A DNA stretch of 64,000 nucleotides. It comes from an uncultured Desulfobacter sp. GTDB taxonomy: Bacteria > Desulfobacterota > Desulfobacteria > Desulfobacterales > Desulfobacteraceae. The stretch spans positions 1,504,001-1,568,000 of the forward strand of contig OY762069.1 of NCBI GenBank assembly GCA_963665095.1, in the 5' to 3' direction. A model generated the notes under the pieces. That model did no database searches. It was not told the DNA's origin and worked only from the letters and a program-made list of their open reading frames with translations. A program made the translations under genes and the position numbers. How positions within the stretch are numbered: position 1 is the first letter of the stretch; each line of letters starts with the position of its first letter. Shown in pieces: positions 1 to 64,000 of the stretch.

Positions 1-562
1 GTTAAACGATGCCTGGGCAGCCCTTTTATGGGTATGGCAGCATGGAGAAAAAAAACTGCATGCAGACACGTCAAAAATCATTGTGGCAGGTGACAGTGCC
101 GGCGGCAACCTGGCCGCAGCAGTATCAATAATGGCAAGGGACAGGCAGGGACCTGCCATTGCCGCTCAGATACTGATCTATCCGGTTACCAACCCGTCAT
201 CGATGAGGACCGAATCATATAAGCATTTTTCCAAAGGCTATTTTCTGACAAAATCATATATGAATCATTTCATATCAATGTATCTCCCTGACCCGGAAGT
301 AAGAAAGAACCCGTATGCATCCCCGCTGATAGCCGATTCTTTCAAGGATCTGCCGCCGGCTATTGTGATTACAGCCCAGTTTGACCCACTCCGGGACGAA
401 GGCGAACAATACGTTGAAAAATTGAAATATGCAAATATCCCTGTATCACACACCTGCTACAAAGGCATGATTCACGGATTTCTTTCCATGGATCGGATTT
501 TTGGCGATGCCCAGCAGGCCGTGGACCATATCGCCATCCTTCTTAAGCCCTATCTGCAATAG
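1..562 (+). CDS. Alpha/beta hydrolase (HSL-family esterase/lipase), 5'-partial at window edge
   Basis: GDSAGG nucleophile motif, DPLRDEG (Asp) and HGF (His) catalytic motifs; the frame appears to run in from the window start. Confidence 0.85.
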   Translation, partial: LNDAWAALLWVWQHGEKKLHADTSKIIVAGDSAGGNLAAAVSIMARDRQGPAIAAQILIYPVTNPSSMRTESYKHFSKGYFLTKSYMNHFISMYLPDPEVRKNPYASPLIADSFKDLPPAIVITAQFDPLRDEGEQYVEKLKYANIPVSHTCYKGMIHGFLSMDRIFGDAQQAVDHIAILLKPYLQ

Positions 563-670
563 TGGATACCGGTTAAACTCCTGTTCGACAGTCATAGGTT
601 TACAAAAACTCAAAAACAGCGCCAATAAAGGGATACGGCGATCGGCAAAAATGGCGTAGTGCCTACAAAT

Positions 671-1350
671 TTAGGGGGTGGTTTGAATGGATTTGATCTT
701 TTTATGAGGTGATATCTTCATTTTTTTGAATATGTTGCGCTGATTTGGAGTCAATTCTGTGTACTGTAGTATACGTCCATCTTTATGCAAAAATTTCCCC
801 AGATGCAGGCGCTCGAGCTCGGCCCGCACCCGCGGCCAGGTCATGCCGGCCTCGAGTTCCGCGATCCTTACCAGCAGCAGGGCAAGCCAGCATAGCAGGA
901 CATGGGATCTGATGCTGTCGTCCTTGGTATGGTAGACCGGCCTGAGGGACAGGGTTGATTTCAGTGTACGGAAAGCCCGCTCAACCTCCATTAGCTGTTT
1001 ATAGCCAAGGGCTACGTCTTCATCAGACAAACTTTGGTCGCTGTGCTTAAAAGATACTTGCCATCCAGCTTTTCGCATTGCCTGACCTTGGCTTTGTCCA
1101 CAGCGAGCTTCCCGGATTTCAACTCCTTGAGATACCTGCCCATGGACCGGTGGGCAAGCAGGGCATATTTTGCCTTGAGAAAGGATTTTTCCTGTAGCTT
1201 ACCCATAGCTTCCAGTTCAGCCTTGATCCGTTCCAGATTTCTTTCACGGACATGCTTGTCGTGTTCAGCCTGCTCTGGATTGTGTGCAACAACAAATCGG
1301 CGTTTCCCGCTACCCCCTCCGACATAGACCTCTTTAATATGAAGGTTCTC
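671..1350 (-). pseudogene. IS1634-like transposase, C-terminal remnant with a frameshift
   Basis: Frame ENLHIKEV...RRFVVAHNPEQA...LDGKYLLST shifts near 1040 to SDQSLSDEDVALGYKQLMEVERAFRTLK...LRPVYH...IRSHVLLCWLA; its 5' part is replaced by aconitase sequence at ~1350. Confidence 0.7.
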
Positions 1351-1807
1351 TCCAGGTTGACCTGGTGGCAGATCCCGGAGTTGGGCGGAACCACCCTGAA
1401 GTTATCAAAGCTTGCCTGGGCCCATTTTAAAAGCCGGTAGTGCTCCTCATTGCGCTCATACTCTTTGGCCACATTCTTCTGCCGGCAATCCAGGGTGCCG
1501 TGGAAATCCACCTGAACGAAATGGTCCACCACCAGCTCCACCGGAATCATGGGGTTGACCAGGGAAGGGTCTTTGCCTGCTTCGGCCAGGGCATCACATC
1601 GCTGGAGGAGGCGTGACCGCCAGCAGATTTGCGCAACAGATTTTCCACGAGCACCCGGATGGAAAACGGCAGCCTGGCCAGTTCAGCCCCAGCCTTTACA
1701 TCCAGATGATGAAGGTTATAAAATAGACAGGTCTGATCACCGACCTGGATCTCATCCATAAAATCATCCGCATTTAAGACGGTAGAATTGCCTTCACTGG
1801 TCCCCAT
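1350..1807 (-). pseudogene. acnA: Aconitate hydratase (AcnA) 5' fragment with an internal 124-bp deletion
   Basis: LPFSIRVLVENLLR, PVELVVDH and VVPPNSGICHQVNLE motifs; near-identical to 49777-50358. Confidence 0.85.
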
Positions 1808-1988
1808 TTATTGTCTCCTTACCTGGTTTAATTTCCGGGTTTAATTACCGGGCTTCAGGCAATGCCTGTTTTTTTATCTGCTGTTTTCCTGTTTATAATT
1901 TTATCCGCCTTTGACTTGATTGGATTGGATTGACTGGCTGAATCGATTGGTGAAATTGGTAATTTTCATTCTTTCGAATTCTTAAGAC
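1350..1988. repeat. Direct-repeat copy 1 of the acnA 5' region plus upstream DNA (copy 2 at 49777-50539)
   Basis: Manual alignment shows scattered substitutions and one 124-bp gap. Confidence 0.9.
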
Positions 1989-3515
1989 TCAACTTTCGGG
2001 ATTCGTTGAGACAGACTGCAGACCAGCCAACTCATTGAATTTATAACATAAAAACTTGTAGAGCCCAGCTGTTTGATATATAATAAATTCGCTAAAAAAA
2101 TACAATAATATCAAACAGTAAGGGCTCACATGATACATACCAATATTGAAACAAAAACTCAAACAGACATTCAGATTTTAGGCAAAATTGATGACTTTTT
2201 CAGCAAATTTTCCATTGCTACATCTTTGCACCGATGTGGTGTCCGAAAACGTCATGGATATAGTGTCCGTTCATTGATTATGGCTATATTTACATTACCA
2301 TTCCTGCAAAAAGATTTCTTTAGGGGAATTGTAATCAATGACGACTTGTCATTTGGTAAAGACGCTGCATATGAAGTTCTCAAGGGTGGGAACTCTAACT
2401 GGCGGCGCTTACTTTTGTCTGTTGGTATCAAACTGTACCATTTTTTCGATCCATTAACCGATGAAAATCGTGAATCGGTACTGATCGCCGATGATAGCCC
2501 TTATGATCGCTCCCGGTCAAAAAAAGTCGAGCTTCTTTCAAGGGTATGGGATCATAGCACTGGTAAATTTATCAAGGGATTCAGAATGCTGACACTCTGC
2601 TGGTCAGATGGGCCAGTTGTCTGCCGTTAGATTTTTGTCTTCTGTCCTCCTCAGATGCCAAAAAGCATCTTTGTGAAAATCAAAAAATCATGGATAAAAG
2701 ATGCACCGCATGGAAACGAAGGCAAGAGGCTATAATTACAGCACCCGAGAATCTGGAAGCCATGGTCAAACGGGTTCTGGCTACAGGCGTTCGTGCAAAA
2801 CATATATTGATGGATAGCTGGTTTATGATGCCCGCCACAGTTACAGCATTAAGCAAATACATTAATGTTGTGGGGATGGTGAAGAAACATCAAAAATTCA
2901 TTATGAATTCAACGGGAATTGGGTGGATGTGAAAGCGATCTACCGGCAACTCAAAAAGCGTCGTGGTCGGGCAAAGCTCCTGGCAAGTACCATCGTTACT
3001 CTGAAGGGTGGATTGTCTGCCAGGCTTGTTTTTGTGCGCGACCGGCGCAAGAAGGACTGGTTGGTGTTACTCTCCACAGACCTTGAATTGTCAAATGAAG
3101 ACATCGTTCGAATTTATGGTAAACGCTGGGATATTGAGGTGTTGTTCAAAATGGCAAAACAGCATCTGAAGCTGGCAAAAGAGATGCAATGCCGAGACTA
3201 TGACGCCCTGGTGGCCCACACCACTATTGTTTTCATGCGATATATGTTTTTGGCCTATCAAAATCGAACCCAAACGGATGACAAGACCTTTGGAGAATTG
3301 TTCTATGCCTGCTGCGAGGAGGTCGCCGATATATCTTTTGTTGAAGCTCTTTACAGAATAATGATTATTGCCGGTGACCAGTTGAAAAAAATGGGTAACT
3401 ATTGTGAGCAGACCGCGACAGCGTTTTTTGATGCTGTTATGGGAACAACCCTCCAGCAATTCGGTTTTGTAGAAAATCGAAAGTTAGCTGGTAATTTTTA
3501 AACCCGAAAGTTGAG
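1988..3515 (+). mobile_element. IS4-superfamily (IS4/IS701-like) insertion sequence, 1528 bp
   Basis: 13-bp terminal inverted repeats CTCAACTTTCGGG (1988-2000) / CCCGAAAGTTGAG (3503-3515) around a DDE transposase; no clear target duplication. Confidence 0.8.
2130..3501 (+). pseudogene. DDE transposase in three frames (two 1-nt frameshifts near 2612 and 2887)
   Basis: ADDSPYDR, LMDSWF and YGKRWDIEVLFK (Y-R-E-K) motifs split across ORFs 2130-2630, 2690-2932 and 2923-3501. Confidence 0.8.
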
Positions 3516-3519
3516 TTAT

Positions 3520-3548
3520 TTGACAAAACCTGTTTTGTTCTCCATTAT
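3520..3548 (+). promoter_or_regulatory. Putative sigma70 promoter of the ileS leader
   Basis: TTGACA (3520-3525), 17-bp spacer, CATTAT (3543-3548), just upstream of the T-box leader. Confidence 0.5.
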
Positions 3549-3557
3549 TGATTCAAT

Positions 3558-3866
3558 TGCGATGATGGAGAAGAGTAAAACACACGCTTTGTCACAAGAG
3601 AAGCTGCCCATTGGCTGGAAGGCGGCCGGCACAAGCCTGTTTGAAAATCACTCCTGAGCAGCCCGGGTGAACTTGTTTTTTTAACGCAAAACTAATCCGG
3701 GCCGTGTTGCCTGCGTCAAGGGTAAGGGGGATGATGGTCCCCTGATGAGTGCGGCATGGAATCGGATGTTTCATGACCGAAGTAAGGTGGTACCGCGGAA
3801 AACCTTTTGTTTTTCGTCCTTACATTGATTTAATGAAAGGATGAAAAACAAAAGGTTTTTTCTTTT
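3558..3866 (+). promoter_or_regulatory. T-box riboswitch (Ile specifier) with antiterminator and terminator
   Basis: Stem I with AGAGA and GCTG motifs; specifier ATC at 3647-3649; T-box AAGGTGGTACCGCG at 3784-3797; hairpin 3799-3821 / 3837-3859 followed by a T-run; lies directly before ileS. Confidence 0.9.
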
Positions 3867-3902
3867 GCTTCGTCCGTAAACCTGTAAAGGAGCAATTACC
3901 TG

Positions 3903-6900
3903 ATGGCACCAGTACCTTCATCTGTCTCTTTCCCAAAGCTTGAGGAAGAGATCCTCAATTTCTGGAAAGAGAACCGGATTTTTGAGAAATCCCTTGAAAA
4001 AACCAAAGACAAACCACCCTATATCTTTTACGACGGCCCGCCCTTTGCCACAGGCATGCCCCACTACGGCCATATCCTGACCTCTTATATCAAGGACACC
4101 ATCCCGCGGTTTTTCACCATGCAGGGACGGTTTGTAGACCGCAGGTGGGGATGGGACTGCCATGGGCTTCCCATTGAGTACGAGATCGAAAAAAAACTTG
4201 GCATCAGCGGAAAACAGGCCATTGAAGCATACGGCATTGACCAGTTCAACCGGGCCTGCGCACAGATCGTTCTTAAATATGCCGACAGCTGGAAAAAGGT
4301 CATTGACCGCATCGGCCGGTGGGTGGATTTCAGCCGCCAGTACAGGACTATGGATCTTTCATATATGGAAAGCGTGATGTGGGTCTTCAAAACCCTTTAT
4401 GACAAGGGGCTGATCTATGAAAGCCTTAAAGTGGTTCCCTATTGCAACCGCTGCCAGACCCCTTTGTCCAACTTTGAGACCGGTCTGGATGACGCATACC
4501 GCCTCCGGGATGATCCTGCGGTGACCGTGGCTTTCAAGGACAGTACAGATCCTGAACTTTTCTATCTTGCATGGACAACGACACCATGGACCCTGCCCTC
4601 CAACCTGGCACTGGCCGTGAATCCGGACCTTGATTACTGCCTTGTGGAAAAGGAAAATTCCGGTAAGCTCATCCTTGCCGAGGCCCGGTTTAAAAGCTAT
4701 AGAAAACAGTTAGAAGAGGCGACCATAGTTAAACGCTTCAAGGGTGAGACCCTTGTGGGCCGCTCCTACTTACCCCTGTTTGATTTTGCAAAGGAGACGG
4801 TGGGAAACAGGCCTGAAAATGGTAACCGATTCACGATCCTTGCCGCCGACTATGTGGATGCTGAATCCGGGACAGGCATTGTTCATACCGCGCCAGCCTT
4901 TGGAGAAGAGGATTTTAACCTGTGCCGGGATGCAGGCATTGACCCCTTCGACCCTGTGGGTCCGGACGGATGCTTTACCCGGGATGCAGCCGCGCTTGAA
5001 GGAACAGACGTGTTCCAGGCCAACGCCCTGATCATCAGGCAGCTTAAAAAAAAGGGACAGGTGTTCTCACACGAAAGCTATCGCCACTCCTATCCCCATT
5101 GCTGGCGCTGTGACAATCCCTTGATCTACAGGACCATCAGTTCCTGGTATGTGAAGGTTACGGCATTTAAAGAGCTTATGTCTGAAAAAAACCGGAACAT
5201 CAACTGGATTCCCGATCATATCAAAGAGGGACGGTTCGGCAGGTGGCTGGAGGGTGCCAGGGACTGGGCCATCAGCCGGAACAGGTTCTGGGGCAGCCCC
5301 ATTCCGGTCTGGCGGTGTGACACATGCAACGCTGAATTTGTGCCGGGAAGTCTTGAGCAGCTGTCAAAAGCTGCGGGCCAAAAGGTTGCGGACTTGCACC
5401 GTCCGGACTGCGACAATATCCATTTCAGCTGTACCAAACCGGGATGCAAGGGCAAAATGGGCCGGGTTCCCGAGGTGCTGGACTGCTGGTTTGAATCCGG
5501 GGCCATGCCCTATGCCCAGGTCCATTTCCCCTTTGAAAACCACAATGGATTTGAACAGAACTTTCCTGCATCCTTTATCGTGGAGTACGTGGCACAGACT
5601 CGGGGCTGGTTTTACACTCTTATGGTGGAATCTGCTGCCATCATGGAAAAACACCCCTTTGAAAATGCCATCTGCCATGGAGTGATCCTGGCCGACGACG
5701 GCAGAAAGATGTCCAAGAGCCTGAAAAACTTCCCGGACCCCATGAAGGTGGTCCGGGCACACGGCAGTGACGGGTTGCGGATATACCTGCTCTCTTCGGC
5801 GGTGGTCAAAGGGGCGGATATTCGATTTTGTGAAAATGGGGTCAAGGACTCGGTTCGACGCTATCTGATCCCTTTATGGAACAGTTTCCATTTTTTTACC
5901 TCCTATGCGGAACTTGCCAAAGGATATACACCGGCTACCATTCAATTACCCGGCCCTGGGGCGAATATGGCGGACCGCCATATCCTAAGCGAGCTTGAAA
6001 CCCTGAAAATCGAAGTTGCACAGGCAACCGAAGCATATGCGCTGCCTAAATGCTACGCAAGGATTCTGGATTTTATCGAAACCCTGTCCGGCTGGTATAT
6101 CCGTAATAACCGGGAACGGTTCTGGGTGGATAAAATCAATCCGGACTCCGCTGCAGCTTTTAATACGCTTTACACGGTTTTGGTGGAGGCCTCACGCATA
6201 TGTGCACCTTTTATTCCTTTTACAACAGAGTACATTCATCGCCATTTAACTGAGGAATCGGTCCATTTAGCGGATTGGCCGACGCCTGTTCCCGGGCGGC
6301 TGGATGAAAAGCTGAACCAGGTGGTGGCCCAGGTCCGGGCTCTGATCGAAGGCGGGAGAAGTCTGCGGGAAAAGGCCCGGATCAACCTGAGACAGCCCCT
6401 GCTCTTTATCCGGGTTGCAGGCCTGCCAGAGAACGATCTTGAACAGTTTTCATCTCTGATCCGGCAGCAGCTCAACGTTAAAGAGATCCGGTTTGAGCAG
6501 GATGTGGAAAGTTTTGCTGAAATTGAAATCCGACTGAATGCCAAAACCCTGGGGCCTGTGCTTAAGCAGAATTTAAAAGAGGTGATGCAACAGGTTGCCG
6601 GCAACAAGTTTACCATGGATGATGAAGGCGGGCTGATGGTCGGCAGCCACCGAATTGACCAATCAGATTATGAAAAAAGATACTCAGCCCGCAATGATAA
6701 GGAAACCGTATGGTCAGGCCGGGGTCTTGAATTATCCCTTAATCTGGAGATTTCCCGGGAACTCAGACTTGAGGGGCTGGCCCGCAATCTTAACAGGACC
6801 ATCCAAGATGCCAGAAAAAAAATGGGCCTGGCTTATGACCAGAGAGTCGTGCTTTGCATTGAGGTGGATGGAAACTACAGCGACAGCCTTGCCACCCACA

Positions 6901-7019
6901 GGAAGTGGCTCATGGCCCAGGCTCTGGCAGAAAGGATTGAATTTTGTGTGCCAAATCCTTACGCCGAACTTAAAGATGAAGACGGCACATTGAAAATCCA
7001 GGTAATTCCTGTGGAATAA
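3903..7019 (+). CDS. ileS: Isoleucine--tRNA ligase, type 2 (archaeal/eukaryote-like)
   Basis: DGPPFATGMPHYGH (HIGH-type), WTTTPWTLPSN, GTGIVH, DWAISRNRFWG and KMSKS motifs; 1038 aa with no type-1 C-terminal zinc finger. Confidence 0.95.
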   Translation: MAPVPSSVSFPKLEEEILNFWKENRIFEKSLEKTKDKPPYIFYDGPPFATGMPHYGHILTSYIKDTIPRFFTMQGRFVDRRWGWDCHGLPIEYEIEKKLGISGKQAIEAYGIDQFNRACAQIVLKYADSWKKVIDRIGRWVDFSRQYRTMDLSYMESVMWVFKTLYDKGLIYESLKVVPYCNRCQTPLSNFETGLDDAYRLRDDPAVTVAFKDSTDPELFYLAWTTTPWTLPSNLALAVNPDLDYCLVEKENSGKLILAEARFKSYRKQLEEATIVKRFKGETLVGRSYLPLFDFAKETVGNRPENGNRFTILAADYVDAESGTGIVHTAPAFGEEDFNLCRDAGIDPFDPVGPDGCFTRDAAALEGTDVFQANALIIRQLKKKGQVFSHESYRHSYPHCWRCDNPLIYRTISSWYVKVTAFKELMSEKNRNINWIPDHIKEGRFGRWLEGARDWAISRNRFWGSPIPVWRCDTCNAEFVPGSLEQLSKAAGQKVADLHRPDCDNIHFSCTKPGCKGKMGRVPEVLDCWFESGAMPYAQVHFPFENHNGFEQNFPASFIVEYVAQTRGWFYTLMVESAAIMEKHPFENAICHGVILADDGRKMSKSLKNFPDPMKVVRAHGSDGLRIYLLSSAVVKGADIRFCENGVKDSVRRYLIPLWNSFHFFTSYAELAKGYTPATIQLPGPGANMADRHILSELETLKIEVAQATEAYALPKCYARILDFIETLSGWYIRNNRERFWVDKINPDSAAAFNTLYTVLVEASRICAPFIPFTTEYIHRHLTEESVHLADWPTPVPGRLDEKLNQVVAQVRALIEGGRSLREKARINLRQPLLFIRVAGLPENDLEQFSSLIRQQLNVKEIRFEQDVESFAEIEIRLNAKTLGPVLKQNLKEVMQQVAGNKFTMDDEGGLMVGSHRIDQSDYEKRYSARNDKETVWSGRGLELSLNLEISRELRLEGLARNLNRTIQDARKKMGLAYDQRVVLCIEVDGNYSDSLATHRKWLMAQALAERIEFCVPNPYAELKDEDGTLKIQVIPVE

Positions 7020-7028
7020 AGGGTAAAT

Positions 7029-7071
7029 ATCACCCCCCGGGGGCAAGATGTCCTTCCCCCCGGAGGGTGAT
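7029..7071. terminator. GC-rich hairpin between convergent ileS and lon
   Basis: ATCACCCCCCGGGGG ... CCCCCGGAGGGTGAT inverted repeat followed by a T-rich run. Confidence 0.6.
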
Positions 7072-7094
7072 TTATTCCTTTTTTTAAGGGTGGT

Positions 7095-9491
7095 TCAGGC
7101 TTCCGTGAAAACCGGGCTTACACCCATGTTTTCAGGAAGTGTGCCCAGCCGTAGTGTCTCGGATCTGGGCAGATCAATACCAATGGTTTCCCTGATCAGA
7201 TCCTCCACCGTATGAATTGTTACAAACGTTAATTGATCTCTGACGTCTTCGGGAATCTTGGTCAGGTCAACTTCATTCTCCTCCGGCAAAATAATTTTCT
7301 TTAATCCTGCCCGGTGGGCCGCCAGCACCTTTTCCTTGATGCCGCCCACAGGAAGGATGTGACCCCTTAATGTAATTTCCCCGGTCATGGCAAGGGATGG
7401 ATCAATCTTGCGGCCCAGGATCAGTGATGTGATGGCCGTAAACATGCCCACCCCGGCTGACGGCCCGTCCTTGGGCATAGCCCCTGCCGGGATATGAATA
7501 TGCAGATCGTTTTTCTGGAAGTCAAAATCCTTGAGGGCAAACGCCAGCCGGGACCTGAAAAGCCCCATGGATATAGTAGCCGACTCTTTCATCACCTCCC
7601 CGAGCTGACCGGTCAGGGTTAGTCGGCCGGTTCCGGGCATGTGGACCGCTTCAATAAAAAGGATCTCGCCGCCCATGGGTGTCCAGGCAAGGCCCGTTAC
7701 CACGCCGGGAGGACTATCCGCCTGGGCCACATCATGTCTTATCCTGACAGGGCCAAGTATCTGTTCCAAGGTCTCTTCAGTGACCATATACGGCTGCTCG
7801 GCTGTACCGGAAACAATTTTTCTGGACGCAAATCCAGCCACCTGGTCCAGCTGCTGGCGAAGCGCCCTGACACCTGCTTCAAGGGTATACTTATCAATGA
7901 TTGCTTTTAACGCATCCTCTGTGATCTCAAGTTGGGATTTTTTAATACCATGTTCATCAAACACTCGTTTCAGCAGATGGTCTTTGGCAATGCGCAGCTT
8001 TTCGCCCGCCGTATACCCGGAGACGTCGATCACCTCCATCCGATCCAGAAGCGGGGCCGGTATCCCTCTTTTATCATTGGCCGTTGCAATGAAGAATACG
8101 TCTGACAGATCATAGGGGACCTCCAGGTAATGATCGGAAAAACTTTTGTTCTGTTCGGGATCAAGAACCTCGAGCAGGGCGCTTGACGGGTCTCCATGGA
8201 ATGCCGAAACCAGCTTGTCCACTTCGTCCAGAACAAACACCGGGTTCTTTTCCCCTGCTTTTTTCATGCCCTGGATGATCCGCCCGGGCAGCGCACCCAC
8301 ATATGTTCTTCTATGGCCCCGGATCTCTGCCTCATCCCTGACACCGCCCAGGCTGATCCGGACATATTTTCTGTCCAGAGCTTTGGCAATGCCCGCTCCA
8401 AGACTTGTTTTCCCGGTGCCCGGAGGCCCGACCAACAGCAGGATAGAGCCCTGTTTTTCTTTTTTAAGCTTCATCACAGACAGGTGCTCAAGGATCCGTT
8501 CCTTTATTTTTTCCTGCCCGTGGTGATGGGCATTGAGCAGTTCTTCGGCATGGTCAATATCGATATCCTTATCTTTTGTGACCTGCCAAGGCAATGCCAC
8601 CAGAAAGTCAAGATAGTTTTTGATGACAGGGGTTTCATGACCGGCCTGCCCCTGCTCCTTTAATTTAGCCAACTCTTCCAGAGCTGCCTGCTCTACCTCC
8701 TCGGGCATACCGGCCTCTTTGATCAGGCGTGCATAATCTTTTTTGCCGGCGGACTCAGGTGCGTCTTCATCCAGCTCCCGGTGGATCTGTTTGAGCTGCT
8801 CTTTTAAAAAGGCCTTTCTGTATTTTTCATTGCTCTGCGCAGAAAATTTCTCCGCCATCTCAATCTGGAGAAGGATGGACGTCTTGTGCTTGAGAAGAAT
8901 GTCCATAAAAGCAATGCCCCTTTCCTTGAGAGAGTCGGTTTCAAGAAGCTGCTGTTTCTCTTTCATGGGAATGGGGATGAACGGCAGGAGATATCCCATG
9001 GTCTCAGGGATGGAATCCATCTGCCGGATGCGCTGGGCATAGGCTTCGGAGCCTTTGAACTGAACGGCTATGTCATGGGCGATATCCTTGATGTAATCCA
9101 GCATCTGCGCCTTACTTTTCAGGTCCATATCCTCATGGTCCGGTGCCGCTGTGACCGTGGCCGTAATCTGGCTGTCAGTTATATCAAGGGATTGAACAGC
9201 CACCCGTAAGCGTCCGCTGGTCCGGAACAGATCATGACCGCTTTTAGATGTGTGGGATTTTAACTCGATGAGCGTTCCTGTGGAAAAAAACGCCTCAGGC
9301 TCCAAAAGCCCTGGATTCCCCCCTTCTTTGACAGAAATGGCCACAGCCAGGTTTTCCCCCTGGTCCATGCGTTTTTTAAGCAGATTTCCCAGGGCTTTAT
9401 CGACCTCAATCTCAAGGGTTGATTCAGGGAACAATACAGTCCGGGTAACGGGTACGACAATATATGTTGAGGTTTCAAGTGTTGATACCAT
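7095..9491 (-). CDS. lon: ATP-dependent protease La (Lon)
   Basis: Walker A GPPGTGKTS, RGHRRTYVGALPG, catalytic PKDGPSAG and GGIKEK motifs. Confidence 0.95.
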   Translation of the reverse strand: MVSTLETSTYIVVPVTRTVLFPESTLEIEVDKALGNLLKKRMDQGENLAVAISVKEGGNPGLLEPEAFFSTGTLIELKSHTSKSGHDLFRTSGRLRVAVQSLDITDSQITATVTAAPDHEDMDLKSKAQMLDYIKDIAHDIAVQFKGSEAYAQRIRQMDSIPETMGYLLPFIPIPMKEKQQLLETDSLKERGIAFMDILLKHKTSILLQIEMAEKFSAQSNEKYRKAFLKEQLKQIHRELDEDAPESAGKKDYARLIKEAGMPEEVEQAALEELAKLKEQGQAGHETPVIKNYLDFLVALPWQVTKDKDIDIDHAEELLNAHHHGQEKIKERILEHLSVMKLKKEKQGSILLLVGPPGTGKTSLGAGIAKALDRKYVRISLGGVRDEAEIRGHRRTYVGALPGRIIQGMKKAGEKNPVFVLDEVDKLVSAFHGDPSSALLEVLDPEQNKSFSDHYLEVPYDLSDVFFIATANDKRGIPAPLLDRMEVIDVSGYTAGEKLRIAKDHLLKRVFDEHGIKKSQLEITEDALKAIIDKYTLEAGVRALRQQLDQVAGFASRKIVSGTAEQPYMVTEETLEQILGPVRIRHDVAQADSPPGVVTGLAWTPMGGEILFIEAVHMPGTGRLTLTGQLGEVMKESATISMGLFRSRLAFALKDFDFQKNDLHIHIPAGAMPKDGPSAGVGMFTAITSLILGRKIDPSLAMTGEITLRGHILPVGGIKEKVLAAHRAGLKKIILPEENEVDLTKIPEDVRDQLTFVTIHTVEDLIRETIGIDLPRSETLRLGTLPENMGVSPVFTEA

Positions 9492-9730
9492 TGATTTCTC
9501 CTTTTGGTGTCGGTTGAACGATGGTCATCAAGCATACAATAGGGATGATTTAAATTAGTTCAATGAAAACTAACAATATTTCTTTTATATTCCTCAAACG
9601 GTTTCAGGTATCTGGGTACTAAAGATGTAAAACAATGCTTGGTGTAGGATTCTCGCCTTTATCTTGACAGAATAAACCATATCAATTAATTAAACGTTAA
9701 CTAACAGTTTTACGCAAAACCGGAGGCGTT

Positions 9731-10141
9731 TTGGACAGGGAAGCGATATACGAAGTCATCAGAAAATTCAGCCGGCTGGGCCGGGAGTGCAGTCATGAGG
9801 TCTCTGAAAAACTGGAAGCTTGCGAACTTCAGGCCAATCAATTGGATTATTTGAAAATGATAGACCAAACCCTGGAAATGACCTGCTCAGAACTGGCCGC
9901 ACAGTTGCATATCACCAAACCTTCGGTCACCGGCATTGTCAACAAGCTCATGGATCTGGGCGTGGTTGAAAAATCACGCTGCACCAGGGATAAACGCATT
10001 CACTATATCAAGCTGACAGAAAAAGGCCGCAATATCACCCGTCTGGAATACCTTGCCCATCAGCGCATGGTGGACAGAATCCTGGAAGCCTTATCCGAAG
10101 AAGAAGTTCAAACCTTTATCCGGCTGACGCAAAAACTGTAA
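9731..10141 (+). CDS. MarR-family transcriptional regulator
   Basis: SELAAQLHITKPSVTGIVNKL helix-turn-helix, DKR...LTEKG wing; GGAGG RBS before a TTG start. Confidence 0.85.
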   Translation: MDREAIYEVIRKFSRLGRECSHEVSEKLEACELQANQLDYLKMIDQTLEMTCSELAAQLHITKPSVTGIVNKLMDLGVVEKSRCTRDKRIHYIKLTEKGRNITRLEYLAHQRMVDRILEALSEEEVQTFIRLTQKL

Positions 10142-10328
10142 GCCTGGCAGGTTTCAGGTTCTGGTTCTGCAGAAATCTGGTACTGCCCTGCCCTCTCCTA
10201 TCAGGAAGAGCCAGGAGACGCATGCGGCTGCGTGGTTGCAGATCCGTACGGCTGTTACGTCTCATGCTGTTGCTGCTAACAGCAGGATTTTTTGTACGCT
10301 TGGTATTTATATCACGCCAGAGCCGGCA

Positions 10329-10664
10329 TCAGGCTAACGCATCGGTTTTGGCAGCCATGGCAAAATCATTTTTATGCAGGCCTTTTATTTTGTGGGTTGT
10401 CCACAACACTTCCACACGCCCCCAGTCCAGAACCAGTGTGGGATGATGATATTCGGCTTCAGCCAGCTCCCCGACCTGGTTTACAAAGGCAAGTGCCTGC
10501 TTGAAATTTTTAAACCGAAACACCCGCTTAAGGGTCTTGACTCCCTTCACCTCAATAATTTCCCAGTCCGGAACCTGACCTTTAAATACGGTTATCTCGT
10601 CTTCAGTCGCAACGGCACCTCCCTTTTCACAGGGAACACATTTATGAGTTATCAAACTTTCCAT
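10329..10664 (-). CDS. phhB: Pterin-4-alpha-carbinolamine dehydratase
   Basis: CVPC N-terminus, FKNFKQALAF, EYHHP and THKIKGLHKNDF motifs; GGAGG RBS. Confidence 0.9.
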   Translation of the reverse strand: MESLITHKCVPCEKGGAVATEDEITVFKGQVPDWEIIEVKGVKTLKRVFRFKNFKQALAFVNQVGELAEAEYHHPTLVLDWGRVEVLWTTHKIKGLHKNDFAMAAKTDALA

Positions 10665-10814
10665 AACAACCTCCATTGGATAGGGTTTTTGCCTCTTCAT
10701 ATTAGTATAATCAGTGATCCGGGGCTGTCACGGAATTTAAAATGCAGACAAGTTCGCTGCCGGCCAACCTATGCAATTCCAATGTAAATACAATGACATT
10801 GGGCCAATAGTAAA

Positions 10815-10853
10815 GATTGACAGAGCCAGATTGCCAAGCCGGCTCTGTCAATC
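10815..10853. terminator. 13-bp-stem hairpin, possible terminator
   Basis: GATTGACAGAGCC / GGCTCTGTCAATC perfect inverted repeat. Confidence 0.45.
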
Positions 10854-11159
10854 CGATCCGGACGACTTGGTTTCAATCGTCCAACTGAGTAATTTCAAGG
10901 TTCATAAACTTGTACAAAGGCAGCGTCCGGGCAATTTCTTTGGCCTGGCTTTTGGATTCACATTGCCAAACTGTCCATGCGCCCGATTGGTCAGCCGAAA
11001 GATCCTCCAGGCTGGTGTAAAGATAATACCATGCTGTTTTGAAACGGCAAGGACAACCGTTATACAGGGCTTTTATTGTTGACCTGTATGGCTTAACAGA
11101 AGGGCGTGTTTTCCACTTAAGAAGTCCCGATCAGTGGTCGTAGATTGGGGGTAGGCGCA

Positions 11160-11180
11160 CGAATCCTGTCAGGCCCACCA
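11160..11180 (+). other. Isolated tRNA 3'-end fragment (putative att core of an integrative element)
   Basis: CGAAT-CCTGT-CAGGCCC-A-CCA matches T-loop remainder, T-stem, acceptor strand, discriminator and CCA; no 5' half upstream. Confidence 0.65.
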
Positions 11181-11909
11181 CGAAACACAAAGGTTTCCAG
11201 ATCTATTTTTTCACCGTTGTCCGCATTTTTAAACTTCCAGCTTTCTGATCGTCATGATATCAACCCGCTGTGGTGGCGGTGTCTTTTCAGTCCTGACTGT
11301 AATGTCATCCTGTGAGATATTTTTTATCGATGCAATGAGTTCTTTTACTCTTGACCTGCAGAAGTTCCCCTGACAATTTCCCATGCCTGCTCGCGTTCTG
11401 CGTTTAACGGCATCTGTTGAACTAATCTCAATCCCCCTGGTAAAAGCATCTTTTATTTCAGCTTCTGTCACTTTTTCACATCTGCAGATAATGTGTTCTT
11501 CGGGATTTTCAGATTCAAGTTCACCTTTGAACTGTGAAGATTTATTGCGAATGATCGGTGGCCTGTTTGGGTTCCAATCTGCTTTTATCTTGGCGACAAC
11601 GCCATCTTCTATCAGCATATCTGTTACATAAGCTGCTATAGCTGGCGAACTTGTGAGTCCCGGAGAGTCGATCCCCACCAAGTGGTATACCCCTTTTTCA
11701 GTGCCGCGGTTGATAATTGTAGATTCCCGAAATAACCTGAACAAAAACCCGCCAAATTTTTCATATTAAATTGACAAAGTTCCATTTTTCTCAAATTATC
11801 CTGTACAGGTTCTGATCAAAGCATTCTGACAAAAATGAAAAGGGCGAAAAGCTTTGCAGAGCCTCGCCCTTAAGACCGGGATTTATAAAATCCCAAAACA
11901 ACCATAAAA

Positions 11910-12356
11910 ATGATAATAAAGGTCAAAGCTGATATCAAGCAAATTTTCAAGCAGGGCAAAAATTTTACATGGCCAAAACCGTCACGATGTCCACATTGCA
12001 ACGACTCCAGGCTGTGGGGACACGGCTTTGTACTCTCCTTTTTTGATGGATTTGATCAAGGGGTGTATTTGAAGCGATATCGCTGCCCCTATTGCAAAAC
12101 CGTATTCAAATTGAAGCCATATGGTTTTTTCAAGAGGTTCCAGGCCAGTATCTGGCAAATCCTTACCAGCATTATGAGTCGTCTATACACTGACCGGTAT
12201 CTGCCGGAACTCTCCTGGAACCGACAGCATTTTTGGTTTACTGCATTGAAACGAAATATAGCGGCCTACCTGTCCAACAGTTGGGACAAAGGTGTGGTTG
12301 CTGGTTTTATCAAGCTAATCGGTATGGGTAAAATCCCGGTTACCAGTTCAATTTAA
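11910..12356 (+). CDS. Small putative zinc-ribbon protein (DUF6431-like)
   Basis: CPHC...WGHG...RYRCPYC; first ORF inside the element. Confidence 0.6.
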   Translation: MIIKVKADIKQIFKQGKNFTWPKPSRCPHCNDSRLWGHGFVLSFFDGFDQGVYLKRYRCPYCKTVFKLKPYGFFKRFQASIWQILTSIMSRLYTDRYLPELSWNRQHFWFTALKRNIAAYLSNSWDKGVVAGFIKLIGMGKIPVTSSI

Positions 12357-12459
12357 CCATGGGGCTGGATCAGGTTTAAACCACCCTACCGAAGGCTGTG
12401 ATTTACCGAAGGATCATACTGTCATACAAGCCCTTAGAACCAAATTTTAAGGAGGAAGT

Positions 12460-13716
12460 ATGACAGAAAATCAGAAAAATGAGGTTGCCGTGTTCAGGTT
12501 TGGGGTCATTTGTGAATTTGTGACCGGAACAAATTTTGATTACGGTGAAAAAGAACGAATTTTACAGCAGAAGTGCGCCCGCAAATGGTCCATCCCGTAT
12601 TCTGGAAGGACCAGGCTTTCCAGAAGTACGATTCTGGGATGGGTCCGGCAGTATAACGGTCGAATAGAGTCTCTTTACCCCAAAGACCGTTCAGACCAGG
12701 GAAAATCAAGGGTATTCGATGACGAGACTGCATCTCAACTAATCAAACTCCGGTTAGACCAGCCTGATGCGACAGTCGATACATTGATCTGTTCACTTCA
12801 AAAAACTACATGCCAGACATACAGTCCATCCAGTGTATACCGTTTTTTACGCGGCCGGGGGCTAATGAACACGGCCCGGCCAGAGGATAGAAGAAAGTTT
12901 GAAGCCCCGCACCCCAATGATATGTGGCAAAGCGACGTCATGCACGGCCCTACAGTCCTGGTTCAGGATAAGCAAAGAAAAACGTACCTGATTGCCATTA
13001 TGGACGATCATTCCAGGCTGGTTACGGCTGCAGGTTTTTATTTATCTGAGAATCTGAAGACCTATCTTATGGTGCTGGAGCAGGCTTTTTTGAGCCGTGG
13101 GCTTCCCCGCAAGCTGTATGTAGATAACGGTCCTGCGTTCAGATCCCATCATTTAAAATATGTAGCAGCGTCTCTGTCCATCGCTTTAATCCATGCAAGG
13201 CCATATAAGCCCCAGGGGAAAGGTAAAATCGAGCGCTGGTTCAGAACGGTTCGGCTTCAGTTTCTGCAAAGATTTACAGGTAAGACCCTGGATGATCTGA
13301 ATGGGGCATTTGAGAAGTGGCTTCATAATGAGTACCATCAGCGTAAACACAGCTCCACAGGCGAATCACCGTTTAAAAGATTTACCTCGGCCATGGAGTG
13401 CATCCGTACCGCCCCACCGGATCTGAAAGACCACTTCCGCAAAACCGCCCGGCGCAAGGTGGCAAAGGACCGAACCATAACCCTTGACGGCAACATGTTT
13501 GAGGCCCCGGTTGCGCTGATCGGCAGACATGTGGATGTAAAGTACCATGAGGACACCCCTTTGCAGGCTGAAGTTATCTATAAAGCAAAGTCTTATGGCT
13601 TGTTAACCCCGGTGGACCTTGCTGTGAACTGCCGGGTCAAGCGGCACCGCTGGAACGAAAATGATATCCGGATTATGCCTGAACCCTCAAATTACAAGGG
13701 AGGGCAACTGTTATGA
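12460..13716 (+). CDS. DDE transposase/integrase (rve core, Mu-like C-terminus)
   Basis: WQSDVMHG, DDHSR, YVDNG and GKGKIERWFRT motifs. Confidence 0.9.
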   Translation: MTENQKNEVAVFRFGVICEFVTGTNFDYGEKERILQQKCARKWSIPYSGRTRLSRSTILGWVRQYNGRIESLYPKDRSDQGKSRVFDDETASQLIKLRLDQPDATVDTLICSLQKTTCQTYSPSSVYRFLRGRGLMNTARPEDRRKFEAPHPNDMWQSDVMHGPTVLVQDKQRKTYLIAIMDDHSRLVTAAGFYLSENLKTYLMVLEQAFLSRGLPRKLYVDNGPAFRSHHLKYVAASLSIALIHARPYKPQGKGKIERWFRTVRLQFLQRFTGKTLDDLNGAFEKWLHNEYHQRKHSSTGESPFKRFTSAMECIRTAPPDLKDHFRKTARRKVAKDRTITLDGNMFEAPVALIGRHVDVKYHEDTPLQAEVIYKAKSYGLLTPVDLAVNCRVKRHRWNENDIRIMPEPSNYKGGQLL

Positions 13717-14522
13717 GTGAAATGTATCGCACCTTTTTTGGCTTATCCAGGGAGGCCTTCCCGGCGCAGATAGAAATTAATGATATCCTGGTTACCCCGG
13801 AGGTCTCGGGCGTTAAAAATCGGATTGATTATTCCTTAAGACTTGGCTGCAGTGCGGTTATCACAGGGGATGTGGGCAGCGGAAAGTCCACCGCCTTAAG
13901 GTATGCCGCCTCATCCCTACACCCTTCGGAATACAAAGTCTTTTATGTTACGGCCTCAAGCGGTTCCATCATGGAACTTTACCGGCAGATTGTTGAAGAA
14001 CTGGGCATAGAGCGGACATCGACGTCCCGCGCTGTTATGATCTCCATTATTAAAAATGAAATACGTGAATTCGTCCTGGGAAAAAAGATCAAAACCGTTT
14101 TGATTATAGATGAGGCATCTCTGCTTCGCATGGAAGTCTTTGCCGAACTTCACACCCTGGTTCAATTTGAAAAAGACGCCATGCCCTGGCTGCCTGTGAT
14201 CCTTGCAGGTCAGCCGACATTGATAGATAAGCTTCAGTACCGGACGTCAATCCCGTTTGCATCCAGGATTGTGGCTAAAAGCCATCTGGATGGTCTGGAT
14301 GTGGCTGGAATGAAAACTTACCTGATCCATCATTTAAAACTATGCGGTGTTGACACCAACTTTTTTTCTGACCAGGCGGTGACTGCGATTCATCAAGGCT
14401 CCGGCGGCCTTTTACGAAAGGCGAATAATCTTGCCAGAGGCTCATTGATTGCTGCTGCGGCAGAAAAATCAATGACGGTATCTGCAGAGCATGTCCGCAT
14501 TGCTTCATCGGAGATTTTTTAA
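13713..14522 (+). CDS. ExeA-like AAA ATPase (transposition helper)
   Basis: Walker A GDVGSGKST, Walker B IIDEA, ILAGQP; ATGA overlap with the transposase. Confidence 0.85.
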   Translation: MSEMYRTFFGLSREAFPAQIEINDILVTPEVSGVKNRIDYSLRLGCSAVITGDVGSGKSTALRYAASSLHPSEYKVFYVTASSGSIMELYRQIVEELGIERTSTSRAVMISIIKNEIREFVLGKKIKTVLIIDEASLLRMEVFAELHTLVQFEKDAMPWLPVILAGQPTLIDKLQYRTSIPFASRIVAKSHLDGLDVAGMKTYLIHHLKLCGVDTNFFSDQAVTAIHQGSGGLLRKANNLARGSLIAAAAEKSMTVSAEHVRIASSEIF

Positions 14523-16433
14523 GAAAAAACAGCCATAGAGCAGAATATTACGATTTCGGTGAAACGGAGCCGGGCTCTGCTGAGGAGCAACCTGGTAAGG
14601 GATAGCCGGAAGCAGGCAGCATTGAATAATGCGCCAGGGGAAGTGGGGATTACCTGCTTCCCCTTTCTGCTTTATTCAAGCTGTTCTGCCTATGCCTTAA
14701 AAACCTACTGAGAAGGAGCGCAGCGACTTCTGTAGCTGTCTTAAATAATATGGAAAAGATTTAATCTGTTCAAAATAATTAGAAAATTTAAGTCAGGATA
14801 AAATGCGACTCAACAATAATAAAATCACCTGTTTCAGACATTGCCCTGATACCTGAAAACGTGGTTAATGAACGTTTGATATCAAACCCCGGAACCGAGA
14901 GTCTGGCTTTTTCGATAATGACTTCTAACGCTTTGGACGTCGTATCCGTATCAACCGGCAAAAATAGATCCTCGGCATCCGGTCCGATCATAAGGTTTGC
15001 ATGAACGGTTGGCGTTACCAAGATTCCCTTTCCCTTTGGCCCAGGCGCTTGAAAGATAACCTTGTCAGCCATATGTGCCTGGTCTTTTCCCAATAATAGA
15101 TATTGACCTTTACGTGGCTTAATGGTCAAAGGATCACCTAAAATTGCGGCTATTTTTCCACTGGCAAGTCCTGCAGCGTTGATAATATTTTTCGTTTCGT
15201 AGGTTCTGTTTACAGTTGTTACTTTAAAGCCTTCCAAATTTTTCTTTATATCTTCAACACCTTCTGAAAATTTAAATTCTACACCATTTGCAATGGCATT
15301 TTCAGACAGCGCTATTGTGAATTCATATGGTGAGGTGATTCCAATACTTGGAATGTACACGCCACCTAAGACTTCTGGATTGACATAAGGTAATAATTCA
15401 AGCATCTCTTCCCGGGACTTCATCACCATATCGGTTTGACCGACTTTTATGCCGTTTTCAATTTGTCTGTCTATGGTTTTAAAATCCTCCTCTTCAAAGG
15501 CCAGCATCACCCCGCCAGTCGATTTATATCCAAAATGCAATTCTGACTCTAACTGTTTATACATGGCATTACCCTTTATACACAGCTCCCCTTTGAGTGT
15601 GCCGTACTTACCCGCGTAACCGCCATGTACAATCCCGCTATTGGCCTTTGATGCGCCTAATGAGACATCGGATTCTTTCTCAAAGAGTGCGATGGATACG
15701 TTGCTGTATTTTGATAGGTTCCTTGCAATTGCGCATCCCACAACGCCTCCACCAATAATTATGATGTCATACATAAATTTCTTCCTCGCTTAAAATAGAA
15801 TCGTGTCTACTGGTGCCCTGAAATAGGCCTTTTTAACATACAACAGCATCATCTATCAAAACGTAACTATTCACCCTGATCCGCCATCAGGTTACCATCT
15901 GCAGCGTTGGCTGCAAGGCAAAAGGCTTGCTGAGTATACGTATACACCTCTAAGGGTGTGATCAGGGAAAAATTTTTGTTTCCACAGGGATATTGAATTC
16001 CTTAAAAATCACGGTGACCAGATCAATGGCTGGTCCTCCAGATGATCGCCCAACCATTTAGAAAAGAACCATGAAGTGAACTGAGTGATTAGATCATTCA
16101 TCCCGCAGCAGACAAGGATGTGTCAACCCTTCATTCTTTCACCCAAGGCAATAGCCTTATCCTTCTCGTCAGATTAAAGCCAATTAGAGAGGACATACTT
16201 TTAATAATAGTGTTGGGTTTTGAATTCACACCGGGTCCATTCCGATAATGATGTAGTCATCTGGTTCTGAGTTGATATTTTGCTCTCTTTTGTATTCTAA
16301 AATTTTCATTGTAAAGGTTTGCATACTCCATTTCAGAAACCATTATTGGGTTGATAATTGAATTTGAAGTTAGTATAGGACAACTATTTGATCATGAAAT
16401 GTAGTTGTTCAAATTTGAGAAAAAATTGTTAAT

Positions 16434-18035
16434 ATGATGATGCATATAAATCCGACCACGACAGAAACAGATGAACTACCAATCATTCCCATTGTTGATA
16501 TTTTTGCCGGCCCGGGGGGGTTGGGAGAAGGTTTCTCCGCTTTTCAATACAAAAATAATAATATTTTTAAAATTGTGTTTTCCGTCGAGAAGGACTTTTT
16601 CGCACACCAGACTTTAATGTTGAGAAGCTTTTTAAGGAATTTTGGTAAAAACAAATTTCCTGATGAATACTACGCATTCATTAGAGGAGAAATATCACTT
16701 GAAGATTTATACTCAGCGTTTCCCAAAGAAAGTGATTTGGCCCAAGGTGAAGCCTGTCACGGGACTTTGGGTGAAATTGATCAGTCGAAATTGGACAATA
16801 AAATAACTAAGGCCATTAATGGGGTTAAAAACTGGGTGCTAATCGGAGGTCCGCCGTGCCAAGCCTACTCAACAGTCGGTAGGTCTCGAAATAAGGGTAA
16901 ACAAGAGTATGTCCCCGAAAAAGATGATAAGCATTTTTTATATAAGGAATACCTTAGAATAATTGCGCACAACTGGCCTGCTGTTTTTATAATGGAGAAT
17001 GTAAAGGGGATCTTATCTTCAAAAATAAAGGGGAATTTAATTTTTCCTCATATTTTGTCTGATTTGAAAGATCCTGCACGGGCATTTAATAATGGAACGG
17101 GAGAAAAACAATATAAATATAAAATTTTTTCTTTAGCAAAGCCTCCAGATAGTGGTAGTGTTCAAGGCTTTCCTGTGTATAAAAATGTCCAAGATTATAT
17201 CATAAAAAGTGAAGAATATGGGATTCCTCAAACAAGGCATAGAGTTATTCTGCTTGGCATAAGAGAAGACTGTTTTAAAGAGAATCCCTCTATCCTCAAA
17301 AAATCCAAGCCAGTTTCTGTAAAGAAAATTATAGGGGGGTTACCGAAGCTCCGGAGTGGATTTTCAAGGGGAAAAGATTCTGGAACTCGATGGCTTAACT
17401 GGCTGTCCAAAATTCCTGAAAATCCATGGGTTATAGAAAAATCAGGTAACGAACTCAATCAAAAAATCAGGAGACAAATTGTTACAGATGTAAAAAAAAT
17501 CAAACTACCTAAACACGGAAGGGGTGGTGAGTATATTCCTTGCCGTGTGGCAGTTGATTGTCTCCAGGATTGGTACCTGGATCCAAAAATAAAGGGCGTA
17601 TGTAACAGTACAACCAGGGGGCATATGGATACAGATCTTTATCGGTATTTTTATGCAGCATGTTTTTCAAAAGTTAAAAAGAACGCCCCTGTACTTTCAA
17701 AATTCCCCGACAGTCTGCTTCCAAATCATAAAAATGCCCAAAGACCCAGCAAGCACGGAAATTTTGCAGATCGTTTCAGAGTTCAGGTCAGTTCAAGACC
17801 CTCAACCACGATTATGAGCCATATTGCCAAGGATGGGCATTACTACATACATTATGACCCCAGACAATGCAGGAGTCTCACTGTAAGAGAGGCTGCAAGA
17901 CTACAGACTTTTCCAGATAATTATTTTTTTTGTGGTGCAAGAACTCAACAATACACACAGGTTGGCAATGCGGTCCCCCCATTTCTGGCCTGCCAAATTG
18001 CCGAAGTCGTATTTAAAGTGCTTTTTAAAAGATGA
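16434..18035 (+). CDS. dcm: DNA (cytosine-5)-methyltransferase (DrmMII/Dcm-like)
   Basis: DIFAGPGG (motif I), GGPPCQ (IV), ENVKG (VI), QTRHR (VIII), REAARLQTFP and QVGNAVPP motifs. Confidence 0.93.
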   Translation: MMMHINPTTTETDELPIIPIVDIFAGPGGLGEGFSAFQYKNNNIFKIVFSVEKDFFAHQTLMLRSFLRNFGKNKFPDEYYAFIRGEISLEDLYSAFPKESDLAQGEACHGTLGEIDQSKLDNKITKAINGVKNWVLIGGPPCQAYSTVGRSRNKGKQEYVPEKDDKHFLYKEYLRIIAHNWPAVFIMENVKGILSSKIKGNLIFPHILSDLKDPARAFNNGTGEKQYKYKIFSLAKPPDSGSVQGFPVYKNVQDYIIKSEEYGIPQTRHRVILLGIREDCFKENPSILKKSKPVSVKKIIGGLPKLRSGFSRGKDSGTRWLNWLSKIPENPWVIEKSGNELNQKIRRQIVTDVKKIKLPKHGRGGEYIPCRVAVDCLQDWYLDPKIKGVCNSTTRGHMDTDLYRYFYAACFSKVKKNAPVLSKFPDSLLPNHKNAQRPSKHGNFADRFRVQVSSRPSTTIMSHIAKDGHYYIHYDPRQCRSLTVREAARLQTFPDNYFFCGARTQQYTQVGNAVPPFLACQIAEVVFKVLFKR

Positions 18036-18460
18036 TGGCTGAAATGGATAACTTATCAAAAGAAAAACGCAGTTGGAATATGGCTCAAATTACAGCTGCA
18101 AATACAAAGCCGGAAATTAAAGTTCGATCCATTTTGCATAGAGCAGGTTTCCGTTTTCGGCTACATAGAAAAGACCTACCAGGAAGGCCTGATATTGTTC
18201 TGCCAAAATACAATACTGCTATTTTCGTACACGGATGCTTCTGGCACAGGCACTTCGGATGCAAATTTGCCTATTTCCCCAAATCCAGGATCGAATTCTG
18301 GAAGGAAAAATTTGAAAAGACGGTCAAAAGGGATGAATTCGTTCAAATAGAGTTAAAAAAAGCTGGTTGGCGGGTGATTGTCGTATGGGAATGTGAAATC
18401 AAATCGAATGACATTGAGTCAAAACTTAAATCATTAATATTGAATAGGGACGACAACTGA
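18032..18460 (+). CDS. vsr: Very short patch repair endonuclease
   Basis: RSWNM...TKPE, LPGRPDIV, FVHGCFWHRH and GWRVIVVWEC motifs. Confidence 0.93.
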   Translation: MMAEMDNLSKEKRSWNMAQITAANTKPEIKVRSILHRAGFRFRLHRKDLPGRPDIVLPKYNTAIFVHGCFWHRHFGCKFAYFPKSRIEFWKEKFEKTVKRDEFVQIELKKAGWRVIVVWECEIKSNDIESKLKSLILNRDDN

Positions 18461-20310
18461 CACTTTCACCGATACAAAATCAAATCGTTCAATCTCCTGC
18501 AGGAAATATGCTTCTTGTAAAAGCCGGGCCTGGTACAGGTAAAACCTACAGCCTGATTGAAAGAATAAAATATCTTGTGGAACATGAAAAGTTGGAACCG
18601 GCTGTTCAGCTTCTCATTCTAAGTTTTTCCGTTGCCGCCGCTCAGGAAATAAAAGGCAGACTTCAACAGGCTGTAGAAAAACAAAGCTTTGATGATGAAC
18701 TGTTATATGTAAATATTCGAACCTTCGACTCCTTTGCATCCGGCTTCATGTATAGCTGGGACCCTGATATAAAACTTGAAGATAAAAACTACGAATCCCG
18801 AATTAAAATGGCAACGGAGTTGATCAACAATGTGGAGGGAGCTGGAGCTCGTCTGAAAAGTTACAGGCATATCATGATTGACGAGATTCAAGATCTGGTT
18901 GGGCCCAGAGCCTTGTTCAGCCTATCAATTATTAAAACAGCAGAATGTGGGTTTACGCTATTTGGTGACCCTGCTCAATCAATTTATAATTTTTTAAGAA
19001 AAGACGATCAGGAAGGCCTTACTTCGGACGAGTTTATTCTTAATGTCAAAAAAGCGTATCCAAAAACAAATGAGATCAATCTTCTTAAAAATTACAGAGT
19101 CGGCGACAATATAGAACTTCGGAGTATCGCAGAAGGAGGGAGGCAAAAACTTCTGGCCTGCACTCCGAACGAAGCATATTTTTATTTAAAAAATATATTT
19201 TCTGATTTAAAAGATTTTGGGAACATTAACGATATAACCCTGCCCTCAGATTTGCATACTTCAAAAACCGCGGTGCTATGCAGGACAAATGGGCAGGCCC
19301 TTCTTGCCGCAGGGCAGTTTTTTAAAAAAAACGGAAGATTTTTTATAAAAAGATCGGAAGAAGAAGCCTGCATCCAACCATGGATTGGCCGTCTATTGTT
19401 TAACTGGCACAGCCAGGTGATTAAAAAACAGGAATTTATCAAGTCTCTTTCCGAACTTGGGCATTCATTTTTTGTACAAGCAGATTCAATTTGGTCAGAT
19501 TTGGTAAGGCTTACGAAAACCAATGGAAATGCTGTTTCAGCTGTCACATTAAGAAGGATTTTGCTTGAGGGCGACTGTTTTGCCATTGATGAGTTCAGTC
19601 CTGGGCCTGATGAAGTAATAATTTCATCCATTCACCGTTCCAAAGGCAGAGAGTTCGATAACGTTGTCCTTGTTGTAAAAGAAGATATAAGGGAAGAGGA
19701 TTTTCTTGATGAAGGCCGGGTACTGTTTGTTGGTTTGACCCGGGCACAAAAGCAGCTTTTCAAGTTATCAGAAAGAGGGGGTGCTGGGCTAAAAAAAGTT
19801 CGGGAACGGTGGATCCGTATCATGTCTAACAGACAGGGAAACCTTTTGTTAACAGCAATTGAACTTGGAATTTCTGGCGATATCGATATTCATTCGCCAG
19901 TCTGTTTAAAATTTTTTGATTATGATTTAGATGAAATAAAACAGGGGCAGACTGATATTTGGAGTAAAGTCAGACGGGGGAGCGCCGTCCGGCTGAAATA
20001 TTGGGAATGTCAAAACGGAATACCTGTTTATTCAGTGGAAGTGGAGATTGATCATAATTTTATTGCCCTTTCCTGGACAACGATACATTTCGGGAGTGAA
20101 ATTCGAAAAATCCTTCAGGAAATAACCCAAAGAGGAGTTATCAAAAAATTTCCTACCGAGATAACCGATGTCTGGGTGAAAGATATAGTTACTGAGGTGG
20201 GAAACTTAGGACATGAAGACATTCCCCGTTCTATTCTGATTTCAGGGGTGTGGCTTGGGATAAGGATTCAGGGGCTGGGAAACTGTAGAGAGTGGAGGGA
20301 GATGAATTGA
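18457..20310 (+). CDS. UvrD/REP-like SF1 helicase with unknown C-terminal domain
   Basis: AGPGTGKT, IDEIQD, FGDPAQSIY, NYR, SIHRSKGREFD and FVGLTRA motifs; start probably CTG 18457 (first ATG is 18508). Confidence 0.85.
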   Translation: MTLSPIQNQIVQSPAGNMLLVKAGPGTGKTYSLIERIKYLVEHEKLEPAVQLLILSFSVAAAQEIKGRLQQAVEKQSFDDELLYVNIRTFDSFASGFMYSWDPDIKLEDKNYESRIKMATELINNVEGAGARLKSYRHIMIDEIQDLVGPRALFSLSIIKTAECGFTLFGDPAQSIYNFLRKDDQEGLTSDEFILNVKKAYPKTNEINLLKNYRVGDNIELRSIAEGGRQKLLACTPNEAYFYLKNIFSDLKDFGNINDITLPSDLHTSKTAVLCRTNGQALLAAGQFFKKNGRFFIKRSEEEACIQPWIGRLLFNWHSQVIKKQEFIKSLSELGHSFFVQADSIWSDLVRLTKTNGNAVSAVTLRRILLEGDCFAIDEFSPGPDEVIISSIHRSKGREFDNVVLVVKEDIREEDFLDEGRVLFVGLTRAQKQLFKLSERGGAGLKKVRERWIRIMSNRQGNLLLTAIELGISGDIDIHSPVCLKFFDYDLDEIKQGQTDIWSKVRRGSAVRLKYWECQNGIPVYSVEVEIDHNFIALSWTTIHFGSEIRKILQEITQRGVIKKFPTEITDVWVKDIVTEVGNLGHEDIPRSILISGVWLGIRIQGLGNCREWREMN

Positions 20311-21993
20311 ATAATCATGTTAATGCAAGAAATGATTTGATCAATTACCTGAAACGGGATCAGTTTGGCCCTTATGGCGGTGAAGTAGAGGAATTACCTG
20401 AAAACCCACTTAGAAGATATATGGTCGGTATACTTCATCCTCAGGGCAGTACGTTCACAGAAGCAAAAAATGACGGCGGTGTAGGTGGAGAATCCGGTAC
20501 TAAAGCAGATGACACAGAAATGGGCCTGAGTATGAGTAACACTCTTGCGCCATCCAGTTTCGGGCTTAGTTTCGCCTGTTCTAATGAAATAGACGCAGTT
20601 GAGGTATACGTCTCTGCCGGTAAGTATTTGCCAGCAGAAATTAGTCACATGGAAGCTGACAGCTCTCCGGACGGAAATAAAACAGTAAAGTGGAAAAGAG
20701 AAGATATCCGATGGTCCGGCCCGATTTTTATTAACGAAGCTGGAGATCAGAAAAAGTTACTCTTTGGTGAATGTCTGACAATAAGAGCCAGAGTCCGATC
20801 TGTTGATAAATTCGGAAAAAGATCTGTGACTCTTTCTGTAGTTAATGAGCAAAAATGTTCAGCAGACAGCAGGCAAAAAGACCGTGCGTTACGCAGCTTT
20901 TTTCAGGTTGCGTTTGGAGCCGTCAGCCTTGATGAAAAATTTCCTTTTGTCAATCGAACAACCGGGATAACTGACTCTTCTGTTTCAGAAGAAAATGCCC
21001 TGCGTCTTATTTATAGAAATATTCATACTTATGCGGTTGGGCATGGCTGCTCTGCTGACTGGGAAAAAGATTCTGAAAAAGAAAGATGCCGAAGCGTTTT
21101 TTCAAGTTTTGTTCCAACACATACTGTTTACCCTATGATTCAACCCAAGGATTACGGCCTTCCAGAGTACAGTCTTAAAGAAATATCAGAGAGTTCACTC
21201 CCAGATCTCCAGAGTCTGTTATCAGTTATACCGGAAAGTTATTCGTATTGGATTGAAGATCTTGAAAAGCAGATTCCAGCTCTGGATAAAAACCTCCAGC
21301 CTCAGGCTAAGGAGCATATTCGATTGTGTTGTGAAGCCTCAAACCGGATTCGTAATGGAATAGATCTGCTGGGAGAAGATGAAATGGTATTTTCTGCTTT
21401 TATATTAATGCATAAAGCTATGTTGCAGCAGGTTGCAAGATCTCAATGGATCAAAAACAATTATCCGGAAGAAGGTCCTCAGTTAACTAATGAACATGCC
21501 TGGTATCCATTTCAGATTGCTTTTATTTTGCAGAATCTGCCATCGTTGGTAGATCCTGGTTCAGATGACAGGAATACAGTTGATTTGTTGTGGTTTCCTA
21601 CAGGCGGCGGAAAAACCGAAGCATATCTGGGGATTATTGCTTTTATGCTTTTTTTCAGGCGATTGAGAAGCCTTAAAAAAGGGGGAAATGGAGGCGGAAC
21701 ATCGGCACTGATGCGATATACACTTCGATTGCTTACAGTGGATCAGTTTTACAGGGCGGCTCTTCTGATATGTGCATGTGAAACAATTCGACAGGATGCT
21801 TCCGTTTCCATCGCGGGTACGGCACCGATAAGTATCGGGCTGTGGGTTGGATCCGAAGCATGCCCCAATACCCGAAAAGATGCACGGGAAAAACTTGAAG
21901 CTATTAAAAAAGGCCATGACGCAGGCGAATCAGGCGATCCCCTGAAGATTAAACAATGCCCGTGGTGCGGAACCGAAATAATCCCTTCAGATT

Positions 21994-23310
21994 CAGTAGT
22001 GTCCGGTTAGGTTGTTGCATATAAAAAACATCTAAAATTATTCAAAAAAACGTCATTTTTATGTTGACAAATGTGCGTATAAATTTTTGCGCGCCTTGAA
22101 AAATTTTATCAAGGAGCCCAAATGACGCGCATTTCAATTACCAAAGCCACAATACAGTCCCTGAATTTTGACAAGTTTCGTGACCCTCTGATAAGGTCGT
22201 TTCCACAAGCACCAGAATTGAAATCTCGAGGAGACCGACCGTTAAAAATGACATTCGAAGACCAGATAAATGCCCTGATTTATTTCCATCTGCAGGAACA
22301 CAAATCAGCCCGGCATTTAGTCCAAGATCTCAAGGAAAATATTTTTGCCAAAGAACATATTGCTCCGGAAGGCGGTATCAGCCGCAGTAGCTTTTGCGAA
22401 GCAGTCAACCACCGAGGGCTTGAACAACTGCAATTTTTGTTCGAAGACCTTTATAAACAGGCTGTTGGGTGTCTACCAAAGGAGCATGCTGAGTTGGGCG
22501 ATCTGGTATCCATTGACGGCAGTCTTATAAATGCTGTTCTTTCAATGCATTGGGCCAACTACAGGAAAGGAAGCAAGAAAGCCAAAGCACATTGCGGATT
22601 TGATATTAATCACGGCATTCCAAACAAAATATTTCTGACAGAGGGCAATGGAGCTGAGCGTCCTTTTGTTCCAAAGATACTTTCCAAAGGGCAAACCGGT
22701 GTCATGGATCGTGGTTATCAATCACATCACGATTTTGATCTGCTTCAGGCGCAGGGCAAGCATTTTGTTTGCCGTATAAAAGCCAAAACAACCAGAACGG
22801 TAATTGATACTCACGAAGTCAACGCTGACAGTTACATCTTTTATGACGCTCTGGTTCTTCTTGGCACTCCGAATCAAAACCAGACGAAAATGCCGGTTCG
22901 GGTTGTTGGCTATAAAATTGCCGGTGTGAAATACTATGTGGCAACGGACAGGCATGATTTAACAGCAGAACAAATAGCGACCGTTTATAAACTCCGGTGG
23001 ACCATTGAAGATTTTTTCAAATGGTGGAAAGAGCACCTGAAAGTTTACCACCTCATTGCCCGTAGTGAATATGGCCTCATGGTGCAAATCCTTAGTGGCC
23101 TCATCACGTACCTGTTGCTGGCAATCTATTGCCGAGACGAATTTAACGAGAAGGTTTCTGTTAAAAGGGTTCGACAGCTAAGAACAGCCATCTTGAATGA
23201 TCTGATCGAGCAGAACCAGGGTGTGACTGAGGGTTTAAACAGAGACAATATTGTCAAAGATCAAAAAATCACAAGTACAGCGCAAGCAAAAACCTAACCG
23301 GACACTACTG
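21994..23310 (+). mobile_element. IS4-family insertion sequence, 1317 bp
   Basis: 20-bp perfect inverted repeats CAGTAGTGTCCGGTTAGGTT; 9-bp target duplication CTTCAGATT (21985-21993 / 23311-23319). Confidence 0.95.
22122..23297 (+). CDS. IS4-family transposase
   Basis: IDGS, MDRGY and YKLRWTIEDFFKWWK motifs. Confidence 0.92.
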   Translation: MTRISITKATIQSLNFDKFRDPLIRSFPQAPELKSRGDRPLKMTFEDQINALIYFHLQEHKSARHLVQDLKENIFAKEHIAPEGGISRSSFCEAVNHRGLEQLQFLFEDLYKQAVGCLPKEHAELGDLVSIDGSLINAVLSMHWANYRKGSKKAKAHCGFDINHGIPNKIFLTEGNGAERPFVPKILSKGQTGVMDRGYQSHHDFDLLQAQGKHFVCRIKAKTTRTVIDTHEVNADSYIFYDALVLLGTPNQNQTKMPVRVVGYKIAGVKYYVATDRHDLTAEQIATVYKLRWTIEDFFKWWKEHLKVYHLIARSEYGLMVQILSGLITYLLLAIYCRDEFNEKVSVKRVRQLRTAILNDLIEQNQGVTEGLNRDNIVKDQKITSTAQAKT

Positions 23311-24783
23311 CTTCAGATTATGAAATTCCTGATAAAGTGAATCCCATGAGGATAAACTGTCCGAATTCAAAATGTAATTTTAATGAGGGCCTTCCCATCT
23401 GGCTGATAGATACGGATGTCTATCATTTTCGACCATCTTTGATAATTGGGACTGCTGATAAATTTGCCAGAATTCCATGGGTTAAAGAAGCCGGGAATAT
23501 TTTTGGATGTGACGGGAAATCAGAGCCCCCCGAGTTGATTATTCAGGACGAGCTCCATCTGATATCCGGGCCCTTGGGCACGCTTGCCGGCCTGTATGAA
23601 ACCGCTGTTGACAAGTTATGCTGTTCAAAAGACGGTTTCGGACCGAAGATAATTGCCTCAACTGCAACCATCCGCAATGCAGAAAGGCAGGTTAAAGACT
23701 TATTTTGCAGGAAAGTGGCCCAGTTTCCTCCTGCCGGACTTAATTACAATAATTCTTTTTTTGCCAAGGAGGACAGAAATGCCCCGGGAAGAATTTATGC
23801 CGGTGTTTTCACTCCAGGTACGAGCCCTACAACGGCCTTGGTAAGAACATTTGGTATTCTTCTGCACGGAGGGAAAAAAATTGAATACGATGATGGTGTC
23901 AGAGATGCTTACTGGACTTTGATGGGGTATTTTAACAGTTTGCGAGAACTTGGCGGGGCCAGTGTGCAGGTGGAAGACGATGTCAATGATTACCTCAAAG
24001 TCTGTGCAGAAAGGGACGGAGACAAGAATGATTACAGAATGGTTCAATATAAAAAAGAGCTGACAGGCAGAGTCCCTTCTGCTGAATTGGATGAGATTAG
24101 ACTGGGATTGTCAAACTCTTTTCCCGATGAAACCTGTTATGACGCAGTATTGGCAACAAATATGATTTCCGTCGGATTGGATGTCCCCCGTTTGGGGGTA
24201 ATGGCCGTTGTAGGGCAGCCTAAATCTACTTCGGAATATATACAGGCAACCAGCCGTATAGGCCGGCGTTTTCCCGGGCTCGTTGTTGTATTATACAACT
24301 GGACTAGATCTCGTGATAGATCTCACTATGAACGGTTTAATGCTTATCATTCGAAACTATACAGCGAAGTCGAGGCGACAAGCGTTACCCCTTTTTCTTC
24401 AAGAGCCAGGGACAGGGGGCTTCATGCCGTAGTGATAAGCCTTGTCCGGCACCTGATCCCCAGTATGAGGGATAATTCCGCTGCCGTGGAATTTAAAGGG
24501 AACTCTGACGCAGTTAAACAGATGGTAAAATATATTCTTGAGCGAGTGAACAATATAGATGACAAAGAAACATTTGATACAAAAAAAGCTCTGGAAGAAA
24601 TTCTTGATAAATGGGACAGACTCGCTCTTGACGGAGACCTTGAATATCAAAAAAAGGGAATAAAAGATGTCAGGTCTCTTATGATTCCAATAGAAAAAAT
24701 AAAATTAGACTCCAATTCATTTGGCACACTTAATTCACTGCGAAATATTGATCCGGCTGCAGGATTGAAACTGGAGGGGTAGC

Positions 24784-26499
24784 ATGAGTTCAATTGGAGA
24801 AATACAAAGAAGTCAGTTGATTACAACCTATGGGATTGGTTCTATTTATGATGCCCGTGACTATTCTGTTATCATTGCCTGCCAGGATGACTGGGAGATA
24901 AAGAATACAGAAATTATTTATGAAGAACGTCTCCAGAAAAAGCTTGGCAAGGAATATTTTAGACAGCCTGGTGTTATCGAAAATATTCCCACTATTCCTT
25001 CATATAGATTTCCGGAATGGGTTTTCTGTCCAAAATGTAAAAGTTTAAGACATATTCGCAAACTTAATGAAAGAAAACAAAAAAAGTGCGCTATATGCAA
25101 GGTAAACTATGTTCCTGCAAGGTTTATAATTGCTTGTGAAAATGGGCATTTGAGCGATTTCCCATGGGAATGGTGGGTTCATGAAGGAGAAATTTGCGAG
25201 ACTCCCAAGCTAAAAATTCATACGACCGGCAGCACAACTTCACTGGCAGGGATAAGTGTTAGCTGTGAGAATTGCCCAGCGTCCCGTACGCTTGAGGGGA
25301 TTTTTGGTCGATACGCATTAAAAGGATTCAAGTGTTTTGGAAAAAAACCATGGATGGGTCCTTATGAGAAAGGTGAAGAGTGTTCAGAATCGCCAAGGGT
25401 TCTACAGCGTGGTTCGGCCAGCGTTTATTATTCCCAGACGGAATCTGCCATCTCAATCCCCCCATACTCTGAAAGAATTCATGATTTTTTAAGGCAGTTT
25501 GATGACGACCTTGAATATATCCCGGAAAACTTATTAGAAAAATGGCTGGAAGGCAAGATGGAAAAAACCGGTGAACGGTTTGATATGGAAGCTTTGCTCA
25601 AAGCAGTAAAATTTAGAAAAGATCCGGATAAAAATAAAAATCAACATGACTCTGATTTACGGCAGGCTGAATACGAAGCGTTGTGCAATCCTGGGAAGAT
25701 GGATCCGGCAAATGAATTTGCTGCTGAACAGGGCAGTGTCCCAATAATGTACAAAGAACAAATTTCAAAAATTGTTCTGGTACATCGGCTGCGAGAAGTG
25801 AAGGTCTTAACAGGATTTAACCGAATCATCCCTGACAATGGTAAGACCGCTCCTATAAGTAAAAAAGAACAAAATTGGCTGCCTGCCGCCGAAATGAAAG
25901 GCGAGGGAATTTTTATAGAACTTGCGAGCCGCTCGATGGAGAAATGGGTTTCAAATTGTAGCTCTCAAATTTCAAACAGGATTAAAAAACTTGAAAAGAA
26001 TAGACAGACACTGCTTGAACATAACAAGGTTTGGACGGTTGAGCATACTGTTACACCTCAGTTTTTAATCCTGCATACATTGGCTCATATTCTTATCCAG
26101 CAGTTGATCCTTGACTGTGGATATTCCAGTTCTTCTCTGAGAGAACGGCTTTATTACAGCGATGGCAGAAAAGGGCAAAAAAAGATGAACGGTTTTTTGA
26201 TTTATACTGCTACTTCTGATTCAGAAGGAAGTTTAGGGGGGCTTGTTAGACAAGGAGAACTTTCCCGTTTTACAGCTGTTTTGAATAAATCCTTTGAAAA
26301 TGCGCGCTGGTGTTCAAGTGACCCACTGTGCATAGAATCAGAAGGACAGGGTAATAATTCGTTAAATCTTGCTGCATGCCATTCCTGCTGTCTTCTTCCG
26401 GAAACTTCATGTGAATATCGAAATTCTTACCTGGATCGTGGAGTAGTAGTCGGATTAGGAGACGCTTCAACACAAGGATTTTTCCCTGAAATTTTATAA
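24784..26499 (+). CDS. drmB: DISARM DrmB-like DUF1998 protein
   Basis: RSQLITTYGIGS, PARFIIACENGH, LHTLAHILI, SEGSLGGL, CSSDPLC and AACHSCCLLPETSCE motifs. Confidence 0.88.
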   Translation: MSSIGEIQRSQLITTYGIGSIYDARDYSVIIACQDDWEIKNTEIIYEERLQKKLGKEYFRQPGVIENIPTIPSYRFPEWVFCPKCKSLRHIRKLNERKQKKCAICKVNYVPARFIIACENGHLSDFPWEWWVHEGEICETPKLKIHTTGSTTSLAGISVSCENCPASRTLEGIFGRYALKGFKCFGKKPWMGPYEKGEECSESPRVLQRGSASVYYSQTESAISIPPYSERIHDFLRQFDDDLEYIPENLLEKWLEGKMEKTGERFDMEALLKAVKFRKDPDKNKNQHDSDLRQAEYEALCNPGKMDPANEFAAEQGSVPIMYKEQISKIVLVHRLREVKVLTGFNRIIPDNGKTAPISKKEQNWLPAAEMKGEGIFIELASRSMEKWVSNCSSQISNRIKKLEKNRQTLLEHNKVWTVEHTVTPQFLILHTLAHILIQQLILDCGYSSSSLRERLYYSDGRKGQKKMNGFLIYTATSDSEGSLGGLVRQGELSRFTAVLNKSFENARWCSSDPLCIESEGQGNNSLNLAACHSCCLLPETSCEYRNSYLDRGVVVGLGDASTQGFFPEIL

Positions 26500-26520
26500 A
26501 CAAAATCGAAGGCTTTTAAA

Positions 26521-28260
26521 ATGGCAAAGATGATACCGAACTTTATTCATCCTGACTGTAAAAGCAACGCTGAAAAATTAATATTCCAAAAATTTAGCGC
26601 TGAGTTGTCGGATAACTATTCGGTACTGCATTCACTTGGAATTGCTAAACATGGTGGAAAATTACGAGGAGAGATTGATTTCGTAGTTGTGTGTCCCAAG
26701 GGTATTCTCTGTATTGAAGTAAAGGGGGGCAGAATAAAACAGGAAAACGGAATTTGGTATTTTACAAACAAATTTGGTGAATCTTTTGCAAAAAAAGAAT
26801 CGCCTTTTGAGCAGGCATCTTCTGGAATGTATGCTCTACGAAAAGGGCTGGAAAAAAAGTTCGGCTGGAATTCGCCGCAATGTCAATCTATTTTAGGTTA
26901 TTGTGTCTTCTTTCCTGATCAGAAATTCTCACTGGAATCCCCGGAATGGGATCTTAATCGACTTATTGATGAAAAAAAATTAACAGAATCAATCTCAACC
27001 CTGATAGAGATGCAATATAATTATTCCATGGAGGAAATAGCGCGGATTACAGGAAAGAAAAATTTCCCTTTTATGTCCCAATCTGAAGTAAGCCTTTTGT
27101 TAAGATATCTTAGGCCGAATTTTGAAAAAATTCCTTCACTGTCATCTATAATTCAAGAAAACCACCGACATCTGCTTAAAATGACAGAGGAGCAGTTTGA
27201 CATACTGGACCAGTTGGCGGCCAATGACCGCATACTGATTCAAGGTGGCGCAGGCACAGGCAAAACGGTTCTTGCCGCCGAAAAAGCCCGTCGAGAAATT
27301 CAGAAAGGCAAACGTGTGCTCTACCTGTGTTATAACAAGCTTCTGGCTACCCATATCCAAGCCAGTTTCCAGGACGAAATAAAACATGGCTTAATAGAAA
27401 TCAACACCCTGCATAGCTATGCAAAAAAAATAATTAAAAATGCCGGACTTGCTTTGCGGCTGAATGAGAATACAGACGAGGATCTTTTCAGAGAAAAGTA
27501 CCCTGATGTTTTTGAGCAGGCAGTTGTTGAATTGTTTGAGGCGCCGCCTTTTGATATCTGCATTGTTGATGAGGGACAAGATTTAAGATTCGAAGCTTAT
27601 ATAAAAATGATAGACTGGCTTATCGAGGGCGGTATCCAGAATGGAAGATGGGTGTGGTTTGAAGATAGCCAACAGAATATTTTTAATGTCGGCGTCATTG
27701 ACGGTATTTCTATAGTTGAAGAAAGCAGACCCGTTGTCTGCCAGTTGACCAGGAACTGTAGAAACACAAAACCAATAAGCATCTTTAACAGTTTAACCAC
27801 AGGTGTCCCAAAACAGAAATGCCTCGTAAACAAGGGCCTGAAAGTCGATTCAACTTTTTTTAGAAGTAAAAAGCATCAACAGAAACTTCTGGAGAATCTC
27901 TTGCAAAAACTTTTGGGGGGAGGCATTGTGGCTGAAGACATTGTTTTATTGTCTCCATTTACAAAACAAAAATCCGTTTTAGATAATTTAGACTCAATTG
28001 CCGGGATGACGCTGAAAGAATATCCTGCACAGAAATCCAATCACTCTAAAATCCTTCAATATACAACTGTTCAGAAATTTAAAGGTTTGGAATCAAAAGT
28101 GGTGATTGTTACTGATATACTGAAATTAAAAGAATCTGTTGCTAAAAGTATCAACTATGTTGCGTTCTCCAGAGCAACTTCTTATCTTCAAGTGCTTATG
28201 CATGAAAGCACAGAAAAGGACTATGGCGACCTTGCATTTGAATTTGCATTGAGAGATTAA
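26521..28260 (+). CDS. NERD nuclease-domain / SF1 helicase fusion
   Basis: EIDFVV...IEVKGG (NERD), GGAGTGKT, VDEGQD, NCRNT, FKGLES and YVAFSRA motifs. Confidence 0.85.
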   Translation: MAKMIPNFIHPDCKSNAEKLIFQKFSAELSDNYSVLHSLGIAKHGGKLRGEIDFVVVCPKGILCIEVKGGRIKQENGIWYFTNKFGESFAKKESPFEQASSGMYALRKGLEKKFGWNSPQCQSILGYCVFFPDQKFSLESPEWDLNRLIDEKKLTESISTLIEMQYNYSMEEIARITGKKNFPFMSQSEVSLLLRYLRPNFEKIPSLSSIIQENHRHLLKMTEEQFDILDQLAANDRILIQGGAGTGKTVLAAEKARREIQKGKRVLYLCYNKLLATHIQASFQDEIKHGLIEINTLHSYAKKIIKNAGLALRLNENTDEDLFREKYPDVFEQAVVELFEAPPFDICIVDEGQDLRFEAYIKMIDWLIEGGIQNGRWVWFEDSQQNIFNVGVIDGISIVEESRPVVCQLTRNCRNTKPISIFNSLTTGVPKQKCLVNKGLKVDSTFFRSKKHQQKLLENLLQKLLGGGIVAEDIVLLSPFTKQKSVLDNLDSIAGMTLKEYPAQKSNHSKILQYTTVQKFKGLESKVVIVTDILKLKESVAKSINYVAFSRATSYLQVLMHESTEKDYGDLAFEFALRD

Positions 28261-28277
28261 AATATATTCGAGGGCAG

Positions 28278-31200
28278 ATGTCAGAAATCAAAATAATTTA
28301 TGATCTCCAGAGATTCACAAATGAAATCGATTCTCTTTATCAACTGATTGCAGAAGAACAAGGTCGGTGTCTTGCAAATTATGAGCATGTTGGGCGGACT
28401 GTACCTGAGCGGATTTCATTTGAAGAGATTGATTTAAGTCCTCTTAAAAACAGACTGCTGTCCGTTCATAAGACTCTTGAATATAAGGGAAGGTTTTTAT
28501 CTCCCCAAAGAGCCCGAAAGGCCCGAATCATAGCTATCGGCGGGATATGTGAACTCATTAAAGATGGGTATGTCGGTAAGTTTTGGGACCTTTACAGAAG
28601 TCATATTGGTGAAGATAACCGAGGTTTCGTATATGACAAAATATGGGCTAAAGGGTTTAAGGAATCTGGAATTGAATTGATTCAGGGAGAGAGGAGGGAA
28701 TTTGTTCAAACCCTTGTCATGGAAAGTGGGGTGCCGAAGGAGAGAACAGGAGATATAATTTCCTTTTTTGAAATTTACTGGCGATACTTGAGGCCTATGG
28801 ACGTAAAGGAAATTATTTCAGATTTAAATGAGAATTCATATCTTTCTTTTCGCAAAGTGCCAAGGCTGGAACGTAGTAAACTAAAAAAACTGTCAGAAAA
28901 TGCTTCAGAATATACAAGAGCATTTGTAAGGGCTGTAGACAGGTTGACTGCGGTATTTGATTTCATCTCTGAATCTGAAAAAATTCATGGCGGAAATGTA
29001 AGAGAGTTTGCAAACGAAATTTTTAAGGGAACAGGCATTCATCCTTTTAGTTTTCTTCGTAATCACGAACAGCTCGAACTCTTGTATAAAAAACTGCTTG
29101 GGTATGTTACACCCTCAAAATTTAAAAAAATTATAGAAACTAAACCTCCCAATACCCTCATCACCACGCCTGATGGGAAAAAGATAAAAGCGCACCAGTA
29201 TCACAATATTATTTTTGGAGAACATTTACTGGAAAACGCATTATTTTTTTGTGTGCCCGATAAAAATTTTGATCTAAAAAAATTGAAATCGATTCAACAT
29301 AATAGAATTGAAAAGTTCGGCAATTCAGTGTTACTGAAATCGAATGCTGATATTATTCCACGGGTTAATTCGTCTTTAAGAAATGACCTCGTTAATACTT
29401 TTTATTTCAATAAGGAAAAATGTGGAAATATTTTTTATTTCCGAGATATATCTGGATGCAGCATACACCTTAAAACTTCAGATAAAAAAGTTAATGATTT
29501 CATATATGGTGATGATGGATTCTCTGGTAATTGTTTTTTGATGGCAGAAAAAAAGAATGATACGATTTCCCTCCATCTTAAGGTAAAGACCTTACGATTA
29601 TTGTGCAGGGGGCTTCGAGATAAAAATATCCTGTTTAAAATTCCTGAATATAATTTGCTTATTCATGAAGGAAGGTGTGATCCAACAGGCTTGGCAAGAT
29701 GTTCAGAAAGAAGGTTCCCCATAGAAAACCCCCAACCCGGCAATATAGAAATCCAGGCAACAAAAATTAATAAGCATGGAGGAGACGCCCCTGTCTTTTT
29801 AAGCAACGGAGGCAAGGCTTCGATATTAGAGTGTCTGGATGATGTAATGCTTTTTCATGCAGGCTCTGGATATCGTATCCGGCCCAAAAAGGCTGGTCAA
29901 GGCTACTCAATCGGTGGAGACAGTTTCTTTCTGTTTTGCTCAGAAGCTGTGTTGCAAAAACGTGTTAGAAAAGCAAACCTCAGGATTGAAAAGTCAATAA
30001 AATATGGAAAATATTTTGTTTCTCTTATTGTCTGGAAAGACACCAGTTTACCCTGTTCTTTCTCTATTGAAAATAATATCGGTGATAATATCACATGGAA
30101 ATTTGAAAAGTGTGTCAATTTTAATATTTGGGTGGAGAAAAAAAAGAAGGACCGCGCAACTCATCTTAAATTTAATGGATACCAGGGTCAGCACCCGAAT
30201 AACTTTGAACTCAAGATATATCCTTTCCCCTCGATTGAATATCAGAAAACATTGTTTTGGAGTATTTCTTTGAATGACTGCTCACCGTATATCATAGAAG
30301 TGGGAAATTGTTGTCAGGATGAGCACAAAAAATCATGTTTTTATGAGAACTATTTAAGTGAGCTGTTAATGCCGGTTTGGAGTGGACAAAAACCAAGCAA
30401 TACAAAAGTTGAGATAGCATTGTGTACACTTGATTTTGTTTTTTCCATGACCCAATTTTATCTATTGCCTGATATAGCCATCAAGCTTCCCGAAGCTGTT
30501 CGATTAAACGACGAATTTAAGATCAAAGTATTATGGGGAGAAAATCAGAAGTGCCAGGATGTTCTTTTAAAAAATAGAAGAGGCAGAAGTCTTGTCACAG
30601 CAGGATTTCAATTCAAAAACAATTCGTGGCAGATATTTAAAAAGCGTCATATTTCAGATTTTTTAATCCCAGATGTTGATACCGTCGTCAGAATAGAAGC
30701 CGAACAGCCTCTTAGAAGTATATTGTTGGGTAATCGCGAACGGCTATATAAAGAGCGTCTAAGAGATTTGAAAGTTACAGAATTAGCCGAATATGACCTG
30801 CTTGTCGTAGAGCCGGGTAATAATATCCCTTCTGTTTCAGTAAATGGCATAGCGTATAATGATTCTTTTGTAAAAAATGATTTCGGGGTATGGTCTTTAC
30901 CTCTTGGTGCAATGCCAGGTCTTAACCAATTTCAAAATTCAATAATAATCAACGCCGGAGATGAAAGTTCCACGTTTAATATTTTCTGTCCAATGACAAT
31001 TAGGAATATCTGTTTTGATGATAGTCTTTTTTGCAATGCTTTGAGCGGGAAATGTTCTTTTGCGGGTCCGAATGGATCCGAAATAGTAATTCGTGTTTAT
31101 CCTGAGAAAGATAAAAAAGAAGATATATTTTTAGAAAAAAAATATGTGGCACCTGGGATGCAAGATGTTGACATTGATTTCTCACTTGATCTACCTGTTT

Positions 31201-31574
31201 TTGAAGAATTTTTGCCAGATCAACTTTTTGTTAGTGTCTTTTATTCTAATGAAAAAGGTGGATTAATTGAGTATGAAAAGTCGTTTTGTGTTAGTTCAGA
31301 ACGACACTTATGTAAAACAAAGTTTCATAAAATAAAACAAAGAATAGATCAGGACCTCAAGGAACACAAAACATATTCTGCCAAACGCCTTCTCGAATTG
31401 GCTGCTCCTTATGTCCCCGGTTTCCAGGAAAAATGGTTTAACGTTCAATGGAACAGGGTTTGGGGTGAGTATATTAGGAAAACTTTAGATTCGGCAGCAT
31501 CTCAGATTACGACAATTCTCAAAGAAAACTATCTGATTGATTTTACAGGTGATGAATACAATGGGAAAAAGTGA
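28278..31574 (+). CDS. Large hypothetical protein (1098 aa)
   Basis: Long intact ORF, GAGG RBS, co-directional with the defence genes; no confident motif. Confidence 0.75.
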   Translation: MSEIKIIYDLQRFTNEIDSLYQLIAEEQGRCLANYEHVGRTVPERISFEEIDLSPLKNRLLSVHKTLEYKGRFLSPQRARKARIIAIGGICELIKDGYVGKFWDLYRSHIGEDNRGFVYDKIWAKGFKESGIELIQGERREFVQTLVMESGVPKERTGDIISFFEIYWRYLRPMDVKEIISDLNENSYLSFRKVPRLERSKLKKLSENASEYTRAFVRAVDRLTAVFDFISESEKIHGGNVREFANEIFKGTGIHPFSFLRNHEQLELLYKKLLGYVTPSKFKKIIETKPPNTLITTPDGKKIKAHQYHNIIFGEHLLENALFFCVPDKNFDLKKLKSIQHNRIEKFGNSVLLKSNADIIPRVNSSLRNDLVNTFYFNKEKCGNIFYFRDISGCSIHLKTSDKKVNDFIYGDDGFSGNCFLMAEKKNDTISLHLKVKTLRLLCRGLRDKNILFKIPEYNLLIHEGRCDPTGLARCSERRFPIENPQPGNIEIQATKINKHGGDAPVFLSNGGKASILECLDDVMLFHAGSGYRIRPKKAGQGYSIGGDSFFLFCSEAVLQKRVRKANLRIEKSIKYGKYFVSLIVWKDTSLPCSFSIENNIGDNITWKFEKCVNFNIWVEKKKKDRATHLKFNGYQGQHPNNFELKIYPFPSIEYQKTLFWSISLNDCSPYIIEVGNCCQDEHKKSCFYENYLSELLMPVWSGQKPSNTKVEIALCTLDFVFSMTQFYLLPDIAIKLPEAVRLNDEFKIKVLWGENQKCQDVLLKNRRGRSLVTAGFQFKNNSWQIFKKRHISDFLIPDVDTVVRIEAEQPLRSILLGNRERLYKERLRDLKVTELAEYDLLVVEPGNNIPSVSVNGIAYNDSFVKNDFGVWSLPLGAMPGLNQFQNSIIINAGDESSTFNIFCPMTIRNICFDDSLFCNALSGKCSFAGPNGSEIVIRVYPEKDKKEDIFLEKKYVAPGMQDVDIDFSLDLPVFEEFLPDQLFVSVFYSNEKGGLIEYEKSFCVSSERHLCKTKFHKIKQRIDQDLKEHKTYSAKRLLELAAPYVPGFQEKWFNVQWNRVWGEYIRKTLDSAASQITTILKENYLIDFTGDEYNGKK

Positions 31575-32751
31575 TAACCTTGATGCAAAAAAAGCATGTT
31601 TTGAGAGCTTGCTTTCGGAAATGCCTTGGAATGATTTAGTCAGCGTAATAAAATTCGAGGGTAAACTAAAAAAAGGCGGTTTTCGTCTTAACTCTAAAAA
31701 TCGTAATGTAATTCAAGCAAACTTGATTCCAAAATGTTTGGCAAACCAAGAGTTGCAGTTCTCTTTTTTTAAGACATGGTTTAATGCTAAATCAGAATAT
31801 TTTGATTTGCTCGAGCCTTTTTTTAATTCTGAAAAACATGATGAACTGATTAAAAATTTAGAATTAGAAAATGGATTTTATACCTTTGATGATGAGTATT
31901 TTTTAAAATTTTTAAAAATATTAAAAGCGAATGATGTCGAAAAATTCATTATGTTAAGTCCAATCCACTTTACTGAGATGCAGAAATCTATTCTTTTGAG
32001 TATGGCGAGCATTGCCTGTGATGCATGCGCAGGGAATAGTAGTTCCTATCAGGAAACGAATTTGGCTCAACAAAAAGAAATAAAGAACGAGCTGAAAAAA
32101 TACAAAAAAACTGTTGGAACTATTGAGAAAAAAAATAAAGACTTATACAAACAAATGGAAACTCTCCAAAAACAGCTTGAGAGTCAAAAAGAAAAATATT
32201 CGAAGATTATTGCACATCATGAAATGTCTTTGAGGGACACGGAACAGAAAATTATAGCCCTGGAAAAAGAAAATGAAGTCGGTAACAATGAAATCCGAGA
32301 TATAAAAAAGCTATTGATGTCAAAAAACATAGAATTCCAGAATCTTGAAAAAGAAAACGGTAGAATTAAAAAAAATGGGGTGACTGTAAAACTCAGCCAT
32401 ATTTTTGCACAAGTCGAAATGCAAAAATTATTGGAGGAACTCCAAATACCGGACGACTTTAGGCAACAACTAGAAAATTCTGTAAAATTCTCAGATGATG
32501 ACTTGGACGCAGATACAGAAATAAGCTTTAAGTCTTTTTGGGAATCAAATATTTTATTGGAGTACGAATTATTTGATTTAATAGATAATTTTTACACTGA
32601 TGACGTGATTGATAAAAAGTATTTCCCAAACTGGGCAACGATAAAAGATAAATTTAATGATTTAAAATTTTCACTTTCATCTAGACGATATCTTATAGAT
32701 ATCACCCACAGAATTTTAAGACAGTATTATGAAACCCATAATTTGAACTGA
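31561..32751 (+). CDS. Hypothetical protein with a central coiled coil
   Basis: ATG overlaps the end of the previous gene; K/E/Q-rich heptad-like segment in the middle of the protein. Confidence 0.7.
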   Translation: MGKSDNLDAKKACFESLLSEMPWNDLVSVIKFEGKLKKGGFRLNSKNRNVIQANLIPKCLANQELQFSFFKTWFNAKSEYFDLLEPFFNSEKHDELIKNLELENGFYTFDDEYFLKFLKILKANDVEKFIMLSPIHFTEMQKSILLSMASIACDACAGNSSSYQETNLAQQKEIKNELKKYKKTVGTIEKKNKDLYKQMETLQKQLESQKEKYSKIIAHHEMSLRDTEQKIIALEKENEVGNNEIRDIKKLLMSKNIEFQNLEKENGRIKKNGVTVKLSHIFAQVEMQKLLEELQIPDDFRQQLENSVKFSDDDLDADTEISFKSFWESNILLEYELFDLIDNFYTDDVIDKKYFPNWATIKDKFNDLKFSLSSRRYLIDITHRILRQYYETHNLN

Positions 32752-32997
32752 ATTTTAAAATTTAGCAAACATCAAAGCGAGAAGAATCAGTTTGGACAAA
32801 ATCTGACTGTCAGGGCCGTCTTGAAAATGCAGCCAAATCCCCGGTTTGAAAATGTATGTTCTTAGCTGGTTTTTCTTCTCTTAAAAATCAAATTTAAAAA
32901 TTTCGTCTTCTTCATTTTTTTCCTTTCTTTGCCCTATGCTTTTTTCCGTACATACTGATCTTATTCATGTCTGATTTGAATCGGAGGCAATATGTAG

Positions 32998-33564
32998 ATG
33001 GGACTACTCAAGAAAAGAAGGTGCCGAAATTGTAGAAGATTATTCGCTCCTAATCCAAGAAATATAGACTCTCAAAAATACTGTTCCAGATCTGAGTGCA
33101 GAAAAGCCAGCAAAAGGTGCAGCCAGAAAAAATGGCTGAACAAGCCTGAAAATCGAAACTACTTTTGTGGGCCTGCCCATGTTGAACGTGTTCAGGAATG
33201 GAGAAAGAAGAATCCCGGATATTGGAAGAAGACCAAAAGCCCAGATACGTTACAAGACTCGATATTGCCCCAACAGGCTGAAAATAAACAGGATTCAACG
33301 CAATTCATGGACAATGCGTTACAAGATTTCTTACGGGCGCAACCTCCTGTCATTATAGGGTTAATCGCCAACTTTACAGGCAGTGCGTTACAAGATGACA
33401 TCGCTTCCACGCTCCTTCGTATGAAAAAATACGGGCAAGACATTTTATGTTCACAACCCCAAAAAGAAGGAGAGCAAAATGATTGCAAAGGCCCCCATTT
33501 TACCATCCAGGGTTCGAAAAACACCCCAAAGCTTCAGTTGGATCGATCATCGCCTGGTGCGTGA
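32998..33564 (+). CDS. Hypothetical protein with a Cys4 (putative zinc) N-terminus, inside IS21
   Basis: CRNC...YCSRSEC motif; GGAGG RBS. Confidence 0.6.
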   Translation: MGLLKKRRCRNCRRLFAPNPRNIDSQKYCSRSECRKASKRCSQKKWLNKPENRNYFCGPAHVERVQEWRKKNPGYWKKTKSPDTLQDSILPQQAENKQDSTQFMDNALQDFLRAQPPVIIGLIANFTGSALQDDIASTLLRMKKYGQDILCSQPQKEGEQNDCKGPHFTIQGSKNTPKLQLDRSSPGA

Positions 33565-33865
33565 ACGGCACATTGACAGGTGTACACACTCCCAGTCCGC
33601 CCTATATCTGTTTCTGGTGTGTGTGGCCGACAGTCAAGGCATCAGCTACTATGGAGATAAGGCGATCATGGATCGGCTGTGCATGGATTCTGATGGCCTG
33701 AAGACAGCACGTTCCGGGTTAATACAGAATGGGCTGATTGCCTGGCAGAGACCTATTTACCAGGTGCTTGCCCTTGACCCTGCTCCTGGTAAATCAAAAC
33801 GGCACGGCTCCATGCTGCGTCTTTCAGATATTCTAAAAGCAGCAGCGGAGGGCAACCATGATTGA
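33479..33865 (+). CDS. Hypothetical protein, possible winged helix, inside IS21
   Basis: AAGGAG RBS; FSWIDHRLV...LYLFL...SYY; overlaps the istA start. Confidence 0.6.
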   Translation: MIAKAPILPSRVRKTPQSFSWIDHRLVRERHIDRCTHSQSALYLFLVCVADSQGISYYGDKAIMDRLCMDSDGLKTARSGLIQNGLIAWQRPIYQVLALDPAPGKSKRHGSMLRLSDILKAAAEGNHD

Positions 33866-35333
33866 TTACGAAACCTATGTTCAAATCAGAAATTACTTTA
33901 CCCGAGACGGCCTGACATACAGCCAGATTGCCAATGCCCTTGATCTGGACCCCAGGACAGTTGCCAGGTGGGCCAACCTGAAAAGGTACCAGCCCAGACA
34001 GTCAGCCCCCAGAGAAAGCAAGCTTGATCCGTATAAGAACGCCATCCTGCATATGCTTGAAAAACATCCCTACAGTTCCCGCCAGATATTTCAACGAATC
34101 ACCCAGGATGGTTTTGCCGGGGGCATCACCATTGTTGAGGATTATGTCAGGAAGGTGCGGCCGCCCAAAACAAAGGCGTATTTGAAACTGAGTTTTGCTC
34201 CGGGTGAAGCTGCCCAGGTGGACTGGGGTTCTTATAGTACAGTAAGGGTGGGCAACACGACCCGGCGGTTGAGCTTTTTTGTGATGGTGATGTGCCACAG
34301 CCGCATGATGTACGTTGAGTTCACGGTCTCCCAGACCATGGAGCATTTTTTAGGCTGCCACCAGAATGCATTTGAGTTTTTTGGAAAGGTGCCGGAAAAG
34401 GTCATGGTGGACAATCTCAAATCCGCTGTTCTAAAAAGACTGCTGGGGAAAGCCCCGGTCTTCAACCCCAGATACCTTGATTTTGCAGATTATTACGGAT
34501 TTACAATTGTTCCCTGTAATGTGCGCAAGGGTAATGAAAAAGGCCGGGTTGAAAATGCTGTGGGCTATGTCAAAAAGAATCTGCTCAACGGTCTTGAAAT
34601 CCCTGATTTTAAGATCATGGAGCCCACCTGCAAACACTGGCTTGATACTGTCGCCAATGTCAGAACCCACGGAGAGACCGGTCAAAAGCCCGCAGAGATG
34701 TATGCCCTGGAATTGCCCCACCTATACCCTCTGCCGTCAGAACCCTATGATATCGGTGTGGTAAAGCAGGTACGGGCTTCAAGACAGTACAGGGTAGTCA
34801 TCGATACAAATGCTTACACAGTACCCGCCCAGCTGGCAGGGGTGGCTTTGACTGCCAAGCTTTACCCTGATCGGATCTGCTTTTACCATGAAGACAAGTT
34901 GGTTGCCCGCCATGTCAGATCCTATGGCCGCAAAAACGACCTTGAAGATCCTGATCACTCTAAAATCCTTTTGAGCCAGCGCAAAAAGGCCAGAGACCAG
35001 GCAATTTATATGCGTTTTTTAAGCCTCTCTGACAAGGCCCGGGAGTATTACAGGCAATTGCAGAACAGGCGGCTTAACGCCTCCCATCATGTACGGCAAA
35101 TCGTGGCCTTGAGTGAAATCTACTCCCGGGAACAAGTTGCCATGGCCATTGAAGATGCCTTTAAGTTCTCTGCATTCTCATGTGAATACATCGCCAACCT
35201 CCTTGAGCAGCGGGTTCGGTCTCCCCAGGAGCCCGGAGCCCTGCATGTTACACATAAAGCAGATTTACTGAACCTGACAATCCAGGAGCCTGATCTTAAT
35301 ATTTATACCGCCATAGGAGATAAAAATGCCTGA
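33858..35333 (+). CDS. istA: IS21-family transposase IstA
   Basis: N-terminal HTH; AQVDWG, VDNLKSAV and EKGRVENAV (DDE) motifs. Confidence 0.93.
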   Translation: MIDYETYVQIRNYFTRDGLTYSQIANALDLDPRTVARWANLKRYQPRQSAPRESKLDPYKNAILHMLEKHPYSSRQIFQRITQDGFAGGITIVEDYVRKVRPPKTKAYLKLSFAPGEAAQVDWGSYSTVRVGNTTRRLSFFVMVMCHSRMMYVEFTVSQTMEHFLGCHQNAFEFFGKVPEKVMVDNLKSAVLKRLLGKAPVFNPRYLDFADYYGFTIVPCNVRKGNEKGRVENAVGYVKKNLLNGLEIPDFKIMEPTCKHWLDTVANVRTHGETGQKPAEMYALELPHLYPLPSEPYDIGVVKQVRASRQYRVVIDTNAYTVPAQLAGVALTAKLYPDRICFYHEDKLVARHVRSYGRKNDLEDPDHSKILLSQRKKARDQAIYMRFLSLSDKAREYYRQLQNRRLNASHHVRQIVALSEIYSREQVAMAIEDAFKFSAFSCEYIANLLEQRVRSPQEPGALHVTHKADLLNLTIQEPDLNIYTAIGDKNA

Positions 35334-36060
35334 TCTTGAGAAATGCCTGTCCCACTTAAAACTACCTTATATCAGGGAAAACTATGAGTCAGTGGCTACC
35401 CTGGCTGCCCAGAAGCAATGGAGCCACGTTCAATATCTATCAGAGCTTGCCAGGCATGAATCACTACTGCGCCATGATAAAACCATCCAGCGCCGTATCC
35501 GTATGGCCAAGTTCCCGGTAATCAAAACCCTGGACCAGTTCAACTGGTCATGGCCCAGAAAAATCAATCAGGCTCAGATCCAGAATCTGTTCAGACTCAA
35601 GTTCATTGAAGAAAAGGGTAACATTATCGTGATCGGCCCGGTCGGTGTTGGGAAAACACATATTGCGACTGCTTTAGGTTACCAGGCCTGCCTGAAAAAC
35701 CATACGGTTCTGTTCTCTTCTGCCATTGATATCGTCAACAATCTGGTGGCAGCCCAGAAGGCGGGTCAGTTAAAGCAGGAACTGAGAAAATACCTCAAGC
35801 CAACTTTGTTGATCATGGATGAACTGGGCTACCTGCCCATTGACAAGATTGGGGCAGACCTGTTGTTCCAAATTATCAGTCAGCGCTATGAGCAAGGAGC
35901 CATCATAATAACCACAAACCGGGTGTTCAAAGATTGGCCGGAGATCTTCAACAATGACATGACATTAACATCAGCTTTGCTGGACAGGCTTCTTCACCAC
36001 ACCGAGCCTGTGGTCATTGAGGGTAAGAGTTTTAGAATGAAAGATGTGACGGAAGAATAA
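35326..36060 (+). CDS. istB: IS21 helper ATPase IstB
   Basis: GPVGVGKTH, MDELGYLP and ALLDRLLHH motifs. Confidence 0.93.
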   Translation: MPDLEKCLSHLKLPYIRENYESVATLAAQKQWSHVQYLSELARHESLLRHDKTIQRRIRMAKFPVIKTLDQFNWSWPRKINQAQIQNLFRLKFIEEKGNIIVIGPVGVGKTHIATALGYQACLKNHTVLFSSAIDIVNNLVAAQKAGQLKQELRKYLKPTLLIMDELGYLPIDKIGADLLFQIISQRYEQGAIIITTNRVFKDWPEIFNNDMTLTSALLDRLLHHTEPVVIEGKSFRMKDVTEE

Positions 36061-36363
36061 CAAAGCCGAGGCCGGTCTACATGCATCTGGAGGCCGGCCC
36101 TTTAATCGCCTACATTTTTAAACCGGGAGATTTATGACATGTTCACGCCCCGCCTGACATCTGACAGATGCCTATTTTGAAATATCTGTGAGTTTAAGTC
36201 TGAACTCTGCAAGGAGGCCTACCATTATTGGTTACCTGAATCGAAAATTTGGCCAGATCAAATCAAGGGTCTGAGGTGAAGACTACCCCTTGGTCAGCCT
36301 CTGTTTTTTAGTCGGTCGACCACCCCGGACTATCTGTAATTCTATGTAAATACAATATCACTC

Positions 36364-36405
36364 AGCCAATACAAGGATTGACAATGATTGTATTTTGGCT
36401 ATTAT
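36364..36405 (+). promoter_or_regulatory. Promoter of the TA operon with an overlapping inverted repeat (putative operator)
   Basis: TTGACA 36378-36383 and TATTAT 36400-36405; AGCCAATACAA / TTGTATTTTGGCT flank the -35 box. Confidence 0.55.
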
Positions 36406-36437
36406 GATATGTAGTTTTTTTAATAAGGAGGGCAGAT

Positions 36438-36686
36438 ATGCATATTTCATTGACACCTGAGCTTGAAAGCAAAGTTAAGCAAAAAGTAGCATCAGGTTTT
36501 TACAACAATGCCAGTGAAGTTATTCGGGACGCTTTGCGGTTCTGGGAAAAAAACGAAGAATTGGTTCAGTATATGAAACTTGAATTGTTAAAAGAACGTT
36601 TGGCGATTGGTGCGGATCAAGCTAAGCAGGGGAAATTTGTGGCGCAATCCGTAAGCGAAATTATTGCTGAGGCCAGGAATGCCTGA
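36438..36686 (+). CDS. parD: ParD-family (RHH) antitoxin
   Basis: MHISLTPELE...SGFYNNASEVIRDALR pattern; overlaps the toxin gene. Confidence 0.88.
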   Translation: MHISLTPELESKVKQKVASGFYNNASEVIRDALRFWEKNEELVQYMKLELLKERLAIGADQAKQGKFVAQSVSEIIAEARNA

Positions 36687-36972
36687 ATACCGACTTACGC
36701 CTTCAGCAAAATCAGATTTAATTGAAATTTGGCATTATACTGTTGAGACATGGGGGGAGCAACAAGCTGAAAGATATCTTCAAGACATTGAGGATACGCT
36801 TAATGAACTTGCTGCCAATCCGGGACTTGGAAGACGGCGACCTGAAATTTCCCCAGGATATTATTCCTTTCCAGCACGGAAACACATCATCTTCTATATT
36901 AACTCATATCGTCACATTGATATCATTGGCATTTTACATGGGAAAATGGATATCGATAAAAATCTAATGTAA
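36679..36972 (+). CDS. parE: ParE/RelE-family toxin
   Basis: YRLTPSAKSDLIEIWHYT..WGEQQAERY...HIIFY...ILHGKMD. Confidence 0.88.
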   Translation: MPEYRLTPSAKSDLIEIWHYTVETWGEQQAERYLQDIEDTLNELAANPGLGRRRPEISPGYYSFPARKHIIFYINSYRHIDIIGILHGKMDIDKNLM

Positions 36973-37052
36973 GGGGAAGACTACCTGCCGGCGAGGCTCC
37001 ATTTATCGTCTAAACAGCATGAGAATATACTGACTGTCACCAGAATGTAATT

Positions 37053-37960
37053 GTTATGCATGATTTGTTGAGGACAATATGAAAAGAATTTTATTGGCAG
37101 GATCAACGGGTTACTTGGGAGGCTATATTGCAAAGGAGCTTCAACAACGATCCTGTTTTTTCAGGACTATTGTCAGAAACCCCAAAAAACTAGAGAAAAA
37201 TGATATTAAAGCTGATGAACTGCTAAGGGCTGAACTTACTGACCCAGATTCCATCAAAGAGTGCTGCAAAGACATCAATGTCGTTATTTCAACGGTTGGC
37301 ATTACAAGGCAAAAAGATGGTCTTACCTATATGGATGTAGATTATCAAGCCAATATGAATTTGCTGAAAGAAGCCCAGAAAAGTGGAGTTAAGAAATTTA
37401 TTTATATTTCAGTCCTCAATGGTGAGAAGCTTCGTAATTTAAAAATATGCGACGCAAAAGAGCTGTTTGTCGAGCAGTTGAAACAGTCAGGCATCGATTA
37501 TTGTATTGTCCGTCCAAATGGGTTTTTCTCTGATATGTCAGAATTTTTTAATATGGCAAAAAAAGGAAGAATTTATCTTTTCGGAAAAGGAAAGTTAAAA
37601 GCCAATCCTATCCATGGTGAAGATTTGGCAACTTTTTGTGTAGATGCTATCGACAAGCCTGATAAAGAAGTTGAAATAGGTGGCCCCGAAACTCTCACTC
37701 AGGATGAGGTTGCATCGATAGCTTTTGGTATACTGGGTAAAAAACCAAAAATAACTCATCTTCCAGATTGGATAAGAATTGCTATCCTCAAACTGGTCAG
37801 GCTATTTACCGGAAGCAAGGTTTATGGACCAGTTGAATTTTTCATGACAGTGATGGCAATGGATATGCTTGCCCCGGAATTTGGTAAACACACGTTAAAA
37901 GAATACTTTATCGAATTGAATAACACCGATGCATAACAAAAGTACTGCTGGCGGACAAAT
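37053..37960 (+). other. Integron-type gene cassette boundaries with a truncated attC-like site
   Basis: GTTATGC (37053) upstream is the exact reverse complement of GCATAAC (37931), which overlaps the stop codon; followed by AAAAGTACTGCTGGCGGACAAAT. Confidence 0.55.
37079..37936 (+). CDS. Atypical SDR / NAD(P)-binding oxidoreductase
   Basis: GSTGYLG Rossmann motif, VDYQAN, VRPNGFF and NPIHGEDLA. Confidence 0.85.
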   Translation: MKRILLAGSTGYLGGYIAKELQQRSCFFRTIVRNPKKLEKNDIKADELLRAELTDPDSIKECCKDINVVISTVGITRQKDGLTYMDVDYQANMNLLKEAQKSGVKKFIYISVLNGEKLRNLKICDAKELFVEQLKQSGIDYCIVRPNGFFSDMSEFFNMAKKGRIYLFGKGKLKANPIHGEDLATFCVDAIDKPDKEVEIGGPETLTQDEVASIAFGILGKKPKITHLPDWIRIAILKLVRLFTGSKVYGPVEFFMTVMAMDMLAPEFGKHTLKEYFIELNNTDA

Positions 37961-38097
37961 CCGGGGAGCAACCTGTTTAAAGTGCGTGTAAACCGAGGGG
38001 GGCAAGGGAAAAAATCCGCATTCAGGACAATAATTGCATATAAAAAAGAGTTAAACTCACTGTCAATCAACTAAGCAGGGGATAATTGTTATCGTGT

Positions 38098-38898
38098 TTA
38101 ACCCATGGTCCATGTAAAGCCTGCCCGAACCGGGTAGTGGTCGGATGGGAAAAGGCCGTTAAATGACTCCTGTATCACCTGTTCAGATATTGCAGACAGG
38201 CCGTTTCTGTATAGAATCCAATCAATGTGAAGCCCTGTTTCTGCCCCTTTGAAATCATGGAAGGTGGTGACGGATTTTTCTTCCAGGACCAGGCCAAACC
38301 CCTGGGATTTGAATACATGGTGGGCCGATGATCCCGGGATGGTGTTAAAGTCGCCTGTGACGATCTGCGGTATTCCTCTTGGAAAGCGGTTTAAAAAATC
38401 CAGGACCAGGCCTGCGCTTTTTTGCTGGACATCGGATGTAAAATCAAAATGGGTGTTGGCTATGAGCAGGTGCTGATTTCCCTTTTTAAACCACCCGATC
38501 ACGCACTGCCGGGGCCATCTGGCACCCGAAAGCCTGGAGGGAATGTCCGGTGTCCGGCTTAGAAAAAAGTGGCGGTGGCCCAGGCATTCCCAGGATGAAT
38601 GGAACAGGATCAGGTTGTTCTGCCACCAGTTTACCTGCTTGTTGTACCAGCCAATGTGGCCGTGGTGCATGAGTAGCCGGGTCAAAAATTCAGCCTGGAA
38701 ATGGTTCACCTCCTGGAAACCGATAAAATCGCAGGGGTAATCTTCCATAATTTTTGCAACCAGGTCTTTTCGGTTTTTCCAGGCATGGATGCCATCCCTG
38801 GCCAGGCCGAACCTTAGATTCATCGTCATGATGGTGACCGGACTGCCGGTACTGTTGTTGTCCTTTTCGGGGACAGTTATGAAGGAGGTCTGTGTCAT
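38098..38898 (-). CDS. Endonuclease/exonuclease/phosphatase family protein
   Basis: TMNLR, GFQE, NTHFD, TGDFN, IDWI and PSDHYPV motifs. Confidence 0.9.
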   Translation of the reverse strand: MTQTSFITVPEKDNNSTGSPVTIMTMNLRFGLARDGIHAWKNRKDLVAKIMEDYPCDFIGFQEVNHFQAEFLTRLLMHHGHIGWYNKQVNWWQNNLILFHSSWECLGHRHFFLSRTPDIPSRLSGARWPRQCVIGWFKKGNQHLLIANTHFDFTSDVQQKSAGLVLDFLNRFPRGIPQIVTGDFNTIPGSSAHHVFKSQGFGLVLEEKSVTTFHDFKGAETGLHIDWILYRNGLSAISEQVIQESFNGLFPSDHYPVRAGFTWTMG

Positions 38899-39175
38899 CA
38901 GGTTTTAACATGCGCTATTCCCTTCTGCCTGTCAACACCCGGTTGTGCTCCCTTTATCTTTCCCGGACAGCGCCCCTGGAAAACGCTTGGGATACTGTGC
39001 TGGAAAACCCTGTCACATCCGCCCTGCTTCTATCCAAAAATATTAAATAACCGGTGTTACTCTACCGCAGACCGGACACAGTGGTTACCGCCAGGATAGA
39101 AAGAAGGGAACGTTTTTAACCGGTCCTGTTCAGGAAAATCATTGATCAGCATACCGGAACAAGACCGGGTGGGCA

Positions 39176-39364
39176 TTATTTTTCAAACTGGAGTCCCCGT
39201 CCGTCATCACAGGGATCCGGCCCGTCATCATTGGGTCTTGCATGTTCGGCCCAGGCATGGTCCGAGGTGCAGGTGTCCAGATCTTCAGCATTGGCCTGTA
39301 TCCGGGAAAAATTTTGTGTATCGGTCTTACCTGACTTCTGGTCTGCACGGGTTTGATTTGACAT
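39176..39364 (-). CDS. Small acidic hypothetical protein (62 aa)
   Basis: AAAGGAGGA RBS before ATG; C...AEHAR...PCDDGR motif. Confidence 0.55.
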   Translation of the reverse strand: MSNQTRADQKSGKTDTQNFSRIQANAEDLDTCTSDHAWAEHARPNDDGPDPCDDGRGLQFEK

Positions 39365-40336
39365 GATTGATCCTCCTTTCAAAAGGGTCGTAATTTTTAC
39401 AAAACTGCTTTGCACTCGTACATTTCAACGCCTGGTGTTTCCATGTCCGGCTCTTCCCTGTCTATTGTATCAACAATCTGCCGAAACGCATCACGAAGTG
39501 TCTCTTCCAGGGATGGGTGGTAAAACGGCATGGCCAGGATTTGTTCGGCGGTCAGGCCGGAAGAAATTGCCCAGGCAAGCATTTGCCCGAGATGCTCTCC
39601 CTGGGGAGCGACCATCTCAGCCCCAAGAACCTTGCCTGTTTCCGGATCCCCGTAAATATGAATTTTCCCTTCATTGGCATGCTGCATCAACGCCCGGCCA
39701 TTAGATTTAAAATCGGATTTTCCTGTCACAAAGTCTGTTTTTCCCCGAATCAGGGTGTTGTGAAACTTCCCCACCTTTACAATATTCGGCGAAGAAAATG
39801 TGATTTCCAGGGGCACCCGCCGCTGGAAACCAGTGATTTCATCGGCCACAGCATTGATGCCGGCGATGCGGCCTTCATCTGTGGCTTCATGCAGCAGCGG
39901 TGTATCCCGGTTAACGTCTCCTGCAAAAAAGACAGGGGCACCGATCACCTTGAGTGTATTTCGGTCATATTCGGGCATGCCGTTTTGATCCAGGGGGACA
40001 TTCAGGTTTTCAAGCCCAAGAGATCTAACGTTGGGCTTCCGCCCCATGGCCGTGAGCACCGTTTCTGCCGGCCACTGTTTATCGGCACATCCCACCAGTA
40101 CTTCATTGCCGGACAACTGCCGGATCTCGGCTGTCCCCTGGTACAATTCAATTTGTCTGGAAAACGTATCCACGGCAAATTCCTGCAACTCAGGATCACT
40201 TAAACCGCCAAGCCGCTTATTCCGGGTAACGGCAAACACCTTTACCCCAAGCCGGCTTAAGGCCTGGCCGATCTCAAGACCAATGGGGCCTAAGCCAAAT
40301 ACGGTCATCTGTAAGCGGTGTATTAACCGCACCTTT

Positions 40337-41962
40337 TTAAGCCTGGCGGGGTGTTGTATAGTTGGATTCCAGCAAATGTTTATCTACGTTTTGTGGCATC
40401 AAGGCTTTGAATTCGTCCTCTGTCATGGCTTCCGGTAAATTTTCAAAGAGAAATTTGAGGTACCAGTAAGATTCAAGTCCATTGGCCTTGGCGGTTTCGA
40501 TCAGGCTATAAATGCAGGCACTGGCGCTGGCGCCCTCGGATGTACAAGAAAACAACCAGTTTTTTCTACCGACCACAAAGGGTCTTATGGCATTTTCAAC
40601 CACATTATTGTCCGGCATTACCAGGCCACTTTCCGTATACAGGACCAACCGATGCCATTGATTAAGGGTGTAGTTGATGGCCTTACCAAGAAGACTTTTG
40701 GGCGGCACTTTCTCAACTTGAGCATCCAACCATTTTTTAAATTCATCAAGGATAGGCAAGGCTTGTTCCTGTCTATTCCGGTAAAGTCCCTCAGCAGACA
40801 AACCAAGTTCTTTGGCCTCTTTCTCTATTTTATATAACTTGCTGATGTACTTCAGGGCTTTGCCTGCGATTCCCGTCGGGTTGCCATTTTTATTTCCGGC
40901 AGCTTTGGACACAGCCATGAACTTTCGACGTGCGTGTACCCAACACGCAATATGAATAATTCCCACGATATGATCAAGAAAGTCATAGCCAGCATAGCCA
41001 TCCGTCTGGACAATACCTTGATAATCGTTCAAAAAATTCCGGGCAACATCCCCGGATCGAGTTGCGTGATACTGGAACAGAATAATGGGATTATCCGGTG
41101 CCCCTCCTTTGAACACCCACATATAGCATTTTGACCGTTTGGGTTCTTTAAGAACCTGGACTGTTGTTTCATCAATATTTATCACTGGGCCTTTAAGGAT
41201 TTCACCCTCCATATATTCCAGCAGGATCTCACAGGCTTGGGCCACTTTCATAGCCCAATTGCACATATTGGATCTGTGGATGTCTACTCCAATTCGCTTA
41301 AACTGTTTTTCCTGCCGGTAGAAGGGTAAAGCATCTGCGAATTTGGCTGTCATTATATGGGCCAAAAGCCCTGGGGCTGCAATGCTCTTGGGAATCATTT
41401 GTTCCGGCATTCTTGCGATGGACACTGTTGGCCCATCATCTTCAACACCTTCGCAGTTTTTACAGGCGTATTTATAGCGGATGTTTCTGATTACTCTCAT
41501 TTGTGCCGGAATAATTTCAAGCTGTTCAGATTCTTCTTTGCCGCAACGGGATTTCATGCAGCCACAGGCACATATTTTTTCTTCCTCGGTCAGATCGTGG
41601 ATCACTTCAACCCGTGGAAGGTTTTCAGGCAAAGGTCTACGCCCTGGCTTCTTTCGATTATGGGCAGGCACGCTGATTTCTTCGGGTTCGTCCAATATAG
41701 GCGTATCCGGCTCAAAAGTATCAAAAAGGGATAGTTGACCGTCATTCTTATGGATTTTTTCTGTCTTTTTACCAAAAAGCTGGTCCCGAAGGCTTTTAAT
41801 CTGTTCGTTGAGAATTTTGATTTCGGCTTTATAATTGTGCTCTCTATCTGAAAAATCATTGACAAAACAAGCCATCATTTCTTTTAATTTCTCAACGTCA
41901 TTTATGTCTGCAAAAGCCTCTTTATTCATGCGTTGTATATACCATAACCACGCGGTTTTCAC
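40337..41962 (-). CDS. tnpC: IS66 transposase TnpC (start may be 41929)
   Basis: IDETTVQV, QTDGYAGY, CWVHARRKF, DNNVVENAIR and GRKNWLF motifs. Confidence 0.92.
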   Translation of the reverse strand: MKTAWLWYIQRMNKEAFADINDVEKLKEMMACFVNDFSDREHNYKAEIKILNEQIKSLRDQLFGKKTEKIHKNDGQLSLFDTFEPDTPILDEPEEISVPAHNRKKPGRRPLPENLPRVEVIHDLTEEEKICACGCMKSRCGKEESEQLEIIPAQMRVIRNIRYKYACKNCEGVEDDGPTVSIARMPEQMIPKSIAAPGLLAHIMTAKFADALPFYRQEKQFKRIGVDIHRSNMCNWAMKVAQACEILLEYMEGEILKGPVINIDETTVQVLKEPKRSKCYMWVFKGGAPDNPIILFQYHATRSGDVARNFLNDYQGIVQTDGYAGYDFLDHIVGIIHIACWVHARRKFMAVSKAAGNKNGNPTGIAGKALKYISKLYKIEKEAKELGLSAEGLYRNRQEQALPILDEFKKWLDAQVEKVPPKSLLGKAINYTLNQWHRLVLYTESGLVMPDNNVVENAIRPFVVGRKNWLFSCTSEGASASACIYSLIETAKANGLESYWYLKFLFENLPEAMTEDEFKALMPQNVDKHLLESNYTTPRQA

Positions 41963-41974
41963 CAGTTTTTATGA

Positions 41975-42334
41975 TCAAAAAACAGCCGAATATTTTAATG
42001 ATTTATGTGCTTTTTCCTGACGAATAGAAAGTCCGTCCATCAGCCAGGAAAGCTCTTTTGCTCCGATGGTCAAAATCTGTTCTTTTGACTTGGGCCATTG
42101 GAAATAATCCTTTTCCAAGCGCTTGTGCCAAAGACAGAATCCATTGCGATCCCAATACAAGATTTTCAATATATTCCGTTTCCGGTTACAGAATACAAAC
42201 ATGTGTCCTGAAAATGGATCCAAATTTAACTTTCCGCTTACAAGTATGGATAGCCCATCAATGGCCTTGCGCATATCAGTGCTTCCAAGTGCGATATGAA
42301 TTTTTAAATTCTGGGTGGGAGAAAACATCAGCAC
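41975..42334 (-). CDS. tnpB: IS66 accessory protein TnpB
   Basis: DMRKAIDGL, FVFCNRKR and KILYWDRNGF motifs. Confidence 0.92.
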   Translation of the reverse strand: MLMFSPTQNLKIHIALGSTDMRKAIDGLSILVSGKLNLDPFSGHMFVFCNRKRNILKILYWDRNGFCLWHKRLEKDYFQWPKSKEQILTIGAKELSWLMDGLSIRQEKAHKSLKYSAVF

Positions 42335-42660
42335 CGCCTCAATACTTGAAGCACCTGGGCCAGGGTTGTTTGGGAAAAGCCATCCGGTATTTCGATCTGA
42401 AATCCGTTATCTGTATTCAACGCTAAGCCTTTTCGTTCAGAAAGGCTTAGCGCCTGGCTAATCTGCGTTGAAGGGACCTGAACAAATTCAGGGACAATTG
42501 CCTGGCTTTTGAATTTCATTTTCCAGTATGTAAATTGATTGGGTCTCAAATCATTTTGCTTGCAGTATGCATTTTGGGACATACCCGATTCAGACCATTG
42601 TTTAATGTGGTAATTCCAGAACTGGGTTAGATTTTGGTTTTTCTTCTCTGTCTCTGACAT
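42328..42660 (-). CDS. tnpA: IS66 accessory protein TnpA
   Basis: W..SGMSQNAYC...FTYW HTH pattern. Confidence 0.85.
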   Translation of the reverse strand: MSETEKKNQNLTQFWNYHIKQWSESGMSQNAYCKQNDLRPNQFTYWKMKFKSQAIVPEFVQVPSTQISQALSLSERKGLALNTDNGFQIEIPDGFSQTTLAQVLQVLRRC

Positions 42661-42744
42661 ATGATGGGCCTCCGTTAATTAAAAGTTGGCTCATCATCTC
42701 ATGTCATTCTCATGATTTGTAGATGGGGTTTTTTAAACGCTTAC

Positions 42745-43387
42745 TTTTGAGCTGACCGAGAACAACTTGGTTTTCCGAGGCCCAGGCGCTAATCATATGG
42801 ATGGCTTTTTTATCTTCAGATTTATTATGAGAGCGTCTCAAGGTTTTTCCGTCTATCGCTACCACCTGGCCTTTGGTTTGTTTCGCTACGGAAGAAATCC
42901 ATTTTTTGAAGCTACCCTGAAACTCTTGTGGGTTCATTCTTTCAAAAATCCGATCAAAGGTATCATGTGACGGAATTCCATATGGTAATTCCAAGAACTT
43001 AGAAAGCCACCGTTTTCGCTTTTTTCCAAAATTTTCAATTTGCTCGTAGGTATCAGCCCCTGCCACAACGCCACAAATTGCAATTGTAATCACATCAATT
43101 AATTTATGAAGCTTATTGTGGTGTCGATGGTCTTCAATCGTCTCAAAGTATTTGTCTATTGTATTTTTGTTCATTGGCAACTCCCTGTTTTTGTTGCCAA
43201 TAGATACTATAAAATGAATAAAAAATCTAGCGAAAATATCATCTTTAATTTCAACGAGTTAAGTCTATTCATTTGGCTTGAACTTACTTTTTTCAGCCCC
43301 TATTATGCCTTGGGGTTTCAAATATTTTGTAACCGGTTTAAGTATTATAGCCCTCCCGGCATGTCTTTTTTACATGCGATAGCCCTG
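42745..43387 (-). mobile_element. ISAs1-family element, truncated by IS66 copy A (transposase fragment 42745-43180)
   Basis: GIPSHDTF, AIDGKTLR and HMISAW...VLGQ motifs; CAGGGC terminus at 43387. Confidence 0.85.
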
Positions 43388-43844
43388 TCGTTTGGATACC
43401 CAAGTATCGTCGTAAAGAGTTGTACGGGAAAAAGAGACAAATAGTTGTAGATACGATTAAGCAGTGGGCTCGGATTAAAGGTATAGAAATCATTGAGGGG
43501 CGTGCGATGCCTGACCATATTCACCTTTGCCTTTCGATTCCGCCAAAATATGCGGTGGCCCATGTCATTGGTCTTTTGAAAGGGAAGAGTGCATCGGAAG
43601 TGATGAGCTTTGGAAACAAGAGTAGTCGAATGGTGCGAGGCCGGACATTTTGGGCTCGTGGCTATTGTGTTAGCACTGTTGGTCTTGATGAAGAAAAGAT
43701 ACGAGAATATATAAGAAACCAAGAACGTAAAGACATTCTCGAAGAAGAAACAGGTATTTAAGTTTTACTAAAAAAGGTAGTTGGTCGGAGACCCCCCTTT
43801 AGGGGGGCCTCATGAAACCACCAGTTTACTGGTGGTATTCATTT
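43388..43844 (+). mobile_element. IS200-family element, 5'-truncated by ISAs1 (tnpA remnant 43388-43761)
   Basis: VWIPKYRRK, PDHIHL (HUH), LKGKS, FWARGY and YIRNQE motifs; subterminal hairpins at ~43790-43810 and ~43816-43837. Confidence 0.85.
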
Positions 43845-44027
43845 GTTGTTCAACTAAATGGCTTGTTGCAGATTTCGGGGGATGGGCAAAAAACCCCGGT
43901 TAATAAATGGATAAAAATCGGGAAGTATGAACTTCAACAAAATCTAATAAATTCAAAAGTTTTCCCAAAATTATGTGGGGCTTTTCCCCTAAATGTTTAA
44001 TTGCACCCATTAACCCGATATTCGGGA

Positions 44028-44525
44028 TTATCTGCGTTGTCCCCCGCCACCCCCCTTACCTCTGCCTTGACCGCTTCCGCCGCCCATACCCTTACCACCA
44101 CCACCGCCCATACCACGGCCGCCGCCAGCAATCCCCCGCCCTTTCATTCCACCCTGACCCTGGGGTGCATCAGTTGATTGGGAGGTCTTAGCCTGGGCAT
44201 AAGAACCTTGTTTGAATTTGGCCAAGGCCTCTTGTACCGTATCCTGGGGTGATAAACCCTCCACAAGAGAGATCCCGGTTGTTTGAAATACCTGGGCAGC
44301 ATTGGGGCCGACAGCGCCGGTGAGAATCGCATCAATATTTTTATCTGACAAAAGGTTGGTCGCAGAGATTCCTGCCCCCTGCCCCTGGGTGGCAGCATGA
44401 TTTTCAACGGCCTCAATGATATTGCCAGTGTCTGTATCGATAATTAAAAACCAAGGTGCCCTGCCAAATCGGGGGTCAACGTTGGCATTAATCTCTTTCC
44501 CTGTTGATGTTATGCAAAGTTTCAT
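44028..44525 (-). CDS. NifB/NifX-family (FeMo-cofactor-binding-like) protein with a Gly-rich tail
   Basis: DPRFGRAPWF, GAGI and TGAVGPNA motifs; GAGGAG RBS before MKLCI. Confidence 0.85.
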   Translation of the reverse strand: MKLCITSTGKEINANVDPRFGRAPWFLIIDTDTGNIIEAVENHAATQGQGAGISATNLLSDKNIDAILTGAVGPNAAQVFQTTGISLVEGLSPQDTVQEALAKFKQGSYAQAKTSQSTDAPQGQGGMKGRGIAGGGRGMGGGGGKGMGGGSGQGRGKGGGGGQRR

Positions 44526-44620
44526 CTTTTTCTCCTCGAATACCCATGAAGATAATGGGCTATCTGTCTTATGTACCGAATAAAATTCGGCGTTGTTTAT
44601 GTTCAACTGAAGCTTCCTAT

Positions 44621-44740
44621 CACTACAGCGACACTTCCGAAATCGCCCCTGTCGATGGAGCATTTTATAGCTCTAAATCAGCTAAAATATGGTGATTCTC
44701 CACCCTTTTTTGTGTGAAAAAAACAAGTGTCGCTGTAGTG
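44621..44740. mobile_element. 120-bp MITE-like element
   Basis: 16-bp perfect inverted repeats CACTACAGCGACACTT; 4-bp duplication CTAT on both sides; no ORF. Confidence 0.75.
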
Positions 44741-44759
44741 CTATAACAGCCATGGACTG

Positions 44760-44960
44760 ACATTTTGAAAAAGAGCTTATCCTTCTAAATGTTCTGTGGT
44801 ATTTGCGTTATGCCCTTAGCTACCGGGATCTGGAAGAAATGATGTTGGAACGGGGGTAAAGGTTGACCACACGACCATCTATCGGTGGGTTCAAAGCTAT
44901 TCCCCGGAAATTGAGAAAAGATGCAAACCCCACCTCCAACCCACCAACGATTCTTATCGT
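44760..44960 (+). pseudogene. IS6-family transposase N-terminal remnant
   Basis: HFEKELILLNVLWYLRYALSYRDLEEMMLERG / VDHTTIYRWVQSYSPEIEKR with a frameshift. Confidence 0.75.
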
Positions 44961-44970
44961 ACACGCGATG

Positions 44971-45291
44971 TCAGAGGGCACGACCACTACCCGATCCCAT
45001 ACCTCCGCCACTGCGACCCATCCCCCCCCCTCTACCAGGTGGCTCGTCGGGCAGTGTTAAACCGCGTTCCTTGGCTCGCTCTTGCATCTGCTCGTGATGC
45101 TCATTCCGGATTTGCTCTCGTTCCTGGATTGTTTTTACGGAACGCATTTTTGCGTGATACTCAGCTCGCTCTTGTTGCGTCATGAGTTGGCTGCCGTAGA
45201 TTTGTTTGTCCTGGTCGGCCGCGAACGCGAATCCACTAAACAAAACCAAGGCAGCAACCAAGGTAGACATCATCAGTGTTCGTTTCATCAT
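44971..45291 (-). CDS. Small exported helical protein with a Gly/Met-rich tail
   Basis: Signal peptide ending AFA; IYGSQLMTQQER...HHEQMQERA; AAGGAG RBS. Confidence 0.65.
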   Translation of the reverse strand: MMKRTLMMSTLVAALVLFSGFAFAADQDKQIYGSQLMTQQERAEYHAKMRSVKTIQEREQIRNEHHEQMQERAKERGLTLPDEPPGRGGGMGRSGGGMGSGSGRAL

Positions 45292-45685
45292 CTTAAACTC
45301 CTTGTGACTTTGGGTTGGTGTAATTGTAATTAACGGCTGCATCCAATGAAACCCGTTCAATGGATGCGTCTAACAATTTAATCAACGGGTCCGCATAGTG
45401 TCCCTATATATGAAAAAGGAGTTGCTGCAGACATCGCAATATTTTTTTCATCTTGATCAACATAATATATTCAAGTTTCATACCAGGTGGGAGAATCTTT
45501 TTTTTTCATACAACAGGCTGTTTTATATGCAAAAATCTTTATATGACGGATCTGCGTGAGAGTTAAATATGGAATCAAGGAATGATCATATATGATCAAT
45601 GGTCATACAAGACCACTTTTCAACCGTATTTGTTTTTCAGAGTATTTTATCGTTGAATTGTAAGCGGTGTATCAACCGCACCTTT

Positions 45686-47311
45686 TTAAGCCTGACGGGG
45701 TGTTGTATAGTTGGATTCCAGCAAATGTTTATCCACGTTTTGTGGCATCAAGGCTTTAAATTCATCTTCCGTCATGGCTTCCGGTAAATTTTCAAAGAGA
45801 AATTTGAGGTACCAGTAAGGTTCAAGCCCATTGGCCTTGGCTGTTTCGATCAGGCTGTAAATGCAGGCACTGGCATCGGCGCCCGCAGGTGTACATGAAA
45901 ACAACCAATTTTTTCTGCCCACCACAAAGGGTCTTATGGCATTTTCGACTACATTATTATCCGGCATTACCAGACCACTTGCCGTATACAGAACCAATCT
46001 ATGCCATTGATTAAGGGTGTAGTTAATGGCTTTACCAAGAAGACTTTTGGGCGGTACCTTTTCAACTTGAGCATCCAACCATTTTTTAAATTCATCAAGG
46101 ATAGGCAAGGATAGCTCCTGCCTTTTCCAGTAAAGTCCATCAGCAGACAAACCAAGTTCTTTGGCCTCTCTTTCTATTTTGTATAATTTGCTGATGTACT
46201 TCAGGGCTTTGCCGGCGGTTCCCGTTGGGTTGCCAGTTTTATTTCCGGCAGCTTTGACCACAGCCATGAACTTTCGACGTGCGTGTGCCCAGCACGCAAC
46301 ATGAATGATTTCCACAATATGATCAAGAAAGTCATAGCCAGCATAGCCATCCGTCTGAACAACACCTTGATAACCGTTCAAAAAATTCCGGGCAACATCC
46401 CCGGATCGAGTTGGGTGATACTGGAACAGAATAATGGGATTATCCGGTGTCCCTCCTTTGAACACCCACATATAGCATTTTGACCGTTTCGGTTCTTTGA
46501 GAACCTGGACTGTTGTTTCGTCAATATTTATCACTGGGCCTTTAAGGATTTCATCCTTCATATATTCCAGCAGGATCTCACAGGCTTGGGCCACTTTCAT
46601 AGCCCAATTGCACATATTGGATCTGTGGATGTCTACTCCAATTCGCTTAAACTGTTTTTCCTGCCGGTAGAAGGGTAAAGCATCTGCGAATTTGGCTGTC
46701 ATTATATGGGCCAAAAGCCCTGGGGTTGCAATGCTCTTGGGAATCATTTGTTCCGGCATTCTTGCGATGGACACTGTTGGCCCATCATCTTCAACACCTT
46801 CGCAGTTTTTACAGGCGTATTTATAGCGGATGTTTCTGATTACTCTCATTTGTGCCGGAATAATTTCAAGCTGTTCAGATTCTTCTTTGCCGCAACGGGA
46901 TTTCATGCAGCCACAGGCACATATTTTTTCTTCCTCGGTCAGATCATGGATCACCTCAACCCGTGGAAGGTTTTCAGGCAAAGGCCTGCGCCCTGGCTTC
47001 TTTCGATTATGGGCAGGCACGCTGATTTCTTCGGGTTCGTCCAATATGGGCGTATCCGGCTCAAAAGTATCAAAAAGGGATAGTTGACCGTCATTCTTAT
47101 GGATTTTTTCTGTCTTTTTACCAAAAAGCTGGTCCCGAAGGCTTTTAATCTGTTCGTTGAGAATTTTGATTTCGGCTTTATAATTGTGCTCTCTATCTGA
47201 AAAATCATTGACAAAACAAGCCATCATTTCTTTTAATTTCTCAACGTCATTTATGTCTGCAAAAGCCTCTTTATTCATGCGTTGTATATACCATAACCAC
47301 GCGGTTTTCAC
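45686..47311 (-). CDS. tnpC: IS66 transposase TnpC
   Basis: Same motifs as copy A. Confidence 0.92.
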   Translation of the reverse strand: MKTAWLWYIQRMNKEAFADINDVEKLKEMMACFVNDFSDREHNYKAEIKILNEQIKSLRDQLFGKKTEKIHKNDGQLSLFDTFEPDTPILDEPEEISVPAHNRKKPGRRPLPENLPRVEVIHDLTEEEKICACGCMKSRCGKEESEQLEIIPAQMRVIRNIRYKYACKNCEGVEDDGPTVSIARMPEQMIPKSIATPGLLAHIMTAKFADALPFYRQEKQFKRIGVDIHRSNMCNWAMKVAQACEILLEYMKDEILKGPVINIDETTVQVLKEPKRSKCYMWVFKGGTPDNPIILFQYHPTRSGDVARNFLNGYQGVVQTDGYAGYDFLDHIVEIIHVACWAHARRKFMAVVKAAGNKTGNPTGTAGKALKYISKLYKIEREAKELGLSADGLYWKRQELSLPILDEFKKWLDAQVEKVPPKSLLGKAINYTLNQWHRLVLYTASGLVMPDNNVVENAIRPFVVGRKNWLFSCTPAGADASACIYSLIETAKANGLEPYWYLKFLFENLPEAMTEDEFKALMPQNVDKHLLESNYTTPRQA

Positions 47312-47323
47312 CAGTTTTTATGA

Positions 47324-47683
47324 TCAAAAAACAGCCGAATATTTTAATGATTTATGTGCTTTTTCCTGACGAATAGAAAGTCCGTCCATCAGCCAGGAAA
47401 GCTCTTTTGCTCCGATGGTCAAAATCTGTTCTTTTGACTTGGGCCATTGGAAATAATCCTTTTCCAAGCGCTTGTGCCAAAGACAGAATCCATTGCGATC
47501 CCAATACAGGATTTTCAATATATTCCGTTTCCGGTTACAGAATACAAACATGTGTCCTGAAAATGGATCCAAATTTAACTTTCCGCTTACAAGTATGGAT
47601 AGCCCATCAATGGCCTTGCGCATATCAGTGCTTCCAAGTGCGATATGAATTTTTAAATTCTGGGTGGGAGAAAACATCAGCAC
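47324..47683 (-). CDS. tnpB: IS66 accessory protein TnpB
   Basis: Protein identical to copy A TnpB. Confidence 0.92.
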   Translation of the reverse strand: MLMFSPTQNLKIHIALGSTDMRKAIDGLSILVSGKLNLDPFSGHMFVFCNRKRNILKILYWDRNGFCLWHKRLEKDYFQWPKSKEQILTIGAKELSWLMDGLSIRQEKAHKSLKYSAVF

Positions 47684-48009
47684 CGCCTCAATACTTGAAG
47701 CACCTGGGCCAGGGTTGTTTGGGAAAAGCCATCCGGTATTTCGATCTGAAATCCGTTATCTGTATTCAACGTTAATCCTTTTTGTTCAGAAAGACTTAGT
47801 GCCTGGCTGATCTGCGTTGAAGGGACCTGAACGAATTCTGGGGCAAGTGCCTGGCTTTTGAATTTCATTTTCCAGTATGTAAATTGATTGGGTCTTAAAT
47901 CATTTTGCCTACAGTATGCATTTTGGGACATACCCGATTCAGACCATTGTTTAATGTGGTACTTCCAGAACTGGGTTAGTTTTTGGTTTTTCTTCTCTGT
48001 TTCTGACAT
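47677..48009 (-). CDS. tnpA: IS66 accessory protein TnpA
   Basis: Close paralog of copy A TnpA. Confidence 0.85.
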   Translation of the reverse strand: MSETEKKNQKLTQFWKYHIKQWSESGMSQNAYCRQNDLRPNQFTYWKMKFKSQALAPEFVQVPSTQISQALSLSEQKGLTLNTDNGFQIEIPDGFSQTTLAQVLQVLRRC

Positions 48010-48863
48010 ATGATGGGCCTCCGTTAATTAAAAGTTGGCTCATCTTCTCATGTCATTTTAATGAGTTGTAGATGGGGTCCTTTAAACGCTTACGGTCATC
48101 TGATCGGGAAGGATTTCAAGGTTGAAAAACTGATCTGAATCCACCAGGCAGGACCGGCAGAAATTCCAGTCTTCCGGCAGAAACGAAGATGCGCCGGAAG
48201 CGACAATGATTTTATCGGCCCGGATGGTTTCATCTCCGGTAGAAAGGGTGTTCGGACCGGTAAAATGGACATTTTTCCTGACAAATTTATCCTGCCACGT
48301 TTCCATGGAGGACTTGACGCCGTCACTGAACTTGTCCCTTAAACGCCGCACTTCCTGCATAACGGCCTGATAATCAGGGCGGCAGTTGTCCGTGTCCGAC
48401 AGTCCCAGTCCCTTGAACTGCATACGCTGGTGGTAGGCATTGGCCATTTCAATAAGTGCCTTGGATGGCATACAGCCGGCCCAGGCACAGGTGGTGCCGA
48501 GTACGCCGCCGTCAAACACCACATATCGATCCGTTTTTTTTGCCACTTCATTTCTTGCGACCAGGCCGGCGGTTCCGGCCCCGATGATGGCAACATCATA
48601 TTTTTTCATTCTTTACTTTCTCCGTTTGATTTTTTTTAGCCATGACATCCAGCCACGATATAAAGATAATAAGTCTCTCCTGCCTGTTTCAATGGGGGAA
48701 AACATGTAATTTTTCAAATACATGGTTGACCGGGCCCCAATGGGTGTAAACCCGAATTTACCACTCTTCAGTAGACCTGTAATCTTAGGCCATCACTTGC
48801 TGCAGGGTCTTTGTTTTTAATAAGGTGCCTGCACAAAACAACGTTTACATAAAGGAGGTAACA

Positions 48864-49238
48864 ATGGCTGAAAGAAAACAGGTTTACAAATGCGAGCTTT
48901 GCGGAAATGTAGTTGAAGTCCTTCACGGTGCGGAAGGCGAACTTGTTTGCTGTGGTGCGCCAATGGTTCTTTTTGAAGAAATATCAGCTGACGAGGGAAA
49001 AGAGAAACATGTACCCGTAATTGAAGCCACCGCTGACGGCGTAAAGGTCAAAGTGGGTTCCAATCCTCATCCCATGGAAGAAAAACATTTTATTGAATGG
49101 ATTGAAGTCATTGACGGGGATGACGCTTGCCGCCATTACCTGAAGCCCGGCCAGGCTCCGAAAACTGTTTTCAAAGGCTGCTCTGCAAATGTAACCGCAC
49201 GGGAATACTGCAACGTCCACGGCCTGTGGAAATCATAA
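48864..49238 (+). CDS. dfx: Desulfoferrodoxin (2Fe superoxide reductase)
   Basis: YKCELCGN...[22 protein letters not shown] and EYCNVHGLW motifs; AAGGAGG RBS. Confidence 0.95.
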
Positions 49239-49251
49239 CAATTCCCTTTCA

Positions 49252-50358
49252 GGCACCACACTGCCGTCCCCGATTTCAGCCGGAATGTCACAGACCGCAG
49301 GCTTTTGCCCAGGCCTCTACCAACGCCCCCTGGTCTGCCCGGTCGGTCATCTGAAAATAGTCAATGGTCTGTTCGTCTATGGGGAAAAACCCCATGGTGG
49401 CGCCGTATTCAGGCGACATATTGGAGATGGTGGCACGGTCCGGTACTTTGAGGTGTTTAAGACCCGGCCCATAAAACTCCACAAATTTTTCCACCACATT
49501 CATCTGCCGCCGGCGGTTGGTGACGGTCAGCACCAGATCTGTGGCAGTCACACCAGGGGCAAGCTTTCCGGTGAATTCCACGCCAATGACATCAGGAAGC
49601 GGCATGAAATAAGGCTGGCCCAACATGACCGCTTCGGCTTCAATGCCGCCAACCCCCCAGCCCAGCACGCCAATGCTGTTGATCATGGTGGTATGGGAGT
49701 CCGTGCCCACCAGGGTATCGGCATAAAGCAGGTCGTGGGTATCGGTTTTCGCCTGCATGGCACCCCGGCCCAGGTACTCCAGGTTGACCTGGTGGCAGAT
49801 CCCGGAGTTGGGCGGAACCACCCTGAAGTTATCAAAGCTTGCCTGGGCCCATTTTAAAAGGCGGTAGCGCTCCTCATTGCGCTCATACTCTTTGGCCACA
49901 TTCTTCTGTTGGCAATCCCTGGTGCCGTGGAAATCCACCTGAACGGAATGGTCCACCACCAGCTCCACCGGAATCATGGGGTTGACCAGGGAAGGGTCTT
50001 TGCCTGCCTCAGAAAGAGCATCACGCATGGCCGCCAGATCCACTACGGCGGGAACGCCGGTGAAATCCTGTATTAAGACCCTGGCCGGATAAAACGGAAC
50101 CTCAACCGAAGTATTCCCCTTTGCCGACCAACGGGCTGCAGCCATCACATCGCTGGAAGAGGCGTGACCGCCAGCAGATTTGCGCAACAGATTTTCCACG
50201 AGCACCCGAATGGAAAATGGCAGCCTGGCCAGTGCAGCCCCAGCCTTTACATCCAGATAATGAAGGTTATAAAATAGACAGGTCTGATCACCGACCTGGA
50301 TCTCATCCATAAAATCATCCGCATTTAAGACGGTAGGATTGACTTCACTGGTCCCCAT
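49252..50358 (-). pseudogene. acnA: Aconitate hydratase AcnA, 3'-truncated (356 aa before the stop)
   Basis: QDFTGVPAVVDLAAMR, GTDSHTTM and NMSPEYGAT motifs; stops before the Fe-S cysteines. Confidence 0.88.
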
Positions 50359-50539
50359 TTATTGTCTCCTTGCCTGGTTTAATTTCCGGGTTTAATTACC
50401 GGGCTTCAGGCAATGCCTGTTTTTTTATCTGCTGTTTTCCTGTTTATAGTTTTATCCGCTTTTGACTTGATTGGATTGGATTGACTGGCTGAATCGATTG
50501 GTGAAATTGGTAATTTTCATTCTTTCGAATTCTTAAGAC
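49777..50539. repeat. Direct-repeat copy 2 (copy 1 at 1350-1988)
   Basis: Manual alignment. Confidence 0.9.
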
Positions 50540-50906
50540 AATCTCGAATGGCGGCAATCAGCAGTTCAGACGGATCGGTTTTGGTCAGAAAGGCCTTTGC
50601 ACCAGCCTTGCACATGTCTTTGGCAAGGTCCGGGTCCGTGTGCATGGAGAACCCGATCACACAAATATCAGGTTGCAGGGCCAGAACCTGCTCGGTCACT
50701 TCAATACCGTGCATTTCGCCCAAATCTATATCCATAATGATAACATCCGGAGAAAGCGTATAGGCAAGCTCCATGGCTTTTACCCCATCTTGCGCATCTC
50801 CCAGAACCTGGAAATCTGGTTCCAGCTCCAGAATAATCTTAAGCGCATCCCGCATGGCCTGGTGATCATCCACAATTAAAATTTTGATAGTCTCTTTTTC
50901 TGTCAC
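50517..50906 (-). CDS. Stand-alone response regulator receiver (NarL-type REC, no HTH)
   Basis: ILIVDDH, PDVIIMD, FSMH and FLTK motifs. Confidence 0.85.
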   Translation of the reverse strand: MTEKETIKILIVDDHQAMRDALKIILELEPDFQVLGDAQDGVKAMELAYTLSPDVIIMDIDLGEMHGIEVTEQVLALQPDICVIGFSMHTDPDLAKDMCKAGAKAFLTKTDPSELLIAAIRDCLKNSKE

Positions 50907-51406
50907 GGATGCCTCTTTCTAAGTTTTTTCCTTAACAAACCTCCACCACTTTGGATTTATTTGAAATTTACCACCGGAAAGAATTGTTGAACAATGAGGG
51001 GAACCCCGCATTTGAGCATGCAAATGTATGCATTTTAGAAAATTAAGATAAGTTTTCACCGGCGTGCAAAAGGTCACACTGCAGGATGTAAATATTCACT
51101 GGTTGCAAGAAGAGTGGTATTGACAGGTTATTTCATGATTTCAGATGGACTGCTGTCAGGAATATGGTTCGGTCCGGAATTCCTGAGGGCGTTGGCATGA
51201 AAATCACCGGGCATAAACCAGGGCGATTTTTTAATGATACAGTATTATAAGTGATAAAGATTTAAAAGATGGTGTAAAGCCGCAGCCAGTCTATCTTTCA
51301 GGACAGTGATATTTTGTTTTGGGCACAATTGGAGCACAATGGCTCCCCCCAAAAACAAAAAGGATTCTCAAGAAAACTTGAAAACCCTCGCTGCTGTTGT
51401 TTGTTG

Positions 51407-51482
51407 TGGTGCCCAGGAACAGAATTGAACTGCTGACACGGGGATTTTCAGTCCCCTGCTCTACCGACTGAGCTACCTGGGC
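51407..51482 (-). tRNA. tRNA-Phe (GAA)
   Basis: 76 nt GCCCAGGTAGCTCAGTCGGTAGAGCAGGGGACTGAAAATCCCCGTGTCAGCAGTTCAATTCTGTTCCTGGGCACCA; folds as a cloverleaf with encoded CCA. Confidence 0.97.
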
Positions 51483-51557
51483 ACGTCAAACAACGAGAGC
51501 TTTTATATGTTCTTTGGGCTTTTTAGTCAAGCAAAAAATAAGAAACTTGTTAAGAAA

Positions 51558-52301
51558 TTATTTTCCTTTGCCCATATCCCCGATAATGAACTGGATCAGT
51601 GCGGCAGCACACACTGCGGCTGTTTCAGCTCTAAGAATCCTTGGGCCAAGGGAATAATTTGTAAAACCGGCCTGTTGGGCAAGTTCGATCTCTTGGGCCT
51701 CAAATCCGCCCTCCGGTCCGATTAAGATAATGGCACTTTTATTTTCTGTCTGTTGTTCCGGACCCATGAGGGGCTTTTGGGACGCTTCCCAGAATGCATA
51801 CTTGTTTGTGTAGGTTGCTGAGATATCCAGCACTGTCTGAAAATCCACAGGCGGCACAATATCAACCAGACAGGACCGGCGGCACTGTTTCAGGGATTCT
51901 TTGGCAATGGTTTGCCATCTTTGTACCTGCTTTTCTTCTTTGCCTTTGCCTGGCATGGGGATGGATCGTGTGCTGTAAAATGGAATCCATCTGGTTACGC
52001 CGACCTGGGTGATATGCTTGATAATTTCATCCATTTTATTGTGTTTCAGCATGGCTGAGCAAAGGGTTAAATGTAAATTTGATTCTGTGGCAGATAATTT
52101 TTTTTCTAAAATATTGACGATCACCCCTTCAGGCCGCACCTGTTCTATCTGTCCTGAAAAGTCAGTGCCGCAACCATTGGTCATTGAAATGTTATCACCG
52201 GGTTTAAGCCGAAGGACCTTGGCGATGTGGCGTGCGTCCTGGCCTTTGATGGACACTTTTCCAGCTGTTTGTTCATCCTGAGTAATAATAAATTTCTGCA
52301 T
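51558..52301 (-). CDS. rsmE: 16S rRNA m3U1498 methyltransferase
   Basis: HIAKVLRL, KQCRR, IGPEGGF and LGPRILRAETA motifs. Confidence 0.95.
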   Translation of the reverse strand: MQKFIITQDEQTAGKVSIKGQDARHIAKVLRLKPGDNISMTNGCGTDFSGQIEQVRPEGVIVNILEKKLSATESNLHLTLCSAMLKHNKMDEIIKHITQVGVTRWIPFYSTRSIPMPGKGKEEKQVQRWQTIAKESLKQCRRSCLVDIVPPVDFQTVLDISATYTNKYAFWEASQKPLMGPEQQTENKSAIILIGPEGGFEAQEIELAQQAGFTNYSLGPRILRAETAAVCAAALIQFIIGDMGKGK

Positions 52302-52481
52302 ACTTTTTTAACTCTGATCCAGGTAAATATTAAATCGTCTTTGCCCCTCAGCCCTTTGGGGCAATATCCTGCTTTATAATATGCAAAGAAGGACAAGACC
52401 ATTGTTTTTTTCACTGTATTCATTGGAAAAAGATAGGCCCCGTCTGTTCGCACTCCCTGATTTATGATAAAAAAGGTGCCC

Positions 52482-53099
52482 ATGAAACCGATTAATCAAA
52501 AACCTATTATTCTTGCCTCTGGATCTCCACGCAGAAAAACGCTTATGAACCAGGCAGGTTTAGCATTTAAAATACATGTAGCAGACATTGACGAATCAGG
52601 CGTAGATGTGAATATGGCACCTAAAGATTACGTCAACTTATTATCCAGAATGAAAGCCCAGGCTGTTGCCGGCAGTTATCCTTACGCATGGACCATTGGC
52701 GCAGACACCATTGTAGCTGTGGATAACGCCATTTTAGGAAAACCCCGGGACCGAGACGAGGCAGTTGCCATGCTCAACCGGTTGAGCGATACAGATCACT
52801 TTGTCTATACTGCGTTCACTATTGTCCGGCCAGAGACGGACCAGATGGTTGCCAGAGTTATTGACACCCGGGTACGGTTCAAAAAACTGTCAATTGATGA
52901 GATCAACTGGTATGCTGATACCAAGGAGCCCTATGATAAAGCCGGCGGATACGGAATACAGGGTATTGGCGCTTTTATGGTCAAAGAGATATCTGGTTCT
53001 TATACAAATGTCGTGGGCCTGCCGGTGTGTGAACTGATAAATGTACTTACACAGATTGGGGCTGTAAGTTTTAAGGAAAGCCAAACCAATGAGCATTAA
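52482..53099 (+). CDS. maf: Maf-family nucleoside triphosphate pyrophosphatase
   Basis: ILASGSPRR, GADT, DKAGGYGIQG and NVVGLP motifs. Confidence 0.95.
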   Translation: MKPINQKPIILASGSPRRKTLMNQAGLAFKIHVADIDESGVDVNMAPKDYVNLLSRMKAQAVAGSYPYAWTIGADTIVAVDNAILGKPRDRDEAVAMLNRLSDTDHFVYTAFTIVRPETDQMVARVIDTRVRFKKLSIDEINWYADTKEPYDKAGGYGIQGIGAFMVKEISGSYTNVVGLPVCELINVLTQIGAVSFKESQTNEH

Positions 53100-53778
53100 A
53101 AAAAATATTGACAAGATTCGTGAATCAATCATACGTGCCGCTGAAAAAAGCAGCCGGAACCCTGACGAGGTAACCCTTGTTGCAGTGAGCAAAAGAAAGC
53201 CTGCAAAGATGATCAGGCAGGCCATTGATGACGGGCAAAAGGATTTTGGAGAAAACTATATTCAGGAGGCCATGGAAAAAATTGATGTCATTGGCAGGGA
53301 TGCGGCCACCTGGCATTTCATCGGCCACCTTCAGTCCAATAAAGCGAAATTTGCCGTAAAATACTTTGATCTGATCCACACAGTTGACTCGGTCAAGCTT
53401 GCCACAGAGATTGATAAACAGGCGGCCAAGCTTGATAAAATACAGCATATTCTGCTTCAGGTGAACATTGCCCTGGAGACTACAAAATCCGGAGCTGCGG
53501 CAGGCGAGATCAAGGACATAGTCCGTCAGGTTGATGCTCTTGAGAACTGCCATCTTGACGGCCTGATGTGTATGCCGCCTTTTTTTGATGACCCTGAAGA
53601 GGCCCGTATCTATTTTAAAAAACTCAAACAGATCAGTATGGATATTGATGAACTCGGCCTGGCCAATTCCACTATGGCACATCTGTCCATGGGTATGAGC
53701 AATGATTTTTGTGTGGCAGTGGAAGAAGGAGCCACCCTTGTTCGCGTGGGAACTGCCATTTTTGGGGAAAGACAGTGA
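53089..53778 (+). CDS. yggS: PLP homeostasis protein YggS
   Basis: LVAVSK, FGENYIQE, WHFIGHLQSNK, LSMGMSND and VRVGTAIFG motifs. Confidence 0.95.
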   Translation: MSIKKNIDKIRESIIRAAEKSSRNPDEVTLVAVSKRKPAKMIRQAIDDGQKDFGENYIQEAMEKIDVIGRDAATWHFIGHLQSNKAKFAVKYFDLIHTVDSVKLATEIDKQAAKLDKIQHILLQVNIALETTKSGAAAGEIKDIVRQVDALENCHLDGLMCMPPFFDDPEEARIYFKKLKQISMDIDELGLANSTMAHLSMGMSNDFCVAVEEGATLVRVGTAIFGERQ

Positions 53779-54311
53779 AAATTCTTCTTCATGCCTGCTG
53801 TGGACCCTGCACCATTTATCCACTTGAAACCCTGCGCAACATGGACATGGATGTTATGGGATATTTTTACCGCCATAATATTCATCCCTTTACCGAATGT
53901 ATGAGACGCGAAGAGACCTTAAGGGCTTATGCTGACCAGGCGAACTTAAAAATGGTCTGGCAAAAAGGATACGAGCTTGAAAAATTTTTACAGGCTGTCA
54001 CATTCAGGGAGCAAAACAGATGCAGGTACTGTTATCATGCCCGCCTTAAGGCTGCCGCCTTAGTGGCCAAAAAGGGAAACTTTGACGGATTCACTACCAC
54101 CCTGCTCTATTCAAAATTCCAGAACCATGATTTGATCACAGAAATCGGACAGGCTTTGGCCAGACGCAATGGACTGAAGTTCATCTACCATGATTTCCGG
54201 GAGGGATGGAAGCAGGGGATCGAAACTTCAAAGGATCTTGGCATGTACCGGCAGCAGTACTGCGGCTGCATCTACAGCGAAAAGGACAGATATTTTAAGG
54301 AATCCATGTAA
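53775..54311 (+). CDS. queH: Epoxyqueuosine reductase QueH (DUF208)
   Basis: LLHACCGPC, NIHP, RCRYCY and YRQQYCGC motifs; GTGA overlap with yggS. Confidence 0.88.
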   Translation: MKILLHACCGPCTIYPLETLRNMDMDVMGYFYRHNIHPFTECMRREETLRAYADQANLKMVWQKGYELEKFLQAVTFREQNRCRYCYHARLKAAALVAKKGNFDGFTTTLLYSKFQNHDLITEIGQALARRNGLKFIYHDFREGWKQGIETSKDLGMYRQQYCGCIYSEKDRYFKESM

Positions 54312-54314
54312 CGG

Positions 54315-56552
54315 CTAACTTCCGTTTCCGTTACCAACCTGGCTCTTTTTCATCTGGTTGTAAATAGAAACCAGCTTACGGTCTGTCTCGTTCAAACGGT
54401 CTGCAAGAACAGTGAATAGATGCCTGGCCACATCCGGATATTTTTCGATAACCTCCCCAAGTTTGTCCCCGGGAAACCGTTTAACTTTGGAGCGACCTTT
54501 TGACACAATGGAGGCAGACCGGGCCGTGCCGGTAATGGCCGCCATTTCTCCAAAATACTCTCCGGGCTGGGAAATTTCCGCAATCTTTTTCCCGCCTTTG
54601 ACCACATGGACTGAGCCCTGGACCAGTTTGAAGAAATCAATGTCTGTATTGCCTTCCCTGATAATGACATCCTTGTCCTCATATTGTTCAATGTCGGGAT
54701 TTACCAGGTAGGCAGGTAAAGATTCCTTTGTAATAACGGTTTTTCTAAGTACCTCTTCAAGGGAGGTCTCGCCCGATTTTATCTTGACAAGGCCTGCATC
54801 CCTCAAGGTTATCATACCTTCGGATACGGCTACCTTACGAAGCTGGTCTTCCGCCACCTCAGCCGAGATTGCTTTGGCAACTTCATCGGTGACTTCCATT
54901 AATTCATAGAGCCCCACCCGGCCTTTGTATCCTGTACCGTTGCAGCGGGAACAGCCTTTGGGCCCGTAAATGGTCAGATCAGGGATATCATCCTTGGAAA
55001 ACCCATGCATTTCCAGGTCTTCGGGATTATGGCCAGTGACCACCTGCTTACATTCAGGGCACAGGCGCCGCCCCAGGCGCTGGGACAAGATCATACTAAC
55101 GGATGCGGCAAGCATATAAGGCGGAATGCCGATATCCACAAGACGCCCAATGGTAGACGGGCAGTCATTGGTATGCAGGGTGGCAAAAACCAGATGGCCG
55201 GTCATGGCGGCCTTGATGGCGATTTCAGCTGTATCCATGTCCCGGATCTCACCCACCATGATAATATCGGGATCCTGGCGCAGAAAGGCTTTTAATGCGG
55301 CGGCAAAGGTCATGCCCACCTCATTTCTCACCGGCACCTGATTAATCCCCTTAAAATTAAATTCCACCGGATCTTCTGCCGTAAGAATCTTGATATCGTC
55401 CTTATTCAGGCGGTTGAGGATGGAATACAGGGTCGTGGTTTTCCCGGATCCAGTCGGGCCTGTAACCAGAAGCAGACCATAGGGCCTTGAAATACAGCGT
55501 TTAAGCATTTCAAAAGTGCCGGGTTCAAATCCGAGCCGGGTCAGGTCAATGCTTAATGCGCTCTGGTCCAGAATACGCATGACGATGCTCTCGCCAAACA
55601 AAGTAGGCAGGGTGGACACCCGGAAATCAACCGATTTCTTTTTCCCCAGGCGCAATTTGATTCGTCCGTCCTGGGGCACGCGCCGTTCAGCAATGTCAAG
55701 GGATGCCAGAATCTTTATTCTGGAAATAACGGCATTTTTGATGGTCAAAGGAAGATTCATGGCCTTGTACATGCTGCCGTCGAGACGATAACGCACCTGG
55801 AATGATTTCTCAAAGGGCTCAATATGAATATCTGATACCCCGTCATTAATTGCCTTGGTCAGGATCCCGTTCACCAGCTTGATAATAGGTGCGTCCGATG
55901 CCATGAACTCATCCGGGCCGGTATCGGTATCATGAATACCCACCTCCACTTCCTCGGCAGCTTCGGAAACAAGTGATCCAAAGTCATCCACAGAGGTAAC
56001 CGGTTGTTCATCCTCGGCATCCTCTTCGAAATGAAGAAAGTTTTTATACTCTTCATCCGAAATTTTGTAAAAATCCCGATAGGCCTGAATGATATCATTT
56101 TCAGTGGCAACAAATACCCGTATATTTTTCTTGGTTTTTTTGCCAAGCTCAGCCACCACGTCCGTATCTGTAGGTTCGGCCATGGCGACATACAGATTGT
56201 CTTCTTTGAGCCTTAAAGGGAAAACCAGAAATTTCTTGGCTGTCTCGTAAGGCAGTGCATCAATGGCGTCCTGTTCCGGCTTAATCTCGGAAAATTTGAC
56301 TACACTGTAATTGTATAGTCTGCCAAGTACGTTAACGATGGTATCCGGATCAATATAGCCTTTCTGAAGCAGGATGCTTGACAGACGTTCCCCAGTCTTT
56401 TTCTGGAAGTCCAGCGCTTCGTTAAACATGATGGAGGTGATCTGTCCTTCTTTGGACAAAATCTCACCAATTTTAATTTTACCTGCACCAGACTGATCTT
56501 TGATGGTGGATTTAAGACTGGAACCGGCTTTTTTAACTGCTCCGTTGGCCAT
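54315..56552 (-). CDS. pilB: Type IV-A pilus assembly ATPase with a C-terminal cNMP-binding domain
   Basis: SDIHIEP, GPTGSGKTTT, LRQDPDIIMVGEIRD, TGHLVFATLH and two CxxC pairs; extra C-terminal FGEM...RSA domain. Confidence 0.92.
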   Translation of the reverse strand: MANGAVKKAGSSLKSTIKDQSGAGKIKIGEILSKEGQITSIMFNEALDFQKKTGERLSSILLQKGYIDPDTIVNVLGRLYNYSVVKFSEIKPEQDAIDALPYETAKKFLVFPLRLKEDNLYVAMAEPTDTDVVAELGKKTKKNIRVFVATENDIIQAYRDFYKISDEEYKNFLHFEEDAEDEQPVTSVDDFGSLVSEAAEEVEVGIHDTDTGPDEFMASDAPIIKLVNGILTKAINDGVSDIHIEPFEKSFQVRYRLDGSMYKAMNLPLTIKNAVISRIKILASLDIAERRVPQDGRIKLRLGKKKSVDFRVSTLPTLFGESIVMRILDQSALSIDLTRLGFEPGTFEMLKRCISRPYGLLLVTGPTGSGKTTTLYSILNRLNKDDIKILTAEDPVEFNFKGINQVPVRNEVGMTFAAALKAFLRQDPDIIMVGEIRDMDTAEIAIKAAMTGHLVFATLHTNDCPSTIGRLVDIGIPPYMLAASVSMILSQRLGRRLCPECKQVVTGHNPEDLEMHGFSKDDIPDLTIYGPKGCSRCNGTGYKGRVGLYELMEVTDEVAKAISAEVAEDQLRKVAVSEGMITLRDAGLVKIKSGETSLEEVLRKTVITKESLPAYLVNPDIEQYEDKDVIIREGNTDIDFFKLVQGSVHVVKGGKKIAEISQPGEYFGEMAAITGTARSASIVSKGRSKVKRFPGDKLGEVIEKYPDVARHLFTVLADRLNETDRKLVSIYNQMKKSQVGNGNGS

Positions 56553-56569
56553 AGATGATCCTGAGACGC

Positions 56570-56785
56570 TTACGACTTTTTATAGTTTTTAAATACTCTG
56601 ATAAAACCGGCCCAAACCAGAAGAAATCCTAAGAAATAAAAACAGAATTTTACTATTCCGATTTTATTTTTAAAGAACTCAATGGTTTCAACCTGGGGGA
56701 TTACCTGGGGTACTCTTATAAAAAAAGCAATACCCACAGCAATCAAAACAATGCCATAATAAAATGATAAGGGTTGTTTGTCCAT
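56570..56785 (-). CDS. Small membrane protein (two predicted TM helices)
   Basis: Two hydrophobic segments; tightly packed between the ABC-F gene and pilB. Confidence 0.6.
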   Translation of the reverse strand: MDKQPLSFYYGIVLIAVGIAFFIRVPQVIPQVETIEFFKNKIGIVKFCFYFLGFLLVWAGFIRVFKNYKKS

Positions 56786-56786
56786 C

Positions 56787-58631
56787 TTAATTCACACTTT
56801 CAAGTTTGGATAGTTCCCGGTCAAATTTCTTTATAATTTTTTCTGCCTTTTCTGAAAATTCCTCAAGAGAAACAAAGAGATTTTCAATTTCGTTTTCAAG
56901 CCCGACATAAATTTTTGACAAGCCGGCAATCTTTAATCCATCCTGCTTTTCCGACGCTTCAAGCAGTTCCTGGTTCACGATTGCCATCTTCTTCTCTTTT
57001 TTTTCAATTTCGTTTTCAAGCTGTGCAATTTTTTTGTTTAATGGTGTCAGCTGTTTAGATTTTTCAGCAACAAGTTCTGACTTTTTTTTACGAAGGAGCT
57101 TCTTGGGAATGCCGGCTCCTTTATTCTTTTTGACCGGAGCCGTCTCTTCATCTTCCCATCCCTGCTTGTCCAGGAATTCCTGATAAGTACCTTCAAATAT
57201 CTCAATACCACTGGAAGTGAATACCACCAGACGGTTTACCAGCGCATGAAGAAACATCTCATTATGGGTGACAAGCACCACAGCCCCTTCAAAGGCATTC
57301 AAAGCTTCCACAAACGCATCACTGGACTCAATGTCAAGGTGGTTGGATGGCTCGTCAAGCAGCAGAAGATTTAATGGCCGTATTAAAAGCTTTCCCAGCA
57401 TCACCCGGGCTTTTTCACCGCCTGACAGGACGCTGATCTTTTTTAGTGCCGCATCCTGCTCGAACATCATGGCACCACAGATATTTCTGGCCTTTTGGCG
57501 CTCCATTTCAGGATAGGTAAGCAAAATTTCATCTTCCACAGTAAATTCAGGATTCAACGTCTGTACATTTGTCTGTTCAAAGTACCCCACTTCAACACCG
57601 GGATTGGGTTTAACCCAGCCGGAATCAGACGCCATCTGCTGGCTTAAAAGCTTGAGAAGCGTGGTTTTGCCCTTACCATTTTTCCCGATAATACCGATCC
57701 GGTCCTGGGGATAAACAGTCAAAGAAAAATCTTTAATCAGAGAAGAGTCTTTGTCATAGCCGAAACAAAGTTCATTTGCCGTGAGGACCTGCTTACCGGA
57801 AACGGGCAGGTAGTTAAAGGCGAATTCCAGATTTTTGACTTCAGCCAGTTTGTCTTTGGATTCAAGTTTGGATAACGTTTTTATCCTGGACTGAACCATG
57901 TTGGCCAGCCGGGCCTTGGCCCGAAACCGTGAAATAAACAGCTCTATCTCTTTCTTGCGCTTTTCCTCATTAACCCTGGTTTTTTCATAAATCTCCTCAT
58001 CCTGGGCCACCTGAAGATAGTATTTGGAGGTATCTCCCTGGATTTTTTTCATTTTCCTTCTGTGAATCCCCACGATATGGGTGACCACATTATCCATAAA
58101 CCCCCGGTCATGGGTTACCAGCAGCATCTCTCTGGGCCAGGCAACCAGAAATCCTGTGATCCAGCGAATGGAGGTGATATCCAGATAGTTGGTGGGCTCA
58201 TCAAGAATCAGAAGATCCGGCTCAGACACCAGGACTTTGGCCAGATTCAGGCGGACCTGGTAGCCCCCTGAAAACTGCAAGGGATCTTTCTGCATGGCCT
58301 GCTGTGAAAATCCAAGGCCTGCCAGAATTTTTTCCGCTTTCCAGAAATGATCCCGTTCGTGCTCCGGTAATCCAAGCATGGCCTCGTCCAGAACCGTTTT
58401 TTTTTCAAAATTGATATGCTGGGACAAAATACCGATCCGGTAACCGGCAGGTATGCTGATTCGGCCGTCATCCGGGTGATCCAGGCCTGCAATCATATTG
58501 AGCAGTGTGGTTTTTCCATGGCCGTTTCTTCCCACAAGCCCCACCCGTTCGCCCGAATTGATCTGCATCCCTGTATCTTCAAGCAAAACCTGATCTGCGA
58601 ATCCCTTGGAAATGGATTCTATATTCAGCAT
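56787..58631 (-). CDS. ABC-F family ATPase
   Basis: Two nucleotide-binding domains (GRNGHGKTT, GKNGKGKTT; LDEPTN, LDEPSN), no TM segments, C-terminal coiled coil. Confidence 0.92.
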   Translation of the reverse strand: MLNIESISKGFADQVLLEDTGMQINSGERVGLVGRNGHGKTTLLNMIAGLDHPDDGRISIPAGYRIGILSQHINFEKKTVLDEAMLGLPEHERDHFWKAEKILAGLGFSQQAMQKDPLQFSGGYQVRLNLAKVLVSEPDLLILDEPTNYLDITSIRWITGFLVAWPREMLLVTHDRGFMDNVVTHIVGIHRRKMKKIQGDTSKYYLQVAQDEEIYEKTRVNEEKRKKEIELFISRFRAKARLANMVQSRIKTLSKLESKDKLAEVKNLEFAFNYLPVSGKQVLTANELCFGYDKDSSLIKDFSLTVYPQDRIGIIGKNGKGKTTLLKLLSQQMASDSGWVKPNPGVEVGYFEQTNVQTLNPEFTVEDEILLTYPEMERQKARNICGAMMFEQDAALKKISVLSGGEKARVMLGKLLIRPLNLLLLDEPSNHLDIESSDAFVEALNAFEGAVVLVTHNEMFLHALVNRLVVFTSSGIEIFEGTYQEFLDKQGWEDEETAPVKKNKGAGIPKKLLRKKKSELVAEKSKQLTPLNKKIAQLENEIEKKEKKMAIVNQELLEASEKQDGLKIAGLSKIYVGLENEIENLFVSLEEFSEKAEKIIKKFDRELSKLESVN

Positions 58632-58773
58632 TCACTCCTCCTGTTCACCGACTGTGCTGAAAGGTTACCCCAATACCATAAAACCTGGCGTTTTAAGAAT
58701 CCGAATCATAGCACCGGCTTAATGATTTATAAATACCAGATTTTATTTAACTTGATTTTTGGCGGAAACTAAT

Positions 58774-58787
58774 AGTAAACGTTTACT
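58774..58787. promoter_or_regulatory. Perfect 14-bp palindrome upstream of ppdK
   Basis: AGTAAACGTTTACT. Confidence 0.4.
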
Positions 58788-58903
58788 TTTGACAGGTTGC
58801 TGCCGCCCCAGTGAATTGTACCAGGCAGCATTCCCAGGCTCAATACAGCCAACTCACGAATTAACAATTATTATTTATAATTAACTTATAGCTGGTGATA
58901 AAT

Positions 58904-61615
58904 ATGACCCAATACATTTATGAATTCGGCCCAGATAAAACCGACGGAGATGCCGGTCAGAAAAACCTTTTAGGCGGGAAAGGCGCCAACCTTGCTGAAA
59001 TGGCAAAACTGGGCCTGCCTGTGCCCCCGGGATTTACCATATCAACGGAATGCTGCAACCACTACTTTGATTTGAACGGGCAATTTCCCGACACCCTGGA
59101 AGCGGACATATTTAATTCCATGGCCAATATTGAGGCTCAGACAGGTATGGTATTTGGTGATCCGGATAATCCGCTGCTGGTTTCCTGCAGATCAGGGGCC
59201 AGATCTTCTATGCCCGGCATGATGGAGACCATATTAAATGTCGGTCTTTGCTCAGCTACCATTCCCGGACTGATAACAAAAACCGGAAATGAATGGTTTG
59301 TCTATGATGCCTACCGCCGGCTGATCATGATGTATTCAGATGTGGTTATGGAAAAAGCCGAGCAGATCAAGCCGAAAGATGGCATGGGTATACGCCTCAA
59401 TCTTGAAATGATGATGAACAATCTGAAAAACGACAAGGGCTATGACCATGATACGGATATTTCCATTGAGGATTTAAAAGCGTTGTGCGAACGGTTTAAG
59501 AAAAAAATCAGGGAGGATCTTGAGAAAGACTTTCCCGATGATCCCAAAGAACAGCTCATGGGATCCATAGGCGCAGTTTTCAAAAGCTGGAACGGCAAAC
59601 GTGCCGTTTCCTACCGGCGCATTGAGCACATTCCCGACAACTGGGGAACAGCGGTGAATGTTCAAACCATGGTTTTCGGTAATATGGGAAACACGTCCGC
59701 CACTGGTGTTGCCTTTTCCCGTGATCCAGCCACCGGAGATAATAAATTTTACGGAGAGTGGCTGGTCAACGCCCAGGGTGAGGATGTGGTCGCCGGCATC
59801 CGGACGCCCAACCCATTGAACAACGATACCAAAAACAACCAGAATGGACATTTGTCTTCCCTGGAAGAGGCCATGCCGGAACTGTATGCCCAGCTCCTTG
59901 ACATCAGAAACCGGCTTGAAGCGCATTACAGGGATATGCAGGACATTGAGTTTACCATCCAGGAGGGCCGGCTTTATATGCTTCAGTGCCGGGTGGGCAA
60001 ACGTACGGCCACGGCTGCCTTGAATATGGCCATGGATATGTTTGAACAGGGCATGATCGATGAAAAAACCATGATATGCCGCATGGATCCAAAAATTCTG
60101 GATGATATGCTTCATCCGGTCGTGGACCCGGATGCGGAAAAAACGGCTGTTCGGGTGGCGGAAGGTCTGCCTGCAGGCCCTGGCGGGGCCTATGGCCAGA
60201 TTGTCTTCACGGCTGAAGATGCGGTGCAATGGGCTAAGGCAGACAAAAAGGTCATTCTTGTGCGAGAAGAGACCAATCCTGAAGATATCGAGGGTATGCG
60301 GGCCGCCTCTGCCATTCTTACTGCCCGTGGCGGCATGACCTCCCATGCGGCACTGGTGGCCAGGGGCTGGGGCAAGTGCTGTATTGTCGGGGCCGGTGCC
60401 CTTAAAATTGATTTTCAGACAAAAGAGCTTAAGGTGGGCACCCGGGCATTTAAAGAGGGAGACTATTTCACCCTGAACGGCACCAAAGGCATTGTCTATG
60501 ACGGGCAGATTAAAATGAAAGATGCCACTGAAAATTCGCGGTTTAAAAAATTTATGGAAATTGCGGACAAATACCGGACCATGCAGGTACGCACCAATGC
60601 AGATACACCGGCTGACGCACAGACCGCTCTGGATTTCGGTGCCCAGGGCATCGGTCTTTTCAGAACAGAGCATATGTTCTACGGTGCTGATTCTGACAAG
60701 CCCCTGTTTCTTTTACGGAAAATGATCCTGAGTAAGACCCATGAAGAGCGGCAGATCGCACTTGCAGAGCTGTTCCCCTTTGTCAGGGATGAAATCAAGG
60801 CCACCCTTGAGGTAATGGACGGTCTTCCGGTAACCATCCGTCTTCTGGACCCGCCCCTGCACGAATTTGTTCCCCAGTCACAGGAAAACCAGCAGGAAAT
60901 TGCGGATGCCTTAGGTATTGACATTGAAGAGGTGTTCAAACGCAGTGAACAGCTTCTGGAATCCAATCCCATGATCGGCCATAGAGGCGTCAGGCTCGGG
61001 ATTACCTACCCTGAGATATCGCACATGCAGGTAAAAGCGGTTTTTGAAGCCTGTGCCCAGTTGATCCAGCAAGGCAAAACACCCATGCCTGAAATTATGG
61101 TGCCGGTGACCTGCAATGAAAAAGAGCTGGCCTTTGTAAAAAACATTGTGACTCAATGTCATGAAAAGGCTCTGGCTGATTTTCATATAGACGCCCTGCC
61201 CTATCTTTTCGGCACCATGATCGAAATTCCCCGTGCAGCGCTCATTGCAGATAAAATGGCTGAATATGCCCAGTTTTTTTCATTTGGTACCAATGACCTC
61301 ACCCAGATGACCTTTGGCTTTTCCAGGGATGACATCGGCTCATTCATGAATGATTACATAGACAACGCCATTCTTAGCTTTGATCCCTTTGAAACGCTGG
61401 ATCAGGAAGCCGTGGGCAGTCTGATTACCACTGCTGTGGCAGGTGGGCGCAAAACCCGGCCGGAGATTAAGCTGGGCATCTGCGGGGAGCATGGCGGTGA
61501 TCCCGAATCCGTTGTTTTCTGTCATAAGGCAGGACTCACCTATGTCTCCTGTTCTCCCTATCGGGTGCCCATTGCCCGGTTAGCCGCTGCCCAGGCAGCA
61601 ATCATGTTCCCCTGA
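58904..61615 (+). CDS. ppdK: Pyruvate, phosphate dikinase
   Basis: LLGGKGANL, RGGMTSHAA (phospho-His), GLFRTEHM, GTNDLTQ and GICGEHGG motifs. Confidence 0.97.
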   Translation: MTQYIYEFGPDKTDGDAGQKNLLGGKGANLAEMAKLGLPVPPGFTISTECCNHYFDLNGQFPDTLEADIFNSMANIEAQTGMVFGDPDNPLLVSCRSGARSSMPGMMETILNVGLCSATIPGLITKTGNEWFVYDAYRRLIMMYSDVVMEKAEQIKPKDGMGIRLNLEMMMNNLKNDKGYDHDTDISIEDLKALCERFKKKIREDLEKDFPDDPKEQLMGSIGAVFKSWNGKRAVSYRRIEHIPDNWGTAVNVQTMVFGNMGNTSATGVAFSRDPATGDNKFYGEWLVNAQGEDVVAGIRTPNPLNNDTKNNQNGHLSSLEEAMPELYAQLLDIRNRLEAHYRDMQDIEFTIQEGRLYMLQCRVGKRTATAALNMAMDMFEQGMIDEKTMICRMDPKILDDMLHPVVDPDAEKTAVRVAEGLPAGPGGAYGQIVFTAEDAVQWAKADKKVILVREETNPEDIEGMRAASAILTARGGMTSHAALVARGWGKCCIVGAGALKIDFQTKELKVGTRAFKEGDYFTLNGTKGIVYDGQIKMKDATENSRFKKFMEIADKYRTMQVRTNADTPADAQTALDFGAQGIGLFRTEHMFYGADSDKPLFLLRKMILSKTHEERQIALAELFPFVRDEIKATLEVMDGLPVTIRLLDPPLHEFVPQSQENQQEIADALGIDIEEVFKRSEQLLESNPMIGHRGVRLGITYPEISHMQVKAVFEACAQLIQQGKTPMPEIMVPVTCNEKELAFVKNIVTQCHEKALADFHIDALPYLFGTMIEIPRAALIADKMAEYAQFFSFGTNDLTQMTFGFSRDDIGSFMNDYIDNAILSFDPFETLDQEAVGSLITTAVAGGRKTRPEIKLGICGEHGGDPESVVFCHKAGLTYVSCSPYRVPIARLAAAQAAIMFP

Positions 61616-61649
61616 AAGTCGATATTTCCAATCCTGTCTCTGTAGCAAG

Positions 61650-61682
61650 AAAAGCCTGGTTCCGTCATGGAACCAGGCTTTT
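61650..61682. terminator. Bidirectional rho-independent terminator
   Basis: AAAAGCCTGGTTCC-GTCAT-GGAACCAGGCTTTT between convergent genes. Confidence 0.85.
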
Positions 61683-61731
61683 AAATAATTATCTGAAGGG
61701 CTATATAAGGGGGGCAGGCACTAAATATTTT

Positions 61732-62172
61732 TCAGTCCAGATCAATCCAGTAACGGGTCCATGGACATCGTTCCTTGTAAGGAAACCGTATCAACTCCGT
61801 GGCAAGGATTTGAAAATCGTGTTTCCGGATGGTGTAATAGGACACGACCTGTTTCCCCTTTAACGTTTTCAGTCCCACCGCTATGTACAGGGTGTGATAT
61901 TTGCCTGCGACGTCACATTTGACGGTCCCTGTAAGAATAATGATATCTGATTCCCGGTTAACACTGAAAAGATTCACCATTGTGATGGAAAAATCCTTTC
62001 CGCTAAAATGATTTTCTGCATCTGTCCGGGTCAATTCACATTGAATGAAATTTTTAAAACCAGCCTGGTATTCATAAAAGTCATCACCCGTTGCCGGGCC
62101 GGTTTGAACCAGAACAAACAACACAACTATAAAAACAAATCTGAACACCTTATGTATTTTATCCTTTTGCAT
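61732..62172 (-). CDS. Exported hypothetical protein
   Basis: N-terminal signal-like hydrophobic stretch; overlaps the upstream ORF. Confidence 0.6.
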   Translation of the reverse strand: MQKDKIHKVFRFVFIVVLFVLVQTGPATGDDFYEYQAGFKNFIQCELTRTDAENHFSGKDFSITMVNLFSVNRESDIIILTGTVKCDVAGKYHTLYIAVGLKTLKGKQVVSYYTIRKHDFQILATELIRFPYKERCPWTRYWIDLD

Positions 62173-62980
62173 TCTGGAAAGTATTTTCTTTTTCAGGCCT
62201 GGCCAATGTATGTATGGTCTGACTGAGACGGTCCAGGGCCACAGGGGTAACAGTCACAGTATCAGCCTTGGAAAATCTGGACTGGTATTTTTCCATCCTT
62301 TTTTTATTGTTATACCCGGTTTCCACCAGAATAGGGATTTTATGATCAAGTTTGAGCAGTTTATCAATAAATGCTTCCGACCCCATACCGGGGATATTGT
62401 AATTGACAATAACCATGCGGAACTTGTCAGGCTGGTTGATAAAAGCGGACAGCGCTGTTTCAGGATCACTGGATATTGTACCGGTATACCCCATGCGTTG
62501 AATCACTGTATCAATCAGATGACTGCGTATTGTATTTTGATCCAGCACCAGAATATTGCGACTGCTCGGAATAACTGGAGCAGGGTCCTGTGATATCTCG
62601 CGCTCGCTAAACATTCGGCTGCCCGTCATGGTCCATTTCTGAGGATTAAAAGGATGAACATTTATCACGTCGGTTTGAAATACCGTTGAGGAAATAAAAG
62701 TATCATTTTCGTTGTCGGCGACCTTGACAATAAAACATTTATCCCGGGCGATATACTGTCTGAGCCATTTACGGTATTCAGGATGCTCACCGGTAAGCAC
62801 CAGCATCTTTAATCCGGAGTGGGACCGAACCTGAAGGGAGTGGTAAACCATGGGATTTCTGGCATCATCATCCTGGCTTTCCATATAATTTTCTTCGACA
62901 AATTCCACCATGAAATCTCTGGCCTGACAGGGCCAGGCAGTTAAAATAAAATAAAAAATCAGGATAAGGTAACGTATCAT
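62159..62980 (-). CDS. Signal-peptide protein with a degenerate receiver domain
   Basis: MIRYLIL...CQA signal; ILVLDQN...VIVNYNIPGM...ETGY receiver-like C-terminus. Confidence 0.6.
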   Translation of the reverse strand: MIRYLILIFYFILTAWPCQARDFMVEFVEENYMESQDDDARNPMVYHSLQVRSHSGLKMLVLTGEHPEYRKWLRQYIARDKCFIVKVADNENDTFISSTVFQTDVINVHPFNPQKWTMTGSRMFSEREISQDPAPVIPSSRNILVLDQNTIRSHLIDTVIQRMGYTGTISSDPETALSAFINQPDKFRMVIVNYNIPGMGSEAFIDKLLKLDHKIPILVETGYNNKKRMEKYQSRFSKADTVTVTPVALDRLSQTIHTLARPEKENTFQNAKG

Positions 62981-63096
62981 CGTTGTCAGTCCATTTATCT
63001 TGGTTATCAGGCGTAACTAAAACTATCGGAACAAATGTGAAAAACCTTGATACGGCTTTGATAAGATTCTTTTGGCAGGTTATTATCCCAGCAGGA

Positions 63097-63459
63097 TTAC
63101 GGCAGAAAATTAGAAAAAATGAACAGCAGGGCATAGAGCAGGGTTAAAAATATAATCAGATTTCTGTGATCTGTCCGGCGCCGGCCGCGAAACAATGACA
63201 GCCAGAGTGTTACGGCGTTGATCAGTGTCCCGGCTCCTGAAACATAGATCAGAAACTGCACATATTTGTGGTCCCACCAGACTCTTAAATCAAGGTGGTA
63301 AAATCGGTCAAAAACAGTTTCAAACTCAGGCTGGGCCCTGTAGAAAATGTATAAGGAAATAATCAGTCCTGCAAAGGCAGCGATATTCAGCCAGATAAAA
63401 ACAAGGCCAAAAATATCTTTTGTTCTGCGCCTGTCATACCAAGTTGCTTTACCTGCCAT
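63097..63459 (-). CDS. Hypothetical membrane protein (three predicted TM helices)
   Basis: Three hydrophobic segments. Confidence 0.6.
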   Translation of the reverse strand: MAGKATWYDRRRTKDIFGLVFIWLNIAAFAGLIISLYIFYRAQPEFETVFDRFYHLDLRVWWDHKYVQFLIYVSGAGTLINAVTLWLSLFRGRRRTDHRNLIIFLTLLYALLFIFSNFLP

Positions 63460-63496
63460 ATCAGCTTCTTTCAACAAAAGCAGTTTTCACTTTGTA

Positions 63497-64000
63497 TCAT
63501 CGGATATGTGCATTGGCCTTAAACCGCCGGGTAATCATTTCAATAATCTCTTCGGAGCTGGTTTCTATCGGTTTGTTGCTTACATTAATCATGGAAAAAC
63601 CTTTGGTGATATAGTATTTCTGGGCCGCTAAAATCTCCTTTTCTATCTCCTCCCTGCCTGAATACGCATACATATCATTGGCTCCAAGACTTGCCTGACG
63701 CAGTTTTCTGTGGGCCTGCAGCTGTTCTCTGTTGATATTCAGGGCAAAAATCCTGCGACGGTCAACAAGGTCCAGACTTGCCGGCATGGGAACACCGGGC
63801 ACAAAGGGGATATTTGCCACCTTCCACCCCATGACACCCATGTACATGGACAAAGGGGTTTTACCGGCTCTGGACAGTCCTATCAGAATAATTTCCGCCT
63901 CTGTCAGGGTTTCAGGGTTCAGGCCGTCATCATGTGCAAGGGCAAAATCAATGGCTGATACCTGTTCAAGATTGACCTGATGGATCTCCCGGTACAGCCC
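63497..64000 (-). CDS. ppsR: PPDK/PEP synthase regulatory kinase-pyrophosphorylase (DUF299), 5'-partial
   Basis: HDDG...AEIILIGLSRAGKTPLSMY...KVANIP...KPIETS; frame runs off the window edge. Confidence 0.85.
   Translation of the reverse strand, partial: GLYREIHQVNLEQVSAIDFALAHDDGLNPETLTEAEIILIGLSRAGKTPLSMYMGVMGWKVANIPFVPGVPMPASLDLVDRRRIFALNINREQLQAHRKLRQASLGANDMYAYSGREEIEKEILAAQKYYITKGFSMINVSNKPIETSSEEIIEMITRRFKANAHIR

Follow-up and report, generated by a model that had tools for sequence, protein, structure and literature searches.

Gene content and order identify the operon at 16434-32751 of the window (the whole 64,000-nucleotide stretch of DNA analysed) as a real but rare relative of DISARM, whose conserved unit consists of six genes, not eight, and whose new element is a 1098-aa DruH-like protein. 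All eight operon genes lie on the + strand, with ORFs exactly where the first-pass annotation had placed them:

16434-18035, + strand: C5 cytosine methyltransferase, 533 aa, DrmMII-like, exchangeable partner (PF00145 6e-43; TIGR00675 above cut-off; PADLOC DrmMII 8e-88)
18032-18460, + strand: Vsr very-short-patch repair endonuclease, 142 aa, methyltransferase partner (PF03852 6e-30; TIGR00632 above cut-off)
18457-20310, + strand: compact UvrD/GajB-like SF1 helicase, ~617 aa from a probable CTG start (PF00580 1e-24; PADLOC GajB 6e-29)
20292-21993 (ORF to 22010), + strand: drmA 5' part, SF2 helicase, Walker A PTGGGKT (PADLOC DrmA 3.5e-86; NF038325)
21994-23310, + strand: IS4-family element inside drmA (1317 bp, 17-bp inverted repeats, 9-bp target duplication)
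23311-24782 (ORF from 23337), + strand: drmA 3' part, DELH and QATSR motifs (PADLOC DrmA 1.4e-153; 7s9v E 2.6e-92)
24784-26499, + strand: DrmB, DUF1998/MZB zinc-binding DrmA partner, 571 aa (NF038324 509 bits, cut-off 240; PF09369; PADLOC DrmB 2.6e-89)
26521-28260, + strand: NERD (PD-(D/E)xK-type) nuclease-SF1 helicase fusion, 579 aa (PF08378 3e-14; UvrD-type matches; PADLOC RTasNERD-Hel 2.7e-59)
28278-31574, + strand: 1098-aa protein of an unnamed family, with a DruH/YjiT-like N-terminal domain at ~aa 45-173 (profile comparisons with DruH)
31561-32751, + strand: helical protein with a central coiled coil at ~aa 165-270 (396 aa from ATG; 404 aa from TTG 31537)

The junctions in gene order are -4, +47, -19, the IS element, +1, +21, +17 and an overlap, and operon GC is 39.0% with the IS left out, against 48.7% for the genome, in agreement with the initial description of eight co-directional, overlapping or near-adjacent genes in an AT-rich block. 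Promoter and terminator scans of the locus gave chance-level counts (39 versus 41.7 and 19 versus 14.9, respectively). Flanking IS elements were rejected as island ends, being multi-copy residents of the genome.

Conservation and distribution of the six genes

The order uvrD, drmA, drmB, NERD-helicase, 1098-aa gene, coiled-coil gene was found in all six complete metagenome loci, from three lineages, and no neighbour contradicts it in the other six of the 12 loci. These loci range from 35 to 55% GC and share 22-70% identity between lineages. The closest-pair pattern is identical for all six genes; rank correlations of pairwise identities, calculated from five sequences, were too weak for a claim of co-evolution. 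A synteny check, proposed with the first-pass annotation, showed that the extra genes do co-occur with drmA and drmB elsewhere: in the six complete loci and in L076 and L080, from another phylum, where a distant 1098-aa relative (E 5e-11) sits in a uvrD-drmA-drmB-NERD operon with a methyltransferase and Vsr adjacent. The 1098-aa gene was absent from all 400 other genomes of the same phylum, and its family had no match in plasmids (four family queries and the L076 protein), viral contigs, PHROGs or PDB sequences. Its relatives' neighbours are defence genes (EcoRII, SIR2-HerA, Lamassu-like and RAMP). A search of genome contigs with DrmB returned one locus, a canonical DrmC-bearing system. Two candidates were set aside: a 988-aa protein adjoining the core in L070, which is not of the 1098-aa family, and four extra bases in the run X9 version of the 1098-aa gene, probably a ligation artefact because loose ends of X9 and X10 start with the same four bases.

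The first four genes alone form a widespread core, which lacked the last two genes in four of the five plasmid loci examined. All eight genes initially described are present, but the uvrD-drmA-drmB-NERD part of the composition is common. This core could be the working system, to which the 1098-aa and coiled-coil genes were joined as a separate two-gene module or optional add-on, becoming linked to one DrmB clade and inherited with it. Records from Azospirillum, two Rhizobium and Shinella carry the core without the two genes, and in L075 a 1098-aa relative has a Lamassu-like trio on one side and a RAMP gene on the other, with no drmAB in view on the 12.8-kb contig. Moreover, the DrmB proteins of the six-gene loci form one clade (support 99/99), so the six-gene order may reflect shared descent. 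Against this, in L076 and L080, which belong to another phylum, the distant subfamily member accompanies that core in a different gene order and with DrmB in a separate clade, and the two genes are tied to the unit by tight 17-bp and overlapping junctions and by the common closest-pair pattern. We consider the separate-module explanation rather unlikely.

The methyltransferase and Vsr as exchangeable neighbours

Comparison of the loci places the methyltransferase and Vsr outside the conserved unit, as exchangeable neighbours. The methyltransferase has the C5 motifs FAGPGG, GPPCQ, ENV and GNAV, with no cognate restriction enzyme inside the operon. The first-pass annotation had read the locus as a methylation-based system, which corresponds to an eight-gene, restriction-modification-like arrangement with this particular C5 methyltransferase as self-marker and as an obligatory subunit equivalent to DrmMII. 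DrmMII is indeed its best PADLOC model; a 50% identical methyltransferase follows the cassette in L022 and stands with Vsr at the end of the DISARM-like operon in 4 of the 16 loci of the family, and some C5 methyltransferase lies near many loci (L022, L024-L026, L029, L067, L069, L070, L076 and L081). A module of dcm, UvrD and DrmAB is also already published, in the available part of the Tiamat preprint (10.64898/2026.09.30.754977). Yet the position, strand and subfamily of the methyltransferase vary among relatives: L024-L026 and L029 carry Dcm-type enzymes, each accompanied by its own EcoRII-type enzyme and therefore ordinary restriction-modification systems, L068 shows no C5 methyltransferase, and L071 has a type III-like N6/N4 enzyme instead. 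DISARM, according to excerpts of PMC9142583, restricts phages without target sites. An obligatory methyltransferase is thus improbable, and the term methylation-based finds no support, because methyltransferase and Vsr differ in position and family from one relative to the next.

DISARM components and accessory helicases

Matches to DrmA, DrmB and a DrmMII-like methyltransferase confirm the proposed DISARM core with three helicases. The IS4-family element is present in 10 copies of at least 99% identity in the genome, the drmA copy being one of four identical ones, and its insertion in drmA is fresh. Because it splits drmA, the system is probably off in this genome. Removal of the element and one target duplication leaves a single 1054-aa frame, and this IS4-free drmA occurs as natural DNA in contigs of runs X4 and X6, from two studies. 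Close strains carry intact alleles, which makes the repair of the operon foreseen in the first-pass annotation unnecessary. DrmA aligns to the solved DrmA 7s9v over residues 22-51 and 72-569, flanking the 7s9v trigger loop (176-232), and its 5' part has a short trigger-loop-like segment at ~aa 52-83. Intact orthologues (L022, L024, L030 and L076) score 967-1004 bits, above the NF038325 cut-off of 950. DrmB begins 1 base past drmA, the two being separate adjacent genes as in DISARM class II.

Class definitions were taken from the available portions of PMC9252829 and PMC9142583, the former giving class II as DrmA, DrmB, DrmC and DrmE, plus DrmMII. None of the nine operon proteins has an HKD motif or PADLOC DrmC match, both of which were found in the L001 DrmC used as a positive control, and a tblastn search of the genome turned up nothing else resembling DrmC; the initial statement that no ORF is recognisable as a PLD nuclease was correct. 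DrmE had no PADLOC, NCBIfam or Pfam match in the operon proteins and none genome-wide by tblastn with the L041/L042 proteins, which PF24957 does match. The class I components DrmD (SNF2 helicase) and DrmMI (adenine methyltransferase) were likewise not matched by Pfam, PADLOC or NCBIfam. DrmC and DrmE are thus absent here, as the claim of a new composition held, but lack of DrmC alone is not new: the accessible text of PMC9142583 describes it as dispensable and often missing.

The NERD-helicase is a candidate for the degrading enzyme in DrmC's place, its E, D and EVKG motif being invariant in all 12 aligned homologues. The UvrD-like helicase keeps its motifs in five of five orthologues. It probably starts at CTG 18457 (617 aa, with a 4-base overlap with the end of vsr) rather than at ATG 18508, which is a Lys codon in run X6; all four orthologues compared begin ~17 codons upstream, at TTG. 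Its C-terminal ~180 aa form a conserved domain of no known family, with no match in PHROG; reading it as HIRAN-like would be speculative.

A DruH-like domain in the 1098-aa protein

The 1098-aa protein, in a family of 76 clusters at E<=0.001, matches no Pfam, PADLOC, NCBIfam or PHROG model. Profile-profile comparison of its N-terminal domain with DruH/YjiT gave a probability of 91.2 and an E of 9.8e-7 over 116 columns (every E-value being pairwise, and the best score obtained once the comparison had been cut down to the stretch where the match initially showed), against E 0.33-0.51 for three unrelated profiles and at least 0.14 for 30 shuffles. In reciprocal HMM searches of 511 ORFs, DruH/YjiT and the 1098-aa family were each other's sole outside matches, and domain matches numbered nine among 61 family members versus none among 305 shuffles. 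The two share four collinear motifs and a length class (~1100 aa), and the 1098-aa protein diverges faster than the helicase (mean 38% versus 66% for DrmA), as DruH is also reported to do (2026 DruH preprint). PaDruH requires the N-terminal cleft residues R22, K28 and E64 (2026 DruH preprints); in the alignment, DruH's conserved Arg and Glu stand opposite R45 and E92, which, judged by spacing, would correspond to R22 and E64, K28 having no evident counterpart.

The likeness detected lies in this domain. Full-length comparison reached a probability of only 50, and for the Ig-like array and C-terminal ssDNA pocket of DruH the sequence beyond aa 173 yields just a single stretch at E 0.07. The distant subfamily gave only probability 5 (E 0.008), and the L075 and L076 proteins did not match the DruH HMM. 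PADLOC DruH models missed the protein and 47 relatives, and NF038336 missed it and seven relatives; K-12 YjiT, the positive control, matched both. Profile A1 of the family did not find DruH 9tud in PDB at E<=10. Feature searches of the ESM Atlas returned clusters bearing YjiT_N at 0.87-0.88 and 0.78-0.79, under the 0.9 level, and serve as leads only. Taken over these comparisons, true homology of the domain to DruH appears likely. The protein, first labelled an unknown, does fail known family models, but its DruH/YjiT-like domain shifts the odds towards a sensor or a subunit that processes substrate, and away from part of a different effector module.

Alternatively, the protein could be a protein-recognising infection sensor or scaffold with no nuclease role, its DruH likeness reflecting an old shared domain or chance. 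One DruH preprint interprets DruH as a protein sensor whose Ig-like domains evolve under positive selection, the essential Lys of PaDruH is not evident here, and the family diverges fast. We find this quite unlikely, given that conservation of the Arg and Glu matching DruH (in 40 and 44 of 59 rows, respectively) exceeds the needs of a passive scaffold.

The coiled-coil gene directly follows the 1098-aa gene in all seven loci with enough downstream DNA. Its product had only below-cut-off family matches, all of coiled-coil type, and no relative in a word search; homology to a 456-aa helical/coiled-coil protein in L076 was not detectable (E 0.3).

Comparison with known systems

DISARM class II resembles the operon in its separate adjacent DrmA and DrmB above family cut-offs, nearby C5 methyltransferase and trigger-loop-like segment, but here DrmC and DrmE are missing, and a UvrD-like helicase, NERD-helicase, and DruH-like and coiled-coil proteins are added; DrmMII is a fixed class II member with a CCWGG target, whereas the methyltransferase here, though best matched by the DrmMII model, varies in position and family among relatives. 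Druantia III (DruH and DruE) shares a fast-evolving ~1100-aa protein, the DruH-like domain and a YprA/DUF1998-family helicase. [quoted passage not shown] DruH function is disputed among the Druantia III preprints (10.64898/2026.05.12.722862, 10.64898/2026.05.12.724681, 10.64898/2026.05.13.724758 and 10.64898/2026.05.13.724313). ARMADA type II, as described in 10.1101/2025.09.15.676423, also combines a methyltransferase with three helicases, including YprA-like and GajB/UvrD-like ones; the operon, however, has no BrxHII/RapA-like helicase or PglX-like adenine methyltransferase, its YprA module is split DISARM-style rather than fused YprA-DUF1998, and its UvrD has no N-terminal RelE domain. TALON, from the same source, pairs a YprA-family helicase with a NERD nuclease, but its ARMADA-like fused YprA, TPR-CSD and TBP genes were not seen here. 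Finally, the Tiamat-like Type III-C neighbourhood, in the portion of 10.64898/2026.09.30.754977 available, also has a cytosine methyltransferase, GajB-like UvrD, DrmA and DrmB; here NERD-helicase, DruH-like and coiled-coil genes replace the Tiamat/GHL ATPase. We found no DruH-like gene placed with DrmAB in the literature.

A proposed mechanism

The six genes quite probably constitute a defence system. A DNA repair or recombination cassette (YprA/MrfA-like helicase, UvrD and Vsr) is very improbable: UvrD, Vsr and YprA-family helicases do have repair roles, but the patchy spread (the 1098-aa gene was in none of the 400 other genomes from the phylum), a foreign GC, neighbours that are defence genes, membership in the DrmA/DrmB families and an IS knock-out that is tolerated argue against it. 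We slightly favour a horizontally acquired anti-phage or anti-MGE system built on the DrmA-DrmB helicase and sensing DNA structure rather than sequence. The analysis itself establishes gene content, the conserved six-gene order, intact catalytic motifs and the natural intact allele.

According to published work, a trigger loop keeps DrmAB autoinhibited, and the complex is loaded onto DNA that carries a 5' single-stranded overhang. [quoted passage not shown] The 1098-aa DruH-like protein would bind or trim exposed phage ssDNA or forks to give 5' overhangs, on which DrmAB would load and then unwind. The NERD-helicase would degrade the unwound strand in DrmC's stead, and the UvrD-like helicase may extend unwinding or clear proteins. 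The coiled-coil protein could link the DruH-like protein to the helicase, like the DruE helical stalk in Druantia, while the nearby C5 methyltransferase may damp self-targeting and Vsr repair the resulting T:G mismatches. This full scheme, in which DruH primes DrmAB, is tentative. We are similarly hesitant about a DISARM-Druantia hybrid, in which a second, unrecognised DruH superfamily branch would work for DrmAB in place of DruE, trimming phage forks into the 5' overhangs required by DrmAB; a free-standing coiled-coil adaptor would stand in for the DruE stalk, and the NERD-helicase would do the degrading.

For the destruction of phage DNA by DISARM, DrmC is dispensable (excerpts of PMC9142583), and where the 5' overhang that activates the system comes from is only proposed in the accessible text of 10.64898/2026.05.13.724758; the operon offers candidate answers to both the nuclease and the overhang questions in one natural, intact, clonable unit. 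If the hybrid is real, it would supply the missing upstream trigger and nuclease of DISARM in a single operon, and DruH-like proteins would be portable front ends for YprA-family helicases. DruH has been described as specific to Druantia III (2026 DruH preprint); a remote branch beside DrmAB would broaden that family, tie two YprA-helicase systems together in mechanism and expose a class that present HMM libraries overlook. Near-identical strains, one with the IS4-broken allele and others with the intact one, provide a natural knock-out pair.

Composition of the operon

The block at 16434-32751 of the window contains nine long ORFs, tightly spaced and all on the (+) strand, and its GC content is 39.0% once the IS is left out, against 48.7% for the genome, which agrees with the co-directional, AT-rich block described in the first-pass annotation. 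Family scans gave DrmMII as the top PADLOC model for the C5 methyltransferase (8e-88) and matched DrmB to NF038324 (509 bits; cut-off 240); the other products were assigned as Vsr, a UvrD/GajB-like helicase, DrmA in two halves and a NERD nuclease-SF1 helicase fusion. The 1098-aa protein had no match in these scans and the 396-aa protein gave only coiled-coil noise. Neither an HKD motif nor a match to DrmC, DrmD or DrmE was found in any of the nine operon proteins, control proteins being positive, and the earlier observation that no ORF here is recognisable as a PLD nuclease therefore stands. Searching the 6.9-Mb genome by tblastn with DrmC and two DrmE-like queries returned nothing. Judged by its composition, the operon is neither a class I nor a class II DISARM.

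Conservation of a six-gene cassette

Relatives of the 1098-aa protein made up 76 clusters among 1.84 billion, comprising a close group with 23 of them and a second, more distant group of proteins about 1000 aa long. One close relative, P0013, carries the source label Promethearchaeota archaeon MAG and lies on a 3.3-kb contig. A metagenome scan recovered 12 loci. The gene order uvrD-drmA-drmB-NERD/helicase-1098-aa gene-coiled-coil gene was found in all six loci that span the whole cassette, the extra genes thus co-occurring with drmA and drmB elsewhere; in the remaining six, contig ends cut the cassette and the order was consistent as far as visible. The 12 loci are not independent, as L025-L029 are a single lineage with L024 near it, and we count four lineages (L025-L029 with L024; L022; L030, with L031 beside it; and the window), ranging from 35 to 55% GC. 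DrmB of the cassette loci forms one clade (99/99), separate from that of DISARM-like loci found in the host's own family, a phylogeny indicating that the window's copy was acquired from outside. The operon is real and conserved, and its core is predicted to work in a DISARM-like manner.

No methyltransferase or Vsr gene lies ahead of uvrD in the cassette loci within the 1.3-1.5 kb visible upstream. In L022, a 50% identical methyltransferase is placed 3′ of the last cassette gene, and in L024-L026 and L029 a Dcm-type methyltransferase is paired with an EcoRII-type enzyme; the contigs of L028 and L030 are too short downstream to show one. The methyltransferase and Vsr are not fixed members of the cassette. 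Downstream of the cassette in L024 (17728-23081) are a SIR2-HerA pair and a 535-aa protein without assignment.

Intact alleles in close strains

An IS4 of 1317 bp at 21994-23310 splits drmA and is flanked by a 9-bp target duplication. Ten copies at least 99% identical are present in the genome, and removal of the element restores drmA as a single 1054-aa frame. We compared the region with four public sequencing runs, two of which (X4 and X6, from two studies) each yielded one contig in which 21984 is joined, with full depth, to 23311; in X9 and X10, fragmentation prevented a call on the presence of the IS. The operon is therefore intact in close strains, and the IS4 insertion into drmA is recent. 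From 16000 to 32833, absence of the IS was the sole difference between X4 and the window; X4 might be related to the window's source, yet it lacks the IS4. Elsewhere in the genome (contig C1, 3756373-3761551), three identical copies of the IS4 that splits drmA occur with 1931 bp spacing.

X6 differs from the window at 26 positions, all within a 1.8-kb tract across vsr and uvrD (18219-19995), the remainder of 16000-32807 being identical. Eleven differences are silent and 15 change an amino acid, none creates a stop, and 18 of the 26 are G/C to A/T. This tract looks like an allele exchange through recombination inside the island. In X6 the uvrD ATG at 18508 reads as a Lys codon, and all four uvrD orthologues compared start at TTG (L022:1496, L024:1333, L026:1334, L030:545), which argues that uvrD of the window probably starts at CTG 18457. 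The use of weak uvrD start codons across the whole clade suggests that the level of UvrD may be held low.

The 1098-aa protein resembles DruH in its N-terminal domain

The 1098-aa protein contains a motif that we take to be DruH/YjiT-like, and an Atlas search gave weak leads that also pointed toward DruH/YjiT. Profile A1, an alignment of the 1098-aa family, matched K-12 YjiT with probability 67 (E 5e-5) and a 10-row DruH alignment with probability 50 (E 1.6e-4; all 20 shuffles gave E of at least 0.38). Comparing the N-terminal parts (79 against 10 rows) raised this to probability 91.2 and E 9.8e-7 over residues 57-173, with E of at least 0.14 for 30 shuffles and 0.33-0.51 for three unrelated profiles; these E-values are pairwise, and the best was obtained after trimming. 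In reciprocal HMM searches of 511 ORFs the two families were each other's only outside match (E 4.5e-4; 0.007-0.009), and the DruH HMM gave 9 domain matches among 61 members and 0 among 305 shuffles. Four collinear motifs are common to both families. In the 1098-aa family these include R45 (40 of 59 rows), E92 (44), K95 (50), W at 103 and E149-x-G-x-P (53, 56 and 55); their DruH counterparts are R29 (8/10), E75, W88 and E135-G-G-x-P. By spacing, R45 and E92 may correspond to R22 and E64 of PaDruH.

The curated DruH models did not match the 1098-aa protein, a PDB search with its profile did not find the DruH structure 9tud, and no firm alignment with DruH was obtained past residue 173. The distant group alone reached a probability of just 5 against DruH, and the L075 and L076 proteins had no DruH HMM match. 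Given the N-terminal matches, the missed curated models and the lack of firm alignment past residue 173, we call the protein DruH-like in its N-terminal domain and not a DruH.

DrmAB operons with a NERD-helicase

Eight plasmid records carry this UvrD. Among the five examined, uvrD-drmA-drmB-NERD was present in four, NERD being absent from one, and the last two cassette genes were found in none. Among 160 genomes from the host's family, 20 had a DrmB; of 16 DrmB-bearing loci retrieved from these, none had a DrmC match, 13 had a full-length NERD-helicase and four end with a methyltransferase and Vsr close to the window's. DrmAB operons without DrmC and with NERD are therefore common. Compared with the first-pass annotation, the DrmC-less NERD core is less surprising and the DruH-like subunit more so.

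Other arrangements were seen in these sets. Loci L041-L044 of the host's family (e.g. L042:1350-15766) are another DrmC-less variant, encoding a 567-aa protein without assignment, a 517-aa protein with a DrmE_C match (possibly a split DrmE), NERD-helicase, DrmA, DrmB, AIPR, methyltransferase and Vsr. A third variant, L045-L056 (e.g. L053:5095-14566), has DrmA, DrmB, a bare SF1 helicase of ~380 aa, a ~520-aa protein that neither Pfam nor PADLOC models matched, and NERD-helicase, which is missing or beyond view in 3 of the 12; these loci form their own DrmB clade. On locus L067 (12451-24394), dcm, a RelA/SpoT-domain gene, uvrD, drmA and drmB are followed immediately by an ARMADA-like helicase-methyltransferase-helicase-UvrD set. 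Locus L069 (3111-20500) has dcm, an ATPase, a McrBC-like DUF2357/PD-(D/E)xK gene, vsr, the four-gene core and a Gabija-resembling ATPase and helicase pair.

The distant-group profile matched 2 of a 401-genome sample of Bacillota, the phylum of locus L001, and a relative of locus L076, L080, was found among 66 genomes. In both operons the order is 1098-aa-like gene, 456-aa helical/coiled-coil gene, Hsp70-like gene, uvrD, drmA, drmB and NERD-helicase, with methyltransferase and Vsr adjoining:

L076:7671-13523, 1098-aa-like gene, 456-aa protein and Hsp70-like gene upstream of the core
L080:13897-19998, the same three genes upstream of the core

These loci link the 1098-aa family independently to the same core, in a different order and with a different DrmB clade. 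Their coiled coils and Hsp70-like ATPases are reminiscent of CoCoNuT systems. At L075:422-7043, a 1035-aa family member directly follows a Lamassu-like trio (324 aa, MC6, DUF2326) ahead of a RAMP gene; drmAB is not on this 12.8-kb contig, evidence that the 1098-aa family is not necessarily tied to drmAB.

A possible mechanism and its precedents

PMC9142583 describes DrmAB as held off by a trigger loop and as binding ssDNA and 5′ overhangs, and DrmC as dispensable and often missing. The window's DrmA has a shorter acidic/Gly-rich segment at the trigger-loop position, and the catalytic motif of the NERD-helicase is invariant (12/12). The simplest joint reading of the observed parts and their conservation is a relay, in which the DruH-like protein would mark or trim phage forks and ends, DrmAB would load onto the 5′ overhang and the NERD-helicase would degrade the DNA, with UvrD assisting, the coiled-coil protein acting as a bridge and the nearby methyltransferase reducing self-damage. 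We consider it possible, albeit somewhat doubtful, that the operon is a DISARM-Druantia hybrid in which a branch of the DruH superfamily serves DrmAB.

As far as its accessible text goes, Bell et al. (10.1101/2025.09.15.676423) mentions many uncharacterised DISARM-like classes that it does not describe, and does not mention DruH. The Tiamat preprint has dcm, a GajB-like gene, DrmA and DrmB adjoining a Tiamat-like gene, and nothing closer appears in the accessible parts of PMC10542128, PMC11529989, 10.64898/2026.05.13.724758, PMC12839542 and PMC10853773. No DruH/YjiT-like gene placed with DrmAB was found in the openly accessible papers and preprint texts searched.

Mobile elements around the operon

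Further features of the window are as follows:

11718-14817, 3.1-kb IS (small ORF, rve integrase, AAA ATPase), with 12 further full copies
32808-36160, IS21-type element with two additional upstream ORFs, with 9 further full copies
36438-36972, ParD/ParE pair, with a second copy elsewhere in the genome (98% identical)
51407-51482, (−) strand, tRNA-Phe, 19 kb away from the operon

The tRNA-Phe gene showed no sign of serving as the operon's integration site. The 3.1-kb IS appears to split a FAD-dependent oxidoreductase gene on the (−) strand (14788-15774 and 11229-11744).
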